NCBI GenBank assembly: GCA_015488555.1
Contig: WFNO01000123.1
Coordinates: 6,627 to 70,626 of the forward strand
Length of the DNA: 64,000 nt
Reading direction: 5' to 3'
DNA from: Gammaproteobacteria bacterium
GTDB taxonomy: Bacteria; Pseudomonadota; Gammaproteobacteria; SZUA-140
Shown here: one piece after another, positions 1 through 64,000 of the stretch
Position numbering within the stretch: the first letter of the stretch is position 1
Layout: every line of letters starts with the position of its first letter
Program-made: the position numbers and the translations under genes
The notes under the pieces: generated by a model
Told to the model about the DNA's origin: nothing
Database searches by the model: none
The model's input: the letters and a program-made list of their open reading frames with translations, nothing else

Positions 1-692
1 GCGCCGGCCACATCATCACCATCGAAGACCCCATCGAATACCTGCATAGCCACAAGCGTTCCATCGTCAACCAGCGGGAAGTGGGCGATGACACCCTGAG
101 CTATGCCGAGGCCTTGAAGAACACCCTGCGCCAGGCCCCGGACGTGATCCTCATCGGTGAGATCCGCGACCGCGAGACCATGGAGCACGCCATCGCCTTC
201 GCCGAGACCGGGCATCTGGCCATCTCCACGCTGCACGCCAACAACGCCAACCAGGCCTTCGACCGCATCATCAACTTCTTTCCCGAGGACCGCCAGCGCC
301 AACTGCTCATGGACCTGTCGCTCAACGTGCGCGGCATCGTCTCCCAGCGCCTGGTGCCCACCCTGGACGGCAAGCGCGTGGCCGCCTTCGAGGTGTTGTT
401 GGGGACGCCGGCGGTGAGCGATCTCATCCTCAAGGGCGAGATCCACAAACTCAAGGACATCATGGAGCGTTCGGAAAACGTGGGCATGCAGACCTTCGAC
501 ATGGCCCTTTATCGGCTCTACAAGGAGGGACGAATCTCCTACGAGGAGGCCCTGCGCAACGCCGATTCGCAGAACAACCTGCGCCTGCGCATCGACCTGG
601 AGGAGAAGGATGCAGAGGCTCAGGGAACGGGCTTTAGCCTGCAGATACAGGAAGACGAGGAGTCCGATCACCGGCCTCTCAGTTTCGGTTGA
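1..692 (+). CDS. pilU: Type IV pilus retraction ATPase, PilU/PilT family, C-terminal part (5' end lies outside the window)
   Basis: Frame 3 is open from the window edge. Translation AGHIITIEDPIEYLH...ILIGEIRDRETMEHAIAFAETGHLAISTLHANNANQ matches the PilT/PilU Asp-box/His-box region. Stop at 690-692. Confidence 0.85.
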   Translation, partial: AGHIITIEDPIEYLHSHKRSIVNQREVGDDTLSYAEALKNTLRQAPDVILIGEIRDRETMEHAIAFAETGHLAISTLHANNANQAFDRIINFFPEDRQRQLLMDLSLNVRGIVSQRLVPTLDGKRVAAFEVLLGTPAVSDLILKGEIHKLKDIMERSENVGMQTFDMALYRLYKEGRISYEEALRNADSQNNLRLRIDLEEKDAEAQGTGFSLQIQEDEESDHRPLSFG

Positions 693-773
693 CAAAAGGC
701 GACGGAGGGCAGTGTTCGGGGATTCCGACCTTCAGGGATGTTGCGGCCTGTCATCCTCTGTCCTCTGAAAACG

Positions 774-805
774 AAAACCCCTGCCGGCGAACCGACAGGG
801 GTTTT
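774..805. terminator. Bidirectional intrinsic terminator between convergent pilU and groEL
   Basis: AAAACCCCTGCCGG-CGAA-CCGACAGGGGTTTT: GC-rich stem with one mismatch, an A-run on one side and a T-run on the other. Confidence 0.6.
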
Positions 806-829
806 CTGATGGGAAGGGGGCGGTACGGC

Positions 830-2804
<1,975 letters not shown>

Positions 2805-2920
2805 CGGTTGAAAGCCTCCCTTGTCGATGGATGAAATCGATGATTTTCAGGTTCTACTCGTCGTGTATATGCGTAAGCAATTGATTTGAAAGGCAGCTTT
2901 AACCTGCTAGCGCTTTGGCG

Positions 2921-2947
2921 CTAGCACTCCTGCCCTGCGAGTGCCAA
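2921..2947 (-). promoter_or_regulatory. CIRCE inverted repeat (HrcA operator) in the groESL leader
   Basis: CTAGCACTC-N9-GAGTGCCAA matches the CIRCE consensus TTAGCACTC-N9-GAGTGCTAA at 16 of 18 positions. It lies 2 nt downstream of the predicted -10. Confidence 0.8.
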
Positions 2948-2949
2948 TA

Positions 2950-2977
2950 ATGATAGGGGCGAAACGTGCAGAGTCAA
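2950..2977 (-). promoter_or_regulatory. Predicted groESL promoter
   Basis: Minus strand TTGACT (2977-2972), 16 nt spacer, TATCAT (2955-2950). The flanks (CTTGACT ... CCCCTATC) also resemble a sigma-32 promoter. The leader would be about 140 nt. Confidence 0.55.
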
Positions 2978-3265
2978 GGGGTAGGGGCCAAAATGTCAGG
3001 AACAAATACAGAGACGAGGAGTACTGTTGTCGGGTCTCTCCTCACTCTGGGTTCGTACAATGGGCCCCTACAAAAAGCTCCCCCGCCCAAGCCCCACCCA
3101 GAGGAAAAAAGAGGAAAAACACCAGTAGAAAATGCAGGGTACATTTTCCCGACGTCTGAGGTCCGACATCTGTTTTCTAGTTGGTGCCGGCCTAGTGCAG
3201 TGACGGCTGGTGCTGGTAGCCGACATTGTGATGCCGAGATTCCTGCGCTGCAGGGATGAAGGGTT

Positions 3266-3859
3266 TCAGTCTTCGCCGATCTTGATCACCAGGAAGTCGA
3301 TGTCGTTGCGTCTGAGTTTGCGGCGGATGGGCTTGAGGGTGTCCAATCCTTGAAAAGGGCCGATGCGGACCCGGTGCCAGGATTCGCCGTTTTTGATGAC
3401 CACGGTCTGGATGTCGGATTCGATGCCCAACAGGGCCAGTCGGGCCTTGAGTTCGTCGGCGTCGTCGTAGTCCCGGAACGATCCCACTTGCAGGATGTAC
3501 GTACCGCTCTTGTCCGTCTTGGGTAGCAGGCGCAGGGCTTCTTCCAATTTCTCCTTGGGAATCTCCACCTCGATTTGCGGCAACAGGGTGTAGAAATCGA
3601 AGCGCTTGTTTTGCTCGGGTGGTGCCGGGGGTTGGGCGCGTGTCTCAGGAGAGACTTCTTGCTTGGATGATGGTGCAGGGGGCTCTACAGTGGGCGTACT
3701 GGTTGATTGGGTCGTCTCCTCCATGGCGGGGCGCAGGAGATAGATGGCCAGTCCTGCCGCCAGTCCGATGGCGATGCCCAGCACCAGGGAGCCCCAGGAA
3801 GGCCCGCTCTGCGTCTTGCTGCGTTTCCTTTTCTTGCCGGTGGCCTTTTTGCGGGCCAT
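3266..3859 (-). CDS. SPOR domain protein (FtsN/DedD-like, septal peptidoglycan binding)
   Basis: Basic N-terminus, one TM helix, Pro/Glu-rich linker. C-terminal SPOR signature YILQVGSFRDYDDADELKARLALLG...WHRVRIGPF. ATG at 3859 lies 2 nt after the argS stop; the tracked start at 3865 is a GTG. Confidence 0.85.
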   Translation of the reverse strand: MARKKATGKKRKRSKTQSGPSWGSLVLGIAIGLAAGLAIYLLRPAMEETTQSTSTPTVEPPAPSSKQEVSPETRAQPPAPPEQNKRFDFYTLLPQIEVEIPKEKLEEALRLLPKTDKSGTYILQVGSFRDYDDADELKARLALLGIESDIQTVVIKNGESWHRVRIGPFQGLDTLKPIRRKLRRNDIDFLVIKIGED

Positions 3860-3861
3860 GG

Positions 3862-5622
3862 TCACATGGTTTCGGGGGCGCTGACGCCCAGGATCCTCAG
3901 GCCATTGGCCAGGACTTGTCGTGTAGCGAGTACCAGGGCCAGCCGGGCGTCACGCAAGGCCGCGTGCTCGACGATGAAGGGATGGGCGTTGTAATAGGTA
4001 TGGAAGGCATGCGCCAGTTCCCGCAGGTAGTGGGCGAGCTGGTGGGGCTCGTGGGCGAGGGCGGCGGATTCGATCACTTCCGGATAGCGGGACAAGGTCA
4101 TCAACAGTTCCTGTTCGTGGGGCTCCACCAGTTGCCGGAGATGGGCCAGCCCCTGTTCCTGGTTCCATGTCAGGCCTTTTTCCGCCAACTGGCGCATCAC
4201 GCTGCAAATGCGGGCGTGGGCATATTGAATGTAATAGACTGGATTGTCGCTGGTCTGGGATTTGGCCAGGTCCAGGTCGAAGTCCATGTGCTGTTCGCAC
4301 TTGCGCATCACGTAGAAGAAACGTGCGGCGTCGTTGCCCACTTCCCGGCGCAGCTCGCGCAAGGTGACGAATTGCCCGGCACGGGTGGACATGGGGATCT
4401 TCTGCCCGCCCCGCCAGAGACTGGCGAATTGTACCAGCAACACGTCCAGGCGCTGGGGATCGTCGCCCAGGGCCGCCAGTGCCGCCTTGATCCGCGGCAC
4501 GTAGCCGTGGTGATCGGCACCCCAGATGTCGATGACGCGCTCGAAGCCCCGTTCCATCTTGTCCATGTGATAGGCGATGTCGTGGGCGAAGTAGGTGGCC
4601 TGGCCGTTGTCGCGGATCACCACCCGGTCTTTTTCGTCGCCGAACTGGGTGGAGCGGAACCACCAGGCGCCGTCCCGTTCGTAGAGATAGCCGCCTTGTT
4701 TGAGGCGCTCGATGGCACGGCGGACCAGGCCGCGTTCCACCAGGCTGCGTTCCGAATACCATTCCTCGTAGACGACGCCGAATTCCTCCAGGTCTTCGCG
4801 GATGTCGTCGAGAATGGCCTGCAGCCCGAAGTCGAACACCAGACGGTAGTCCGCCTCGCCCAGCAGGGTCCGGGTCCGTTCGATGAGCGCGTCGATGTGG
4901 CGTTCCTTGTCGCCGCCGTCGGGCTCGTCGGACGGCAGGCCGGATGCGACCTCATGGGCGGGGCGGCGCAGGCGTTCGCCATGGAGTTCGTACAGGGCCG
5001 TGGCGATGTCGATGACGTACTGACCCTGATAGCCATTGGCGGGAAAAGGCAGCTGTTCGCCGCAGCGTTGCAGGTAGCGTAACCACAGGCTCACGGCCAG
5101 GATGTCCATCTGCCGGCCGGCGTCGTTGACGTAGTATTCGCGGTGGACCTGGTAGCCGACGGCCACCAGTAGGTTTGCCACTGCGGCCCCGTAGGCGGCC
5201 CCACGCCCGTGGCCGACATGTAGCGGCCCGGTAGGATTGGCGGAGACGAATTCCACTTGTACCCGCCGCCCGTGGCCGAGTGTGCTGCGGCCATAGGCCT
5301 CGCCGGCCTCCAGGATGTCGCGCGCCACTTGGTGATAGGCCTCGGGAGCGAGATGGAAGTTGATGAAGCCCGGGCCCGCCACCTCCACCCGGGCGATGGC
5401 CGGTGCAGCCGGCAGGGCGGCGGTGATGCGCTCGGCCAGTTCGCGGGGTTTCTTGCCAGCCTGGCGGGCCAGCACGAGGGCGATGTTGCAGGCGAAGTCC
5501 CCGTGGCGGCGGTCGCGGGTCCGTTCGATCTGGATCTCCACGGCCAGATCGGGGCGCAATTCACCGCTGTCCTGGAGTTTCGCCAGGGCCTGGGCCACCA
5601 GGTTTTCGAGTGCTTGTTTCAT
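3862..5622 (-). CDS. argS: Arginine--tRNA ligase
   Basis: 586 aa; [16 protein letters not shown] (HIGH region) and a C-terminal anticodon-binding domain. Confidence 0.97.
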
Positions 5623-5727
5623 GCGGCAAGGCAGCGGGATGTGGGACGAAGGGGCTATTATCGCCGCTGCGGCCGGCTATGCAAGTTGGGGGTGAGTTGG
5701 GGACGGAGTACGGGTGGCGGGCAGGTG

Positions 5728-7953
5728 TCAGAACAGCTCCTGCGGATCCACGTCCAGGGACCAGCGCACCCGGCGCGCGGCAGGCGAGCGACCCAGTGCC
5801 GGGACCAGGCGGTCCAGCAGGCGGTGCAGGGGCGCGCGCCGGCGGGCCAGGAACAGGAGTTGAGCGCGATGGCGCCCGGCCAGGCGGGCCATGGGAGAGG
5901 GGGCCGGTCCCAGCACTTGTACGTCCGGCGGCTCGCCCGCGCGCCGCGCCGCTTCTTGCAGGAAGGCCAGGGGAGCCTCCTGGTTCACGGCTTCGGCGCG
6001 CAACAAGGCCATGACGGCGAAAGGCGGCAGCTGGCATTGGCGCCGTTCCTCCAGGAGCTGCCGGCTGAAAGCGGCGTAGTCGTGGCGCAGGAGGCACTCG
6101 AACAAGGGATGTTCGGGGAAGCGCGTCTGGATCAGTACCTCGCCTGTACGGGCGGCGCGCCCGGCGCGCCCCGCCACCTGCAGGATCAACTGGGCCAGGC
6201 GTTCGGTGGCGCGGAAGTCGGCGCCGAACAGGCCCTGATCCGCATCCAGGATGCCCACCAGGGTGATGCGCGGCAGGTGATGGCCCTTGGCGATCATCTG
6301 GGTGCCTAGCAGGATCTGGCGCCGCCCCCCTTCCAGGCGTGCCAGCAGGGCTTGCAGGCTGCCCTTGCGCCGGGTGCTGTCCCGGTCGATGCGCAGGATT
6401 TCCAGCCCGGGAAAATGCCGCGCCAGGGCCTCTTCCACCCGTTCGGTGCCCTGGCCCAGGGCCACCAGCTCACCCGCTCCACAACCGGGACAGCGGTCGG
6501 GGAGCGGGTGGCGGCTGTCGCAATGATGGCAGTGCAGGCACTGCCGTGCCCGGTGCACCACCAGGTGGGCGTCGCAGCGCGAGCACGTGGCGATCCAGCC
6601 GCAGGCGCAACAATACAGGGTGGGGGCATAGCCGCGGCGGTTGAGGAACAACAGTACCTGATGATCCCGGTCCAGATGGGCCTGCATGGCCTGCAGCAGG
6701 GGCCTGGACAGGCCCTGGTCCAGCGGTTGGTGGCGCACGTCCAGCAGTTTGAGCCGGGGGGGTTCGGCGCCGCCGGCCCGCTGTGTCAGATGCAGGTGCC
6801 GGTAACGCCCGCCCGCGGCGTTGTGCAGGCTTTCCAGGGATGGGGTGGCGGAGCCGAGCACCACGGGGATGCCGCTGCGCCGGGCCCGCATGACGGCGAT
6901 GTCGCGGGCGTGGTAGCGAAAACCTTCCTGTTGTTTGTAGGAGGGGTCGTGTTCTTCGTCGATGATGATGAGTCCCGGACGGCGCAAGGGAGTAAACACC
7001 GCGGAACGGGTGCCGATGATCACGGGCACCCGGCCGTCGCGGGCGGCGAGCCAGGCCGCGAGGCGTTCGCCCGCGCTGAGACCGGAGTGGAATACGGCCA
7101 GCGGCAGGCGCAGGTGGCGCTGGAAGCGGCGCACCAGTTGCGGCGTGAGGCCGATTTCCGGTACCAGCACCAGGGCCTGGAGGTCGCGTGCCACCGCGGT
7201 TTCGATGGCATGCAAATAGACCTCGGTCTTGCCGCTGCCCGTGACCCCTTCCAGGAGGAAGGCCGTGAAACGCCCCAGGGCCGTGCAGATGGTTTGTACG
7301 GCCTCTTGCTGGGGACCGTGCAACGCGGGCGGGTGATAGTCCGATACCTCGGCTGGGCCGGAGCCCGCCAAGGCGGGTGGCGGTGCCGGGATCGCGACCG
7401 CTTCCAGCCAGCCCTTCGCCGCCAAGGCGGCGGCTGTGCGGCGCCAGTGGCCACCGAGGGGGTCGAGGTCTTGGGCCTGTGCGCCCTCCGGGAAGGCCAG
7501 CAGTCGTCGTAGCAGGGCCGCCTGCCTGGGGGCCCGGGCCAGCTCGCGGGGATCCACCCGCCGGCCGGCATCCGTGAGTCGGTAGCGCTTGGTGAGGGCC
7601 TGGCGGGCAGGCTTGCCCGCGCGCAAGGGGCCGGGCAGGGCGGTGAACAACACCTCTCCCAGTGGATGGTGGTAATACGCCGCGGCCCACTGCAACAACC
7701 CGAGCATGCCGGCGGGCAGCAGGGGCTCCGTGTCCAGGAGGGCCAGGGCTCGTTTGAGGCGCGCCCGGGGCAGGGTGCTGTGAGAGGACGTGCCCAGGAT
7801 CAAGCCCACCTGCGTGCCCCGGCCGAAGGGGACGCGCAGCCGCATGCCCGGTCGCAGGGATGCGAGCGGAATCCCGGGCGGCGGCAGGTAATCGAAGGAC
7901 TGGTACAGCGGGACCGGCACGGCCACCTGGACGATGTCCTGGGGCGCATTCAT
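5728..7953 (-). CDS. priA: Primosomal protein N' (replication restart helicase PriA)
   Basis: 741 aa; Walker A GVTGSGKTEVY, DEEHD box, Cys-rich zinc region CCACGW...CSRCDAHLVVH...CHHCD...CPGCG. Confidence 0.96.
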   Translation of the reverse strand: MNAPQDIVQVAVPVPLYQSFDYLPPPGIPLASLRPGMRLRVPFGRGTQVGLILGTSSHSTLPRARLKRALALLDTEPLLPAGMLGLLQWAAAYYHHPLGEVLFTALPGPLRAGKPARQALTKRYRLTDAGRRVDPRELARAPRQAALLRRLLAFPEGAQAQDLDPLGGHWRRTAAALAAKGWLEAVAIPAPPPALAGSGPAEVSDYHPPALHGPQQEAVQTICTALGRFTAFLLEGVTGSGKTEVYLHAIETAVARDLQALVLVPEIGLTPQLVRRFQRHLRLPLAVFHSGLSAGERLAAWLAARDGRVPVIIGTRSAVFTPLRRPGLIIIDEEHDPSYKQQEGFRYHARDIAVMRARRSGIPVVLGSATPSLESLHNAAGGRYRHLHLTQRAGGAEPPRLKLLDVRHQPLDQGLSRPLLQAMQAHLDRDHQVLLFLNRRGYAPTLYCCACGWIATCSRCDAHLVVHRARQCLHCHHCDSRHPLPDRCPGCGAGELVALGQGTERVEEALARHFPGLEILRIDRDSTRRKGSLQALLARLEGGRRQILLGTQMIAKGHHLPRITLVGILDADQGLFGADFRATERLAQLILQVAGRAGRAARTGEVLIQTRFPEHPLFECLLRHDYAAFSRQLLEERRQCQLPPFAVMALLRAEAVNQEAPLAFLQEAARRAGEPPDVQVLGPAPSPMARLAGRHRAQLLFLARRRAPLHRLLDRLVPALGRSPAARRVRWSLDVDPQELF

Positions 7954-8067
7954 GGAGGGCTAGCCTAACAGAGCCGCAGCGGTCGTGTCAGTGAAATTAT
8001 CGAAGGTCTTTGAGCGCCTTTCTCAGTTTGTGCAGCTAAGTGATTGTGGCGTTATCGGGTTCGGAAG

Positions 8068-8102
8068 TTTTCCACAAAATCTGTGGATAACTTTGTGGAA
8101 GA
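8068..8102. promoter_or_regulatory. Cluster of three closely spaced DnaA-box-like 9-mers
   Basis: TTTTCCACA (8068-8076), TGTGGATAA (8082-8090, perfect TTATCCACA on the opposite strand) and TGTGGAAGA (8094-8102, one mismatch to TTWTNCACA). Box 1 is inverted relative to boxes 2 and 3. A further TTATCCCCA lies at 8239-8247. Confidence 0.55.
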
Positions 8103-8335
8103 AATGGGACCAGATGCGCTAGCTCCGCGTGAATATTGGGTTTTTGGCATTTTGGCGACAATTTGAGCTTTACCGGTATATCCAAAGAAATCAATGACTT
8201 GATAGGCGGCTGCCCGCCCGCCCCCAGTCTCGGTCCCGTTATCCCCACTTTTTTCACACAAGAGGCGGCTACTGTGTATAAGGTCGGGCGTCGAGGCGCA
8301 AAAGACTTGACAACGGGCGTGATCCGAGGTCCATC

Positions 8336-8761
8336 TCAGAAGGGTTTGACCACCACCAGGATCACGATGGCGATGAGGAACAGCACCGGGATCTCGTTGA
8401 GGATGCGATAGAACTTGTGGGAATGCCGGTTCTCGCCGCGGCGGAAGGCCGCCAGCAGGAAGCCGCAATAGACGTGGTAGCCGATGAGCAGCAGTACCAG
8501 CATCATCTTGAGATGCAGCCAGCCGGCGTGGCTATAGGCGGCCCAGGCGTAGTCCACCACCAGCCACAGGCCGAAGATCACGGTGAGCACCGCTCCTGGA
8601 GTCATGATGCCGTAGTAGAGTTTGCGCTCCATGGTCTTGAAGCGCGCATCACCCGGCGCATCCTCACACAGGGCGTGGTAGACGAACAGGCGAGGCAGGT
8701 AGAACAGGCCCGCAAACCAGGTGACCATGAAGACGATGTGGAAGGCTTTGACCCAGAGCAC
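8336..8761 (-). CDS. hemJ: Protoporphyrinogen IX oxidase HemJ (CopD/UPF0093 family membrane protein)
   Basis: 141 aa, MLWVKAFHIVFMVTWFAGLFYLPRLFVYHA..., four predicted TM helices. Confidence 0.85.
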   Translation of the reverse strand: MLWVKAFHIVFMVTWFAGLFYLPRLFVYHALCEDAPGDARFKTMERKLYYGIMTPGAVLTVIFGLWLVVDYAWAAYSHAGWLHLKMMLVLLLIGYHVYCGFLLAAFRRGENRHSHKFYRILNEIPVLFLIAIVILVVVKPF

Positions 8762-8967
8762 GATATTTATCTTTGATTTTCAGCGCATTATCGGTTACAG
8801 GTCCGGTGCGGCCGTATGCTTCGGCTGCCCGCGCGATTTCCGGGCATCGCACTCTGTCAAAGGTAGTGCAGCCTCGCGCTCCTGGCAAGAGCAGCATGCA
8901 TCACCGTCGCCCCCGGGCCGATTTGCCAGGGAATGAAACCCTTGATCGCGGATTTTTCAGAAGGTGC

Positions 8968-8996
8968 TTGACTTACGATTCGCAGGTGATTAGAGT
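8968..8996 (+). promoter_or_regulatory. Strong sigma-70-type promoter
   Basis: TTGACT (8968-8973), 17 nt spacer, TAGAGT (8991-8996), in a 390 bp lower-GC intergenic region. Confidence 0.55.
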
Positions 8997-9002
8997 TTGA
9001 AT

Positions 9003-9096
9003 TCACACGAGGGCGGGAGGGGTATCAAGCCGTCCAAGGTTAATAACAATAACTACAGCGAAACAAACTCTTGGCGGCTTCCGGCCGCTTTTTTTT
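9003..9096 (+). ncRNA. Candidate small RNA or terminator-containing leader of yqaA (~95 nt)
   Basis: Starts about 7 nt after the -10. 5' hairpin GGGCGG-N13-CCGTCC, then an A-rich unpaired stretch. It ends in GCGGC-TTCCG-GCCGC followed by T8 (9073-9096). The next start codon is 60 nt further on. Confidence 0.4.
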
Positions 9097-9155
9097 GCCC
9101 GCGCATCGGTTCCCGGTCCTGTCTGTTTCAGCCAGTCTGTTCTGTCTGTCCCCAC

Positions 9156-9602
9156 ATGGAGATCGAAAGCGATGGTCCCCTCCCCTTGTGGGGCTTGTTT
9201 CTCAGCGCCTTTCTGTCGGCCTCTCTCTTGCCCGGCGGCTCGGAGGTGCTGTTGTACGCCCTGGCGGCGGGCGGCCAATATCCCGCCTTGCTCTTACTGG
9301 GTGTGGCCGGTGCCGGTAACACCCTGGGCGGCATGAGTTCCTGGGCGGTGGGTCGCCTGTTGGCTTGGCGTGGGCCGGCGGCCTGGCCGGTACAGGGACG
9401 CCGGCGCCAACACCGGCTTCAGGCGCTGGCGCGCGTGCGGCGTTGGGGGGCGCCGGCCCTGTTGCTGTCCTGGTTACCCGTGGTGGGGGACCCCCTGTGC
9501 GTGGCGGCCGGCTGGTTGCGGGTGGGTTTCTGGCCGGCGCTGTGCTTCATCGCCGCGGGCAAGGTGCTGCGTTATGCAGTGATTCTGGAGGCGGTATCGT
9601 AA
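9156..9602 (+). CDS. YqaA-family (DedA/SNARE-associated-like) inner membrane protein
   Basis: 148 aa from the internal ATG: LWGLFLSAFLSASLLPGGSEVLL...WGAPALLLSWLPVVGDPLCVAAGWL. The upstream part of the tracked ORF covers the promoter/terminator unit, so I treat it as non-coding. Confidence 0.75.
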   Translation: MEIESDGPLPLWGLFLSAFLSASLLPGGSEVLLYALAAGGQYPALLLLGVAGAGNTLGGMSSWAVGRLLAWRGPAAWPVQGRRRQHRLQALARVRRWGAPALLLSWLPVVGDPLCVAAGWLRVGFWPALCFIAAGKVLRYAVILEAVS

Positions 9603-9652
9603 GGAAGAGTTTGGCGCCGCAAGGGGAACGCAGAGCAAAGAAAAGCGTGGAC

Positions 9653-10771
9653 TCAGCGGGACAGTTCCTCGGGGGGCACCTGCTGCAGGCCGCCGCGCAA
9701 CACATAGGCACGCAGTCCATATTGGGCCAGTACGAAGGCGGCAGCGGAACTACGGCGCCCTGTTTGGCAGACGCAGACATAGGAGATTTTGGCGTCCAGT
9801 TCACGGGCTATGCGGTGCAGGTCGCGCATGGGGATGTTGACCGCACCGGGTAGATGTCCGGCGGCGAATTCGGCTGGCAATCGCACGTCGATCCAGCGCC
9901 CGCCAGTTGCCACCAGTTTGCGGGCCTCGTCGAGATCGCACCACTGTAAAGTGGGCTGTTTGAGCAATTCGAGGAAGTCCTCTTTGGCCAGGCGCAGGAG
10001 GATACCGTCGGATCGCATGGACACCGTGGCATTGCGCGGGTTGTCTGAGATCAGGGCGGCCTCGCCGAAGGTGGCGCCGGCGCAGAGTTCTGTCACTTCG
10101 ATACTGTCTTCGGCATCGTCGGGGTTGCGAGTGACCATGGCCACGCCCTTTTCGATCATATAGAAGTAGTCTCCCTCGTCCCCTTGGCGAATGATCACGT
10201 CCCCGGCGCGTACCACCACCGGTTCCAGGCGATTGAGCAGGGCCTCGATGTTGGCGGGCGGGAGATTGCGGAAGGTGGGGGATTTCATCATGGTCTTGAG
10301 CCAGTCGGCCTTATTAATGGTGATGATGCCATCCTCGCACATCACCACCTCTTCCTCAGGCGCGGAGATCTGGCCCCAGGTGAGAAAGGTATCCAACAGC
10401 TCCTTGTCCAGCCGCAGTACCTCCACCGGGGCAGCGGCCACCGCCGTGTAACGGCGCGGCTTGTCGTCGGCTACCGGCCGGCGGGCCTCCTCGCTGCCGC
10501 TCTTGAGGAACAGGCGATCGCTGGTACCGCTACGCGACAGCTCCAGGGTGCCGCGCAGGAGATAGTAGCTCGCCTGGTCGCAATCTCCCTCGCGGAACAG
10601 ACAGACCCCGGCCTCCAGGTGTTCGCAACGGGATTGGCGGATCAGTTCGTGGAGCAGGTCGGGAGACAGCGTATTGAGGGGTTCCAGGTCCTGCAGGCTG
10701 TCGATGGAAATGGATTGTTCGGGAACCGCCATTTTCGTAGCCTTTTGGGGCGCCGCCCGGCGCATCCCCAT
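9653..10771 (-). CDS. Tandem cyclic-nucleotide-binding domains fused to a C-terminal rhodanese domain
   Basis: Two CNB-like segments (FREGD...YYLLRGTLE and IRQGDEGDYFYMIEKG...FGEAALI). Rhodanese end is IDVRLPAEFAAGHLPGAVNIP...CQTGRRSSAAAFVL. Start is uncertain: ATGs at 10771, 10765 and 10732. Confidence 0.7.
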   Translation of the reverse strand: MGMRRAAPQKATKMAVPEQSISIDSLQDLEPLNTLSPDLLHELIRQSRCEHLEAGVCLFREGDCDQASYYLLRGTLELSRSGTSDRLFLKSGSEEARRPVADDKPRRYTAVAAAPVEVLRLDKELLDTFLTWGQISAPEEEVVMCEDGIITINKADWLKTMMKSPTFRNLPPANIEALLNRLEPVVVRAGDVIIRQGDEGDYFYMIEKGVAMVTRNPDDAEDSIEVTELCAGATFGEAALISDNPRNATVSMRSDGILLRLAKEDFLELLKQPTLQWCDLDEARKLVATGGRWIDVRLPAEFAAGHLPGAVNIPMRDLHRIARELDAKISYVCVCQTGRRSSAAAFVLAQYGLRAYVLRGGLQQVPPEELSR

Positions 10772-10917
10772 GGTTTCTGTGTGCTCGGTGCAGCAGCCCG
10801 TGTTAGACTCTGCAGGCCCAGTGCAGGAGGCAGGGCAAGCGATGTCGCCGCTTTTGCTGCCTAGCGTTAACATCGGCACCGTTGCGAAAAACTTCACCGT
10901 TTTTTCCACGACCCGTC

Positions 10918-13900
10918 ATGCAGGAACCGGCACGCATACGCGAGATTCCCTACAACTATACCTCGTTCTCGGACCGGGAGATCGTCATCCGTTTCCTGGG
11001 CCGGGAACAATGGGAACTGCTCAACCGCCTGCGGCGGGAACGCCGTACCGGCCGTTCGGCGCGCATGTTGTTCGAGGTGCTGGGCGACATGTGGGTGGTG
11101 AAGCGTAATCCCTACCTGCAGGACGATTTGCTGGAGAATCCCAAGCGCTGGCGTTCCCTGACCCGCGCCCTCCATCACCGCCTGGACCAGATCGTGGCCC
11201 GCGCCGACGGCAACGAGATGGCCCTGCGGCTGGTGTCCGCCGCGCGCCAGGCGGTGGCGGACTTCGAGGTCTGGCTGCCGCGGCAGCGGGAATTGCGTGC
11301 CCGCGCTTTGCAACGCCTGAGCCAGGTGACCCGCCGCGACAACATCGATTTCGGCGGTCTGGCGCGGGTCTCCCACGTCACCGACGCCACCGACTGGCGC
11401 GTGGAGTTGCCCTTCGTGGTGATCACCCCAGACAGCGAGGCCGAGATCCAGCCGGTGGTGCAGGCCTGCATCGATCTGGGTCTCACCATCATTCCCCGCG
11501 GTGGCGGTACCGGCTATACCGGCAGCGCCGTCCCCCTGTTCGCCGATACCGCGGTAGTCAATACCGAGAAGCTGGAACGGCTGGGACCGGTGGAATACCG
11601 CCGCCTGCCGGATCCGGATGGATCGGGGGAGCGGGAAGTGCCGGTGGTGCGAGCCGAGGCGGGCGTGGTGACGCGGCGGGTGGCGGAGCTGGCCGAACGC
11701 CACGGCCTGGTGTTCGCGGTGGACCCCACTTCCCAGGACGCCTGTACCATCGGCGGCAACATCGCCATGAACGCCGGCGGCAAGAAGGCGGTGTTGTGGG
11801 GCACCACCGTGGACAATCTGCTGTCCTGGCGAATGGTGACCCCGGACGCCCACTGGCTGGAGGTGGAGCGCCTGGATCACAACCTGGGCAAGATTCACGA
11901 GCAAGAGGAGGTGCGTTTCCGCATCACCCGCTTCGCCCCGGACGGCGTCACCGTGGAAGGCGAGCCGGTGGAACTCAAGCTGCCGGGGCGGGCCTTCCGC
12001 CGGCAGGGGCTGGGCAAGGACGTCACCGACAAATTCCTGGGCGGCCTGCCGGGCGTACAGAAGGAGGGTTGTGACGGCTTCATCACCTCGGCGGTGTTCA
12101 TCCTCCACCGCCAGTCCCGCCACACGCGTACCGTATGCCTGGAATTCTACGGTCCCGACGTCAAGGGCGCGGTGGACACCATCAGTGAAATCGTGCGCCA
12201 TTGCCGCACCCGCCGGGACGTGTTGCTGGCCGGGCTGGAACATCTGGACGAACGCTATCTCAGAGCCGTGAAATACGCCGCCAAGGCCCCGCGTCCCGAG
12301 TTGCCGAAGATGGTGTTGCTCATGGACCTGGCCGGGGACGACAAGGCCGCGGTGGGCGAAGCCGCCTCGGCGGTGGTGCGCCTGGCCAACGGGCGCCAGG
12401 CGGAAGGCTTCATCGCCGCCAGCCCCGAGGCCCGGCGCCGTTTCTGGGCCGACCGCGCCCGTACCGCGGCCATCGCAGCCCACACCAACGCCTTCAAAAT
12501 CAACGAGGACGTGGTCATCCCCTTGGAACGCCTCGGGGAATACAGCGAGCACATCGAGCGCATCAACATCGAGCAGTCCACGCGCAACAAGCTGCGCATG
12601 ATCGAGGCCCTGCAGGACTTTCTGGGCCGGGAATTGCCGGCCATGCGCCTGTTGCCCGATGGAGAAGAGAGCCGCGAGGACCGCACCATCGTCGCCACCA
12701 AGGTGTCGGCGGCCCGAGCCCATCTGGAAGGCGTGGCCGGGCGCTGGCAGGCCTTGCTGGCGCACCTGGACGAGCCGGCGGCACGGCATCTGGAGCTGTT
12801 CGGGGAGGCGGAGCGGGCGCGCCTGCGCGACGGCGACCGGGTGTTGGATCTGCTCTTGCGCCGCGACCTGCGCGTCTCCTACCGGCGCGAGGTGGAACGA
12901 CCCTTGAAGGAGATCTTCAGCGGACTGGAATTCGCGCCCGTGCACGCGCGCATCGACGAGATCCACCGTCGCATCCGTTCCAGCCGCCTGTTCGTGGCCC
13001 TGCACATGCACGCCGGCGATGGCAACGTGCACACCAACATCCCCGTCAACTCCAACGACTATGAGATGCTCCAGGAGGCGGAACGCATCGTCGATCGCAT
13101 CATGGACCTGGCCGTCTCCCTGGGGGGCGTGATCTCCGGGGAACACGGCATCGGGCTGACCAAGATCCAGTACCTGGCCTCCCGCACCCTGGAGGCCTTC
13201 GCCGAATACAAGCAGCGCGTGGATCCGGGCGGCGTGTTCAACCGCGGCAAGCTGCTGCCGGGCTCGGGTCTGGACGATGCCTACACCCCCTCCCTGCGCC
13301 TGGTGCAACAGGAGGCCCTGATCCTGGAAGAGAGCGAGCTGGGCGCGCTCAACGACGCCATCCGCCACTGCCTGCGCTGCGGCAAGTGCAAGCCCGTCTG
13401 CAACACCCACGTGCCGGGGGCCAATCTGCTCTATTCTCCGCGCAACAAGATCCTTGCCACCGGCCTCATTCTGGAGGCCTTTCTCTACGAGGAGCAGACG
13501 CGCCGCGGGGTATCGGTGCGCCACTTCGACGAGCTGAACGACGTGGCCGATCATTGCACGGTGTGCCACAAATGCCTGCCCGTCTGCCCCGTGGACATCG
13601 ACTTCGGCGACGTTTCCATACTCATGCGCAACATCCTGCGCGCGCGGGGGCGCAAGCGTCTCAATGCCGGCACCCGCCTGGCCATGGCCTATCTCAACGC
13701 CACCGATCCCGTGCGCGTCAAGCTGCTGCGCGCCACGGCCATCCAGTGGGGCAGCCGCCTGCAGCGCCTGGGTCATCGCCTGGCGAGGCGCCTGGGCCTG
13801 GCCCGGCAGCGCCGCCCCGCGTCCACCACCGGCAAGCCCTCCATTCCCGTGCAGGTGATCCATTTCGTGAAGAAACCCCTGCCGGGCGACCTGCCCAGCC

Positions 13901-14778
13901 GTACCACCCGTGCCCTGTTGGGGATCGAGGACAAGACCCTGGTGCCCATCCTGCGCGATCCGCAACGCAGTTCCGAGGAGGCCGAGGCGGTGTTCTATTT
14001 TCCCGGTTGCGGCTCCGAGCGCCTGTTCAGCCAGATCGCCCTGGCCACCCTGGCCATGCTCTACGAATGCGGCGTGCAGACGGTGTTGCCGCCGGGTTAT
14101 TTGTGCTGTGGCTATCCCCAGCGCTCAGTGGGAGACGAGGCCCGGGGGCGGCGCATCACCACGGAAAACCGAGTGCTCTTTCACCGCGTGGCCAATACCC
14201 TCAACTATCTGGACATCAAGACGGTGCTGGTTTCCTGCGGTACCTGCATGGACCAGCTGCTGCTCTACGAATTCCAGCAGATCTTTCCCGGCTGCCGCCT
14301 GCTGGACATCCACGAATATCTCCTGGAGAAAGGCGTCTCCCTGGAGGGCGTGCCGGGGGTGCGCTATCTCTATCACGATCCCTGCCACACGCCCATGAAG
14401 CAGCACGACCCTGTTCAGGTGGCTAGGAGGTTGCTGGGTGGTGCCGAAGTACGCCTGTCGGACCGCTGCTGCGGCGAGGCCGGCACCTTCGCCGTTGCCC
14501 GCCCCGACATCGCCACTCAGGTTCGTTTTCGCAAGGAAGCGGAATTGCGGGCCGGCATTCGCGAGTTGACCGGTGCCGAACGGGTGCAGGAAGGCGAGGT
14601 CAAGCTGCTCACCGCCTGCCCCGCCTGCCAGCAGGGTCTGGGGCGTTATCGCGAGGACACGGGTCTCGGGACCGATTACATCGTCGTGGAACTGGCCCAG
14701 CGCCTGCTGGGCGAGGGCTGGCAGCAGCGCTTCATCGAGAAGGCCCGCAACGGCGGCATCGAACGGGTATTACTGTGA
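10918..14778 (+). CDS. Giant FAD-linked oxidase / Fe-S oxidoreductase fusion (DUF3683-type N-terminus + GlcD-like + 2x[4Fe-4S] + GlcF-like CCG domains)
   Basis: About 1286 aa. [18 protein letters not shown]-terminus, FAD-binding [12 protein letters not shown], ferredoxin motifs [11 protein letters not shown] and [12 protein letters not shown], cysteine-rich C-terminal repeats (FPGCGSE, HDPCH). Confidence 0.8.
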
Positions 14779-14852
14779 TGCAGATTCAGATGTCGGCCCG
14801 GTCACTGCAACGAAGGTGCGGCGGGCAAATCCTGCGTGATTCGTGGCCGGAA

Positions 14853-15053
14853 TCACTTGCGCATCAACCACAGGATGAGGGTCACCGCCAGGCTGACGAG
14901 GATGGAGGTGGTGATGGGAAAATAGAAACGGAAGTTGTCGCGCTCGATGGCGATGTCCCCGGGCAGGCGGCCCAGGCCGCTCTTGGCGAGCCAGGGCCAG
15001 AGGATGCCGATGAGGAGCAGAATGAGTCCGATGGTGATGAAGGCCTTCTGCAT
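14853..15053 (-). CDS. DUF2905-family small membrane protein
   Basis: 66 aa, MQKAFITIGLILLLIGILWPWLAKSGLGRLPGDIAIERDNFRFYFPITTSILVSL. It is the only credible part of the 330-aa tracked ORF 14853-15845. Confidence 0.75.
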   Translation of the reverse strand: MQKAFITIGLILLLIGILWPWLAKSGLGRLPGDIAIERDNFRFYFPITTSILVSLAVTLILWLMRK

Positions 15054-15067
15054 GCGGCCATTCCCCG

Positions 15068-15724
15068 TCAGGTGAGTTTGCGCACCCCCTGAGGCGTGCC
15101 CAGCAGCAACACATCCGCGGGGCGGCGGGCGAACAAGCCGTTGGTGACGATACCCACGATCTGGTTCAGTTCCGCTTCCAGCTTGGCCGGTTCCAGGATC
15201 TCCAGGTTGTGCACGTCCAGGATCTGGTTGCCGTTGTCGGTGACGAAACCCTCGCGCAGCACCGGTTTGCCTCCCAGCTTGACCAGTTCGCGGGCCACGT
15301 AACTGCGGGCCATGGGGATAACTTCGATTGGCAAGGGGAAGCGACCCAGCACGTCCACCAGCTTGGACTCGTCGGCGATGCACACGAAGGTCCGGCTCAC
15401 GGCGGCGACGATCTTCTCCCGGGTGAGCGCCCCGCCACCGCCCTTGATGAGCTGCAGATAGTGGTTGCTCTCGTCGGCGCCGTCCACGTACAGGGGCAGC
15501 TCGTCCACGGTATTGAGGTCCAGCACCGGAATGCCATGGGACTTGAGGCGCTCGGCGGTGGCCTCGGAACTGGCCACGGCCCCTTCGATCTTGTGCCGGA
15601 TGCGGGCCAGGCCGTCGATGAAGTGATTGGTGGTGGAACCGGTGCCCACGCCGATCACCATACCGGCCTCCACGTATTCCAGGGCCGCTTCCGCAGCCAT
15701 CTGTTTCATTTCGTCCTGGGTCAT
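15068..15724 (-). CDS. rpiA: Ribose-5-phosphate isomerase A
   Basis: [39 protein letters not shown]...[14 protein letters not shown]. Start moved to the ATG at 15724. Confidence 0.95.
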
Positions 15725-15843
15725 GGCGCAGCTCTCCCTCTGAATCCGTTTGACCGCCATGATAACCAGCTTGTCCGGGGAAGGCTAGGCAGCCGGGGCG
15801 GGAGCTGCTATAAGGTGGAACGACAGAAGAAACCGAAACGGCC

Positions 15844-17367
15844 ATGCGGAATCATTATCTGCGCAACATTCTCAAGGCCCGGGTCTACGACGTGGCGCGC
15901 GAGACCCCGCTGGATACTATGCCCGCGTTGTCCCGCCGCTTCGGGAACGAGATCCTGCTCAAGCGCGAGGATCTGCAGCCTGTGTTCTCGTTCAAGCTGC
16001 GCGGTGCCTACAACAAGATAGTGCATCTGCGTCCGGTGGCCCGCGAGCAGGGGGTGATCGCCGCCTCGGCGGGCAATCATGCCCAGGGCGTGGCGCTGGC
16101 GGCGCGCCACCTGGGTATTCGGGCCTTGATCGTCATGCCCCAGACCACGCCGGGTATCAAGGTAGAGGCCGTTCGTCGCCTGGGGGCGCGCGTGGTATTG
16201 CATGGGGATACCTATGACGAAGCTTGTGCCCATGCCCTTGCCCTCGGGCGGAAGCTGGGGATGACATTCATCCACCCGTATGACGATCCCCATGTCATCG
16301 CCGGCCAGGGTACGGTGGCGGCCGAGATCCTTCATCACGCAGGTGACGACCTGCACGCCATTTTCGTGCCCGTGGGTGGTGGCGGGCTCATCGCCGGGGT
16401 GGCCGCCTACGTCAAGGCCCTCTATCCACGCATTCGGGTGATCGGCGTGGAACCGGACGATGCCCCCTCCCTGCATGCCGCCTTGAAACACCAGCGCCGG
16501 GTGGTGTTGGATCAGGTGGGGATCTTCGCCGACGGGGTGGCGGTGCGCCAGGTGGGCAAGGAGCCCTTCCGCATCGCCCGTGACAGCGTGGACGGGGTGA
16601 TCCTAGTGAATACCGACGAGGTCTGTGCCGCCATCAAGGACATCTTCGACGACTGCCGCACCATTGCCGAACCCGCGGGCGCCCTGGCGGTGGCGGGCCT
16701 GAAGAAATACGTCCAGCGCCGGCGCCTGCGCGGGCGCCGTCTGGTGGCCATCAACAGCGGGGCCAACATCAATTTCGATCGCTTGCGCCACGTGGCAGAA
16801 CGGGCCGAGTTGGGCGAGCAGCGCGAGGCCCTCCTGGCGGTAACCATTCCCGAGCGCCCCGGCAGCTTCCTGCAGTTCTGCCGCGCCATAGGCCGGCGCG
16901 GCATCACTGAGTTCAATTACCGCTATGCCGATCCCGAGCGCGCCCATGTCTTCGCCGGTATCCAGCTCAATCGTGGTGATGAGGAGAAAAACGAGATCAT
17001 CGCCCTGCTGCGTAGCCGGAATTACCCTGTAGTGGACATGACTGACAATGAAATGGCCAAGTTGCACGTCCGCTACATGGTGGGTGGGCGTGCCCGCGGG
17101 GTGGAGCACGAGACCTTGTTTCGCTTCGAATTCCCGGAGCGTCCCGGCGCCTTGCTAGATTTCCTGAGCTGTATCGGCCAACGCTGGAATATCAGTCTCT
17201 TCCATTATCGCAATCACGGTGCCGCCTATGGCCGCGTGCTGGTGGGTATTCAAGTGCCGCCCGCCGATAAGACCGAACTGCAGACCTTCCTCGACACCTT
17301 GGGGTACGAGTACTGGGAAGAAGGCGGTAATCCAGCCTACGACTTGTTCCTGGGCACCGGTTCTTGA
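15844..17367 (+). CDS. ilvA: Biosynthetic threonine ammonia-lyase (threonine dehydratase)
   Basis: 507 aa; PLP site FSFKLRGAYN, catalytic domain plus two C-terminal ACT-like regulatory repeats. Confidence 0.96.
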   Translation: MRNHYLRNILKARVYDVARETPLDTMPALSRRFGNEILLKREDLQPVFSFKLRGAYNKIVHLRPVAREQGVIAASAGNHAQGVALAARHLGIRALIVMPQTTPGIKVEAVRRLGARVVLHGDTYDEACAHALALGRKLGMTFIHPYDDPHVIAGQGTVAAEILHHAGDDLHAIFVPVGGGGLIAGVAAYVKALYPRIRVIGVEPDDAPSLHAALKHQRRVVLDQVGIFADGVAVRQVGKEPFRIARDSVDGVILVNTDEVCAAIKDIFDDCRTIAEPAGALAVAGLKKYVQRRRLRGRRLVAINSGANINFDRLRHVAERAELGEQREALLAVTIPERPGSFLQFCRAIGRRGITEFNYRYADPERAHVFAGIQLNRGDEEKNEIIALLRSRNYPVVDMTDNEMAKLHVRYMVGGRARGVEHETLFRFEFPERPGALLDFLSCIGQRWNISLFHYRNHGAAYGRVLVGIQVPPADKTELQTFLDTLGYEYWEEGGNPAYDLFLGTGS

Positions 17368-17426
17368 TTAGCATATTGCCCTGCCTCCGGCAGTAGACCG
17401 AGGATCGAGGGCAGTACTGGAACGTG

Positions 17427-17452
17427 AAAAGGCCCGCCGAGGCGGGCCTTTT
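17427..17452. terminator. Bidirectional intrinsic terminator between ilvA and the H1-like gene
   Basis: AAAAGGCCCGCC-GAG-GCGGGCCTTTT: perfect 8-9 bp GC stem flanked by A and T runs. Confidence 0.85.
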
Positions 17453-17538
17453 CATCTCAGGGGGCGGATGCCGAAATCCGCATGGCGCGGCCACCCTGAT
17501 CCTGCGAGACTTTCCGCTACTTTCTACTTCTCTTTAAC

Positions 17539-17790
17539 TTATTTCTTCTTGGCGGCGGCCCTCTTCTTGGCTGCCGTTTTTTTCTTGGCTGCAGTCTTCT
17601 TCTTGGCGGCGGCCCTCTTCTTGGCTGCCGTTTTTTTCTTGGCTGCAGTCTTCTTCTTGGTTGCCGCTTTCTTCTTGACGGCGGCCTTTTTCTTTGCTGC
17701 TACCTTCTTCTTGGTCGCTGCTCTTTTCTTCGCGGCAGCCTTTTTCTTGGTTGCAGTCTTCCTTTTGGCGACAGACTTTTTGATGGCCAT
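17539..17790 (-). CDS. Lysine/alanine-rich histone H1-like nucleoid protein
   Basis: 83 aa made almost entirely of AAKKK/TAAKKR repeats. Good SD (GGAGG) before the ATG at 17790. The plus-strand ORF here (FFLAA repeats) is its antisense shadow. Confidence 0.8.
   Translation of the reverse strand: MAIKKSVAKRKTATKKKAAAKKRAATKKKVAAKKKAAVKKKAATKKKTAAKKKTAAKKRAAAKKKTAAKKKTAAKKRAAAKKK
17543..17660. repeat. Perfect 54-bp tandem duplication inside the H1-like gene
   Basis: Unit CTTCTTGGCGGCGGCCCTCTTCTTGGCTGCCGTTTTTTTCTTGGCTGCAGTCTT occurs at 17545-17598 and identically at 17599-17652, plus 8 further matching nt. This is an 18-aa repeat, KKRAAAKKKTAAKKKTAA. Confidence 0.95.
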
Positions 17791-18268
17791 TGTAAGTCCT
17801 CCAGGTATTAAACGCAGTTAAGTATAAACATCTTGTCTCATATTGCCAGTCTTTGCACAAAAAATTTGCATTCGGAAAAGTGTATCGACGCATGGCGTTT
17901 ATTCTTGAATAAAGCACACATGTAAACGTGAGTGCATGATACCCGGGATCTTACATTGGCAAGAGGAGTGCGAAGAGATGCGAAAAACGCTGCAAATAAA
18001 GGGTGCAGCATGCAGAAGGTGTGCAGTGGGAACAGCACGAAGGCGTGCAAACGGCGATGTTGCAATGCGGAAACACGGTTCATTCGTCGAATTCCCGACA
18101 TCTTCACGCCCCTTTATTCATGGAAGAATGTTTATGCGCACGGGATATCGCAGGGGTTGAATGAAGACTGAAAGCCGGTACAGCAGCGAATCCAGGGCCA
18201 TGCCAGGGTGCGCGCATGCATGATTTTCCGTTGTCCAGACAGCGGATTTCACGCGGCCGCGGGGAATG

Positions 18269-18742
18269 CTATTCCTGCGCGAGCTGCAGGATGGCATGCC
18301 AGGCCTGGGGGCTCACCGGCATCACGGACAGGCGGCAGCCGCGTTTGAGCAAGGGGAGATTTGCGATTTCCGGGTGCTGACGCATTTGCTGTTTCAGTTC
18401 CTGCAGGGTGACGGGACGCGGTAACGCCTGCAGAAAGCGCACGTCCACCATGTGCCAGCGGGGGTGTTCGGGATCGCTCTTGGGATCGTAATAGGGGCTA
18501 TGGGGATCGAAGGCGGTGTGATCCGGATAGGCGCTGCAGCAGATCTCCACGATGCCGACGATAGCAGGTGTGGCGCAGTTGGAATGATAGAAGAAGGCCT
18601 GGTCGCCTTCTGTCATGGCGCGCAAATGGTTGCGGGCCTGATAGTTACGCACTCCGTCCCAGTGGTCGCGACCGCCTGGGGCGCGGCGCAGATCGTCGAG
18701 GCTGAAGACGGAGGGTTCGGACTTCAGTAACCAGTAGTTCAT
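18269..18742 (-). CDS. EVE (PUA-like, DUF55) domain protein
   Basis: MNYWLLKSEPSVFSLDDL...WDGVRNYQARNHLRAMTEGDQAFFYHSN. The ATG at 18742 overlaps the stop of the upstream gene (ATGA). Confidence 0.88.
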   Translation of the reverse strand: MNYWLLKSEPSVFSLDDLRRAPGGRDHWDGVRNYQARNHLRAMTEGDQAFFYHSNCATPAIVGIVEICCSAYPDHTAFDPHSPYYDPKSDPEHPRWHMVDVRFLQALPRPVTLQELKQQMRQHPEIANLPLLKRGCRLSVMPVSPQAWHAILQLAQE

Positions 18743-19338
18743 GACCGTGACCTCGCATAACAAGCTCGTTCCGTGAAAACGCCGTCCAGGGGGATGTCCC
18801 AGGGTTGCCGTTCGAGTCTTTCGACCTTCTGCAGTTCATATGCCACTCCATAGACGAAAGGCTTAAACCAATGGCGGCGGCGGAGCTGGAAGGCCAGCGT
18901 GCGATCATAGTAGCCGCCGCCTGCACCCAGGCGATTACCGCGAGGATCGAAGGCCACCAGGGGCGCGAGGATCAGGTCCAATTGCCAGGGTTTGACCAAG
19001 TGATGGGGAGGGTGGCTTGGTTCCGGAATACCATAGCAGTTGAGAGCCAGGGGATCGCCGGCCCGGTAATGGGCGAACCACAGGTGTCGGCGTTGCAGGG
19101 GGTCCAGTACTGGCAGGTAGCATTGCTTGCCCGCTTGCCACAGGCGTTCCATGAAGGGTCTCAGATCCATTTCCCCGCGGCAGGGAAGATAACAAGCGAT
19201 GCGCCGGCAGTGATACCACAAGGGAGAGGCGACCAGGCGCCGCGCCAGGGCGAGTGCCGCCGCGCGGCGCTGCGCGGGTGTCAGGGCCTGGCGGGCAGCA
19301 TTCATGCAGCGCCGCAGATGAGCGCGTGTATCCATCAT
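18739..19338 (-). CDS. ygfA: 5-formyltetrahydrofolate cyclo-ligase
   Basis: About 199 aa from MMDTRAHLRR...; IACYLPCRGEMD, LPVL, LAPLVAFDPRGNRLGAGGGYYDRTL. The upstream part of the tracked ORF overlaps the 6S RNA. Confidence 0.88.
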   Translation of the reverse strand: MMDTRAHLRRCMNAARQALTPAQRRAAALALARRLVASPLWYHCRRIACYLPCRGEMDLRPFMERLWQAGKQCYLPVLDPLQRRHLWFAHYRAGDPLALNCYGIPEPSHPPHHLVKPWQLDLILAPLVAFDPRGNRLGAGGGYYDRTLAFQLRRRHWFKPFVYGVAYELQKVERLERQPWDIPLDGVFTERACYARSRS

Positions 19339-19433
19339 GCCGACTTGGTGCCTGCCTATCGGTCTGCACGCAAACGGCGCGGGCATATCCGGACTCGAAA
19401 GGCACGACACAGGGGAATGAGGGGGGAAGAGGA

Positions 19434-19624
19434 GGGCATCCTCCGCCTGCGCCGTCGTGAGCAGTCGCCCTTGAACCAGAGGTTCAGGTGGGGACAACGG
19501 TGATATCGTAGGCTTTCCGCTCGCTGGCGGACTTGCACAAAAATATCAGCTCTCTGTCCCCTGGGCAGTGGATTAGGCTCAAGAGTTTTTTCCGGCTCAC
19601 TGACGAGCGCCGCAGGGGATGCCC
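19434..19624 (-). ncRNA. ssrS: 6S RNA
   Basis: Sits in the canonical zapA-ssrS-ygfA slot. Minus-strand CACCTGAACCTCTGGTTCAAGGGCGACTGC resembles the conserved 3' arm of E. coli 6S as I recall it. 5' GGGCATCCCCTGCGGCGCTCGTCAGTGAGC pairs with 3' GCTCACGACGGCGCAGGCGGAGGATGCCC to form the closing stem. Ends are good to about 10 nt. Confidence 0.75.
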
Positions 19625-19746
19625 AATACGCGGAATTCATGTCCCTGCCGCACGCATTTTCTTTAGCCTCGCAGGGTGAAATCGGCCTGCGATCGACCTT
19701 TTTCGCAGATCCATGGCCCCTGCGGATCACGCGCGAGGGGCGCGGA

Positions 19747-20064
19747 TCACAGTTCCGGTTGGCGGCCCTTGTCCAGCAACTCCCGTACCCGCTCCTGGAC
19801 CGCCAGCAACTGGGGGGTCATGTGCTGCTCGTATTCTCGCAGCCGGTTTCGGCACTCGAGGAATTCGTGAACGATGTTCAGGGCCGCCATGATGGCGATG
19901 CGGTCCATGCCGATGACCCGCCCGGTGTCCCGTACCTCCTGCATCTTCTGGTTGAGATAACGGGCCGATTCCAGCAACGCAACCCGTTCGTCTTCGGGGC
20001 AGGCCACCCGGTATTCCTTGTCCAGGATCTGGATCGTCACCGGATTGGAGATGGTCGCGCTCAC
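19747..20064 (-). CDS. zapA: Cell division protein ZapA
   Basis: 105 aa, VTIQILDKEYRVACPEDERVALLESARYLNQKMQEVRD...IAIMAALNI. GTG start overlaps the upstream stop (GTGA). Confidence 0.9.
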   Translation of the reverse strand: MSATISNPVTIQILDKEYRVACPEDERVALLESARYLNQKMQEVRDTGRVIGMDRIAIMAALNIVHEFLECRNRLREYEQHMTPQLLAVQERVRELLDKGRQPEL

Positions 20065-20291
20065 AGCTCCACCTCCAGGGTCTTGAGTCGGGTGATCATG
20101 CCAGAGATCTTGTCCTGCGACAATTGATTCTTCTTCAGCAGCTCGGCCTTCTCAGCCCGCAGTTTGCCCAACTGGGCGCGTAGCTGGTCGTTCTCCGCCA
20201 GCAAACGCTCGCACAGGGCCGCGAGTTCCTCCACCTCGGCGGTGAAGCGTGCAGCATCCAGCGGCAAGTCACGATCGTTGCGATTGTTCAT
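20061..20291 (-). CDS. Small coiled-coil protein upstream of zapA (ZapB-like / TIGR02449-type)
   Basis: 76 aa from ATG 20291. Heptad-rich: EELAALCERLLAENDQLRAQLGKLRAEKAELLKKNQLSQDKI. The remainder of the 156-aa tracked ORF does not look coding. Confidence 0.6.
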   Translation of the reverse strand: MNNRNDRDLPLDAARFTAEVEELAALCERLLAENDQLRAQLGKLRAEKAELLKKNQLSQDKISGMITRLKTLEVEL

Positions 20292-20462
20292 GATGCCACT
20301 ATAGTTCGGGCGTTCATCCTGGTCAATGCCCGCCCGATGTCCGTTCGATGTTGGTCCGCCGCGGCCAGATTTGTGTTTCCCTCTTGGAGGCGGTATGTTT
20401 ACAGGCGATGATCCGGTATTCCCGCCCGTTTTGGTTTTTTCCGTTGTCTTTGATACCGCTCC

Positions 20463-21065
20463 ATGGATTTCTCCGAAGTCAGCGCAGCATTCCGGAATCT
20501 CGGGATTGCCCAGGAGGTCGCCGAGTGTCATGGCCTGTTGTGCGGCCTGTGGTGTGCCAGCGGCGGCGTTGACCGGGCAACCTGGATCCGTTTCTTACGC
20601 AACGAGACCGTGACCCTGGAGGCCCTGTCCCGGTCGCGGGCGGATCCCCCCACCGGCAAACCCCCTGCCTCCAGCGACGAGGCGGTGTTGCAGCGCCTCT
20701 ACGAGGAGACCGTGGCGCAACTGGAGGGTCGTACCTTCGAGCTGCAGCTCCTGCTGCCCGATGACGAACAACCCCTGGCCCTGCGTGCCGAGGCCCTGGC
20801 GGACTGGTGCAAAGGATTCCTGTTCGGCCTCGGCGCGGGCGGTGTCAAGGAGCGCGATCAGACCCCCGACAACGTGCAGGAGATCGTGCGCGATTTCACC
20901 GAGATCACACGCGCCTACCACGACGAGGAGGAAGATAGCGAACTGGACGAGGTGTCCTTCATGGAGGTGGTGGAATACGTGCGCGTGGGGACTATGTTGA
21001 TCTATGAAGAACTGCAGGCGGAACGCAAGCAACGCCAGTTGAGCGATGATCGGGTGTTGCACTGA
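20463..21065 (+). CDS. ygfB: UPF0149 family protein (YgfB-like)
   Basis: 200 aa; AECHGLLCGLWCA motif and acidic C-terminus. Occupies the conserved position upstream of pepP. Confidence 0.8.
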   Translation: MDFSEVSAAFRNLGIAQEVAECHGLLCGLWCASGGVDRATWIRFLRNETVTLEALSRSRADPPTGKPPASSDEAVLQRLYEETVAQLEGRTFELQLLLPDDEQPLALRAEALADWCKGFLFGLGAGGVKERDQTPDNVQEIVRDFTEITRAYHDEEEDSELDEVSFMEVVEYVRVGTMLIYEELQAERKQRQLSDDRVLH

Positions 21066-21104
21066 TATACAGCGGCCTGGCCGATGGCATGGCATGAGGG
21101 CGGC

Positions 21105-22487
21105 ATGAAGCGGGAGCATGCCGCCCGGCGCCGCCGGCTTATGCACATGATGGGCAAAGGGAGCATCGCCATCGTGCCCACTGCACCCGTGCGCCGGCGC
21201 AACCGCGATGTGGAATATCCCTACCGCCCGGACAGCGACTTCTACTATCTCACCGGCTTTCCCGAGCCCGAAGCGGTGGCGGTGCTGGTGCCCGGCCGCA
21301 GCCAGGGGGAATACATCCTATTCTGCCGCGAGCGGGATCCCAAACAGGAACTGTGGACCGGCCGCAGGGCCGGCCAGGAAGGCGCCCGGGAACACTACGG
21401 CGCCGACGACGCCTTTCCCATCGGGGACCTGGACGAGATCCTGCCGGGCCTGCTGGAGAACCGGGACAAGGTCTTCTATACCATGGGGCGTTGCCCGGAA
21501 TTCGATCACAAGATCCCCGCCTGGCTGGAGCGGATTCGCAGCAAGTCCCGGGCCGGGGTCCATGCCCCGGCGGAGATCGTCTCCCTGGATCCGCTCTTGC
21601 ACGAGATGCGTCTGTTCAAGAGCCGGCGTGAGATCACGCTCATGCGTCGGGCCGCGCGCATCAGCGCCGCGGCCCATGTGCGGGCCATGCAGTGCTGCCG
21701 CCCGGGCCTGCGGGAATATCATCTGGAGGCCGAGTTGCTGGCCTCGTTCATGCGCCAGGGTGCGCGCAGCCCCGCCTACCCGCCCATCGTGGGAGGCGGT
21801 GCCAACGCTTGTATCCTGCACTACACCGACAACGCGGACGAGTTGCGTGATGGGGACCTGGTGCTGGTGGATGCCGGGGCCGAATACCAATACTATGCCG
21901 CCGACATCACCCGTACCTATCCCGTCGGCGGCCGTTTCACCCCAGCCCAGCGCGAACTGTACGAGTTGGTACTGGCTGCCCAGACCGCCGCCATCGACAA
22001 GGTCCGACCTGGCAATCACTGGCAGGATCCCCACACCGCGGCCGTCCGCGTGCTCACCCGCGGCCTGCGGGATCTGGGATTGTTGCGGGGCGACCTGCGC
22101 ACCTTGATCAAGACGGAAGCCTACAAGCGTTTCTTCATGCATCGCACCGGGCATTGGTTGGGCATGGACGTGCACGACGTGGGCAATTACAAGGTGGAGG
22201 GCCACTGGCGGTTGCTGGAGCCAGGCATGGTCCTGACCGTGGAGCCCGGGCTCTACGTTCCGGCCGGCAGCAAAGGCGTGGCGCGCAAGTGGTGGAACAT
22301 CGGCATCCGCATCGAGGACGACGTGTTGGTGACGCGCGAAGGCTGCGAGATCCTCAGCGCCGGCGTGCCCAAGACCGTGAACGAGATCGAGGCCTTGATG
22401 GAGGGCGCGCAGAAACCGTCCCCGGCGGCGCGGGGCGGCAGGCGGCGCCGGGTCTCGATCCAGGCGCCGGGACGGGGCAAAATGTGA
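21105..22487 (+). CDS. pepP: Xaa-Pro aminopeptidase (aminopeptidase P)
   Basis: RNRDVEYPYRPDSDFYYLTGF, metal ligands in DAGAEYQYYAADITRT, HGTGHWLGMDVHD, EPG...IRIED. Start moved to ATG 21105, which follows GAGGG. Confidence 0.93.
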   Translation: MKREHAARRRRLMHMMGKGSIAIVPTAPVRRRNRDVEYPYRPDSDFYYLTGFPEPEAVAVLVPGRSQGEYILFCRERDPKQELWTGRRAGQEGAREHYGADDAFPIGDLDEILPGLLENRDKVFYTMGRCPEFDHKIPAWLERIRSKSRAGVHAPAEIVSLDPLLHEMRLFKSRREITLMRRAARISAAAHVRAMQCCRPGLREYHLEAELLASFMRQGARSPAYPPIVGGGANACILHYTDNADELRDGDLVLVDAGAEYQYYAADITRTYPVGGRFTPAQRELYELVLAAQTAAIDKVRPGNHWQDPHTAAVRVLTRGLRDLGLLRGDLRTLIKTEAYKRFFMHRTGHWLGMDVHDVGNYKVEGHWRLLEPGMVLTVEPGLYVPAGSKGVARKWWNIGIRIEDDVLVTREGCEILSAGVPKTVNEIEALMEGAQKPSPAARGGRRRRVSIQAPGRGKM

Positions 22488-22606
22488 ACACCATTAAGGA
22501 ATGAAGGGGGCAAGGGGTGGTCGCGAGCCGAAACGATACCGCAACGGATCCCATATGCCGGGGTAAAATCACCAGTGGGGGACCGTCCGCCCCGCGAGCA
22601 CGAGCG

Positions 22607-23842
22607 ATGGACGAGACCCACGATTACGACCTGCTCATCATCGGCGGCGGCATGGTGGGGGCCAGTCTGGCCTGCGCCCTGGCGGGCAGCGGCCTGCGCG
22701 CGGCCGTGGTGGAGGCCGTGCCCCTACGTGCCCAGGAACAACCCAGTTACGACGACCGCAGCATCGCCCTGGCTTACGGCACCCGGTGCATCTTCGCCGG
22801 CATGGGGTTGTGGTCCTCCCTGCGCGATGTGGTGACCCCTATCCGCTGCATCCATGTCTCCCAGCATGGCCGTTTCGGCGTCACCCGCTTGGCGGCCAAG
22901 GACTACGGCCTGGAGGCCCTGGGGTACGTGGTGGAGAATCGCGAGTTGGGCCGGGTCTTTGCCCAGCACCTGAAAAGCCTTGACAAAGAGGTGACCTTGT
23001 TTTGCCCCGCCCGCCTGCAGGCCCTGGACTTCGGTGCCGAACGGGTGACGGCCACGGTGGAGCAGGACGGAAAGACCCTGGCCTTGCGGGCCGCCTTGGT
23101 GGTGGGTGCCGACGGCGGTCGTTCCCTGGTACGCCGCTTGGCGGCGGTGCCCAGTCGCGAATGGGACTATGGACAGAGCGCCGTCATCGCCAACGTGACG
23201 CCGGGCCGCCCTCACGACGGAGTGGCCTACGAGCGTTTCACCGACAGTGGCCCGCTGGCCATGCTGCCTCTGGGACGCAACCGCTGTGCCCTGGTGTGGA
23301 CCGTGGCGCGTGGCAGCGAAGACGAACTCCTGGCCTTGGACGACGAGGCCTTCCTGTCCCGGCTGCAGGCACGGTTCGGCCGGCGGCTGGGGACCTTGCG
23401 CAAAGTGGGCAGGCGCCAGGCCTACCCATTGATCCTCATCCGCGCCGAACACAGTCTGGTGCCCCGCCTGGCCCTGGTGGGCAATGCCGCGCGCACCTTG
23501 CATCCGGTGGCCGGGCAGGGATTCAACCTGGGATTGCGCGACGTGGCCGCCCTGGCCGAGGTGCTGTGGGATGCGCGCCGCCGCGGCGAGGACCCGGGCG
23601 CTGCAGCGGTATTGCGGCGCTATCTGGACTGGCGCCGTGACGACCAGCGCCGGGTGGTGGCCGTGACCGACGGACTGGTGCGCCTGTTCACCAACCCCTT
23701 TCCGCCGCTTGCCTGGGCGCGCAGTCTGGGGCTGGCGCTGCTGGACGTACTACCCCCCTGCAAGCGCCTGCTGGCCCGGCAATTCATGGGCTTTGCCGGG
23801 CGCCAGCCACGCTTGGCCCGCGGCCTGCGCCTGGAGTACTGA
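22607..23842 (+). CDS. ubiH: 2-octaprenyl-6-methoxyphenol hydroxylase (UbiH family FAD monooxygenase)
   Basis: MDETHDYDLLIIGGGMVGASLA (GxGxxG), GNAARTLHPVAGQGFNLGLRD. Synteny pepP-ubiH-ubiI. Confidence 0.88.
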   Translation: MDETHDYDLLIIGGGMVGASLACALAGSGLRAAVVEAVPLRAQEQPSYDDRSIALAYGTRCIFAGMGLWSSLRDVVTPIRCIHVSQHGRFGVTRLAAKDYGLEALGYVVENRELGRVFAQHLKSLDKEVTLFCPARLQALDFGAERVTATVEQDGKTLALRAALVVGADGGRSLVRRLAAVPSREWDYGQSAVIANVTPGRPHDGVAYERFTDSGPLAMLPLGRNRCALVWTVARGSEDELLALDDEAFLSRLQARFGRRLGTLRKVGRRQAYPLILIRAEHSLVPRLALVGNAARTLHPVAGQGFNLGLRDVAALAEVLWDARRRGEDPGAAAVLRRYLDWRRDDQRRVVAVTDGLVRLFTNPFPPLAWARSLGLALLDVLPPCKRLLARQFMGFAGRQPRLARGLRLEY

Positions 23843-23843
23843 G

Positions 23844-25067
23844 ATGGCCCTGCGCTACGACCTCGTCATTGCGGGCGGCGGCATGGTAGGGGCCACCCTG
23901 GCCTGCGCGCTACGGGGCTGTGGCCTGCGCATCGCGGTGATCGAGCCCCATCGACTGCAGCGCCAGTGGCCTGCGGACAGCGTGGACCTGCGGGTCTCCG
24001 CCATCAACGTGGCCTCGGAACGCATCTTCCGCGCCCTGGGAGTATGGGCGGCCATGGAGGCGCGGGGCGTGAGCCCCTTCGAACAGATGCACGTATGGGA
24101 TGCGGGTGGCCGCGGCGAGATCCACTTCGACTGTGCCGAGTTGGGGCAGCCGCGTCTCGGCCACATCATCGAGAATCGGGTCGTCCTGGCCGCCTTGCTG
24201 GAAGGATTGGACGACGGTACCGAGGTGGAATTCTGGTGCCCCGCGACCTTGGAAGCCTTCCGTCCCGAGGGCGAAGGCCTGCGCCTGGAACTGGCCGACG
24301 GTACGGTGATGGAAACCCGGCTCCTGGTGGGGGCCGACGGAGCGGATTCGCAGGTGCGGCGATTGGCTGGCATTCCCGCCCGGGGCTGGTCCTATGCCCA
24401 GCGCGCCTTGGTGGCGGTGGTGGAGACCCAGCTCGAGCACCAGGCCACGGCTTGGCAGCGTTTTCTGCCGCAAGGGCCGCTGGCCTTCCTGCCCCTGCGT
24501 GACGGGCGCAGTTCCATCGTCTGGTCCACCACCCCCGAGCGGGCCGAGGAATTGCTGCAGATGGAGGCGCAGGAATTCTGCGCGGCCCTGAGCGAGGCCT
24601 TCGGCCACCGCCTGGGACAGGTGCGCGCCACCGGTCCCCGCGCCGCCTTTCCCCTGCGCCTGCAATATGCCCCCCGTTACGTGGAGGAGCGGGTGGTGTT
24701 GGTGGGCGATGCCGCCCACACCATTCATCCCCTGGCCGGTCAGGGTGCCAATTTGGGTCTGCTGGATGCCGCGGCCCTGGCGGAAATGATCCGTGATGCT
24801 GCCGCCCGCGGCCGTGACTTCGCCGCCCGCAACGTGCTGCGCCGTTACGAGCGCTGGCGCAAGGGTGACAATCTCCTCACCATGGCGGCGATGGACGGTT
24901 TCAATCGTTTGTTCGGTACACCCCTGTGGCCGCTGCGGCTGGCGCGCAACGCCGGTCTGTCGGCCGTGGACGCCTGCCCGCCGCTGAAGCACCGCTTCAT
25001 GGTCCATGCCATGGGCTTGCGGGAGGATCTCCCGGCGCTCGCCCGCGGGCCGGCCTTCGGCTGCTGA
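23844..25067 (+). CDS. ubiI: UbiH/UbiF/VisC/COQ6-family ubiquinone hydroxylase (UbiI-like by position)
   Basis: MALRYDLVIAGGGMVGATLA, GDAAHTIHPLAGQGANLGLLD. ATG lies 2 nt after the ubiH stop. Confidence 0.8.
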   Translation: MALRYDLVIAGGGMVGATLACALRGCGLRIAVIEPHRLQRQWPADSVDLRVSAINVASERIFRALGVWAAMEARGVSPFEQMHVWDAGGRGEIHFDCAELGQPRLGHIIENRVVLAALLEGLDDGTEVEFWCPATLEAFRPEGEGLRLELADGTVMETRLLVGADGADSQVRRLAGIPARGWSYAQRALVAVVETQLEHQATAWQRFLPQGPLAFLPLRDGRSSIVWSTTPERAEELLQMEAQEFCAALSEAFGHRLGQVRATGPRAAFPLRLQYAPRYVEERVVLVGDAAHTIHPLAGQGANLGLLDAAALAEMIRDAAARGRDFAARNVLRRYERWRKGDNLLTMAAMDGFNRLFGTPLWPLRLARNAGLSAVDACPPLKHRFMVHAMGLREDLPALARGPAFGC

Positions 25068-25105
25068 AGCCGGGGACTGGATACGTCGTGGCGGAGGCTG
25101 AAGGC

Positions 25106-26341
25106 ATGGGTTTGTTCGAAATCCTCTCGGTGCTCGTCTCCCTGGCGGCACTGTTCAGTTTCCTCAACGAGCGCTTCATCCGCCTGCCGGCCGCCATCGC
25201 CCTCATGCTCATCGCCCTGTTGCTGTCGCTGGGGCTCATCGTCCTGGATGCCTTCGGTTTCGCAGTGGCCGAGCGGGCCGAGGCCCTGCTGGCGGAAGTG
25301 GATTTCAACCAGACCCTCCTGCACGGCATGCTCGGTTTCCTGCTTTTCGCCGCTGCCCTGCACGTCAATCTCGATGATCTCGCCTCGCAAAAGTGGGTCA
25401 TCGCACTGCTGGCCACCGTGGGGGTGATGACCTCCACCTTCGTGGTGGGTGGTCTGAGTTGGTGGCTGCTGGGGCGGCTGGGCATCGAGCTGTCGCTCAT
25501 CTACTGCCTGCTCTTCGGTGCCCTCATCTCACCCACCGCTTCCATCGCCATGCGGGGCATGCTCAAATGCGCTCATGTTCCCAAGAATCTGGAGGCCAAG
25601 GTCACCAGCGTTTCCTTCTTCAAGGATGGCGTCAGTGTGGTGGTGTTCCTGGTGCTCTTCGGCATCGCGGTAGAGGGTGAGTCCGCCACGCCGGTGGACG
25701 TGGCACAACTGCTGTTGCTGGAGATCAGTGGCGGCATTCTCTTCGGGCTCGTCCTGGGTGGGCTGGTTTACTTGTTGCTCAAACAGGTGGACAACTATTC
25801 GGTGGGGATCCTCATCTCCCTGGCCGTGGTCACCGGTGGCCACAGCCTGGCAGAGGCCCTGCACTTGTCGGGCCCCATGGCCATGGTGGCAGCCGGCCTG
25901 CTGATCGGTAATCACGGCCGCCTGCTGGCCATGAGCCCACGCAGCCGGGAACACCTGGACACCTTCTGGGAACTGATGGACGGCATCCTCAACGTCGTGC
26001 TCTTCATCTTCATCGGCTTGGAGATTCTATTGTTGGTCTTCTCCGGCCAGCATCTGGTGGCGGGTGTGCTGCTGATTCCCATCGTCCTTCTGGCCCGCTG
26101 GGTGAGTGTGGGTCTTCCCATCGCTTTGTTGCGCATGCGCCCCGGCTTCAGTCCTCACGGGGTGACCATCATGACCTGGGGTGGCCTGCAGGGCGGGATC
26201 TCGGTAGCACTAGCCCTGTCCCTGCCCGCCAGTCCCGAACGGGACGTGATCCTCATAGCCACGTACGTGATGGTAGTGTTTTCCATTCTGGTGCAGGGAA
26301 TCACCATCGGTCCATTGTTGCGGCGCAGGCTGCAGGGATGA
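25106..26341 (+). CDS. CPA1-family cation:proton antiporter homologue (NhaP-type) with atypical core residues
   Basis: 411 aa, about 11-12 TM helices, overall NhaP-type layout (LLFGALISPT..., WGGLQGGISVALALSLP). SD GGAGG precedes the ATG. See the finding on substituted ion-site residues. Confidence 0.8.
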   Translation: MGLFEILSVLVSLAALFSFLNERFIRLPAAIALMLIALLLSLGLIVLDAFGFAVAERAEALLAEVDFNQTLLHGMLGFLLFAAALHVNLDDLASQKWVIALLATVGVMTSTFVVGGLSWWLLGRLGIELSLIYCLLFGALISPTASIAMRGMLKCAHVPKNLEAKVTSVSFFKDGVSVVVFLVLFGIAVEGESATPVDVAQLLLLEISGGILFGLVLGGLVYLLLKQVDNYSVGILISLAVVTGGHSLAEALHLSGPMAMVAAGLLIGNHGRLLAMSPRSREHLDTFWELMDGILNVVLFIFIGLEILLLVFSGQHLVAGVLLIPIVLLARWVSVGLPIALLRMRPGFSPHGVTIMTWGGLQGGISVALALSLPASPERDVILIATYVMVVFSILVQGITIGPLLRRRLQG

Positions 26342-26432
26342 GAGGAGACCACTACATGCGGGTGTATGGTCTTCCCTGCCCGTGACTTGCGGCACGGGGA
26401 GCGTGAGAGTGAAACCTGAACGCTGTTGAATA

Positions 26433-27602
26433 TTACCCGGCAGTGAGTAACCCGGCGTATTCCACACGATTGCGTCCTGTCGCTTTGGCAGTGTAGAGGG
26501 CCGCGTCGGCCAAGGCTACCAATCGCTCACCGCTGGGGGCAGCGGGCCTTTGTACCGGATCTCCCGGCGCAGGGGGCGCGGCGCCGGTACTATTGCAGGC
26601 ATTGGGATCGTAAGTGGCGATGCCGATGGAGAGCGTGACCTGGAAGGGGTGCCCGCCGGCGTCGTGGAACTGCCGGGCCGCCACCGCGGCACGGATGCGT
26701 TCGGCCACTTCCCGCACCCGTCCCGGTTGCACCTGGGCCAGCAGGGCGGCGAATTCCTCGCCGCCGTAGCGGGCCAGCACGTCATGGCCGCGCAATTGGG
26801 CGCGGATCTGGTGGGCCACTTCCATCAATACCCGATCACCCACCTGGTGCCCGTAACGATCGTTCACCTGTTTGAAATGGTCCACGTCCAGCAGCAGGCA
26901 GGACAGCGGGTGGCGGTCGCGGTGGGCGGCGGCCATCTCTTCGGCCAGGCGTTGGTCGAAGAAGCGGCGGTTGTTGACCCCGGTGAGGGTGTCGGTGAGG
27001 CCCTGGTGCTTGAGGCGTTCATGGTTGACGGCGTTCTCCAGGCAGATGGCCGTCACTGCCGCCAGGTGCTCGAAGAAATCGGTGCGCACCCCGCGCACGA
27101 AACGGTTGGCATTGCGGCTGCCCAGGTTGAGGCTGCCGATGAGGCGCCCGTGGCGCACCAGGGGCAGCAAGGCGACGCTGGCCGGCCGGCGCCCGCGCGC
27201 GGCCCGCACGGGAAACAAGGGGGCATGATGCCGGGGCTTGTAAGGGCCCAGTAGCGGAAACAAAGAGCGCGGATAGAGGCGTTCCAGGGCGTCCGCTTCG
27301 GTGGCGAACATGAGCGAGGGGTGATCCAGCAGCTTGCGGTTGTCCTTGCCCAGGATGCGTTGGATCTCGTATTGGGAATCCAGGAGGATGAGCGTCACCC
27401 AGTCCCACTTGAAGGTGGAATAGTCCGGATAGAGCAGGGTCTCCAGGAGTTCACACAGGGAGTTGATGCCGATGAGGCGCAGTTCCAGGGCCTGAAAGCG
27501 CCGCAGCTTGCGCTCGTTCTCGCGAGCCTCGCGCACGAACTCCTCCAGCTGGTGGCGCAGCAGTTGCTGGGGATCGGCGCGGAGGTCCTTGGTGATGGCC
27601 AT
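26433..27602 (-). CDS. Diguanylate cyclase (GGDEF) with N-terminal GAF/DUF484-like sensor region
   Basis: C-terminal NNRRFFDQRL...LLLDVDHFKQVNDRYGHQVGDRVL...RYGGEEFAALL...SIGIA. Confidence 0.9.
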   Translation of the reverse strand: MAITKDLRADPQQLLRHQLEEFVREARENERKLRRFQALELRLIGINSLCELLETLLYPDYSTFKWDWVTLILLDSQYEIQRILGKDNRKLLDHPSLMFATEADALERLYPRSLFPLLGPYKPRHHAPLFPVRAARGRRPASVALLPLVRHGRLIGSLNLGSRNANRFVRGVRTDFFEHLAAVTAICLENAVNHERLKHQGLTDTLTGVNNRRFFDQRLAEEMAAAHRDRHPLSCLLLDVDHFKQVNDRYGHQVGDRVLMEVAHQIRAQLRGHDVLARYGGEEFAALLAQVQPGRVREVAERIRAAVAARQFHDAGGHPFQVTLSIGIATYDPNACNSTGAAPPAPGDPVQRPAAPSGERLVALADAALYTAKATGRNRVEYAGLLTAG

Positions 27603-27764
27603 GGCGGTTCAAAGATACAGGCAGTGTGAAGGGGGAACAAGAGATCCGGTGCGGGATGCCGGATCGGCGGCCGGAGCTGGAACCAGAGTCGGAATCAGAT
27701 ATGGGGCTGCGGGCACCGGTCAGGCCCTCCGTCAGGATTGCGGGACGGCCGCGATCGATCTCCG

Positions 27765-28826
27765 TCAGCGGCCGTCCGGCACTGGGTTTGCCAGCGGCAG
27801 GCGTTCCATGAGATAGCACAGGCAGTCCTGGCGGATGATCTGGGCGTCCAGGGTGAGCATGGAAGGCATCACCGGCACGCGGGTGCGGATCTCGCCGTTG
27901 TCGTAGGAGAAGTAGAGGTCGTTCACTTCCCGGCCCGTTTCGTCGCGGACTTCCAGGCGCACGGGCTTGTCACTGCGGATGCGGCCGAAACAGGTGGCGG
28001 GCGGCAGCTCGCAGAAATTGAGCCGATCCAGGTCCTCCACGAACTGGATGTCGGTGGCCGTGCGGCCGAAGCCGAAACTGACCTGGGGCGGGATCTTCAC
28101 CTGGGCGACGGTGTGGAAGAGATCCACGTCACCGTGGGCCACGGGGTGGTGAGGCAGCTCGCTGAGCCGCAGCAGGGCTTCCAGGAAGCGGCGGGCGTGG
28201 GCCACGCCTTCGGGTTCGCCGGGGCGGCCGCATTCCAGGGTGACCGCCGGGCACAAGCGGGCGAAGGCGGCCGACTGCACCCCTTCGGGGTGGGTGAAAT
28301 AGACCACCGTGCGCCCGAACAGGGTGGCCAGATGCAGGAAGCGGGGTTCCAGGCGGTTGACGCAGGCGTAATGGGGATTGTGCCCGGTGTTGTTGTGGAT
28401 GTCCGCGCTGGCGAAGACCCCGTGGCGGGCCATGAGTTCGTAGACCTGCCGCATCACGGCGTGTTCGGCGGTGGCAGGAGGAGTGCCGGGGTCGTCGGGG
28501 CCGGGCCAGATGCGGTTGTAGTCGGGCTGGTGTTCCAGGCGGCGCAGGCCGTAGCGGGCCGCGGCCACGTTGCCGATGAAGAGGTTCAGGGCCCGGGGCA
28601 GCGGGGCCCCTGCGTGCGCGCGCAGCAATTCCTGCACCGCCAACAGCCCTGTGTATTCGTTGCCGTGCAGGAGGATGGAGACGAACAAGGCGGGCTCGCG
28701 CCGCCCCGGCAAGTGGATGAGGGTGGGGCCCGGCAAGTGTTCGTGCAGTTGCCGGGCCGAACAGTGTTGCAGGGGTTCGGGCCAGTGGTCCAGGACGTGC
28801 AGCCGGGTGGACGCCGGGGTGCTCAC
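27765..28826 (-). CDS. Succinylglutamate desuccinylase/aspartoacylase-family (M14-like) zinc deacylase
   Basis: LFVSILLHGNEYTGLLAV...NLFIGNVAAARYGLRRLEHQPDYNRIWPG...ADIHNNTG. There is no ATG near the 5' end. GTG at 28826 forms a GTGA overlap with the upstream stop; an alternative GTG is at 28835. Confidence 0.75.
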   Translation of the reverse strand: MSTPASTRLHVLDHWPEPLQHCSARQLHEHLPGPTLIHLPGRREPALFVSILLHGNEYTGLLAVQELLRAHAGAPLPRALNLFIGNVAAARYGLRRLEHQPDYNRIWPGPDDPGTPPATAEHAVMRQVYELMARHGVFASADIHNNTGHNPHYACVNRLEPRFLHLATLFGRTVVYFTHPEGVQSAAFARLCPAVTLECGRPGEPEGVAHARRFLEALLRLSELPHHPVAHGDVDLFHTVAQVKIPPQVSFGFGRTATDIQFVEDLDRLNFCELPPATCFGRIRSDKPVRLEVRDETGREVNDLYFSYDNGEIRTRVPVMPSMLTLDAQIIRQDCLCYLMERLPLANPVPDGR

Positions 28827-30256
28827 AGCGTCCACTCGTGTACCGGGTTGCCGCGCTCCTGGCGTTCGAGATAGGCCGCGGTGAGGGCCGCCATGTCGCA
28901 ACGGTGTTTTTCCACGTAGGCGCGCTGCCAGGCGGCGCCGGTGCGGCCGCTGCGCACGCGTTGTTCCACGATGCCCAGATAGTGCTCGCGCACGGCGGCA
29001 TCCAGACCCAGGCGCTCCAGGCCGCGGTGGGCCAGGGGCAGGAGGGTCTCCAGCAACAGATCCTGGATGTTGCCGCGCCAGCCGCCGAGCCAGGTCACCT
29101 TGGCCCGCAGGCCGTTGCGGGCGGCGGCGTAGAAGTTGCGCCGCGCGGCGGCGAAGTCCAGGGCCGACTCCGGCGGTTGTTCGGCGGCCGCCAGTTCGCA
29201 GACCAGGCCGAAATAGAGGGCGGCGTTGGCGAAGCAATCGCAGACGGTGGGGCCGGCGGGGATGACGCGGTGTTCGATGCGCAGGTGCGGGCGGCCGGCG
29301 GCATCGAAGCCGATCAGGGGGCGGTTCCAGCGCCAGATGGTGCCGTTGTGCAGGCGCAGGTGGGCCAGGCGCTCCGGGGGTTCGTCCATGACCGCCGGCA
29401 GCAGCACGGGGAAGCAGGCCAGATTCTTTTCATAGCATTCGAACAGGCTGTTCTGCACGTAGCCCGTGCCGAAGCTCACCCGCCGCTCGGCGCCGCATTC
29501 CGGCGAATCATAGCCCCCCACGGCGATGGACTGTTCGAACAGGGGAATGCGGGTCTCGTCCCACAGGTCCTTGCCGAACAGATAGGGGGAGTTGGCGCCC
29601 GCCGCCACGGTGGCGGCCGAGACGATGAGGGAAGCGTTGAAACAGCGCTTGGACAGGCGGGCGTCGATCTGCAGGTGGATCTGGAAGGAAGTGGCGGCGG
29701 CCTCCAGCATGACGTCGTAGTGGGCGGTGCGCAGGTGCTGGCGGCCCTGGATGTCCAGGCCGATGGGCCGTCCCCGGCGCAGCCGCAGGACCTGTTCGTT
29801 GAGGGCGCGGAAGCGTTCCCGCTCCGACATGTTGGCCAGGGTGAGGTCCTGATCCTGCACCGTGGGCAGGGTGCCGATCATGAGCATGCGGCAGCCCAAG
29901 GTGGCGGCGATCTCGCGGCAGCGGCTCCAGGTGCGGTCCAGTTCCCGGGCCATGATCTCCAGAGCCCGGCCCCGCAGGGGCAGGGGACTGCCGTTCATCT
30001 CCACGTTGAACTTGGCCAGCTCCGGCACCACCAGGATGTCCTGGCTGTGTTCCAGGAAGCGTTCGTTGCAGGGGGCCGGGTGGTAGTCCTCGTCCAGCAG
30101 CCAGGCCTCCAGCTCGAAGCCGCCGCGCGGGTGTTCCTCGGCGAAGACTCCTCGTTCGAACCAGGTGCCCAGCAGCCGGGTCTCCTCCTGTAGGCGCTTC
30201 TCGAAGGCCTTGAAATCCTGCTTGTTGAAGCGGCTGCTGGCGACTTCGGTGCCCAT
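28823..30256 (-). CDS. Glutamate--cysteine ligase family (GCS2-like carboxylate-amine ligase)
   Basis: 477 aa from ATG 30256. GGFELEAWLLDE, PELAKFNVEMNGSP and HLQID segments are typical of GCS2-type ligases as I remember them. Confidence 0.6.
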   Translation of the reverse strand: MGTEVASSRFNKQDFKAFEKRLQEETRLLGTWFERGVFAEEHPRGGFELEAWLLDEDYHPAPCNERFLEHSQDILVVPELAKFNVEMNGSPLPLRGRALEIMARELDRTWSRCREIAATLGCRMLMIGTLPTVQDQDLTLANMSERERFRALNEQVLRLRRGRPIGLDIQGRQHLRTAHYDVMLEAAATSFQIHLQIDARLSKRCFNASLIVSAATVAAGANSPYLFGKDLWDETRIPLFEQSIAVGGYDSPECGAERRVSFGTGYVQNSLFECYEKNLACFPVLLPAVMDEPPERLAHLRLHNGTIWRWNRPLIGFDAAGRPHLRIEHRVIPAGPTVCDCFANAALYFGLVCELAAAEQPPESALDFAAARRNFYAAARNGLRAKVTWLGGWRGNIQDLLLETLLPLAHRGLERLGLDAAVREHYLGIVEQRVRSGRTGAAWQRAYVEKHRCDMAALTAAYLERQERGNPVHEWTL

Positions 30257-30296
30257 GGCGTGCGCTCGGGTCCTGGCTCGGCGGAAATCGGACTGA

Positions 30297-32052
<1,756 letters not shown>

Positions 32053-32099
32053 GGTGGTTGCGAGACAGCGCGCGGGGCGTGCGGTGGTTGCGGGCAGCT

Positions 32100-32615
32100 T
32101 CAGTGAGGCGGGGATTCGGCTTCACCGCCGGTCGTGTCCTGCGGCGCGGATGGTTGCTGTTTTTTCTGGCGCATCTGCTCCTCGAAGATGGCCTCGAAAT
32201 TGACCGGTGCCAGGAGAAACTCCGGATACCCCCCCTTGCTGATGAGATCGTCCAGGGCTTGGCGCAGATAGGGGAACAGGGTGTGGGGGCAGTAGCTGCC
32301 CAGCAGGCGGGGCAGTTCCGCCTCACTCATGCCCCGGATGTCGAACAGGCCCGCCTGCTGCACCTCCGCCAGATAGGCGGTCTTGTCTTCCAGCTTGGTG
32401 GTGATGGTGGCGGTGAGCGTCACTTCGAACAGGGTATCGGACAGGGCCACGGCGGAGTTCTGCAATTGGACGCTGGTCTCCGGCTTCCATTCGGAAGAGA
32501 AGATGGCCGGCGCGTTGGGGGATTCGAAGGAGGCGTCCTTCACGTAGATCTTCTGGATGACCATCTGGCGCTGAGGTGGGCCGTCCGTCTGGGGCTGGGA
32601 GTTGTCCTCGCTCAT
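32100..32615 (-). CDS. secB: Protein-export chaperone SecB
   Basis: 171 aa; QKIYVKDASFESPNAP...CPHTLFPYLRQALDDLISKGGYPEFLLAPVNFEAIF. Confidence 0.95.
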   Translation of the reverse strand: MSEDNSQPQTDGPPQRQMVIQKIYVKDASFESPNAPAIFSSEWKPETSVQLQNSAVALSDTLFEVTLTATITTKLEDKTAYLAEVQQAGLFDIRGMSEAELPRLLGSYCPHTLFPYLRQALDDLISKGGYPEFLLAPVNFEAIFEEQMRQKKQQPSAPQDTTGGEAESPPH

Positions 32616-32702
32616 CGGGAAGTTCCTGCTCGTGGCTTGGTGCTGGAGATGGGCGCTATTTTTGCATCGCTGCTCGTGGATGTCGAGCGGCTCCCGGCCC
32701 GG

Positions 32703-33317
32703 TCAATCGCGCCCCCCATCGCGCACCGGAGCGGGCGCGGCGACCTGCGTCCCGCCCGATTCGCTGCCGGTTGCATTGCTCGAGGCGGCTCCCGATGCGC
32801 TGTTGGAATCGTCACCGGATGCGTCTTTGGACGCTGGCGGTTGGATCTGGGCTGGGGCATCGCTTTGCGCCGCCTCCGGCGTGGGTTTGTTCGCCTCCCG
32901 GGTCACCGGCAGGCCGGCGTCCGTCCAGGCCAGCATGCCGCCATTGAGCTTGAAGACGGCGGGAAAACCGGCCTTGACGAGCTGGGATGCGGCCGTCGAT
33001 GCCCGCTGGCCGGTGCGGCAATACACGATGATCTTGCGTTCCCGGTATGGCTCCAGTTCGCCGAGACGGTCCGCGAACCGATCGTGGGGGATGTTGCGGG
33101 CGCCCAGCACGTGGCCGCTGGCGTATTCCTCGGCACTGCGGGTGTCCACCACCACGGGATCGTCACGGTTCATCATCTGCAGCATTTCCTGGGGCTTGAT
33201 CTCGCGAAAGCCCAGCAGCCGTTCCCGCGCCAGGTTCATGATCAGGAGACCCAGGACGATGGCCAGGGCCAGAAACAAGAGCCAGTGATCGAGGATGAAA
33301 CTGCCCAACTGATCCAT
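32703..33317 (-). CDS. Membrane-anchored rhodanese (YibN-like) with a long low-complexity C-terminal tail
   Basis: From ATG 33317: TM helix, then VVDTRSAEEYASGHVLGARNIP...VYCRTGQRASTAASQL. A ~65 aa Ser/Ala/Pro/Asp-rich tail follows. Confidence 0.85.
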   Translation of the reverse strand: MDQLGSFILDHWLLFLALAIVLGLLIMNLARERLLGFREIKPQEMLQMMNRDDPVVVDTRSAEEYASGHVLGARNIPHDRFADRLGELEPYRERKIIVYCRTGQRASTAASQLVKAGFPAVFKLNGGMLAWTDAGLPVTREANKPTPEAAQSDAPAQIQPPASKDASGDDSNSASGAASSNATGSESGGTQVAAPAPVRDGGRD

Positions 33318-33483
33318 AGAAGTGTTTGCTCCGGATTTGGAAAAACGAGTAGTGACCGCTGGCATTATACATTCGTGCCGAAAAGGATTATCATCTGCCC
33401 GCCGTCGCCGGTGGTGTCGCCGTCCCGCCCTCTCGTCTCGCGCACCCCCCGCGATGCAACCCAAGGAGTGAGTCGCAGAACCG

Positions 33484-35043
33484 ATGAACAATGGCGCAAC
33501 ATCCACACCCGCCGTCCGGCCTTTGGTGCTCGTCGTCCTGGACGGCTGGGGTTACGACGAGGATCCGCGTTGCAATGCCATCCTCGAGGCCCGCACCCCG
33601 CACTGGGACCGGTTCTGGCAGAGTTGCCCCCATGCCCTGATCCAGGGTTCCGGGCAGCAGGTGGGGCTGCCCCGCGGGCAGATGGGCAATTCCGAGGTGG
33701 GCCATCTCAACCTGGGCGCCGGGCGGGTGGTCTACCAGGAATACACGCGCATCGAAAAGGCCATCGCCGATGGGGAATTCGAGCGCAATCCGGTCTTGTG
33801 CCAGGCCGTGGATCGGGCCCGAGAGGGCGGTGGCGCCGTCCATGTCCTGGGGCTGCTTTCGCCGGGAGGGGTGCACAGCCACGAGGAGCAGATCCAGGCC
33901 ATGGTGCGCCTGGCCGCACATCGCGGCGCCCGGGTCTATGTCCATGCCTTCCTGGATGGCCGGGACACCCCACCCCAGAGCGCTGCGGCCTCGCTGCGTA
34001 GTATGGAGGCCTTGTTGCGGGAACTGTCCGCGGGTCGCATCACTTCCCTGGTGGGCCGGTACTATGCCATGGATCGCGACCAGCGCTGGGAGCGCACCCG
34101 GGCGGCCTACGAACTCCTGGTGCACGGGCAGGCGGCCCACCGGGCCGAGGATCCCCTGTCCGGCCTGGAGGCTGCCTATGCCCGCGGGGAGACGGACGAG
34201 TTCGTCGCGCCCACGCTCGTGGTCCCGCCGGGACAGGAACCGGTGGTGGTGGGTGACGGTGACGCCGTGGTGTTCATGAACTTTCGCGCCGATCGGGCAC
34301 GCCAGCTCACCCGCGCCTTCATCGAAGAGGACTTTCCGGGCTTCGAGCGCGGGCGCCGGCCCCGGCTGGCGGACTTCGTGACGCTCACGGAATACAGCAA
34401 GGATTTCGACGTGCCGGTGGCCTTCCCCGCCGTCAAGCTGCACAACGTCTTCGGCGAATACATCGCCCGCCTTGGCCTGCGCCAGTTACGCATCGCCGAG
34501 ACCGAGAAATACGCCCACGTCACCTTTTTCTTCAATGGAGGGGAAGAGACCCCATTTCCCGGCGAGGAACGGATTCTGGTGCCTTCTCCCAAGGTAGCCA
34601 CCTACGACCTGCAGCCCGAGATGAGCGCGCCGCAGGTCACGGACAGGCTGGTGGAGGCCATCGCCTCCGGGTACTTCGACGTGATCGTCTGCAACTATGC
34701 CAACCCGGACATGGTGGGGCACACCGGCAAACTGGCGGCCGCGGTGCGGGCCATCGAGACCATCGACACTTGCCTGGGACGGGTGGCGGAGGCGGTGCGC
34801 GCCGCCGGCGGGGAACTGCTGATCACCGCCGATCATGGCAATGCCGAGCAGATGTGCGAACGCGAGACGGGCAAGCCGCACACCGCGCACACCGCCAATC
34901 CCGTGCCCTTCGTCTATCTCGGACGCCCGGCCCGGGTGGCGTCCGGCGGCGCGCTTTCCGATGTCGCGCCCACCATGTTGTATCTCATGGGCCTGCCCGT
35001 GCCGGCCGAGATGGAAGGACACTCCCTGGTCGTGCTCGAATAG
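33484..35043 (+). CDS. gpmI: 2,3-bisphosphoglycerate-independent phosphoglycerate mutase
   Basis: 519 aa; [44 protein letters not shown]. Confidence 0.97.
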
Positions 35044-35089
35044 ACACCCGCCCTCTCGGCCCAGCGCCGTGATGTGCTAAGCTCTCGCC

Positions 35090-36364
35090 ATGGGTAAGGC
35101 GCTCGATCGGCCGCTCGTTCGCCACCGGGCGAGCGGGTGGTGCGCAGCCTTGATGTGCCTGGGCCTGCTCGGCTTGGTGCAGGCGGGCGAGGTCCGGCCG
35201 GCTGAATTGCAGTCTGGAATGCAGGCTGGAAAGCAATCAGGCGATCGAGCGGCCGACCAGGCCGAGCTGCAGCGCCTGCGCCGGCAGATCCAGGCCCTGC
35301 GCGATACGTTGAATCAAAGCCGCGGCCGCCAGCAGGCCCTGCGCCGGGAATTGCAGGAGGCCGAACAGGCCATCGGAAGTCTGAGCCGCGAGTTGAGCCG
35401 CACGCGCCGGGAGCTGTCCGCCCTCCGCGAAGAACTGCAAGACCTGCGTGCTCGCCACCAGGCGGCCCGCCGGGATCTGGAACGCCAGAAAGAACTCCTG
35501 CGCCGCCAGTTGCTGGCGGCTTACGTCATGGGCCGCCACAGCGATCTGAAGATCGTGCTCAATCAAGAGGATCCGGCCGCCATCGGCCGCGTCCTGGTCT
35601 ATTACGACTATCTCAACCGCGCCCGGGCCGAGCGCATCGACGCCGTGCGCCGGGGTCTGGCGGAGGTGGCACGCCTGGAGCAACGCATCGAAGCGGAGAG
35701 CCGGCGCCTGCAAGCCCTGGCCCAGACGCAACAGCGCCAGGTGGCCCAGCGGCGCCGGCAACACGAGCGGCGCCGCCAGGTGCTGGCCAAACTGGAAGCG
35801 CAGATCCACACCCAGGAGCAGCGCTTGGCGCGTTACCTGGAGGACGAACGCCGCCTGCGCCGTCTGGTGGAGCAGCTGGCACAGCGCTATGCGGATCAAC
35901 TTCGCGAGGCCATGACCGATACCCTTCCAGAGGCGGGCGAGGTGCAGCCCTTCGCCCGCCTCAAAGGGCGGTTGCCCTGGCCGGTGGCGGGTACCCTGCG
36001 CGCCCGCTTCGGTGAGCGCCGCCTGCGAGGCGGGCGCCTGAAATGGCAAGGGGTCTTGATCGCCGCCGAGGAAGGCACGCCGGTGCGCAGCATCCACCAC
36101 GGGCGCGTGGTCTTCGCCGATTGGTTGCGGGGATTCGGCCTGCTGCTCATCATCGATCATGGCGACGGCTACATGAGCCTCTATGGTCACAACCAGAGCC
36201 TCTACAAGAACGTGGGCGAATGGGTGGCGGCCGGTGAGATCATCGCCACGGTGGGGCGCAGCGGAGGGCGTGACGAACCCGGCCTGTATTTCGAGATCCG
36301 CCGCCAGGGCAAGCCGGCGGATCCCCTGCGCTGGTGCCGCCGGGAAGCGGCGCTATTCAAATGA
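35090..36364 (+). CDS. envC: Murein hydrolase activator EnvC (coiled coil + LytM/M23 domain)
   Basis: Signal peptide, about 230 aa of Q/R/L-rich coiled coil, C-terminal M23-like IIDHGDGYMSLYGHN...GLYFEIR. Confidence 0.88.
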   Translation: MGKALDRPLVRHRASGWCAALMCLGLLGLVQAGEVRPAELQSGMQAGKQSGDRAADQAELQRLRRQIQALRDTLNQSRGRQQALRRELQEAEQAIGSLSRELSRTRRELSALREELQDLRARHQAARRDLERQKELLRRQLLAAYVMGRHSDLKIVLNQEDPAAIGRVLVYYDYLNRARAERIDAVRRGLAEVARLEQRIEAESRRLQALAQTQQRQVAQRRRQHERRRQVLAKLEAQIHTQEQRLARYLEDERRLRRLVEQLAQRYADQLREAMTDTLPEAGEVQPFARLKGRLPWPVAGTLRARFGERRLRGGRLKWQGVLIAAEEGTPVRSIHHGRVVFADWLRGFGLLLIIDHGDGYMSLYGHNQSLYKNVGEWVAAGEIIATVGRSGGRDEPGLYFEIRRQGKPADPLRWCRREAALFK

Positions 36365-36430
36365 TTGAAGGGTTTCTGCTAAAGTAGCCATGTTTTTGGG
36401 CCGCGTGCCGGCCAGTGCAATGGAGCGTCT

Positions 36431-37747
36431 ATGAACGTCACGACACGGAATTTTCTGCTCTTGAGCCTGGGACTGATCCTGGGCGTCTCCCTCACCATCG
36501 GGCACAGCGTCTTCGCCGATCGCGAGACTGCCGGTTCACCCCTGCCCCTGAAGGAGTTGCGCATCTTTACCGAAGTGTTCGCCAATATCAAGGCCAATTA
36601 CGTCGAGCCGGTGGAGGACAAGGAACTGCTGGAGAATGCCATTCGGGGCATGTTGTCCGGCCTGGATCCCCACTCCGCCTATTTGGATGAAGAGTTGTAC
36701 AAAGAATTGCAGGTAGGGACCACGGGCGAATTCGGAGGCCTGGGCATCGAGGTGGGCATGGAGGACGGCTTCGTCAAAGTGATCGCGCCCATCGACGACA
36801 CGCCGGCCCAACGCGCCGGCATCGCCGCCGGCGATCTCATCATCCGGCTCGACGACACTCCGGTGAAAGGGTTGACCCTGCGCGAAGCGGTGGACATCAT
36901 GCGCGGGGAACCGGGTACCCAGATCACCCTGACCATCGTCCGTGAAGGCCTGGACGCGCCCTTCAAGGTCACCATCACCCGCGCCATCATCAAGGTCACC
37001 AGCGTCAAACATCGCCTGCTGGCGCCGGGCTTCGGCTATGTACGCATCACCCAATTCCAGTCCAATACGGCCGAGAACCTGCGCGAGGCCCTGGCCAAGC
37101 TCAAAAAGGAGAACGACGGCAAGCCCCTGGACGGACTGGTGCTGGATCTGCGCAACAATCCGGGCGGCGTGCTCAACGCCGCCGTGGAAGTGGCCGATGC
37201 CTTCCTGGAGAAGGGCTTGATCGTGTACACCGAAGGCAGGGCTCCGGATTCCGAGGTGCGCTTCAAGGCCACTCCCGGAGACGTGCTCGACGGCGCTCCC
37301 GTCGTCACGCTCATCAACGTGGGTTCCGCCTCGGCCTCCGAGATCGTGGCCGGAGCGCTGCAGGACCACCGGCGCGCCATCATCATGGGCAGTCGTTCCT
37401 TCGGCAAGGGCTCGGTGCAGACCGTCCTGCCCATGAAGGACGGCACGGCCTTGAAATTGACCACGGCCCGTTATTTCACCCCTTCCGGCCGTTCCATTCA
37501 GGCGGAAGGCATCGAACCGGACATCCGCCTGGCCAGGGTGGAGGTATCGCTGGTGGAGGCCGAAGACCTAGAGCCCGTCACCGAGGCCGATCTCAAGCGC
37601 CATCTGGACAACGGTGGTGCAGATGTAGGGAACGCACAAGATCCGGGCGGGGAAGAGGCCACCAGCATTCTGAAAGAGGACTACCAGCTCTACGAAGCCC
37701 TCAATCTGTTGAAGGGCTTGTATCTCCTCAAGGGCAAAGGACACTGA
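36431..37747 (+). CDS. ctpA: S41 family carboxy-terminal processing peptidase
   Basis: PDZ segment GGLGIEVGMEDGFVKVIAPIDDTPAQRAGI, catalytic GSASASEIVAGALQD...GSRSFGKGSVQ. Confidence 0.93.
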   Translation: MNVTTRNFLLLSLGLILGVSLTIGHSVFADRETAGSPLPLKELRIFTEVFANIKANYVEPVEDKELLENAIRGMLSGLDPHSAYLDEELYKELQVGTTGEFGGLGIEVGMEDGFVKVIAPIDDTPAQRAGIAAGDLIIRLDDTPVKGLTLREAVDIMRGEPGTQITLTIVREGLDAPFKVTITRAIIKVTSVKHRLLAPGFGYVRITQFQSNTAENLREALAKLKKENDGKPLDGLVLDLRNNPGGVLNAAVEVADAFLEKGLIVYTEGRAPDSEVRFKATPGDVLDGAPVVTLINVGSASASEIVAGALQDHRRAIIMGSRSFGKGSVQTVLPMKDGTALKLTTARYFTPSGRSIQAEGIEPDIRLARVEVSLVEAEDLEPVTEADLKRHLDNGGADVGNAQDPGGEEATSILKEDYQLYEALNLLKGLYLLKGKGH

Positions 37748-37959
37748 GGGTAGCGGCTGGCGGTGCCGGGGCTGACCTCGTCCGGTGCTGGTATGGCCAT
37801 CGGTATACGACGGTTTTCCAGGCTGGAATCTCCTGGAGTTGGGTTGGCACTTGGTTTTGCGTCTTGCGCAGGTCCTTGAATCGGGCGCTGCAAGCGAGTT
37901 AGCATGTCCAGTGCCGCTACCGTGCTCGGCAGGACGGACAACGACAACAACAAAGACTG

Positions 37960-38796
37960 ATGCTGCCTTATGTCATGGCCTTCTTGATGGCGGTCGTTGC
38001 CACCGGCACGGTCGCCATCGCTGCAGAATCCCGTCTGCCGTCCGAATCCAATCCGCCAGCACAGCGTCCCGCAATCGCCATCATCATCGATGACCTGGGG
38101 CTGCAACTGGGCGCTGGCGCACGGGCTGTGATGTTGCCTGCTCCCCTCACCTATGCCTTCCTGCCGCATACACCTTATGCTAGGCCACTGGCTACCCTGG
38201 CCCATCACCGCCACAAGGAGGTCATGCTTCACCTGCCCATGGAGCCCCTGGATCGCCGCCCCATGGGGGCGGGTGGTTTGCGGCCGGGCATGAGTCGCGA
38301 AGATTTCGTGCGCGTGGTTCGCCAGGGGCTGGCGAGCGTGCCCCATGTGCGGGGCATTAACAACCACATGGGCAGTCTGCTCACGCAGCAGGAACAGCCC
38401 ATGCGCTGGCTCATGGAAGAAATCGCGGATCGTCCCCTGTACTTCATCGACAGCCACACCAGCAAGGACAGCGTGGCCAGGACGGTGGCACAGGCCTATC
38501 GCATTCCCACCTTGCGCCGCCATGTCTTTCTGGACCACGAGCGCGATCCACGGGCCATTGCCCATCATTTTCAGCGCCTCCTGCGCCTCGCCCGGAGACA
38601 GGGCTTCGCCCTGGCCATCGGCCATCCCCATCCAGAGACCCTGGCCTTCCTCGAACAGGCCCTACCGCGACTGGAAGCAGAGGGTATCGACCTCCTGCCG
38701 GTGTCTCAGTTACTGCGCCGGGTCGGTGCCGACGCGAATGCCGCGCCCCTGCTCGCCCGCCGCGAGGTACAGCCGCAGAGCGCAGCCTTGCCTTAG
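37960..38796 (+). CDS. yibQ: Divergent polysaccharide deacetylase family protein (YibQ-like)
   Basis: Signal/TM segment, IAIIIDDLG, HLPMEP, NNHMGS, GHPHPETL. Conserved position after envC/ctpA. Confidence 0.85.
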   Translation: MLPYVMAFLMAVVATGTVAIAAESRLPSESNPPAQRPAIAIIIDDLGLQLGAGARAVMLPAPLTYAFLPHTPYARPLATLAHHRHKEVMLHLPMEPLDRRPMGAGGLRPGMSREDFVRVVRQGLASVPHVRGINNHMGSLLTQQEQPMRWLMEEIADRPLYFIDSHTSKDSVARTVAQAYRIPTLRRHVFLDHERDPRAIAHHFQRLLRLARRQGFALAIGHPHPETLAFLEQALPRLEAEGIDLLPVSQLLRRVGADANAAPLLARREVQPQSAALP

Positions 38797-39209
38797 CACT
38801 TTGTTGAACTTTTATTCCTGAACCTGTTTCGAAACTCAGCGCGAACCGCGTTGCGGCCTGCACCCCTCGGGACGCCAGTAAGTTCCACTCTTGATCGTCC
38901 TGCCCTAGTGGAACCTGCCGATGTGTTCTGCGCTCGGGCGTTGGTGGCTGGGATATTGCGAGGAACCGCTGACTGTTGGCTGGATGACAGCGATGGGGAA
39001 TGTGACATATTGTCGCATCACCATGACACACCTCGGACTATACCGGATAATATGATACAAGCTCTATTCAGTGGCACTGAGCGTGGCTATCTGTAGTGCT
39101 GCCCTTTATCCAAGGGCCTGGACTATTGCTTGCGCAGTGCACCTCGGTGCATTGTATTGGGAACGCTCTGGATTGCGTTTTCTTATCGTTTGTTTGAAGT
39201 CATATCTCC

Positions 39210-40496
39210 ATGATCTCGGTCTGTGATCACTACGCTCCCACGCAACACAATCTGCGCCGCATCGCCGGCTTACGTGCCATTGCGACGGTGGTAATGGTTG
39301 TGCTCATCGTGCTCACACAGGCTTGGTTGGAATTGTCTCTGCCGTTGCTGCCGCTGGCGCTGATCCTCGTCACCCAGGGTGTTTGGGCCCTGTTCACTTG
39401 GTGGCGTTCTCGACGCTTGCAACCGATTTCCGACCTCGAGTTTTTCCTGCAGCTCACCAGCGATGTTTTGATTTTCAGTGCTGTGCTCTATTTCACGGGC
39501 GGCGCTACCAATCCTTTCGCTTGGTTCTATCTACTGCCTCTGATGATTGCCGCTACCGTGTTGCCGCCGGCTTACGTGTGGGGCATGGCGGGATTGACCG
39601 TGGTTTGCTATTCCCTGTTGATGATTTTTTATGTGCCTTTGCCATCTGCCATTGGCCAATTGACCCCCATGCAACACGACAGTGGTTTTTCCCGCCACGT
39701 CTTTGGTATGTGGTTTGGTTTCGTGCTTAGTGCTGTGCTGGTGTCTCATTTCGTTACCCGCATGGCACGTACCTTACGCCAACGTGACCGGATATTGGCC
39801 GAGGCCCGGGAACAAGTCTTGCGTGACGAGCGCTTGGTAGCCCTGGGTACTTTAGCCGCTGGTGCCGCCCACGAACTGGGCACGCCGCTGGGCACCATGG
39901 CCCTGGTCATCGATGAACTTCTGGACGAGTATTCATCTGAGTGCGATGCTGAGCTGCGCGAGCAGCTCCGATTACTACGTGAGCAAGTGGACCGCAGCAA
40001 ACAGGCGCTGTCAGTGATCTCTGCATCTGCCGGGCAACAGCGAGCCGATGCAGGTCAGTCGCGTCCTGCCGATCAGTATCTGAGGGAGCTTGTCCAGCGA
40101 TGGCGCGTGAGACGACCGGGTATCGAATTTCGCGAACGTCTGGATGGACCAGAGCCAGCTCCTCCGCTGCTTGCCGATCGAGCCCTCGAACAGGCTCTGG
40201 CCAACATCCTCGACAACGCTGCCGATGCCTCGCCGGAGAAGGTCGAGCTGCGTGCTACGTGGTCGACTCAATCATTGGAGATCCAGGTCCTCGATCGCGG
40301 TCCTGGTCTCAGCGAAGGCGCTGCCAGTGCGGCGGGTAAGACTCCCTTCAGCAGCAAAGAACAGGGCCTTGGCGTCGGCTTGTTTCTCGCTCATGCTGTG
40401 ATCGAGCGTCTCGGTGGCGAGGTTATCCACCGTCAGCGCGAACACGGCGGTACCTGTACTTGTATTCGTTTGCCCCTGATTGGAGTTCGCCCATGA
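39210..40496 (+). CDS. regB: Redox-sensing histidine kinase RegB/PrrB/RoxS family
   Basis: Six TM helices containing the RegB quinone-site heptapeptide GGxxNPF (TGGATNPF). H-box AAGAAHELGTPLGTM; N and G boxes LDNAADAS and DRGPGL. Confidence 0.88.
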   Translation: MISVCDHYAPTQHNLRRIAGLRAIATVVMVVLIVLTQAWLELSLPLLPLALILVTQGVWALFTWWRSRRLQPISDLEFFLQLTSDVLIFSAVLYFTGGATNPFAWFYLLPLMIAATVLPPAYVWGMAGLTVVCYSLLMIFYVPLPSAIGQLTPMQHDSGFSRHVFGMWFGFVLSAVLVSHFVTRMARTLRQRDRILAEAREQVLRDERLVALGTLAAGAAHELGTPLGTMALVIDELLDEYSSECDAELREQLRLLREQVDRSKQALSVISASAGQQRADAGQSRPADQYLRELVQRWRVRRPGIEFRERLDGPEPAPPLLADRALEQALANILDNAADASPEKVELRATWSTQSLEIQVLDRGPGLSEGAASAAGKTPFSSKEQGLGVGLFLAHAVIERLGGEVIHRQREHGGTCTCIRLPLIGVRP

Positions 40497-41044
40497 CTAG
40501 CAACACGGATACCGTTCACCCTACCTTGCTGTTGGTGGACGATGATCTCACGTTTTGTCGCGTGTTGGGCAGAGCACTGGAGAAACGCGGTTTCGAGACA
40601 TACATCGCCACCGACCTACATGGTGCTCTGGAACTAGCCGGCGATCACAATCCAGAATACGCCGTCATCGATCTGCGCCTCGGTAACGAATCCGGTCTGG
40701 AGGTGGTCAAACAACTCAAGGCCATGGGTAGCAATGTCCGTATGGTTATTCTCACCGGTTACGCCAGCATTGCCACCGCCGTCGAGGCCATCAAGCTGGG
40801 TGCTACCCACTATCTCACCAAGCCTGCGAGTGCGGACGAAATCATCTGTGCCTTGGGGCGTGATTCCGGAGACACTGGGGTTACGCCAGCAGAGAACCCG
40901 CTGTCGATCAAGCGCCTGGAATGGGAGTACCTGCAAAAGGTGCTATTGGAGAACAACGGCAATATTTCTGCTACTGCCCGTGCGCTGGGTATGCACCGAC
41001 GAACTTTGCAACGCAAGCTGGCCAAGAAGCCCGTGCGAAGCTGA
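40493..41044 (+). CDS. regA: Response regulator RegA/PrrA/ActR/RoxR family
   Basis: REC domain LLLVDDD...VIDLRL...TKP plus the near-invariant Fis-type HTH NGNISATARALGMHRRTLQRKL. ATGA overlap with regB. Confidence 0.9.
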   Translation: MTSNTDTVHPTLLLVDDDLTFCRVLGRALEKRGFETYIATDLHGALELAGDHNPEYAVIDLRLGNESGLEVVKQLKAMGSNVRMVILTGYASIATAVEAIKLGATHYLTKPASADEIICALGRDSGDTGVTPAENPLSIKRLEWEYLQKVLLENNGNISATARALGMHRRTLQRKLAKKPVRS

Positions 41045-41286
41045 TGGGGTTGGATCGACGCCTGCCCTTTCTTCTTTGAGGATCCCCTATGCTCGATTTC
41101 CCCAAAGATCTCTCAGGGAGTGCCCAGTACCCCAAAAATTGTCGAAGCTGCTTCGTAGGATAGCCATGGTCTTGCAGTGACAGGGGGTGCAGGGCTCAAC
41201 CATCGTTTGTCTTAGTATATGGTTGCTCAGGTGCGCTCCTGTCTTTCTTGCCTTTCTGCAAGTGAGACGAGCTGGATGAGCATGCG

Positions 41287-41997
41287 TTAGAACCACCAAA
41301 TGAACGCAGTTTTCGCCGTGAAGTCCACATCGTTGTTGTAACCGGAGCCAATCCCCACGTTGATTTGCATTCCATGAATCAACTCATAGTAGAGACCTAC
41401 AATGGTCTCACCATTTGGATCATCATCGAGATTGCCAGACATCTCGATCCCTAGATTTATATGGTGACGCAGCTCTCGTTTGGCGCCTATGGAGAACCCC
41501 CATTCATGATCGGCCCCTTTGTGTTTCTCGTAGTTGATATTGCCTCCAATCAACCAGGAGTTGATCTGATAGGTTCCCAGAGCTGCCAACTTCAATTTGT
41601 CTTCAGAATCAGGATCTGAAGACATCTTGTATCGAAAGGCCAACCCTATTGCAAGCGATCGCCCTTCTGGGGTCAGGCGTACGCGGCTCCCCAGTACCGT
41701 TGCTTCGTAGTTCAACTTTTCACCTCGAACCTTTTCTGCATCAGCATTGATTTCGAGCGAAATCTGGTCATGTACGGTCCAGGACAACAACGGTTCGAAA
41801 ATATATGAACTGGTGCCCCCTTCGTGGAAATAATCCTGGCGCGTGATCAAGAAAATATCACCTGCGCTTCCTAGGCGGGCCGTTTGAACCAGCAAATAAT
41901 CGCGCCCATGATCTGACATGGCGATATTCGGTATCAATCCTAGAACTAAAACTGGTAAGAACGAAGTCATGCTAAAATGTGCTTTTTTCATCTCCAT
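41287..41997 (-). CDS. Small outer-membrane beta-barrel protein of unknown function
   Basis: Signal peptide MEMKKAHFSMTSFLPVLVLGLIPNIAMS, alternating-polarity strands, C-terminal ...TAKTAFIWWF. GC is far below the window average. Confidence 0.6.
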   Translation of the reverse strand: MEMKKAHFSMTSFLPVLVLGLIPNIAMSDHGRDYLLVQTARLGSAGDIFLITRQDYFHEGGTSSYIFEPLLSWTVHDQISLEINADAEKVRGEKLNYEATVLGSRVRLTPEGRSLAIGLAFRYKMSSDPDSEDKLKLAALGTYQINSWLIGGNINYEKHKGADHEWGFSIGAKRELRHHINLGIEMSGNLDDDPNGETIVGLYYELIHGMQINVGIGSGYNNDVDFTAKTAFIWWF

Positions 41998-42057
41998 GCT
42001 CCTGATGGATATAGACCATTCGACGAGATACACTGGCTGCGCGCCACGCAACCTGTT

Positions 42058-42205
42058 TAGCAGGTTGTTGAAATTCTACTCACGCGGCGCGACCCGGTGT
42101 TGAAAATGGCCTCGAAATTCTCATTTGCCTAGTTTGTAAACTGCGCTTTCTCGGCCATTTCTGCCTTGTCTCGCGCTCGCCTGAGCGAATTTCAACAGCC
42201 TGCTA
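42058..42205 (+). repeat. MITE-like palindromic element, copy A (148 bp)
   Basis: 19-bp terminal inverted repeats TAGCAGGTTGTTGAAATTC / GAATTTCAACAGCCTGCTA. The internal arms are also self-complementary (GAAAATGGCCTCGAAA vs TTTCTCGGCCATTTC). About 85% identical to copy B. Confidence 0.8.
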
Positions 42206-42535
42206 GGATCGATGGTCGATCGACCTGACAGTTGCAAGAAAACCATGTATGGATCCAAATGCATCGGAGATGCATGAGAACCTGTGAGACAGTATACGGT
42301 CATGGAATCTCTATTTGGATGCGACAAATTGTCGCGTGACAGTACCACGCCGTGTAGCCGTTCAGAACCCATCCTGAACATTCCTTACGGCCGTGCGCCG
42401 GCCGATTCTCGGGAGGTATCGTGGCGTAGTTTCTTTGTTGGTGTTGTATCCTACCTTCCTGTGGGGTGTAGGATTTTCCACTGGCAATTTTTTTGCCATG
42501 ATGAAATATCTGCATATCATGGGGAGGAAGGTGTC

Positions 42536-43087
42536 ATGATGGTGAAAGTGTTGATTCCCTTGGCTCAAGGTTGTGAGGAACTCGAGGCTGTGACCGTGAT
42601 CGATCTCTTGCGCCGAGCAAGAATCGAGGTGGTTACCGCTGGCCTGGACGGTGAGCCGGTACGTGCCAGCCGTGGAACGGTATTAGTCCCCGATACCACC
42701 CTCGATGCCGCCATGGAGGACGACTACGACATGGTGGTATTACCGGGTGGATTGCCCGGCGCGGATTATCTGGATCAGGATCCGCGGATCCTGGCCATCC
42801 TCAAGCGCACTGTGGCGGCGGGCCGATACGCCGCAGCCATTTGCGCTGCTCCCAAGGTGCTCGCCCATGCTGGACTTCTCAACGGGCGTCGGGCCACCAG
42901 TTATCCCGGCGTGCTGGATGCCATGAACCTGTCTGACGTGGAAGTCACCGGCGAGGCAGTGGTGGTGGACGGTAAGGTGATCACTTCACGCAGCCCTGGA
43001 ACCGCCGTGGATTTCGCCCTCACGCTCATCGAATGCCTGGTCGGGCGTAATATTCGACGAGAAGTAGAAGAGGCACTGGTTCGATGA
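42536..43087 (+). CDS. DJ-1/PfpI family protein (YajL/ThiJ-like)
   Basis: 183 aa from the ATG after GGGGAGGAAGG. MMVKVLIPLAQGCEELEAVTVIDLLRRA...AAICAAPKVLAHAGLL (nucleophile-elbow Cys) ...VITSRSPGTAVDFAL. Confidence 0.88.
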   Translation: MMVKVLIPLAQGCEELEAVTVIDLLRRARIEVVTAGLDGEPVRASRGTVLVPDTTLDAAMEDDYDMVVLPGGLPGADYLDQDPRILAILKRTVAAGRYAAAICAAPKVLAHAGLLNGRRATSYPGVLDAMNLSDVEVTGEAVVVDGKVITSRSPGTAVDFALTLIECLVGRNIRREVEEALVR

Positions 43088-43286
43088 AATGAAGGAATGG
43101 ATTCGCATGGGGACGCGGATTGTACCTGCCGGCATTTTCTTGATTCTGTCGCAGGCGCGGGGTTTCTCTACCACGTTCTCGCAAAGAGGGGTAACGAATC
43201 CTTTCAGAAGGAGGGGTATGTGGGCGGTGTTTTTTGACCCTTGTCCTTTGAGTCTATCTCCAGATTGAGGAAGAAGGAGGGAGTAT

Positions 43287-43314
43287 TTTGAACCGTGGGG
43301 TTTGTGCGGGCGAC
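43287..43314 (+). promoter_or_regulatory. Candidate ECF-sigma promoter P1
   Basis: TTTGAACCGT-N13-GCGAC. GAAC is separated by 17 nt from CGAC. All 15 specified positions and the spacing are identical to P2 at 49624-49651. Confidence 0.55.
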
Positions 43315-43378
43315 AGATGACCGAAAGCAGCCGTTTGCCAACATGAACAAGCGAATCAAGGTAAGGAAATCGAAGAGC

Positions 43379-45337
43379 ATGGTTGCGCTCCGCAGACCGA
43401 ATTGCAATTTTTGCTATCGATGTCAGATGATTCTTCTGGTGTTCTTTTTCCATCGATCAGCCTGGAGTGCGCCGGCTTTGCTGCCCGCGGCGGAAGGTTT
43501 CTGGGCACCGGATGCCACCCTGCGTATCGAGGCCGGCGCACTGGCCGGCGCTGGCCCGCATCGCCGCGCGGTGGAACTGGACGATATAGACGTGACGGCG
43601 CTATTGACAGTGGAAGGAAGTGAGCTGGTGCTGCGTCCAGCACAGCCTTTGGCCCCTGGTTGGCACCGATTACGCCTGGTGGAATACACCGACGATGGAG
43701 AGATCATCGAGCGCGGTTTCTGGCGTTTCGAAGTGCGTCATTCCCGCTTGTGGCGCGAGCGCCAGGCAGCGGTACAAGCAGGGTTCTCACTCGCCCGGCG
43801 CCTGAGCAAGGACACGGTCGCAGACACTCCCCGACACGCCCTCGAGGGCACGGCGCGTATGGACGGCATGGCTGACAGCGGCGTCTGGAGCTTGCGCGGC
43901 GAGACGGATTTGGTCTATCAACCCCGTGATGCATTGCGTTCTGAGGCCATGGCGCCGCTAGATGCCACTGCCTTTGCTATCGCTGCGGCGCGGGGCCCCT
44001 GGCGCATCTCAGCCGGCCAGCAGACGCCGCTGTCCTCCGGTCTAATCGTGGAAGAGAGATTCTTGCGCCGCGGTCTGAGCATCGGCTTGGAGCGCCCGGA
44101 ACGGGGCACCCGGATTACCGCCTTTGCCCTGCGCAGCCAGGAGGTGGTGGGGCTTTCCGCAGGCATTGTGCCCGGCGATGTCTCCGACCGGCTCGTTGGG
44201 TTGGCCATGGCCGCTCGCCCCCTGGCCGGGCGACGTGAGGACTTGCAGTTCAGCGTCACGTGGCTTCAGGGGCGCGATCCTGGGATGGTGGGCGAGGGGG
44301 TGGGGGGAGATCCTGATTTGACTGCCAGTGGCCGTGCGCTTTCTCTGACCGTCGATGCCTTTTTGTGGCAGCGCCGTTTGCGCCTGTGGGGTGAATGGGC
44401 CGGCAGCCGTTACGATTACGATGGCGCGGGACCACTCGCAGCCGAAACGTCGCAGGCCCATACCTTCTGGGCCGGTTACACGCCGACACGACCCTTGCGC
44501 CTGGGGAAGGTTCGGGTGAATTGGGAGGCCGGACTGGAATGGCGCAGCCTGGGTAGTTTCTTCCGCAGTCTGGCCAATCCCGCTGCTGGTGCCGATCGGG
44601 CGGGATGGCGTGGTTTCGTTGCTGCCGCCTGGGATGGTTTCGATCTGCGCTTCGATGCTGGCCGGGAGCACGATAATGTGGACAGCCTACCCGGCCTGCC
44701 GCGCATCGCCATCGAACGCTGGAACATGGCTCTGAGTTGGTCTCCTGTTCAATGGCAGCCGCCCGTATGGCTGGGCCTGCCACGTTTGGAATTGGAGGTT
44801 CAGCGGAGCGGGCAGAGAGTGGAGCGCGATGGTGGCGGTTTGGATGCGGGTGCACTGCGGCGGACCCAGACGATCACCTTCTCGGCAGGTTTCGATTACG
44901 AGCGTGGCCGCTGGTCCGTTGCCCATACTCTGGCCCGGGACGAGGACCTCGGCCAAGGGGGCGAGAGTGAAAGTAGCGCCAGCGAACTGAACCTGGCGCT
45001 GCGGCTCTGGGAAGTCCTGGACGTCGATCTTGCGTTTCAGCGAGAGCGTTACGATGACAATGGCGACGTGACTACAACGAACGTGGCTGAGCTGAACCTT
45101 TCACAACAACTCACGCCCCGACTCGTGTTGCAATTCGGTTACAGCCGGGAACATCAGTCGAGTATGTGGATGCAGAGCCGCGTCTCGTCTGCCCAAACCC
45201 AGCTCCAGTGGTGGCCGCGAGAGGGTGTCGCCATTTCACTGGAAGGTAGCGACAACCGCTATGTGGCGGATTTCGAACAGCGTGAGCAGCAGGTTTTCCT
45301 GCGCCTCGATCTGACATGGTCCCGGGAGAAATCGTGA
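43379..45337 (+). CDS. Large predicted outer-membrane beta-barrel protein with N-terminal Ig-like domain (unknown family)
   Basis: About 652 aa. Signal-like MVALRR...LLVFFFHRSAWSAP, then a beta-sandwich-like segment (VTALLTVEGSELVLRPAQPLAPGWHRLRLV). About 550 aa of short amphipathic strands follow, rich in W/Y/R/D. Start is uncertain (ATGs at 43343, 43379, 43427); the tracked GTG at 43295 lies inside P1. Confidence 0.6.
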   Translation: MVALRRPNCNFCYRCQMILLVFFFHRSAWSAPALLPAAEGFWAPDATLRIEAGALAGAGPHRRAVELDDIDVTALLTVEGSELVLRPAQPLAPGWHRLRLVEYTDDGEIIERGFWRFEVRHSRLWRERQAAVQAGFSLARRLSKDTVADTPRHALEGTARMDGMADSGVWSLRGETDLVYQPRDALRSEAMAPLDATAFAIAAARGPWRISAGQQTPLSSGLIVEERFLRRGLSIGLERPERGTRITAFALRSQEVVGLSAGIVPGDVSDRLVGLAMAARPLAGRREDLQFSVTWLQGRDPGMVGEGVGGDPDLTASGRALSLTVDAFLWQRRLRLWGEWAGSRYDYDGAGPLAAETSQAHTFWAGYTPTRPLRLGKVRVNWEAGLEWRSLGSFFRSLANPAAGADRAGWRGFVAAAWDGFDLRFDAGREHDNVDSLPGLPRIAIERWNMALSWSPVQWQPPVWLGLPRLELEVQRSGQRVERDGGGLDAGALRRTQTITFSAGFDYERGRWSVAHTLARDEDLGQGGESESSASELNLALRLWEVLDVDLAFQRERYDDNGDVTTTNVAELNLSQQLTPRLVLQFGYSREHQSSMWMQSRVSSAQTQLQWWPREGVAISLEGSDNRYVADFEQREQQVFLRLDLTWSREKS

Positions 45338-46440
45338 TGAAAGCGATTCGATGGATGGGTCTGCTTTTCTTTTCGTTTATTACCACTGTTCAGGCAGCCA
45401 TCGTCTCGGTCGGTGTGACACCAGGAAACGCTGCCGTGCCAGTGGGCCAGACCACCTCGGTGAGTCTGCGCTGGACGGTGGAGCGCAGTGCCAGCCCGCC
45501 AGGCCGCGTTCGAGCTGGGGAAGACGTCTTCTCCGAGCGAGGAGAGTTTTACGACGACACTGGCCGGTTGCTGGGACGAGTGGAGCAGCGCCTGCTGCAG
45601 ACGCGTCCCGTCTCCCCCGGCGATACCTTCACTTTTCGCGAAACCGTGCGCGTTCCCGCCACGCTGCTCTATCGGGCCCACAAGGCAGGGGTGAGGCTTA
45701 TCTATTATCAGCGCACCTTCGATGACGGCTACGGCACTCAAAGCGCATCCACCGAGATGCGCCTTACCAGCGCGGCGGCGGCCGGGTTCAATCTTTCCCG
45801 GCTGGCCTTGAGCTTCGAGGGCGGCTGGCTCCACCGGGTGGTGGCACCTGGGGAAGCGCTGCGTCCCCGCGCGGTGGTGAGTTTCTCCGGCAGTGGCCAG
45901 TTCCGCGCCACTTGGGAGGTGGCGGAACCAGCTACTACCCGCGGCGAACCGGTATTTCGGCCATTGCGGAGTGTGCGTCGTTATCTCACTGGCGGTGGTG
46001 AGGCCTCCATCGAGGGACCAGTGCTGCCTACCCGTAGCCAGGGGACCTATCTGCTGCGGCTGCGCATCGATGCCCCCGAGGTGGGTTTCGTGCTGCCGTC
46101 CTTGCGTTACGTGGTGGCGCCCGTCGAACGGGCGCTGCCGCTACTGACAGTGCGATCGCCGCTACCAGGCGCTACGCTCACGCCGAAGACCCGTTTCCAG
46201 TGGTCGCCGGTGGACGAGGCGCGTGCCTATCAGGTGGAGATCCGTGCCACCGAATCGGTAGAGGGGCCACCGCTCACAGGTCTGGTGGCGACGGCAGAAC
46301 GACAAGATGTTACCCTGCCTCTCCATACCCGAGAGCGGCTCAAGCCTGGGCGTTACTACTGGCGCTTGTTGGCCATCGGTCCGCAGGGAGAGACGCTGGC
46401 AGCCAGTGTCCCGCGCGAGTTGCGGGTCCTCGCCCCATGA
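45337..46440 (+). CDS. Secreted all-beta (Ig/FnIII-like repeats) protein, unknown function
   Basis: Signal peptide MKAIRWMGLLFFSFITTVQA. Three repeated about-100-aa beta-rich segments. The start overlaps the upstream stop (TGATG). Confidence 0.6.
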   Translation: MKAIRWMGLLFFSFITTVQAAIVSVGVTPGNAAVPVGQTTSVSLRWTVERSASPPGRVRAGEDVFSERGEFYDDTGRLLGRVEQRLLQTRPVSPGDTFTFRETVRVPATLLYRAHKAGVRLIYYQRTFDDGYGTQSASTEMRLTSAAAAGFNLSRLALSFEGGWLHRVVAPGEALRPRAVVSFSGSGQFRATWEVAEPATTRGEPVFRPLRSVRRYLTGGGEASIEGPVLPTRSQGTYLLRLRIDAPEVGFVLPSLRYVVAPVERALPLLTVRSPLPGATLTPKTRFQWSPVDEARAYQVEIRATESVEGPPLTGLVATAERQDVTLPLHTRERLKPGRYYWRLLAIGPQGETLAASVPRELRVLAP

Positions 46441-47003
46441 ATGGCGAGACGGCCGAAGCATTGCTGGCGCGCATCGCCCGCGGCGACCGCAAGGCGTTGG
46501 AGCGGTTCTACCGTGATCATCACAATCGCGTCTATGCCTTCATCCTCCAGCGCGTGGGAGAGCCGGTGGTGGCTGCAGAGGTGCTCAACGACGTGATGCT
46601 GGCCGTGTGGCGCCAGGCGGCGCAGTTTCAGGGGCGTTCCAAGGCCCTGACCTGGGTGCTGGGCATTGCCCACTACAAGGCCACGGATGCTTTGCGACGG
46701 CGCGGTCGTGATGCGGTGCTCACCGACTTGGACGATGTCCCGGAACCCAGCGACGAGGCCGACGCGGCCACGGCCCTGGCGGCGATGGACGACGGCGAGC
46801 TATTGCGTCTGTGTCTAGGCAAGCTTTCGGAGGCACACCGGGTGGTGGTCCATCTCACCTTCTTCGAGGACTTGGCCTACCCCGAGATCGCCGAAATTCT
46901 GGCTTGCCCCGTAGGCACGGTGAAGACCCGTATGATGCACGCCAAACGGGCCCTCAAACGCTGTCTGGAACGGGCGGGGAAATGGCATGAACCACTTTCG
47001 TGA
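46437..47003 (+). CDS. ECF (sigma-70 family group 4) RNA polymerase sigma factor
   Basis: 188 aa. Region 2 FYRDHHNRVYAFILQRVGEPVVAAEVLNDVMLAVW; region 4 LSEAHRVVVHLTFFEDLAYPEIAEILACPVGTVKTRMMHAKRAL. ATGA overlap with the upstream gene. Confidence 0.92.
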   Translation: MNGETAEALLARIARGDRKALERFYRDHHNRVYAFILQRVGEPVVAAEVLNDVMLAVWRQAAQFQGRSKALTWVLGIAHYKATDALRRRGRDAVLTDLDDVPEPSDEADAATALAAMDDGELLRLCLGKLSEAHRVVVHLTFFEDLAYPEIAEILACPVGTVKTRMMHAKRALKRCLERAGKWHEPLS

Positions 47004-47045
47004 CGGCAGCGACCCACTGATGAAGCATGAAGAGGTGGTTGAGCC

Positions 47046-47651
47046 ATGAATGAGCCCCAAGACCACGACTACGTCGAAGCCCTGCTTTCCTGGTACGTCA
47101 ACGGTACCCTGACGGAAGAAGAGCGGGCCCAGGTGACGGCACATCTGGAACATTGCGGCAGGTGTCGTGAGGAAGTCCGGTTCCTCACCGGACTGCAGCA
47201 GGGGATCAAACGTGTTGCCGACACCTCCGTAGACCCCGAATTGGGGCTGAAGCGCTTGATGCGCGAGATCGACGCCGAGACTCCCGCTCGCCGCCGCACG
47301 CCTTGGTGGCAACCCTCGCTGGCGGCCGCTGCCGTGGTGATCCTCGTTCAGGGGGTGTTGCTGTTCAATCTCTGGCAGCGGGACGACGACATCGGCGTGC
47401 GTTTGGCGGGAGAAGCGCCACCGGCGGAGGCGGTGATATTGCAGATCCAATTCGATGCCGATGCCCGTGAAGAGGAGATTCGCGCCCTACTGCGCGCGCT
47501 GGATGCACGTTTCGTCGATGGTCCCAGCGCGGTGGGCCTTTATCGCATCGAACTCTCCGGTGTCACGCCCGGGGATGAACGGGCCCTGGCCCGTGCCCTG
47601 AACACCTTGCGCGAGCAACGAGAGATCGTCCGTCATGTGGCGGTCGAGTGA
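47046..47651 (+). CDS. Zinc-binding (ZAS-type) transmembrane anti-sigma factor
   Basis: N-terminal HLEHCGRCREE (HxxxCxxC), one TM helix (WWQPSLAAAAVVILVQGVLLFNLW), about 95-aa extracytoplasmic domain. Lies immediately after the ECF sigma. Confidence 0.85.
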   Translation: MNEPQDHDYVEALLSWYVNGTLTEEERAQVTAHLEHCGRCREEVRFLTGLQQGIKRVADTSVDPELGLKRLMREIDAETPARRRTPWWQPSLAAAAVVILVQGVLLFNLWQRDDDIGVRLAGEAPPAEAVILQIQFDADAREEEIRALLRALDARFVDGPSAVGLYRIELSGVTPGDERALARALNTLREQREIVRHVAVE

Positions 47652-49356
47652 TCGCCATCGCTTGCTGGCATCGATCCTTGTGCTGGTCACTGCCCCGCTC
47701 ATGGCGCAGGAAAGAGATTTCCCCTTGCGCGCAGCGCAACGAGCACTGCCCGACCTACACATCCCAGTCCTGGAATTGGATGGCCACTGCCGGGTGCGGT
47801 TCACCCTGGAAAACGAAGGTCCCGGCCATCTGCCGGAGACAGCCTATCGCAGCGTTTCGGTATGGCTTTCGGTGGGCCGGGATCGCCACCGTCTCGCTCT
47901 TGGCGAGATCGACCCGCGGCAGGCGCTGCGCGCTCCAGGCGGGCGTATCGCGTATACCAGCGAATTAACCGTGGACGGCGAGCGGCGGGTGATCCTGATC
48001 ATCAGTGCCGACAGGCGCTTCAAAGAGGCCGACGAGAACGACAACCGCCGTGCCGCAACCTTGCGTTGTGCACCGCGAGACCGGCAGATCGAAGACGACC
48101 GGAGCGCTGGCCGGCAAGTAGACACGCCGGCTCCGGTCCCTGCATCCGAGCAGGAGGCCGCGCCCGTGGACGAGTCGCCGGCAAGCCCTATCGATGAACC
48201 ATTGCCACTGCGCCTTCCTTTCGCCGGTGGCAGCGTCCTCGATGCTCCCTTGCCCCCGCCACCAGAAGAATTGCCACCTCTGCCGGAGGGCGACGATCCC
48301 ACCGTGGAACCCGGAGAGGTGATGGTGCTTTCTGAAGACATGGCCGCCGCCCGCGCCTTGGCGGCGCGGACGCGCGACAGTGGTCTGCGCATCCTCCGGC
48401 GCAAACGGCTTTCCAGCCTCGGCTGGGTAGTGAGCGTCTTTCGAATCCCCCCTGAGACCAGCGTTGCCGAGGCCATCGAGCGATTACGCCGGCAGCTCCC
48501 GCCCAAGCAACGCAGCCTGGTGGAGGCCAACCACCGCTATCGCCTCCAGGGCAAATCTCCTGATCCACGCCGTTATGGACCGCGCCTGCTGGGCTGGCAG
48601 ACCACGCCTGATTGCGGCAAGGGGATGCGTCTGGGATTGGTGGATACGGCCATCGACCGTGATCATCCCGACCTGGCTTCGGCCGATATCCACACCCGCC
48701 GCATCGTCACCACCGGCGTGCTTCCAGCGCCTCCCGATCATGGCACAGCCATTGCCGCCCAATTGTTGGCCGATCCTGCAACCGGCGGGGTGGCAGGCCT
48801 GCTGCCTGGCGCCCGCCTCTACGCGGCCGAGGCCTTCCGCTGGCGCGACGATGTCGCCGAAACCACCAGCGAATGGTTGATTGCCGCCCTGGACTGGCTG
48901 GCGGGCGAGCAGGTGGTAGTAGTCAATCTCAGCTTCGCCGGACCGCGCAATCTGCTGGTGGAACGGGTGATCGAACGCTTGCATCGCCTGGGTATCCAGG
49001 TGGCAGCCGCTGCCGGCAACGAAGGCCCCGGCGCGCCGCCGCGCTATCCTGCTGCCCAGCCGGAAGTGGTAGCCGTCACCGCTGTCGATGCCGACGGTCG
49101 TCCCTGGCGTCGTGCCGCCACCGGTCCCCACATCGATTTCGCCGCCCCCGGCGTCGATCTCTGGAGCGCCCGTCCCGGCGGTGCCCACGCCTATCTGAGC
49201 GGCACTTCCTATGCCGTTCCTTTCGTCAGCGCCGCCCTCGCACTCGAAAGAGAGGCCTCCCTGCGCCGCCGGGCGCGGGACCTGGGTGACCCGGGGCGCG
49301 ACCACCGCTTCGGCTGGGGATTGATTCAGACACCCGGCTGCTCCCGCTCTGGGTAG
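47635..49356 (+). CDS. Secreted S8 (subtilisin-like) serine peptidase with N-terminal CARDB-like domain
   Basis: Signal peptide MWRSSDRHRLLASILVLVTAPLMA. CARDB-like segment ends in EADENDNR; Pro/Glu-rich linker. Triad contexts: GLVDTAIDRDHPDL, DHGTAIAAQL, SGTSYAVPFVSAA. The ATG lies 17 nt inside the anti-sigma gene. Confidence 0.88.
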   Translation: MWRSSDRHRLLASILVLVTAPLMAQERDFPLRAAQRALPDLHIPVLELDGHCRVRFTLENEGPGHLPETAYRSVSVWLSVGRDRHRLALGEIDPRQALRAPGGRIAYTSELTVDGERRVILIISADRRFKEADENDNRRAATLRCAPRDRQIEDDRSAGRQVDTPAPVPASEQEAAPVDESPASPIDEPLPLRLPFAGGSVLDAPLPPPPEELPPLPEGDDPTVEPGEVMVLSEDMAAARALAARTRDSGLRILRRKRLSSLGWVVSVFRIPPETSVAEAIERLRRQLPPKQRSLVEANHRYRLQGKSPDPRRYGPRLLGWQTTPDCGKGMRLGLVDTAIDRDHPDLASADIHTRRIVTTGVLPAPPDHGTAIAAQLLADPATGGVAGLLPGARLYAAEAFRWRDDVAETTSEWLIAALDWLAGEQVVVVNLSFAGPRNLLVERVIERLHRLGIQVAAAAGNEGPGAPPRYPAAQPEVVAVTAVDADGRPWRRAATGPHIDFAAPGVDLWSARPGGAHAYLSGTSYAVPFVSAALALEREASLRRRARDLGDPGRDHRFGWGLIQTPGCSRSG

Positions 49357-49623
49357 CTTATCCCGCGCCTCGGCGAAAGCTCCAGAGGGATGAGCGGAAA
49401 CAGTGGAGGGTGGGGCAACTCCACCCACAGGCCACAGGCCGGGCTCTTGGCATTCGCCGCGCGCCACGCCCTGTTGTGCATCGATACCCATTCGAACCGG
49501 CGCAATTTCGGCAACAAATCCAGGTTGAAAATTGACAACCCTGTTCCGCCACACCCGGTGGTAGGGGTGAAGCACGAGCAAATCGGCAATCGACTAGACC
49601 TGTAGACCGGCAGCCGAAATCCG

Positions 49624-49651
49624 TTTGAACCGTACGCGCAATCCCCGCGAC
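49624..49651 (+). promoter_or_regulatory. Candidate ECF-sigma promoter P2
   Basis: TTTGAACCGT-N13-GCGAC, 68 nt upstream of the ATG at 49719. Same motif and spacing as P1. Confidence 0.55.
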
Positions 49652-49718
49652 CCATTTCCCGAGGGAGCCGGACGGGCCGGCTTCCACCAAACTGATCTCA
49701 ATAAAAAAGGAGCACATC

Positions 49719-50057
49719 ATGCACAAGAAACGTTCCATCGTGACAAACGGCCTTTTCATCATCTTCACCCTGGCTCTCGGTGCGATCATCGGCCTGCCGG
49801 CACTGGCCGTGGCCGATAATGGGGCCAGAAATGCCATGTTTCCAAACAAGAACATGGGTATGACCATCCAGAACAGGCCACCCAAGTGCGCCAGAGGATT
49901 CAAGGCGGTAAACATTCAACCAAAACACAAAGGCGGCCATAACTATCTCTGTGTCAGTGAAAGACCGGTGTGCAGTACGGGCCACCAACTTGGCTGGCAG
50001 CAGTTCAACGCAAGCAAAAACCGTTTCGAATACGCGTGCTATCACCCCGAGGGATGA
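49719..50057 (+). CDS. Small secreted Cys-containing protein, unknown function
   Basis: 112 aa, strong SD AAGGAG 6 nt before the ATG, signal peptide ...GLPALAVA, four Cys in the mature part. Lower-GC patch. The overlapping 185-aa minus-strand ORF was rejected. Confidence 0.6.
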   Translation: MHKKRSIVTNGLFIIFTLALGAIIGLPALAVADNGARNAMFPNKNMGMTIQNRPPKCARGFKAVNIQPKHKGGHNYLCVSERPVCSTGHQLGWQQFNASKNRFEYACYHPEG

Positions 50058-50139
50058 GAGAGCCAAACGGATGGCGGGGCCCGTCATCACGGGCTCCCGC
50101 CGCATCCAAGGCCCAACAGCAATCACAAGGAGACCTTCC

Positions 50140-51867
50140 ATGAACCCCCGAGCCATGAAAATTCACTTCACCGGCGCCACCGTGCTGCTGACGTCGCTCG
50201 CTCTTTCCGCCTGCGGCGGTGGTAGCGGCAGTAGCCTCCAGCAGGCCTCGCAGAGCCTGCCCGAGGCCCCCGAACTGAGTCTGGACTATAGCCCGGTCAA
50301 GACCTTTCGCTTCACCTGGTCCGATGTGGCGGGTGAGACGGAATACCGCCTGCTGGAAGACCCCGACGGCATCTCCGGCTATACCGTGGTCGCCAGCCTG
50401 GCGGCGGACAGCACCGGCTATGACCTCGAGGTCTTCCTGCCAGGGCGCATCAACGCCCGCTACTTGCTCCAGGCCTGCAACGATGCCGGCTGCTCCGACT
50501 CCGATGAAGTGATGGTGGACGTGCCGGCCATGACCGCTGCCATCGGTTATGTCAAGGCTTCCAACCCTGATAGCAATGACTTTTTCGGTGTGGCCATGGC
50601 CTTGTCCGCCGATGGCCGCACCCTGGCCGTGGGCGCGACCGGTGAAGACAGCGACGGCAGCACCGAGGCCGACAATTCCCTATCGAGTGCCGGCGCGGTC
50701 TATGTGTACGTCCTCGACGGCGACACATGGATACAACAGGCCTATCTCAAGGCCTCCAATGCCGATGAGTTTGACTGGTTTGGTCACGCCGTGGCGCTGT
50801 CCGCCAATGGCAATACCCTGGCCGTGGGAGCCAGGGGGGAAGATGGTGGCGGCAGTAACGCCGGCGCAGTGTATGTGTTCAATCGCAATGGCGGCGTCTG
50901 GATCCAGAAGGCCTACGTCAAGGCTTCCAACACCGGCCAGCATGATATGTTTGGTGATGCCATAGCACTTTCTGCCGACGGCCGCACCCTGGCCGTGGGC
51001 GCGCCTCGGGAAGACAGCGATGGCAGCAGTGAGGCTGATAATTCGGCTCTCGATGCCGGCGCGGTCTATGTGTACGTCCTCGATGGCGACACATGGACAC
51101 AACAGGCCTATCTCAAGGCCTCCAATGCCGATGGGTTTGACTGGTTTGGTAGCGCCGTGGCGCTGTCCGCCAGCGGCGATACCCTGGCCGTTGGGGCCTA
51201 CTCTGAGGACGGTAATGGTAGTGACGCCGGAGACAACTCGCTCCCGGATGCCGGAGCAGTGTATGTATTCGATCGCGATGGTAACGCCTGGAGCCAGCAG
51301 GCCTATGTCAAGGCTTCCAACGCCGGTGAGGATGACCAGTTTGGTCGCGCTGTGGCGCTGTCCGCCGACGGCCGCACTCTGGCCGTGGGAGCGCCCTGGG
51401 AAGGCAGCGACGGCAGCAGTGAGGCCGACAACTCCCTCCCAGGTGCCGGTGCGGTCTATCTCTACCGCTTCGATGGGCAGAGCTGGAGCCAGGAGGCCTA
51501 TCTCAAAGCCTCCAACCCCAAGGAGTTCGACGTGTTCGGCTCTACCGTTGCCCTGTCCGCCGACGGCGATATTCTGGTCGTGGGCGCCTTCGGGGAAGGC
51601 AGCACCGCCACCGGCCTCGGTGGCGATGCCTTGGACGACAACGCCGATGAGGCCGGCGCAGTCTATCTCTATCGCTACGACGGCGGTACCTGGGGGCAAC
51701 GAGCCTATGTCAAGGCCAGCAACACCGACGCTGGAGATGTATTTGGCAGGCTGGCACTGTCCGCCGACGGCCACACCCTGGCCGTGGGCGCACCTTGGGA
51801 GGACAGCGATGGCAGCAGTGAGGCCGACAATTCGGTTCTCGATGCTGGTGCGGTCTACCTCTACTGA
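50140..51867 (+). CDS. Lipoprotein with FnIII-like domain and about 8 FG-GAP/integrin-alpha-type beta-propeller repeats
   Basis: SD AAGGAG. Lipobox LTSLALSAC followed by GGGSGSS. Repeating unit KASN..x..D.FG.AVALSADG.TLAVGA..ED......DNS...AGAVYVY....W.QQAYL. Confidence 0.8.
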   Translation: MNPRAMKIHFTGATVLLTSLALSACGGGSGSSLQQASQSLPEAPELSLDYSPVKTFRFTWSDVAGETEYRLLEDPDGISGYTVVASLAADSTGYDLEVFLPGRINARYLLQACNDAGCSDSDEVMVDVPAMTAAIGYVKASNPDSNDFFGVAMALSADGRTLAVGATGEDSDGSTEADNSLSSAGAVYVYVLDGDTWIQQAYLKASNADEFDWFGHAVALSANGNTLAVGARGEDGGGSNAGAVYVFNRNGGVWIQKAYVKASNTGQHDMFGDAIALSADGRTLAVGAPREDSDGSSEADNSALDAGAVYVYVLDGDTWTQQAYLKASNADGFDWFGSAVALSASGDTLAVGAYSEDGNGSDAGDNSLPDAGAVYVFDRDGNAWSQQAYVKASNAGEDDQFGRAVALSADGRTLAVGAPWEGSDGSSEADNSLPGAGAVYLYRFDGQSWSQEAYLKASNPKEFDVFGSTVALSADGDILVVGAFGEGSTATGLGGDALDDNADEAGAVYLYRYDGGTWGQRAYVKASNTDAGDVFGRLALSADGHTLAVGAPWEDSDGSSEADNSVLDAGAVYLY

Positions 51868-51909
51868 AACCGCGGGCAGGAGAGCGGCGTAACAAGTCCC
51901 CAGGGACAT

Positions 51910-51941
51910 GGAACCGGCAACGAGTTTGAGCTGCCGGTTCC
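51910..51941 (+). terminator. Hairpin terminator after the FG-GAP lipoprotein gene
   Basis: GGAACCGGCA-N12-TGCCGGTTCC: perfect 10-bp stem followed by ATCTCTTTC (a weak U tract). Confidence 0.55.
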
Positions 51942-52092
51942 ATCTCTTTCGATCTGGGAATCCAGTGTGGGAATCGCTTATCGTCACGGCTCGCGGGACA
52001 TGCGATGGATTGACGGCGTTCATCTATTCACGGCCGGGATGAAGAGCGAGTCCCTCGTCCTCTTTATGCCAGGTGAAGGAGGATCCTGACCC

Positions 52093-52227
52093 GGGCTGTT
52101 GAAATTCGACTCACGCGGCGTGATCCGGTGTTGAAAATGGCCTCGAAATGTTCATTTATTGACTGTGCTTTCTCGGCCATTTTCGCCTCGTCTCGCATTC
52201 GCCCGATCGAATTTCGACTGCCTGCTA
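52093..52227 (+). repeat. MITE-like palindromic element, copy B (about 135 bp)
   Basis: Same orientation as copy A and about 85% identical, with one 8-bp indel. The left terminus is degenerate. Its last 3 nt (CTA) are the complement of the ubiB TAG stop codon. Confidence 0.8.
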
Positions 52228-53871
52228 AGGCCGGGCGGCGTAGAAGAATGCCACCGCCAGTGCGGCGAGGATCCAGCTCACCAGGGGAATGCCGCCCAGG
52301 AGCATGCCCAGGGTATCACCCAGGCCGGCGGTGACGGCGGCGCTGATGAGCAGGGCGCCGCCGACGATGGCGCCGTAATTGCGCCGCTGGCTGCGGGTGA
52401 TCTCTTCCCGAATGGCTTCCAGTTCCTGGGGGGGCGCCCGCGTCTTCAGGCGTCCTTGGCGCAACTGTTCCAGCACTTCGTACGCCAGCAAGGGTGCGTG
52501 CGGCATCTTCTCCATCACTTCCGGGCTGGTGCGGCGCAGGGTCTTGAGAAAGGCGCGCGGGCCGATGTGATCCTGCATCCAGCGTTCCAGAAAGGGCTTG
52601 GCGGTGCGCCACAGATCCAGGTCCGGATAGAGCTGGCGCCCCAGGCCCTCGATGTTGAGCAAGGTCTTTTGCAACAGCAGCAACTGGGGCTGTACTTCCA
52701 TGTTGAAACGCCGCACGGTCTGGAACAGGCGCAGCAACAGGCGGCCGAAGGAGATTTCCTTCAGCGGGCGCTCGAAGATGGGCTCGCACACGGTGCGGAT
52801 GGCCGATTCGAATTCGTCGATACGGGTGCCTTCGGGGACCCAGCCCGACTGGATGTGCAGTTCCGCCACGCGGTGATAGTCGCGGTTGAAGAAGGCCAGG
52901 AAGTTCTCCGCGAGATAGCGCTGGTCCTCGGGGCTCAAGGTGCCCATGATGCCGAAGTCCACGGCGATGTACTGGCCCGCGGGGGAGACGAAGATGTTGC
53001 CGGGGTGCATGTCGGCGTGGAAGAAATTGTGGCGGAACACCTGGGTGAAAAAGATCTCCACGCCGCGCTCCGAGAGTTTCTCCAGGTCGATGCCGGCGGC
53101 CTGCAAGGCCTCGACGTCGTTCACTGGGATGCCGGAGATCCGTTCCATGACCATGACCCGGCGGCGCGTGTAGGGCCAGTACACCTCCGGCACGTAGAGC
53201 AGGTCCGAGCCGCTGAAATTGCGCCGCAACTGGGAGGCGTTGGCGGCCTCGCGCACCAGGTCCAGCTCGTCGAGGATGGTCTTTTCGTATTCGGCGATCA
53301 CTTCACGAGGGCGCAGGCGGCGGCCTTCCTTCCAGTAGCGTTCCGCCAGCTCGGCGAGGATGTAGAGCAATCCCACGTCGCGTTTGATGATCTCTTCGAT
53401 CCCGGGGCGCACCACCTTGACGATCACCTCGCGGCCGTCGCGCAGGCGGGCGGGGTGCACCTGGGCGATGGAGGCGGAGGCGATGGGGGTCTCGTCGAAA
53501 GCGGCGAACATCTCGGTCACCGGCCGGCCCAGGGTCTGTTCCACGATGCGGCGGGCCTCGGAGCCGGGGAAGGGACTGACGCTGTCCTGCAGCTTGGCCA
53601 GTTCGTCGGCGATGTCGTCCGGCAGCAGATCGCGGCGGGTGGAGAGGATCTGCCCGAACTTGACGTAGATGGGGCCCAATTCCTCCAGGGTGCGGCGGAT
53701 GCGCACCGCGCGCGGATCCCGCGGGCGCCGGAACCAATTCCACGGCAACAGGTAGAGCAGGAAGCGGAAGGGACGGAACAGATGGGTGGCGAAGACGACC
53801 TCGTCCAGGCCGTTCTTGACCAGGATGCGGTTGATGTTCAACAGGCGCAGGGCCTGCTGGATCTGGATCAC
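52225..53871 (-). CDS. ubiB: Ubiquinone biosynthesis regulatory protein kinase UbiB
   Basis: 548 aa; LGPIYVKFGQILSTRRDLLP, ASIAQVH, HADMHPGNIF, two C-terminal TM helices. GTG start overlaps the ubiJ stop (GTGA). Confidence 0.95.
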   Translation of the reverse strand: MIQIQQALRLLNINRILVKNGLDEVVFATHLFRPFRFLLYLLPWNWFRRPRDPRAVRIRRTLEELGPIYVKFGQILSTRRDLLPDDIADELAKLQDSVSPFPGSEARRIVEQTLGRPVTEMFAAFDETPIASASIAQVHPARLRDGREVIVKVVRPGIEEIIKRDVGLLYILAELAERYWKEGRRLRPREVIAEYEKTILDELDLVREAANASQLRRNFSGSDLLYVPEVYWPYTRRRVMVMERISGIPVNDVEALQAAGIDLEKLSERGVEIFFTQVFRHNFFHADMHPGNIFVSPAGQYIAVDFGIMGTLSPEDQRYLAENFLAFFNRDYHRVAELHIQSGWVPEGTRIDEFESAIRTVCEPIFERPLKEISFGRLLLRLFQTVRRFNMEVQPQLLLLQKTLLNIEGLGRQLYPDLDLWRTAKPFLERWMQDHIGPRAFLKTLRRTSPEVMEKMPHAPLLAYEVLEQLRQGRLKTRAPPQELEAIREEITRSQRRNYGAIVGGALLISAAVTAGLGDTLGMLLGGIPLVSWILAALAVAFFYAARP

Positions 53872-54536
53872 GCCTCCTCTCCGCGGGAGGAGGGAAGGCG
53901 ATGGGCGGCCCGTTGCTGCAGGCGGCGGATGCGCTGTTCCAGGCGTTCGGCATCGTCGCGCAGGGTGTCCACCGCAGCGGCGAAGGCCTCGATCTCGTCA
54001 CGGTAGGGCAGCAGGGCCTGTTCCTCGCGCAGGTATTCCACCGTGCTCGCTTCCAGATCGACCGCCGCCCGGCGGCACCAGTCCCGCAGGGTGCGCAAGG
54101 CGCGGGCCGTCTCGTGGGCCGCCACGTCGCCGATGACGCGGGCGAGCTGTTCCTCCCAGTCGATGTCCAGGCCGGCGAGCAGTTCCTGGAAGCGGCGCGC
54201 GGTCTCCACGTCGCCCGCGATCTCCAGTCCTTCCGGAAAGGGGCGCGGGTGCGGAGCCTGATCGCGCTCACCCGCCAGCACCATGCGCAGGAGGGTGAAG
54301 GGCGCACCCTTGAGCGTGGCATGGGGGGAGATCTCGCTGCGGGTGCTCAGGCGCAGGCCGCCGGTGGTGGCGAACAGATACACGGTCAGTCCCAGGCCTT
54401 GCAGTTCCACCGCCAGTTGCCGGCCGGCGAGGGCGCCGAGTCGCGCCCGGCTCTGGGGATCCAGGCGCAGGGCGGTGTCGAAGGCCCGCTCCAGGATCTG
54501 CAGGGCGCCGTCTTGCAACAGGGTGGCGACGGACAT
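53868..54536 (-). CDS. ubiJ: Ubiquinone biosynthesis accessory factor UbiJ (SCP2 domain)
   Basis: 222 aa from ATG 54536. SCP2-like N-terminal half and a coiled C-terminus (VDTLRDDAERLEQRIRRLQ). Sits between ubiE and ubiB. Confidence 0.8.
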   Translation of the reverse strand: MSVATLLQDGALQILERAFDTALRLDPQSRARLGALAGRQLAVELQGLGLTVYLFATTGGLRLSTRSEISPHATLKGAPFTLLRMVLAGERDQAPHPRPFPEGLEIAGDVETARRFQELLAGLDIDWEEQLARVIGDVAAHETARALRTLRDWCRRAAVDLEASTVEYLREEQALLPYRDEIEAFAAAVDTLRDDAERLEQRIRRLQQRAAHRLPSSRGEEA

Positions 54537-54547
54537 GGCGGCGCTTC

Positions 54548-55345
54548 CTACAGTTTGTAGCCCCGATGCAGGGCGACGATGCCCGCCGAGAAGTTGAGAT
54601 ATTCGCAATGCGCGAAGCCGGCGCTGCGCATCATTTCTAACAGCGCTTCCTGGTCCGGATGCATGCGGATGGACTCGGCGAGATAGCGATAACTGTCGGC
54701 GTCGTCGACGATGAGTTTGCCCAGGCGGGGTAGCACGTTGAAGGAATAGGCGTCGTAGACACGGCTCAATCCGGGCAGCCGCGGTTTGGAGAATTCCAGG
54801 ATCAGCACCTGGCCGCCGGGACGCAGCACGCGCCACAACTGGGCCAGGGCCGCCTCCTTGCACGTGACGTTGCGCAGGCCGAAGGCCATGGTGGCGCAAT
54901 GGAAACAGTCGTCGGGAAAGGGCAGGGCCTCGGCATCGGCCTGCACGTAATGGACGTTGCCGGCGATGCCCTCGTCGGTGAGGCGCTGGCGGCCGCGCTG
55001 CAGCATGCGGGCGTTGATATCGGCGGCGACCACCGTGCCCGTCTCGCCCACCCGCCGCGCCAGGCGGCGGGTGAGATCGCCGGTGCCGGCCGCCAGGTCC
55101 AATACCTGTTGGCCGGGGCGTACCGGACTCAAGTGGATGGTGAGCCACTTCCAGAGCCGGTGGATGCCGAAGGACATGACATCGTTCATGATGTCGTAGC
55201 GCTGGGCCACGGAATCGAACACCTGGCCCACGCGGCGTTTCTTCTCCGGCACCGGCACCTGCTGGAAGCCGAAGTGCGTGGTGCCGGCGGCTTCCGGTTC
55301 GCCGGATGGCTGGGCCCGTGTCTCGCCGCCCGAAGTCTCGCTCAT
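54548..55345 (-). CDS. ubiE: Ubiquinone/menaquinone biosynthesis C-methyltransferase UbiE
   Basis: [47 protein letters not shown] motif [10 protein letters not shown]. Start at ATG 55345. Confidence 0.95.
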
Positions 55346-55713
55346 GACGCCTCTTCCTCCCGGCGCGAAGCACCGGCTTCGGCCAGGCGTTGCAGATAAC
55401 GCTGCCACAACTCGTCCTTGCGGCGTCCCAGATCGTAGAGCAGATCCCAGGAATAGAGACCGGTGTCGTGGCCGTCGTCGAAGCACAGGCGCACGGCATA
55501 CTGGCCCACCGGTTCGATGCGTTCGATGTTCACGTTTTCCTTGCCGGTCTGCAACACTTCCTGCCCCGGCCCGTGGCCGCGGACCTCGGCGGAAGGGGAA
55601 TACACGCGCAGGAATTCACAGGACAGCTCGAAGCGGGAACCGTCGTCGAAGACCAGCTCCAGGATGCGCGAGCGCCGGTGCAGCTTGATCTTCGTGGGGC
55701 GGGGGCCGTTCAT
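55342..55713 (-). CDS. DUF971 (gamma-butyrobetaine hydroxylase-like N-terminal domain) protein
   Basis: [44 protein letters not shown]...[19 protein letters not shown] overlap with ubiE. Confidence 0.85.
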
Positions 55714-55723
55714 GCGTGCCACC

Positions 55724-57049
55724 TCACAGGATGTAACGACTCAGGTCCTCGTCCCGCACCAGCTCGTCGAGGCGCTCGTCGACGTATTTCGCATCGATGA
55801 CCACGGTCTTGCCGCTCAGGTCCGAGGCCTCGAAGGCCAGGGATTCCATGACTCGTTCCATGACCGTGTGCAGGCGCCGGGCGCCGATGTTCTCGGTGCG
55901 CTCGTTCACCTGCCAGGCGATCTCGGCGATGCGCGCGATGCCGTCCTCCGTGAACTCCACGGTCACGTTCTCGGTGGCCATGAGCGCCTTGTATTGTTCC
56001 GTGAGCGAGGCGTCCGGCTCGGTGAGGATGCGCACGAAGTCCTGCACGGTGAGGGCCTCCAATTCCACGCGGATGGGCAGGCGCCCCTGCAGCTCCGGGA
56101 TGAGATCGGAGGGCTTGCTGAGATGGAAGGCGCCGGAGGCGATGAAGAGGATGTGATCGCTCTTCACCATGCCGTGCTTGGTGGACACCGTGCAGCCCTC
56201 CACCAGCGGCAACAGGTCGCGCTGCACGCCTTCGCGGGAGACGTCGGGACCGCCGTGTTCGGAGCGCCGGGCGATCTTGTCGATCTCGTCCAGGAAGACG
56301 ATGCCGTTCTGCTCCACGTTCTCCAGGGCCCGGCTCTTGATGTCTTCCTCGTTGACCAGCTTGGCAGCCTCCTCGTCGCACAGCAGCTTGAAGGCCTTCT
56401 TCACCGGCAGGCGGCGCTTGCGCTTGCGTTCACCCGCCAGGTTCTGGAACATGCTCTGCAATTGGCTGCTCATCTCTTCCATGCCCGGCGGGGTCATGAT
56501 CTCCACGCCCACCGGCACCATGCGGATCTCCACCTCGATCTCCTTGTCGTCCAGCTTGCCTTCGCGCAGCATCTTGCGGAACTTCTGCCGGGTCTCGGCC
56601 ATCTCCTCGCTGCCGCCGTCGCGCGGGGGTGGGAGCAGGATGTCGAGGATGCGCTCCTCGGCGATCTCCTCGGCGCGGTGGCGCACCTTCTGCATCTCCT
56701 GTTCGCGGGTCATCTTGATGGAGATGTCCACCAGGTCGCGGATGATGGACTCCACGTCCCGGCCCACGTAGCCCACCTCCGTGAACTTGCTGGCCTCCAC
56801 TTTGATGAACGGCGCCTGCGCCAGCTTCGCCACGCGGCGGGCGATCTCGGTCTTGCCCACGCCGGTGGGACCGATCATGAGGATGTTCTTGGGCGTGATC
56901 TCGTTGCGCAGAGCCTCCGGGACCTGCATGCGGCGCCAGCGGTTGCGCAAGGCGATGGCCACGGCACGCTTGGCGGCATCCTGGCCGATGATGTGCTTGT
57001 CCAGTTCCTGGACGATTTCCCTCGGTGTCATGGCAGACATGGCGCTCAA
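55724..57049 (-). CDS. hslU: ATP-dependent protease ATPase subunit HslU
   Basis: 441 aa; [34 protein letters not shown], Walker [24 protein letters not shown]. Confidence 0.98.
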
Positions 57050-57594
57050 GACGGCTGTTCCTCCAGTTCCTCGATGGTGAGATGATGGTTGCTGTAGACG
57101 CAGATGTCCGCGGCGATGCCCAGGGCCCGCTCCACGATCTCGCGGGCGCTCAATTCGGTGTGTTCCAGCAGGGCGCGGGCCGCCGCCTGGGCATAGGGGC
57201 CGCCGGAACCGATGGCCATGAGGTCGTTCTCCGGTTCGATGACGTCACCGTTGCCGGAGATGATCAGGGAGGCGCGGCTGTCGGCCACCGCCAGCAGCGC
57301 CTCCAGGCGGCGCAGGATGCGATCGGTGCGCCAGTCCTTGGCCAGTTCCACGGCGGCGCGGGTGAGATTGCCCGAGTACATCTCCAGCTTGCCCTCGAAG
57401 CGTTCGAAGAGCGTGAAGGCGTCCGCCGTGCCGCCGGCGAAACCGGCCAGCACCCGGTCGTTGTAGAGGCGGCGCACCTTGCGGGCATTGCCCTTCATGA
57501 TGGTGTTGCCCAGGGAGACCTGACCGTCACCGCCGAGCACGACCCGGCCGCCACGGCGCACGGACAGGATGGTGGTGCCCCGGAATTGCTCCAC
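57046..57594 (-). CDS. hslV: ATP-dependent protease subunit HslV
   Basis: 182 aa from the GTG that follows [53 protein letters not shown]. Confidence 0.95.
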
Positions 57595-57669
57595 GTGTGT
57601 ACACTCCTCGAGAGAATGGGCAGGGAGGGAAATTGTACAACAAAACAACGGCCGAAGCGTGGCCTGGAT

Positions 57670-58623
57670 TCAGGACTGTTGGTCTTGCGTCCTCTGCGCT
57701 CTGCCCGCTGACCTCTGTCTTCCGCCCTCCGACTTCCGGCTGCGGGGATGGCTGCGGTCGTACACCTGGGCCAGATGCTGGAAGTCCAGGTGGGTGTAGA
57801 TCTGGGTGGTGGAGAGATGGGCGTGCCCCAGCAGTTCTTGCACCGCGCGCAGGTCGCCGCTGGACTCCAGCAGGTGGCTGGCGCAGCTGTGGCGCAGGAG
57901 ATGGGGATGCACCCCGCCCGCCAGCCCCTGGCGGGCGGCCCAGTATTGCAGGCGCTGCTGCAGGCTGCGCGGCGCCAGGCGGCGCCCGCGCCGGCTGAGG
58001 AACACGGCCTGTTCCGCCGGGTCACCGCACCAGTGCCCGCGCACCGCCAGCCAGTCCCGCAGCGCGTCCCGGGCGCAGCGGCCCACGGGCACCACCCGGG
58101 TCTTGCGCCCCTTGCCGGTGACCGTGACCGTGCCGCCGTCCAGGTCGAGTTGGGGCAGGTCCAGGGCACACAGTTCTGCCAGCCGCAGGCCCGAGGAATA
58201 GAACAGTTCGAGAACGGCCCGGTCGCGGCGCACCAGCGGCGTGTCCCCCGGCAGGTTCAGAAGCCGCTGCATCTGATCCACGTCCAGGGTCTGGGGGAGG
58301 GTGCGGGGAGCGCGGGGGGCCTGCACCGCGCGCGCGGGATTGTGCGACAGCGCGCCTTCGCGCACCAGGAATTCACACAGACTGCGCAGGGCCGACAGAT
58401 GTCGTTGAATGCTACGCCCGTGCAGGCCGCGGCGATGCAGGAAAGCGGCGAAGCCTCGCACCTGGTGGTGGTTGAGGGTGGCGGGTTCGGTCACGCCCTG
58501 GGTGCGCCCGTATTCCAGAAAGCACCGCAGGTCGCGCCGGTAGGCGGCCACGGTGTGGGGGGAGGCGCGCCGTTCCACCTGGAGGTGGGAGAGAAAGCGT
58601 TCCAGCCAGGCCTCCAGGTCCAT
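57670..58623 (-). CDS. xerC: Site-specific tyrosine recombinase XerC (chromosome dimer resolution)
   Basis: 317 aa; ARDRAVLELFYSSGLRLAEL, HLLRHSCASHLLESSGDLRAVQELLGHAHLSTTQIYTH. dapF-DUF484-xerC synteny. Confidence 0.9.
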   Translation of the reverse strand: MDLEAWLERFLSHLQVERRASPHTVAAYRRDLRCFLEYGRTQGVTEPATLNHHQVRGFAAFLHRRGLHGRSIQRHLSALRSLCEFLVREGALSHNPARAVQAPRAPRTLPQTLDVDQMQRLLNLPGDTPLVRRDRAVLELFYSSGLRLAELCALDLPQLDLDGGTVTVTGKGRKTRVVPVGRCARDALRDWLAVRGHWCGDPAEQAVFLSRRGRRLAPRSLQQRLQYWAARQGLAGGVHPHLLRHSCASHLLESSGDLRAVQELLGHAHLSTTQIYTHLDFQHLAQVYDRSHPRSRKSEGGRQRSAGRAQRTQDQQS

Positions 58624-58635
58624 GCAGAAGATGTT

Positions 58636-59343
58636 TCAGTCCGATTCGAAGTGCGGGCGCAGGCGGCGGCTCACCAGGGCGCCCAGGTGCTGCAGATAGG
58701 CCGTGCCCATCTCGGCATGGAAACGCCGCAGGTCGTGGCTGCCGATGGCCAGCAGGCCGCGCGCCTGTCCGCCCAGTTCCAGCGGCAGCAGGGCGGCGCT
58801 GGCCACCGGCGCGGCCTGCTCCCCGAACAGCCAGCCCAGGATCTCGTCGCTGAACTTGCCGCAGGCCGGCCGCGCGGCGGCCACGATCTTGTCCAGCTCC
58901 GGGGGCAGCGGGCGTGCCTCGAGGCGCAGGAAGGCGTCTTGTTCCAATCCCAGCAGGCGCCGGGCTTCGGGATGCAGCACGTGCAGGGCCGCGACGTCCG
59001 CTTCGAAGTCCGCCAGCAGGGATTCGCGCAGGAGCGCCACGATTCGCGCGGCGTCGGCGGCGTCCAGCAGCTCCAGGGTGAGCTTGTGCAGGCGCGCGAT
59101 GAGCCGGTCGTTGTCGCGGGCGATCCGGATCCATTCGTGCAACTGTTCCCGGTACTGCCGGTTGTGGCGCCGCAGGATGGCCACCTGGCGCTCGATGAGT
59201 GAGGTGGCCGGTCCGGTTTCGTGCATCAATTCCAGCTCGGCCAGCAGGCGCGGGTGGCGCAGGAAGAAATCGGGATGGCGGCGCAGATAGTCGGCCACCA
59301 CCTTTTCGTCGATGGCTGCCGTTTCGTCACAAGGTGTGCTCAT
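58636..59343 (-). CDS. DUF484 family protein (YigA-like)
   Basis: [25 protein letters not shown]...[10 protein letters not shown]; GAF-like C-terminus. ATGA overlap with dapF. Confidence 0.85.
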
Positions 59344-60170
59344 AGTGTGATGGTGCCTTCGAAGACAAAGGTTGCCGGTCCGGTCATCATAACGGAATGT
59401 CCTGCGCCTGACCATTGAATGGAGAGCGGGCCGCCGGGCAGACGAATCTCCACGGGCGAGCGCAAAAGCCTGCGGCGTATGCCCGCCACGGCCGCTGCGC
59501 AGGCGCCGCTGCCGCAGGCCAGGGTCTCACCGCTGCCGCGCTCGTAGACCCGTAGGCGGCCGTGGTGTTCGTCCACCACTTGCAGGAAACCCACGTTGAC
59601 GCCGCGCGGGAAGCGTTCGTGCGCGCCGATGGCAGGACCCAGGCGCGCCACCGGGGCCTGCTCCACGTCCTCCACCAGGAGCACGGCATGGGGGTTGCCC
59701 AGCGCCAGGACGCTGATCTCCACCGTTTCCTCGCCCACCGCCAAGGAATACGAGGAGGCGGCGGCCGGGGCCAGGAAGGGAACCTCCGCCGGCTCGAAGC
59801 GCGGCACGCCCATGTCCACGCGCACCTGCCCGTTCTCCAGCAGGGTGGTGCGCAAGGGTCTGGCCAGGGTCTCCAGGACCAGGTCGCGCTTGTCCGTGAG
59901 GCCCCGCTCGTGGACGAAGCGGGCGAAACAGCGGGCGCCGTTACCGCAGGTTTCCGCCTCGCTGCCATCGGCGTTGAAGATGCGGTAGCGGAAATCGGCC
60001 GCCGGCGACTGGGCCGGTGCCGCCAGCAACACTTGGTCGCAGCCCACGCCCAGGCGCCGGCACGCCAGGTGGCGGATCTGCTCCGGGCTCAGGGTCACCG
60101 GCTGGCGCACGGCGTCGATCACCACGAAATCGTTGCCCAGGCCGTGCATCTTGGTGAAGTGCAGTTTCAT
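59340..60170 (-). CDS. dapF: Diaminopimelate epimerase
   Basis: [20 protein letters not shown], catalytic Cys contexts [16 protein letters not shown] and [16 protein letters not shown]. Confidence 0.96.
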
Positions 60171-60225
60171 GGCGGGCATCATCCCCTGTTTCGATGCCCG
60201 CAGCAAGCCTGCTATGCTCACGCGG

Positions 60226-60816
60226 ATGGAGCTGATCGAGATCGTCCTGCTGTTGTTTCTGGTCATCGACCCCTTCGGCAACCTGCCTTTCGTGGTGGCC
60301 GTGCTGGCCCGTCTCGATGCCACGGCCTATCGGCTGGCGGTATTGCGGGAACTGGGGCTGGCCTTCGTGGTGCTGTTGTCGTTCGCCCTCGCCGGGGACA
60401 CCATCCTGCGCTATCTCAACATCGAGACCTGGTCGTTGAGCATCGCCGGCGGCATCATCCTGTTCATCATCTCTTTGAAGATGATCTTCCGCTCCGCGCG
60501 CGAGATCTTCGCCGACGACTACAGTGACAATCCCATCCTGGTGCCCATCGCCATGCCCTCCATCGCCGGCCCCTCGGCCATCACGGCCCTCATCGTGTTG
60601 CGCACCAAGGAGCAGATGCCCCTGGAGACGGTGCTGCTGGCGCTACTGGTGGTCTTCGCCCTGGCCTGTCTGGTCTTCCTGCCGGGACGGCGCCTGAGCC
60701 AGGCGCTGGGAGAACGGGGGCTGGCCGCTCTGGAGAAGTTCATGGGGCTGTTGCTCAACCTGGTTTCCGTGAGCATGATCATGCGTGGCGTGCGGGACTT
60801 CGTGACTGCGCTGTGA
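60226..60816 (+). CDS. MarC family (UPF0056) integral membrane protein
   Basis: [27 protein letters not shown]..., six TM helices. An alternative ATG is at 60214. Confidence 0.8.
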
Positions 60817-60924
60817 TACGGAGGACGGAGGACAAAGGACAGAGAGAAGTGTTCGGAGGCCTGGGGGTTGCAACACGGTGATATCGGCTTGGCACTTGTA
60901 TCCATTCTTTGAACCGAAACGCCC

Positions 60925-62367
60925 ATGAGACGCATCGCATTCTTTCTTGGTCCCCTGGCCGGTGTGCTCACACCGCTCTTGCTGGAGACCCCGGACCACC
61001 CCCACGCCCCTGCCATGGCCGGCATCGCCCTGTGGATGGCCATCTGGTGGATTAGCGAATGCGTTCCCCTGGCGGTGACCGCGCTGCTGCCCCTGCTGGC
61101 CTTTCCGCTCACCGGCATCGCCACGGCCAAGGAAATCGCCCCCCGCTACATGACCAGCATCATGTTCCTGTTCATCGGCGGTTTCCTCATCGCCCAGGCC
61201 TTGGAGCGCACCGGCCTGCACCGGCGTATCGCCTTGGCCATTCTGTCGCGCTGGCATGCCAGCCCTTTCCAGATCCTGGCGGGTTTCGCCCTGGCCACGG
61301 CCTTTCTCTCCCTGTGGATCTCCAACACCGCCACCACCATGCTCATGGTGACCGTGGGGCTGGCGGTCCTGAGCCGCATCGATCACGACAGCGAGGGGAT
61401 GCGGCTGGGCGGTTTCGCCGCCGCCCTGCTCCTGGTGATCGCCTATGCCGCCAACATCGGAGGCATGGGGACGCCGGTGGGCACCGTGCCCAATCTGGTG
61501 CTGCTGGAGACGCTGGAAAGCCATGCCCCGCATCTGAAGCCCACGTTCATGCAATGGATGATGGTGGGCATTCCCGTAGTGCTGGCCGGGCTGGTGGTCG
61601 TGCTGGCCCTGTTCGCCCTGCGCGTGCGCGGCATCGCCTGGGCCGGTGCCGGGGCGGGAAACACGCTGGCGGCCGAGCGCGCCCGCCTGGGGCCCATGCG
61701 CCGTGAGGAACGTTTCGTGGCCTGGGTCTTGGGTTTGACCGCCTTGGCGTGGATGACGCGCAAGGGCATCCACGGCGAGAGTTTCTCCATTCCCGGATGG
61801 AGCAGCCTGCTACCCTATCCGGGCGTGGACGACGGTACCGTGGCCATCGCCGGGGCCCTGGCACTGTTCCTGCTGCCCGGCCGCGATGGCCGGCCCATCC
61901 TGGGCAAGGAGGCCTTCGGCCGGTTGCCCTGGGGGATTCTCATCCTGCTGGGCGGCGGTTTCGCCCTGGCTACCGGTATGCAGCAGTCCGGGCTTTCGCA
62001 GTGGCTGGGCGAACGTTTCACCGCTTTCGCCGCCGTTCCCTTGCCGGTGATGCTGTTGCTCGTGGCCTTGCTCATGACCTTCCTCACCGAGGTCACCAGC
62101 AACACGGCCATCACCCAGGTGATGCTGCCCATCCTGGCGGCGGTGGCACTGGGCAACGAGCTGGATCTCACGCTGCTGTTGCTCGCCGCTACCCTGAGCG
62201 CCTCCTGTGCCTTCATGTTGCCGGTGGCCACTCCGCCCAATGCCATCGTATTCGGAACCGAGCGCATCCCCATGCAGGCCATGGTGCGGGCCGGGGTGTT
62301 GCTCAATTGCGCCATGCCGCTGGTCATCGTGGCCATGGTGATCCTGTTGCGCCCCCTGATGCCCTAG
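60925..62367 (+). CDS. DASS/SLC13 family anion:sodium symporter
   Basis: 480 aa with duplicated hairpin motifs WISNTATTMLM and TEVTSNTAITQVMLPI, and PVATPPNAIVF. Confidence 0.88.
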   Translation: MRRIAFFLGPLAGVLTPLLLETPDHPHAPAMAGIALWMAIWWISECVPLAVTALLPLLAFPLTGIATAKEIAPRYMTSIMFLFIGGFLIAQALERTGLHRRIALAILSRWHASPFQILAGFALATAFLSLWISNTATTMLMVTVGLAVLSRIDHDSEGMRLGGFAAALLLVIAYAANIGGMGTPVGTVPNLVLLETLESHAPHLKPTFMQWMMVGIPVVLAGLVVVLALFALRVRGIAWAGAGAGNTLAAERARLGPMRREERFVAWVLGLTALAWMTRKGIHGESFSIPGWSSLLPYPGVDDGTVAIAGALALFLLPGRDGRPILGKEAFGRLPWGILILLGGGFALATGMQQSGLSQWLGERFTAFAAVPLPVMLLLVALLMTFLTEVTSNTAITQVMLPILAAVALGNELDLTLLLLAATLSASCAFMLPVATPPNAIVFGTERIPMQAMVRAGVLLNCAMPLVIVAMVILLRPLMP

Positions 62368-62445
62368 GTTGTTGAAATTCGCCCAGGCGAGCGCGGAAGG
62401 CGGTTCGGGCGGTTTACACGAGGTGTCGGAATTCTTTACAGCAAC
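62365..62445. repeat. Truncated or degenerate copy C of the MITE-like element
   Basis: TAGGTTGTTGAAATTCGCCCAGGCGAGCGCG matches one arm of copies A and B (about 30 of 34 nt against the complement of A's right arm). The middle is deleted. Its first 3 nt are the TAG stop of the SLC13 gene. Confidence 0.55.
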
Positions 62446-62720
62446 GCGACAAGACATTTTCTGTTAACTTTTTGTTTTAAAATTTGAAATTATAACCAAC
62501 CGTTTTTATCGGGCCTATGAAGGCCATCATGTTTGTCAGGAACTTTTACAGTCATTGTGTGCTCCATAGCCGCAAACCCATAAAAAATTTTATAAAGAAC
62601 ATATGGTTGTCTTTTGTGGCCTGGATCTTGCCTTAGTTCTAGAAGTGCGTGCGATCGGCCCGTGAGGAGGAGTGTGGGTCGTCCGCTCGACAATTTAAGA
62701 ATAATAAATAAAATCAATCC

Positions 62721-62927
62721 CTTGAACAATTTCCGGGTGGCTCTCCGAGTGCCTGCGGAAAGTCCGCTTAGAGGGACTTCGCCTCTAGGGAAAGGGGTGT
62801 TCCGCAAGGAGGGGAAGGGCTCGGCATGCAGCGAGCAGGAAAGAGGACGAGGGTTCGGATGCGGCGGCTACCAGGGACGACACAAAACAGGGGGAGGGAG
62901 GTAGCCGTCGCTTCCTCCTTTTCTCTT
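62721..62927 (+). ncRNA. Candidate GGA-rich regulatory sRNA (Csr/Rsm-type CsrA decoy?)
   Basis: Promoter TCGACA (62687-62692), 16 nt spacer, TAAAAT (62709-62714). About 205 nt of purine-rich sequence with 11 GGA motifs, several at hairpin loops or junctions (e.g. TAGAGG-GACTTCG-CCTCTA). Ends in terminator GGAGGTAGC-CGTC-GCTTCCTCC + TTTTCTCTT (62896-62927). I see no credible ORF. Confidence 0.4.
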
Positions 62928-63164
62928 GCTACTGCCTGCATCCTGACGGGGAGTATCGAGTCCTGGGGGCATCGAGACGAGTCAATTGGATATTGAGCAT
63001 TTTCGTTGAGCAAAGGAAACGTGCGCCGGTTTTTTGACTGGGAAGATGGTAAACTATAGTAAACTATAGAAACGTTGAATTCGGCGGCTTTGCCGAATCG
63101 CTTTTCAATCGCCATCGAGTGTCCCAAATAGTTCCCCTAATATAGTTTCAAGTGGAGTACGCGC

Positions 63165-63548
63165 ATGACCGGAAGATCTCGCAGGCCTGAATACTTCGAT
63201 TTCGACGCCTGGAAAGAACTGGCGGAACAGGATCCCACGGCCTTTGAGCGCAAGCGCCGTGAGGTCATCGAGGCAACCATTGCTCAGGCTCCGCTGCAGA
63301 TGCGCCAGCGGCTCACCGGGTTGCAGTGGCGTATCGAAATGGAGCGCAGCAAGAGCCGCAATCCCACCCAGTCCTTTCTGCGGATCTATAAGATGATGTG
63401 GCAGTCCGTGTACGGAGAGAACGGCCTGCTCGATGCCCTCAACGGCAAGGTCGCCGAGTCACGTCTTGCGAGGGCGCCCCTCCTGCCTGAAGCCTCCGAG
63501 GCCAAAGTGGTGCCCTTGCGGCGTCCCAGTCCCACGACGGCCAGTTGA
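63165..63548 (+). CDS. DUF3135 domain protein
   Basis: 127 aa; FDFDAWKELAEQDPTAFERKRREVIEATIAQAP...RLTGLQWRIEMERSKSRNP...LRIYKMMWQSV. Confidence 0.75.
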   Translation: MTGRSRRPEYFDFDAWKELAEQDPTAFERKRREVIEATIAQAPLQMRQRLTGLQWRIEMERSKSRNPTQSFLRIYKMMWQSVYGENGLLDALNGKVAESRLARAPLLPEASEAKVVPLRRPSPTTAS

Positions 63549-63583
63549 ATCCTTCCGGTTGAGTCTTCCGGTCGAGGCTTCCC

Positions 63584-64000
63584 TCAGGAGGAAGCCGCCG
63601 CTTCCTTGCGGGCCGCCGTCTCCAGGGCCAGGAAGCGCAGGATGTCGTCCTTGCGCGCCATGGCGTCGTGGTAACCCAGGGCGATGAGATCGCGACAGAA
63701 GGCGCGTTCGAACAACAGGTAACTCAGCAAGGTGGCGCCGTGCCGGCTATAGGCGCCCACCCCTCGTAACAGGTAGCGCAGCGCCGGGGGGAGCAGGTGG
63801 GCATGGCGCTCGGCGATGCGGTCGATGCTCTGGCTGGGAGAGATGACCAGCACGTCGATGGGGCGCAAGGCGATGCCGCCCTGTTCCAGGCGCCGGTCCG
63901 GAATGAGGCTGATGGTCTTGTTGATGCGTTCCAGGCGTTCCAGATCCGTGTCCAGACTGTCCAGGAAGATGCTGCTCAACACATTGCTAGCGATCTCTGC
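63584..64000 (-). CDS. Patatin-like phospholipase family protein, C-terminal part (5' end outside the window)
   Basis: The frame stays open to the window edge (AEIASNVLSSIFLDSLDTDLERLERINKTISLIP...ISPSQSID...). This matches the C-terminal region of RssA/patatin-type proteins as I recall them. Confidence 0.6.
   Translation of the reverse strand, partial: AEIASNVLSSIFLDSLDTDLERLERINKTISLIPDRRLEQGGIALRPIDVLVISPSQSIDRIAERHAHLLPPALRYLLRGVGAYSRHGATLLSYLLFERAFCRDLIALGYHDAMARKDDILRFLALETAARKEAAASS

Follow-up and report, generated by a model that had tools for sequence, protein, structure and literature searches.

The 64 kb stretch of DNA analysed here (the window) carries an operon in which an ECF sigma factor, a membrane anti-sigma factor and a secreted subtilase are encoded together with a very large outer membrane (OM) barrel. 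We regard this as a real, widely conserved and unstudied module, an autoregulated envelope operon with a sigma/anti-sigma/protease cassette at its centre, whose sigma factor is predicted to recognise TGAACC-N16/17-CGAC(C/T)CA promoters, and we put the probability of this description as a whole at about 0.85. The placing of such promoters suggests that it activates the module itself as well as surface proteins that differ between genomes. Neither domain tests nor the literature turned up a characterised ECF pathway with such partners, in agreement with a preliminary description of the window.

All seven co-oriented open reading frames of the preliminary description were located on the + strand (Table 1), and direct reading of the sequence confirmed the junctions as given there. 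The barrel gene (g1) and g2 overlap at TGATG (45335-45339), g2 and the sigma gene (g3) overlap at ATGA (46437-46440), and 42 nt separate the sigma stop codon (47001-47003) from the anti-sigma (g4) ATG at 47046. The S8 subtilase gene (g5) begins with the ATG at 47635 and so overlaps the last 17 nt of the anti-sigma gene (end 47651). Translational coupling is seen at three junctions.

Table 1. Genes and promoter motifs of the module and its neighbours in the window
Feature	Position	Strand	Basis
P1 promoter motif TGAACC-N16-CGAC, upstream of g1	43289..43314	+	motif match
g1 outer-membrane protein, 652 aa	43379..45337	+	AlphaFold2, Foldseek
g2 secreted protein, 367 aa	45337..46440	+	signal peptide, family profile
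g3 ECF sigma factor, 188 aa	46437..47003	+	Sigma70_r2 + Sigma70_r4_2
P2 promoter motif, second copy, across sigma stop codon	46988..47013	+	motif match
g4 single-pass class I anti-sigma factor, 201 aa	47046..47651	+	zf-HC2, AlphaFold2
g5 secreted S8 subtilase, 573 aa	47635..49356	+	Peptidase_S8
P3 promoter motif, third copy, upstream of g6	49626..49651	+	motif match
g6 secreted 4-Cys protein, 112 aa	49719..50057	+	alignment A6
g7 FG-GAP lipoprotein, 575 aa	50140..51867	+	FG-GAP_2, lipobox

The order g1-g2-sigma-anti-sigma-S8 recurs in 23 of the 24 non-redundant genome loci long enough to show it, in differing flanking contexts; these loci come from Gamma-, Beta- and Alphaproteobacteria and from a few MAGs under other labels. 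This gene-neighbourhood comparison speaks for co-conservation well above what chance would give, and it reduces the supposed unit of seven genes to a core of five, with g6 and g7 varying between genomes. On the same kind of evidence, the deeper conserved unit is the trio of sigma factor, anti-sigma factor and protease, which is widespread without barrel or g2. Where at least 1.5 kb of downstream sequence was available, an S8 gene lies next to the anti-sigma gene in 33 of 41 loci; in some lineages a C14 caspase-like protease takes its place beside sigma and anti-sigma. In each of the 24 metagenome loci that include both flanks, the gene directly after the anti-sigma gene encodes a protease (19 S8, 5 C14 caspase+DUF4384), so the invariant neighbour of the anti-sigma factor is a protease, of whichever fold. 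Since 13 of these 24 loci contain neither barrel nor g2, the protease is independent of both. In full modules it lies 3' of the anti-sigma gene, with barrel and g2 upstream of sigma. A complete Sedimenticolaceae chromosome (L037) holds barrel, g2 and S8 with no sigma or anti-sigma gene between them, adjoining three CARDB proteins, and the promoter motif was not found at this barrel-g2-S8 locus.

Pfam and NCBIfam gave no family for g1, g2 or g6, the same three proteins for which the preliminary description had no name. The best start of g1 is ATG 43379, with the Shine-Dalgarno sequence AAGGA; GTG 43295 is located upstream of the predicted promoter. Behind a signal peptide (end AWS/A), the protein has a periplasmic beta-sandwich domain, which is conserved, and a predicted barrel of ~26 strands. 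Its AlphaFold2 model (mean pLDDT 82, pTM 0.67) has 26 long strands beyond residue 111, and the best Foldseek matches in the PDB are all large OM barrels (MtrB, 6r2q_B, TM 0.43; FimD/PapC ushers; LptD); this prediction of an OM barrel with an N-terminal beta-sandwich upholds the original reading of the protein as such a barrel. Its family numbers 426 cluster representatives at E<=1e-30, and 14 of 40 invariant columns fall in the N-terminal domain. g2 invariably follows g1 and comprises a signal peptide (end ...TVQA/A), two unassigned beta-rich regions and a C-terminal FN3-like domain; in its final ~60 positions the family profile matches titin and chitinase FN3 domains (E 2.6e-6). Of the three beta-rich repeats once assigned to it, the three regions stand, but no internal sequence repeats are detectable and only the last region is FN3-like. 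The gene is duplicated in several lineages, the first copy having no FN3-like domain.

Pfam matches uphold the reading of g3 as an ECF sigma factor (Sigma70_r2 and Sigma70_r4_2) and of g4 as a zinc-type anti-sigma factor (zf-HC2, E 4e-11). The sigma factor scores under all NCBIfam equivalog cut-offs, and its nearest solved structure is Mycobacterium tuberculosis SigK (4nqw, E 7e-22). Conservation of the HxxxCxxC zinc motif by which g4 had been described does not extend across the family, which has at least 1595 members named only 'zf-HC2' or 'RsiW'. In the protein, the zf-HC2 domain is cytoplasmic, and a transmembrane helix leads through a flexible linker to a conserved periplasmic domain of beta-alpha-beta-beta-alpha-beta topology, which belongs to no described family and is the most strongly conserved part. 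AlphaFold2 places helices at 7-77, the transmembrane helix at 89-110, a low-confidence linker at 108-118 and the C-terminal domain at 130-200 (pLDDT ~88).

The reading of g5 as a secreted S8 protease is confirmed (Peptidase_S8, E 1e-24; family profile against subtilisin BPN', E 6e-49). After the signal peptide comes an N-domain that is CARDB-like and variable; a Pro-rich linker connects it to a prodomain-like segment, and the catalytic domain follows. The intact triad D337, H369 and S525 and the cysteines C327 and C569 are invariant among 20 orthologues. The CARDB-like domain proposed earlier has no Pfam CARDB match on the window protein, but a free-standing L037 homologue of residues 14-206 does match CARDB.

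Three exact matches to TGAACC-N16/17-CGAC occur in the window against 0.41 expected. The extended motif with one mismatch likewise has three sites (0.30 expected; 0 of 100 shuffles reach three), and all three lie on the coding strand, before g1, g4 and g6. P2, which covers the 3' end of the sigma gene, precedes the anti-sigma ATG by 33 nt, and P3 precedes g6 by 68 nt. In the other genome loci there are 55 sites in 467 kb, compared with 2.5 +/- 1.8 in shuffles, an enrichment of about 20-fold, and metagenome loci outside the motif derivation hold 58 sites in 506 kb at unchanged relative positions. A P1-type motif precedes g1 in 11 genome loci and in metagenome loci L041, L045, L065, L077 and L100, and the P2 position is occupied in L001, L003, L009-L013, L016, L018, L019 and L023, as well as in L040-L048, L058, L059 and L072. 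The protease is under predicted sigma control throughout, by co-transcription in S8 loci and through a motif of its own in C14 loci. The preliminary description had the sigma factor driving its own operon and the propeller lipoprotein, and a conserved ECF-type motif at exactly those places argues for this. As P1 serves barrel, g2 and sigma, P2 anti-sigma and S8, and P3 g6 and g7, free sigma should raise all three sets.

The four cysteines noted in the 112-residue protein g6 are all invariant in alignment A6 (L023, L028-L030; C57, C78, C85, C107, with G60, F61 and Y76), and each of the g6-like small 4-Cys genes in L023, L028, L029 and L030 has the motif upstream. g7, its start now placed at 50140, carries the lipobox LALSA/C, a Gly/Ser linker, an FN3-like domain and an FG-GAP propeller of seven blades (FG-GAP_2, E 5e-58, seven stretches; seven AGAVY motifs) instead of the roughly eight counted before. 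No + strand terminator was found between g6 and g7, which are probably co-transcribed from P3. Homologues of g7 adjoin the module in L009 and L023, again with the motif upstream, although the positions of g6 and g7 are not conserved among loci. Almost all neighbours preceded by the motif encode either secreted proteins or lipoproteins, and the CARDB-like domain, fused to S8 in some lineages, is elsewhere free-standing and motif-driven (L018, L019, L037). Because the three-site layout recurs in independent loci, g6 and g7 are best read from the motif distribution as regulon cargo that varies between genomes, outside the core.

We tentatively favour, at somewhat less than even odds, a mechanism in which the protease acts on the anti-sigma factor with barrel and g2 as its OM partner. 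The cytoplasmic zf-HC2 domain would keep sigma at the inner membrane, while the small ferredoxin-like periplasmic domain, on its flexible linker, would block intramembrane cleavage. The co-translated periplasmic protease (S8, or C14 elsewhere) would serve as a dedicated site-1-type protease, removing the periplasmic domain upon a cue, after which a housekeeping RseP-type protease would complete cleavage and release sigma. Where all five genes are present, the OM side of the device would consist of the 26-strand barrel and g2, the Ig/FN3 protein, with the barrel supplying its highly conserved periplasmic N-domain and the pair gating or positioning the protease. Release of sigma would then raise the output of the entire module, of anti-sigma and protease as feedback, and of lineage-specific secreted and lipoprotein cargo. 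A site-1 role is suggested by the constant place of the protease beside the anti-sigma gene, filled by two folds, and the anti-sigma factor DdvA, treated below, offers a precedent.

We give nearly equal weight to another possible, though still doubtful, reading, in which barrel, g2 and S8 together act as effectors (OM conduit or anchor, periplasmic partner and maturation protease), exporting, displaying or processing sigma-controlled cargo such as beta-propeller lipoproteins and proteins of the 4-Cys, CARDB and beta-helix types. The role of sigma and anti-sigma would then be regulatory only, with the periplasmic anti-sigma domain sensing the cue and the protease being the first regulon gene. 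The L037 locus fits an effector role of barrel, g2 and S8 better than an input role, and the secreted nature of the motif-preceded neighbours and the alternation of fused and free-standing CARDB-like domains point the same way. In size the barrel resembles MtrB and LptD, each of which encloses a protein partner. Predicted sigma dependence of the protease in every architecture is equally expected of a plain output gene. This reading leaves unexplained, however, why the protease, and never barrel, g2 or cargo, is coupled directly to the anti-sigma gene in 24 of 24 loci, and why two unrelated folds fill one slot. The 13 of 24 trios that have neither barrel nor g2 also count against it.

It is unlikely that the periplasmic anti-sigma domain instead binds the S8 active site in the manner of an I9 propeptide or inhibitor, reporting or restraining free active protease, so that sigma activity depends on engagement of the protease by other partners such as barrel and g2. 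The domain matches I9 domains in topology and length, g4 ends right past its last strand, and the prodomain-like segment of S8 itself has the same topology. Weak Foldseek matches include the subtilisin inhibitor POIA1 as solved together with subtilisin (1v5i_B, TMt 0.60) and the subtilases EpiP and fervidolysin, where we take the matches to fall in the propeptides. Yet all have E>=0.02 and are generic ferredoxin-like folds, with ACT, RRM and Dabb folds scoring equally, the profile-profile match to the S8 prodomain is not significant (hhalign probability 0.9%), and in some lineages this domain family accompanies C14 proteases. Less probable still is an envelope-stress sentinel, with S8, like DegS, activated by unassembled barrel or other misfolded OM proteins and the barrel as reporter substrate of the assembly machinery. 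General sigma-E logic and the place of the barrel within the same autoregulated operon favour it, but Pfam and NCBIfam reveal neither a PDZ domain nor any other known C-terminus sensor in S8, lineage-specific surface proteins make up the regulon candidates in place of chaperones or assembly factors, and most trios have no barrel. Accidental adjacency of unrelated genes, which would suit the unfixed positions of g6 and g7, is refuted by the conserved order across classes and the enriched shared motif, and the overlapping genes also count against it.

Several known systems resemble the module in part. With MtrB-MtrA and LptD-LptE it shares a similar predicted strand number (~26) and a tightly coupled gene for a putative periplasmic or lumenal partner (g2). 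The match of g1 to MtrB, its best by structure, is accompanied by no sequence relationship, and the module has no cytochrome or LPS-transport domain. By sequence, the sigma factor is most like that of SigK-RskA (ECF19), but the score is far under the NCBIfam SigK cut-off (118 vs 226 bits) and the anti-sigma factor has no RskA domain match; to our knowledge, that system has no protease or barrel. PADLOC matched nothing except its generic subtilase model. Actinobacterial ECF54 genes have carboxypeptidase, subtilase and CHAT proteins in conserved context (PMC8999054), and there, too, a neighbourhood with subtilase or caspase-like proteases accompanies a proposed proteolytic control. ECF54 is defined without an anti-sigma factor, its protease being proposed to act on sigma (PMC8999054), whereas the present module always has a canonical anti-sigma factor and its hosts are labelled Proteobacteria, Thermoanaerobaculia and other groups. 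In DdvS-DdvA of Myxococcus xanthus, a zinc-binding class I transmembrane anti-sigma factor is physically tied to a periplasmic protease module ahead of RseP, and its protease is of the caspase family, as in our C14 variants (PMC11506125). In DdvA the large TPR-CHAT, caspase-like domain is fused to the anti-sigma factor and proposed to be its own site-1 protease, and the outputs are CBASS and CRISPR (PMC11506125); here the secreted protease is separate, the anti-sigma ectodomain has ~70 residues and the outputs are envelope proteins.

RseA-RseB-DegS-RseP and AlgU-MucA-AlgW share with the proposed mechanism a periplasmic serine protease that would clip a single-pass anti-sigma factor, and an autoregulated operon. 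The module differs in having an S8 protease and not an S1C enzyme with PDZ, an anti-sigma factor outside the RseA and MucA families, no RseB, and surface proteins in place of folding factors among its regulon candidates. In FecA-FecR-FecI cell-surface signalling, site-1 cleavage is made by Prc and site-2 cleavage by RseP. Common to that system and the module are an OM barrel, a single-pass inner-membrane anti-sigma factor and an autoregulated ECF sigma factor, with anti-sigma proteolysis as the expected switch. Unlike FecA, the barrel has no Pfam match to a TonB-dependent receptor, plug or STN domain, and its N-domain is an all-beta sandwich; the anti-sigma factor is of the zf-HC2 type and not FecR, and the operon adds a subtilase coupled to it and a periplasmic Ig/FN3 protein (g2). 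If the proposed mechanism is true, the module would be a functional analogue of cell-surface signalling, assembled from unrelated parts.

The gene cluster is genuine: as a module it is conserved and widespread, and it has no functional description. As the preliminary description proposed, seven ORFs lie on the forward strand between 43.3 and 51.9 kb, and the junctions it listed can be read directly in the sequence: TGATG and ATGA overlaps join the first three genes, 42 nt separate the sigma factor stop (47001-47003) from the anti-sigma ATG, and the subtilase ATG lies 17 nt ahead of the anti-sigma stop. Pfam and NCBIfam searches agree with it on the ECF sigma factor (g3), anti-sigma factor (g4), S8 subtilase (g5) and FG-GAP lipoprotein (g7), and likewise find no family name for the barrel (g1), the secreted protein g2 or the four-Cys secreted protein g6. 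Other details needed correction. The lipoprotein has seven propeller blades rather than about eight (seven FG-GAP_2 stretches in Pfam), with its start at 50140. The CARDB-like domain attributed to the subtilase receives no CARDB call from Pfam in the window copy, although a free-standing homologue of residues 14-206, in the related locus L037, does match CARDB.

The window comes from a metagenome scaffold, and the closest relatives that carry a name are a 'Candidatus Tenderia sp.' and Gammaproteobacteria MAGs from hydrothermal vents. Rfam and tRNA scans of the module region gave no matches, no tRNA genes were found across the whole 64 kb, and a search of the module region for sigma-70-type promoters found none. 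The protein encoded directly upstream of the module (254 aa, with a signal peptide, a C-terminal ...FIWWF and no Pfam family) is likely a small outer-membrane barrel. UbiB, encoded in the downstream flank, is also found near the module in L003. The PADLOC defence models gave a generic 'subtilase' match for g5 (E 3e-16) and none for the other six proteins. Coordinates are collected in the table below.

Positions of the module genes, predicted promoter motifs and neighbouring features in the window
Feature	Position	Strand	Remark
6S RNA	19436-19621	-	Rfam RF00013, 86.7 bits
Histidine kinase and Fis-type response regulator, DJ-1/PfpI protein	39210-41044; 42284-43087	+	upstream flank
254-aa protein	41287-42051	-	likely small outer-membrane barrel
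P1 motif	43289	+	before g1
g1, predicted outer-membrane barrel	43379-45337	+	most likely start at ATG 43379
Public barrel gene call P0001	43478-45337	+	619 aa; begins past the signal peptide
TGATG junction	45335-45339	+	g1/g2
g2, secreted FN3-like protein	45337-46440	+	C-terminal domain 46150-46440
ATGA junction	46437-46440	+	g2/g3
g3, predicted ECF sigma factor	46437-47003	+
P2 motif	46988	+	spans the sigma stop, ahead of the anti-sigma gene
g4, anti-sigma factor	47046-47651	+
g5, predicted S8 subtilase	47635-49356	+
P3 motif	49626	+	before g6
g6, four-Cys secreted protein	49719-50057	+
g7, FG-GAP lipoprotein	50140-51867	+	N-terminal domain 50200-50500
UbiB, SCP2 (UbiJ-like) protein, UbiE	52225-55486	-	downstream flank

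The seven window proteins were mapped onto six-frame ORFs of 31 non-redundant loci, obtained from context look-ups and a one-genome-per-species scan. Co-conservation in relatives is seen for five of the genes: among the 24 loci of sufficient length, 23 keep the order g1, g2 (with or without a second g2 copy), sigma, anti-sigma, S8, in differing flanking contexts. The positions of g6 and g7 vary between loci, and the seven-gene unit was therefore dropped in favour of five core genes with variable cargo. Host labels span Chromatiales, Acidiferrobacterales, Sedimenticolaceae, Thiohalobacter, Burkholderiales, Kiloniellales/Pelagibius and Dongiaceae, together with one Nitrospiria MAG (L014) and one Verrucomicrobiia MAG (L028). 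The module of L014 is closely like that of the Acidiferrobacterales locus L016, and that of L028 closely like those of the alphaproteobacterial loci L025, L026, L029 and L030, and hence these two labels may be binning errors. The one exception to the gene order, L037, lies on a complete Sedimenticolaceae chromosome (OZ245051.1), where g1, g2 and S8 are contiguous without sigma, anti-sigma or motif (L037 positions 9899-19579), three CARDB proteins (356, 887 and 271 aa) follow, and the upstream side holds a Ser/Thr kinase that has a cNMP-binding domain.

When metagenomes were scanned with the anti-sigma alignment, more than 554 relatives came up, and the 80 loci analysed exposed a smaller core. 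Where 1.5 kb or more of downstream sequence is present (41 loci), the gene that follows the anti-sigma gene encodes an S8 protease in 33. The 24 loci flanked on both sides comprise six full modules, 13 sigma/anti-sigma/S8 trios without barrel or g2 (the arrangement also of L038, from a separate look-up), and five loci with neither g2 nor S8, in which a secreted Peptidase_C14 (caspase) plus DUF4384 protein takes the place of the subtilase, starting at the anti-sigma stop and preceded by the promoter motif. Since a protease directly follows the anti-sigma gene in 24/24 of these loci, the invariant partner of the anti-sigma factor is best described as 'a secreted protease'. No fully flanked metagenome locus (0/24) has g2 without S8; the barrel and g2 are an elaboration on the trio, always accompanied by S8. 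The C14 plus DUF4384 protein is about 765 aa long in L070, L071 (8621-10918), L086, L107 and L119, and the slot is also taken by C14 in L063, L074, L081, L090 and L115. L071 has a second, divergent DUF4384 protein upstream, and the soil metagenome contig L093 carries two trios in tandem (3375-5829 and 7354-9886).

The anti-sigma factor g4 matches zf-HC2 (PF13490, E 4e-11) and is a class I anti-sigma factor with a zinc-binding ASD and one TM helix. Its description as an HxxxCxxC single-pass protein is right for the window copy, which has the motif (HLEHCGRC) and a single TM helix, but not for many orthologues, in which the Cys motif is missing (non-Cys residues replace it in, e.g., L006, L021, L022, L025 and L031 of the anti-sigma alignment A2). 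The structural model, for which the alignment was built from database hits, has cytoplasmic helices at 7-77, a TM helix at 89-110, then a linker modelled with low confidence and, at 130-200, a confidently modelled beta-alpha-beta-beta-alpha-beta domain. No part of the protein is better conserved than this ectodomain, for which Pfam gave no family. Its predicted topology would fit the I9/subtilisin propeptide fold. Foldseek returned weak matches only (E>=0.02), with the subtilisin inhibitor POIA1, EpiP and fervidolysin at E 0.03-0.15 among many further ferredoxin-like folds, and with ACT, RRM and Dabb folds scoring equally. We take EpiP and fervidolysin to be subtilases whose matches fall in their propeptides. 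Sequence homology between the ectodomain and the prodomain-like segment of the S8 protein was considered and set aside (hhalign probability 0.9%, not significant). The juxtamembrane linker carries a semi-conserved P-L-G-G motif in A2, which could be a cleavage site.

The neighbouring g5 product is a predicted Peptidase S8 family member (subtilase; Peptidase_S8 E 1e-24), closest to true subtilisins (profile against subtilisin BPN', E 6e-49). Across 20 orthologues the triad D337, H369 and S525 is invariant, as are two cysteines, and the oxyanion N431 is nearly so; the N-terminal domain is variable.

The g3 product, of about 190 aa, is predicted to be an ECF sigma factor with sigma2 and sigma4 domains only (Sigma70_r2 E 1.7e-12; Sigma70_r4_2 E 9e-13; TIGR02937 75 bits against a cut-off of 42.9). 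It scores under the cut-offs of all NCBIfam sigma equivalogs, the nearest being SigK, although far under that model's cut-off (118 bits against 226 needed). Aligning the regions upstream of g1 gave the motif TTGAACC-N16-CGAC. Within the 64-kb window TGAACC-N16/17-CGAC has exactly three sites, all on the + strand, where 0.41 are expected; the extended form ...CGACNCA with one mismatch allowed finds the same three sites only (0.30 expected), and 0/100 shuffles reach three. The motif is about 20-fold enriched in related loci, with 55 sites in 467 kb of other genome loci against 2.5 +/- 1.8 in dinucleotide shuffles, and 58 sites in metagenome loci totalling 506 kb, none of which had served to derive it. 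Sites recur ahead of g1, ahead of g2 or of its second copy, at the 3' end of the sigma gene, after the protease, and in divergent orientation. The sites before g1, the anti-sigma gene and g6 support, computationally, the earlier proposal that the sigma factor drives transcription of g6 and g7 as well as of its own operon, and it is predicted to autoregulate from a cognate -35/-10 promoter.

The 'extra' sites precede genes for secreted proteins or lipoproteins. These include a g6-like family with four invariant cysteines (the window, L023, L028-L030), FG-GAP lipoproteins (the window, L009, L023), a DUF5122 propeller lipoprotein (L017), a beta-helix protein operon (L003), CARDB-like 200-aa proteins (L018, L019) and a Lys-rich 435-aa secreted protein (L009, L010).

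The proposal that g1 is an outer-membrane barrel is strengthened by its signal peptide, 26 predicted strands and Foldseek matches. The start at ATG 43379 is preceded by a Shine-Dalgarno AAGGA and gives a signal peptide ending AWS|A that aligns with orthologues. An AlphaFold2 model from a 12-sequence alignment (mean pLDDT 82, pTM 0.67) places a beta-sandwich at residues ~17-103 ahead of 26 long strands, with pLDDT >90 across the C-terminal half. All 50 of the 50 PDB matches listed by Foldseek are outer-membrane barrels, the best being the 26-strand MtrB (TM 0.43), then FimD/PapC ushers and LptD. No Usher, PapC_N/C, MtrB_PioB or LptD/OstA domain was matched in g1 by Pfam or NCBIfam, and the modelled likeness to these proteins (TM 0.24-0.43) is one of barrel size class, not homology. 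The window copy ends ...LTWSREKS, and distant orthologues are Y-terminal. Because 14 of the 40 invariant columns sit in the N-terminal domain, this is the likely partner-binding part. A word-indexed search found 13 relatives only, but the idea of a rare family was abandoned when an exhaustive profile search recovered hundreds of clusters (1294 representatives at E<=1e-3 and 426 at E<=1e-30, most full length).

The g2 protein had been described as three beta-rich repeats; its sequence gives no repeat signal, only the last domain is FN3-like, and a comparison of the g1 N-terminal domain with the g2 domains was equally without signal. An FN3-like signature, F-x-W-x-x-V-x-G-A-x-x-Y, is common to the C-terminal domain of g2 and the N-terminal domain of g7, and the profile comparison of these two domains is marginal (probability 30%, E 5e-4). 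Nearly all g2 orthologues end in proline (alignment A4; window 46438-46440), which is not a mere by-product of the CCATGA overlap, since first copies without the overlap also have it.

We infer that the protease acts as a dedicated site-1-type enzyme, making the first, periplasmic cut in the ectodomain or linker of the anti-sigma factor, after which an RseP-type protease would act. P1 would then provide positive feedback and P2 would restore the anti-sigma factor and protease, while the barrel, via its conserved N-terminal domain, and g2 may serve as an outer-membrane partner. There is a precedent in DdvA, in which a fused periplasmic caspase-like domain has been proposed as its own site-1 protease (PMC11506125). 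Nearly equal weight is given to an arrangement in which the barrel, g2 and S8 would export or mature the cargo, with the protease a plain output. Such a device is favoured by L037, which keeps barrel, g2 and S8 without sigma or anti-sigma, and by the predicted dependence of the protease on the sigma factor; the strict adjacency of anti-sigma and protease genes with two unrelated protease folds, and the absence of the barrel from most loci, favour a site-1-type role. A bolder combination seems rather unlikely: that the barrel, g2 and subtilase constitute an unrecognised outer-membrane pathway for both the export and the maturation of surface proteins of the beta-propeller, CARDB and small disulfide-bonded kinds, with the state of its protease read out by the anti-sigma factor and with cargo and machinery produced as they are needed. 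The module would then be a new system for secretion or surface display that has sigma feedback built in, beyond another stress sigma.

A site-1 role for the protease would make this the first anti-sigma pathway driven by a subtilase and, in trans, by a caspase-like protease. If instead the barrel, g2 and S8 are an export machine, they would offer a new route for surface proteins. Signalling in bacteria has ECF sigma factors as its third pillar, and to our knowledge most ECF groups have no known input. The family is large and uncharacterised, with at least 1595 anti-sigma clusters in the profile search, whose annotation goes no further than 'zf-HC2' or 'RsiW', and with at least 426 clusters for the barrel, from marine, vent, groundwater and soil bacteria. 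The concrete promoter consensus allows regulons to be predicted, and a cultured carrier of the module exists in Pelagibius litoralis DSM 21314 (L031), whose copy occupies about 195.9-203.6 kb of NZ_JAAQPH010000001.1, minus strand.

The module differs from the systems it most resembles. It had been judged not to be a FecIR-type TonB transducer, and Pfam (E<=0.1) indeed finds no FecR in g4 and no Plug, TonB_dep_Rec or STN in g1, whose N-terminal domain is here all-beta. It is equally distinct from the RseA/DegS type, as was also proposed: RseA_N/RseA_C, an S1C-PDZ protease and RseB gave no match, and the protease here is S8. SigK-RskA (ECF19) differs in that the anti-sigma factor has no RskA match and the sigma factor falls under the SigK cut-off. 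ECF54 has a subtilase and CHAT context, is defined by lacking an anti-sigma factor, and is actinobacterial (PMC8999054; PMC7826278). A literature search for ECF groups with an S8, subtilase or caspase together with an anti-sigma factor returned only ECF54 and a bare table entry for ECF280, which is no more than a textual lead and has no member described as characterised, and a search for literature linking a subtilase to anti-sigma cleavage found none. Against these systems, the module is a form of ECF sigma/anti-sigma signalling marked by a hard-wired secreted protease, which has one or the other of two unrelated folds and is joined in the operon, in the subset of loci to which the window belongs, by a 26-strand barrel and its Ig/FN3 partner.

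Follow-up and report, generated by a model that had tools for sequence, protein, structure and literature searches.

A two-block motif with ECF promoter architecture recurs in a sigma factor, anti-sigma factor and S8 subtilase module and probably serves its autoregulation

A short two-block motif stands upstream of both transcription units of a gene module in a gammaproteobacterial genome, and it is most probably a promoter read by the ECF sigma factor encoded within that same module (46437-47003), which would thereby autoregulate its own expression and control a local regulon of secreted proteins. Based on sequence comparison, we estimate the probability of this reading at roughly 0.87. The sites exist, many genomes conserve them in position, orientation and sequence, and they are found almost exclusively in the module. 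The whole stretch of DNA analysed, referred to as the window, consists of 64,000 nucleotides (C123:6627-70626) from an assembly of 2.35 Mb in 132 contigs.

The initial annotation described the motif TTTGAACCGT-N13-GCGAC upstream of two adjacent operons, and it is indeed found on the forward strand, with 0 mismatches, at 43287-43314 and at 49624-49651. The first copy is intergenic, between the end of a DJ-1 gene (43087) and position 43379, and the second lies likewise between the stop codon of the S8 protease gene (49356) and position 49719. The distances to the proposed start codons, 64 and 67 nt, are as had been claimed. An exact search for TGAACCGT-N13-GCGAC in the 2.35 Mb genome returns these two positions alone, and given the base composition only ~ 9e-5 recurrences of a given 15-base pattern are expected by chance per window, in agreement with the recurrence having been considered unlikely to be fortuitous. 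With up to two mismatches allowed, the window contains no copies beyond the 43287 and 49624 sites, and the same search in 100 shuffles gives a mean of 0.12 matches with a single shuffle reaching 2. Genome-wide, three one-mismatch matches are observed, each within a gene or starting at a start codon, and matches to the looser TGAACC-N15-GCGAC are intragenic on contigs C5, C27 and C86 while the one on C115 begins at a start codon. Furthermore, the spacers of the two copies (GGGGTTTGTGCGG and ACGCGCAATCCCC) are dissimilar and their flanks are unrelated as well, which argues for a two-block motif and not for duplicated DNA.

The first unit is an operon of five genes on the forward strand. Gene 1 (43379-45337) encodes a 652 aa outer-membrane beta-barrel candidate with no match in Pfam. 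Its AlphaFold2 model is all-beta, with pLDDT mostly ~ 70-94, for the C-terminal half only, and the leading Foldseek matches in the PDB are all outer-membrane barrels (MtrB, LptD, FimD, porins) at low TM-scores (≤ 0.33); hence the barrel label is supported by the model at the level of the fold class only. An alternative in-frame ATG is present at 43343, and Shine-Dalgarno-like sequences favour 43379. Within the leader (43325-43378), the stretch AACATGAACAAGCGAATCAAG, which contains the ATG at 43343, is conserved as DNA in two homologous loci (L009 and L011); the barrel gene could really begin there and not at 43379. Gene 2 (45337-46440) encodes an exported protein of 367 aa, equally without a Pfam match, and follows the barrel gene in nearly all loci. 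The third gene encodes the ECF sigma factor of 188 aa, recognised by the Pfam families Sigma70_r2, r4_2 and Sigma70_ECF. This protein falls below the cut-offs of all NCBIfam subfamilies, and its closest solved structure is Mycobacterium tuberculosis SigK (4nqw, E 7e-22).

The anti-sigma factor (47046-47651) carries a Pfam zf-HC2 domain, one transmembrane helix and an exported domain of ~ 70 aa. Its AlphaFold2 model (mean pLDDT 84) displays a helical N-terminal domain, a helix at residues 89-115 and an exported domain at residues 130-200 with the order beta-alpha-beta-beta-alpha-beta (pLDDT 93-97). In the model, the topology of this last domain is compatible with a subtilisin prodomain. A Foldseek search with it gave no match at E ≤ 0.001, and the subtilisin-like protease EpiP aligns over 72 columns with an rmsd of ~ 3.5 Å, a score that ACT, RRM and other ferredoxin-like folds equal. 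The fifth gene (47635-49356), the start of which overlaps the end of the anti-sigma gene, encodes an S8 subtilase of 573 aa (Pfam Peptidase_S8).

With regard to the promoter elements themselves, three forward-strand sites can be distinguished, which we call P1, P2 and P3. P1 consists of a -35 element TTGAACC (43288-43294) and a -10 element CGACAGA (43311-43317), the core CGAC of which is found 16 nt from TGAACC as in the family consensus. P3 consists of TTGAACC at 49625-49631 and of CGACCCA at 49648-49654, a motif match that fits this consensus. No third copy had been noticed in the window; a degenerate one, TGAACCAC-N13-GCGAC, does however occur at 46988-47013 and corresponds to P2, TGAACC-N16-CGACCCA (46988-47016). 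All three sites exhibit TTGAACC. Across 45 distinct sites the family consensus is tTGAACCg-N15-CGACnCA, in which G-A-A-C-C is conserved at 96-100% and CGAC at 98-100%, the distance from TGAACC to CGAC being 16 nt in most sites and 17 nt in the remainder. The G immediately following GAACC shows moderate conservation, being found in 60% of sites. The T that comes next and the G in front of CGAC, in contrast, are common to the two original sites and not family-wide. Published ECF promoters have an AAC motif in the -35 block and a -10 block containing CG (PMC5758882), and the sites of the window display the same architecture as had been proposed, that is, a -35 block with AAC and a -10 block starting with CG, 16-17 nt apart. 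No sigma-70-like promoter was found in 42900-52300. Moreover, autoregulation is usual among ECF sigma factors, as is the location of their genes next to those of their regulators and targets (PMC7826278).

A position weight matrix was built from 13 sites of other genomes, leaving the window's own sites out, and was run over both strands of the whole genome (4.7 million positions). P3 (49626, 22.1 bits) ranks first and P1 (43289, 21.9 bits) second, while P2 (46988, 17.3 bits) ranks sixth. Among the other top matches two are tRNA genes, the third-ranked match included. No other match in this whole-genome scan pairs a good -35 with a good -10, and the module thus appears to contain the whole regulon of this genome. 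Specificity was also examined in five other carrier genomes using the exact 13-base core TGAACC-N16-CGACNCA, which is matched 16 times compared to 2 for the reversed control. Ten of the 16 matches are located in the module, and in three of the five genomes every match falls within it. The remaining six of the 16 are without exception intergenic and precede ORFs by 24-65 nt; five of these ORFs have a signal-peptide-like start. Taken from their sequences, the module outputs appear to be exported proteins, among them the four-Cys protein and the FG-GAP lipoprotein described below.

Conservation was followed across homologous loci, designated by L numbers. Nine matches represent close relatives of the barrel protein, and the order barrel, gene 2, sigma, anti-sigma and S8 is observed in every barrel-bearing contig that extends far enough (L008-L018), with TTGAACC-N16/17-CGAC upstream of the barrel gene in L008-L013 and L017. 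Further copies in this first set of loci are located at the boundary between the sigma and anti-sigma genes and ahead of various neighbouring genes, divergent ones included. A locus scan of contigs with the barrel protein alone found nothing; a profile (alignment)-based scan yielded 51 further loci (631 kb), none of which was used for training the matrix. These belong to Gamma-, Beta- and Alphaproteobacteria together with a few Acidobacteria and Bacteroidota bins, and four of them come from named isolates, namely Sedimenticola selenatireducens BK-1, Marinimicrobium alkaliphilum SW121, Pelagibius litoralis DSM 21314 and Pelagibius marinus NBU2595. The five-gene order is found, in full or in part, in ~ 40 of the 51. 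At a threshold of at least 16 bits, the matrix gives 68 matches on the operon strand and 7 on the opposite strand, compared to 0 for the reversed matrix, and five of the seven opposite-strand matches are divergent promoters upstream of the barrel gene. Sites of the P1 type are present upstream of the operon in ~ 22 of the 51 loci, a strong site immediately upstream of the barrel gene being missing in about half of them. A few positions recur: ahead of the barrel gene, within its 3' end some 200 nt from gene 2, behind gene 2 in loci with inserted extra genes, at the boundary of the sigma and anti-sigma genes, and past the S8 gene. The autoregulation and small local regulon that the initial annotation had deduced are thus consistent with a conserved position and orientation, with recurrent targets and with the near-absence of the motif elsewhere in the genomes searched.

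The attribution of these sites to the module's own sigma factor is an argument from co-occurrence, in a genome that has two other ECF-sized sigma genes (contigs C86 and C111), three in total. One of these others, an RpoE-like factor for example, might therefore read the promoters and the module would then be a target without autoregulation, all the more as ECF sigma factors can overlap in promoter recognition (PMC5758882). Nevertheless, genomes that are phylogenetically far apart share the motif together with this very sigma cluster, the exact core of the motif is restricted to the module in three of five other genomes, and the matrix scan finds no comparable site elsewhere in the present genome; we consider control by another sigma factor quite improbable. 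Conserved upstream motifs can also be operators, and a histidine kinase and a response regulator with a Fis-type HTH are encoded 2-4 kb upstream as a RegB/RegA-like two-component system (39210-41044), to which, or to another conventional transcription factor, the sites could belong instead of being sigma promoters. For an operator, however, one has to account for two blocks that are neither direct nor inverted repeats of each other, for their fixed spacing of 16-17 nt, for an orientation that follows the downstream gene (68 versus 7), for their agreement with the -35 (AAC) and -10 (CG) conventions of ECF promoters and for a motif that travels with the sigma/anti-sigma/S8 cluster across classes while the flanking genes differ. 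This makes an operator very unlikely, and we continue with the motif as a promoter of the adjacent ECF sigma factor.

The placement of the putative promoters differs between clades, and in some the best site is internal to the operon and precedes gene 2 or the sigma gene. A strong copy ~ 200 nt ahead of gene 2, within the 3' end of the barrel gene, is seen in L037 (9775), L039 (2000), L015 (11844) and L016 (4420), and similar sites are present in L026, L027, L038, L042, L043, L045, L049 and L056. The Sedimenticola-type loci L015, L016, L037 and L039 have a degenerate site upstream of the barrel gene (GTGAACC ... CGAT), and judging from it their barrel gene may be outside the control of the sigma factor. 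In L030 and L066, matches to the barrel, gene 2 and S8 proteins are observed without a sigma or anti-sigma match between them, and L030 keeps a P1 site of 25.5 bits despite having no sigma match; the sigma factor of these two loci may be encoded elsewhere or lost. In the Pelagibius/Kiloniellaceae loci L047, L050, L051, L053 and L059, ~ 1.2-1.5 kb of extra DNA is present between gene 2 and the sigma gene, with a motif copy directly after gene 2, ahead of the insertion. L008, from genome G001 of the same genus, carries an insertion at 4615-4915 between the P1-type promoter and the barrel gene: an element of ~ 290 bp, bounded by the inverted repeats TTAACCCGGCAACAATATAT ... ATATATTGTTGCCGGGTTAA, which places the promoter ~ 390 nt from the start codon. 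In L009-L011, the motif copies of P1 and of a divergent gene point in opposite directions, their -35 blocks almost in contact (GAACGGTTCAAAAAATTGAACC). Such pairs are located at ~ 185-215 in L009, ~ 3745-3800 in L010, ~ 2700-2770 in L011, ~ 7880-7940 in L019 and ~ 7715-7800 in L025, and from their arrangement they would form a two-way control region for the operon and a divergent exported-protein gene.

P2 extends over the final codons of the sigma gene, leaving 32 nt from the end of its CGAC to the ATG of the anti-sigma gene. It was compared across 32 related loci in which both the sigma and the anti-sigma genes could be placed. Where the gap between the two genes is at least 39 nt, a P2-type site of at least 11.5 bits is observed in 16 of 17 loci and reaches at least 14 bits in 13. 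In contrast, none of the 15 loci with overlapping or adjacent genes (gap ≤ 23 nt) displays one, all scoring below 4 bits. In 10 of the gapped loci the TGA of TGAACC is the stop codon of the sigma gene. The P2 of the window is in a different reading frame and its TGA is not the sigma stop codon, yet the DNA motif is kept, suggesting that selection acts at the level of the DNA rather than the protein. According to its location, the likely effect of P2 is the supply of extra anti-sigma factor and protease once the system fires. In the window itself P2 could be weak or inactive, given that its 17.3 bits are below the scores of P1 and P3 and that it overlaps coding sequence.

The second unit begins 362 nt after the S8 gene and consists of two genes on the forward strand. 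The first (49719-50057) encodes a small exported protein of 112 aa with four cysteines, and the second (50140-51867, with a start at 50140 or 50155) a lipoprotein with the lipobox LSAC and seven Pfam FG-GAP_2 repeats. Relatives of the Cys-rich protein are found in L038, L040, L044 and L046 and share the pattern C-x2-GF ... Y-x-C ... C-x2-G ... Y-x-C. Counting the window's own, all five members of this family are preceded by a motif site that scores 19-24 bits. For the FG-GAP lipoprotein, the relatives are those of L019 and L038; their sites score 24-27 bits, so that this family is found behind the motif in three of three cases. In L038 the Cys-rich and FG-GAP genes have separate promoters and are located upstream of the operon; the gene order thus differs while the motif is kept, and the link between motif and gene survives rearrangement. 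Only these two families recur, since most of the variable motif-linked genes of the other loci show no sequence similarity among themselves. The stretch from the S8 gene to P3 yielded no terminator, hence read-through into the second unit is possible. The unit ends with a terminator-like hairpin at ~ 51908-51951 on the forward strand (12-bp stem, -28.2 kcal/mol, z -4.0, T-rich tail), which a simple terminator scan did not call.

The predicted leader of P3 contains a forward-strand hairpin at 49663-49685 with a 9 bp stem, the loop ACGGG and a folding z of -2.1. From the P3 promoter through this hairpin and the ribosome-binding site to the start region, the DNA is homologous to that of a minus-strand promoter in L010, where a hairpin at ~ 2075-2097 (minus strand) has the same ACGGG loop and CCGG stems, and the hairpin may be a stabilising or regulatory leader structure in both. 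A kinship between the Cys-rich protein and the 263-aa protein of L010 was considered and rejected: the promoters and leaders are homologous and the proteins are without detectable relation. Within the FG-GAP gene (50494-51880), 195-nt repeat units and a two-unit periodicity of 366 nt can be observed, with a copy-to-reference identity of up to 80% for the long families and 87% for a 39-nt unit.

Two MITE-like direct repeats of ~ 140-165 bp, 82-91% identical, are located at 42063-42205 and 52094-52227 and bracket ~ 10 kb that comprises the DJ-1 gene, the five-gene operon and the Cys-rich/FG-GAP unit. Third-position GC in the long ORFs around the module is ~ 0.72-0.75 compared to 0.8-0.9 elsewhere examined, only ORFs of at least 0.72 being counted. 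By these sequence features, the bracketed segment looks like an acquired block. That the motif is a chance resemblance or a functionless remnant of duplicated or mobile DNA is nonetheless hardly credible: the repeats and the lower third-position GC do suggest a mobile history, but the repeats lie away from the motif, the motif is not a scattered repeat family in the genomes searched, only its two blocks are conserved across more than 50 loci while spacers and flanks are unrelated, and the number of recurrences expected by chance is as low as given above.

If the motif is a promoter of the adjacent sigma factor, the circuit can be pictured as follows. In the resting state the membrane anti-sigma factor would hold the sigma factor, which an envelope signal would presumably free, and the co-encoded subtilase may take part in this release. 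By analogy with other ECF sigma factors, region 4 would read the -35 TTGAACC and region 2 the -10 CGAC(n)CA, and transcription is predicted to start ~ 7-9 nt after CGAC, with mapped starts of Sinorhizobium meliloti as a guide. P1 (43288-43317) would then drive the barrel, the secreted protein, the sigma factor, the anti-sigma factor and the S8 subtilase, resulting in positive autoregulation. P2 would drive the anti-sigma factor and the subtilase only, and more inhibitor after firing would amount to a negative feedback. Finally, P3 (49625-49654) would drive the four-Cys exported protein and the FG-GAP lipoprotein up to the hairpin that ends their unit.

A precise regulon is thereby proposed for an envelope module that is apparently unstudied and found in many Proteobacteria. 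The consensus can be used to find the output genes of the module in any carrier genome and to build reporters with which the inducing signal may be found. A farther-reaching and rather doubtful reading is that the module represents an undescribed ECF group, namely a five-gene trans-envelope switch in which a subtilase would control sigma release and a promoter at the sigma stop codon would provide a fixed negative feedback. Its core would comprise the outer-membrane barrel, a secreted beta protein, the sigma factor, a zinc-finger anti-sigma factor with a prodomain-like outer domain and the S8 subtilase.

The type of circuit, an autoregulated ECF sigma factor with a local regulon, is textbook, while the gene module is apparently unstudied. 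An autoregulated ECF sigma factor and a single-pass membrane anti-sigma factor are features of the E. coli sigma-E/RseA/DegS/RseP and P. aeruginosa AlgU/MucA/AlgW systems. By analogy, a periplasmic serine protease would be expected to act in sigma release here too. However, the proteases of those systems are of family S1 (DegS type) and are encoded outside the operon whereas that of the module is of family S8 and encoded within it, and their -10 blocks are unlike the module's. The FecI/FecR/FecA system unites an outer-membrane barrel, an anti-sigma factor and an ECF sigma factor in one locus. The same three are found together in the module, but according to Pfam it has neither a TonB-dependent receptor, nor a plug, nor a FecR domain. 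Compared to ECF group 19 (SigK/RskA), the anti-sigma factor of the module has only zf-HC2 and no RskA domain in Pfam, and its sigma factor scores 118 bits against the 226-bit cut-off of the SigK NCBIfam model.

At the level of the promoter, the -10 of the autoregulatory promoter of B. subtilis sigX is CGAC (Gaballa et al. 2017, PMC5758882). Sigma-X thus offers an autoregulatory ECF promoter with an AAC-containing -35 and the same -10 core, although the organism, the sigma group and the gene context are unrelated and the promoter logic alone is alike. Its -35 is reportedly TGTAAC-like and not TGAACC. Literature searches found no relevant work on TGAACC with ECF promoters, nor anything relevant on a subtilisin-like protease with an anti-sigma factor. 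The main text of Casas-Pastor et al. 2021 makes no mention of an S8-linked ECF group; that publication describes ECF280 with the words "Proteobacteria, broad genetic context conservation", which makes this group a possible home of the module sigma factor.

The closest studied system is RpoE6-EcfR6-SMa0142 of S. meliloti, carried by pSymA and belonging to ECF group 26 (PMC6180224). Both consist of an ECF sigma factor, a single-pass anti-sigma factor and an S8 protease of the same subfamily, the module subtilase and SMa0142 displaying 39% identity over 344 aa (E 1e-60), and both have a small regulon of neighbouring genes. Moreover, the linked S8 protease is under sigma control in ECF26, and here it stands, by sequence, behind the putative promoters P1 and P2. 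The sigma factor has 26% identity to RpoE6 over 142 aa, which is ordinary for any ECF pair, and SigK scores better; BLASTP finds no similarity between EcfR6 and the module anti-sigma factor, the C-terminal domain of EcfR6 having some similarity to RsiW (PMC6180224). The S. meliloti locus has its protease gene in divergent orientation instead of downstream and lacks both the barrel and gene 2. The ECF26 consensus, with -35 GGAATA and -10 GT (PMC6180224), also differs from the TTGAACC and CGACnCA observed here. One RpoE6-dependent promoter, that of SMa0139 on pSymA (L070), reads TTGAATA-N15-CGAC (PMC6180224) and is closer to the module motif than to the ECF26 consensus. In the promoter table of the same study, the mapped starts of the SMa0142 and ecfR6 promoters are 9 nt after the -10 CGTT (PMC6180224). 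Finally, an RpoE6-dependent promoter inside rpoE6 has been proposed to drive ecfR6 (Lang et al. 2018, PMC6180224), and this internal promoter parallels P2 and provides a precedent for it.
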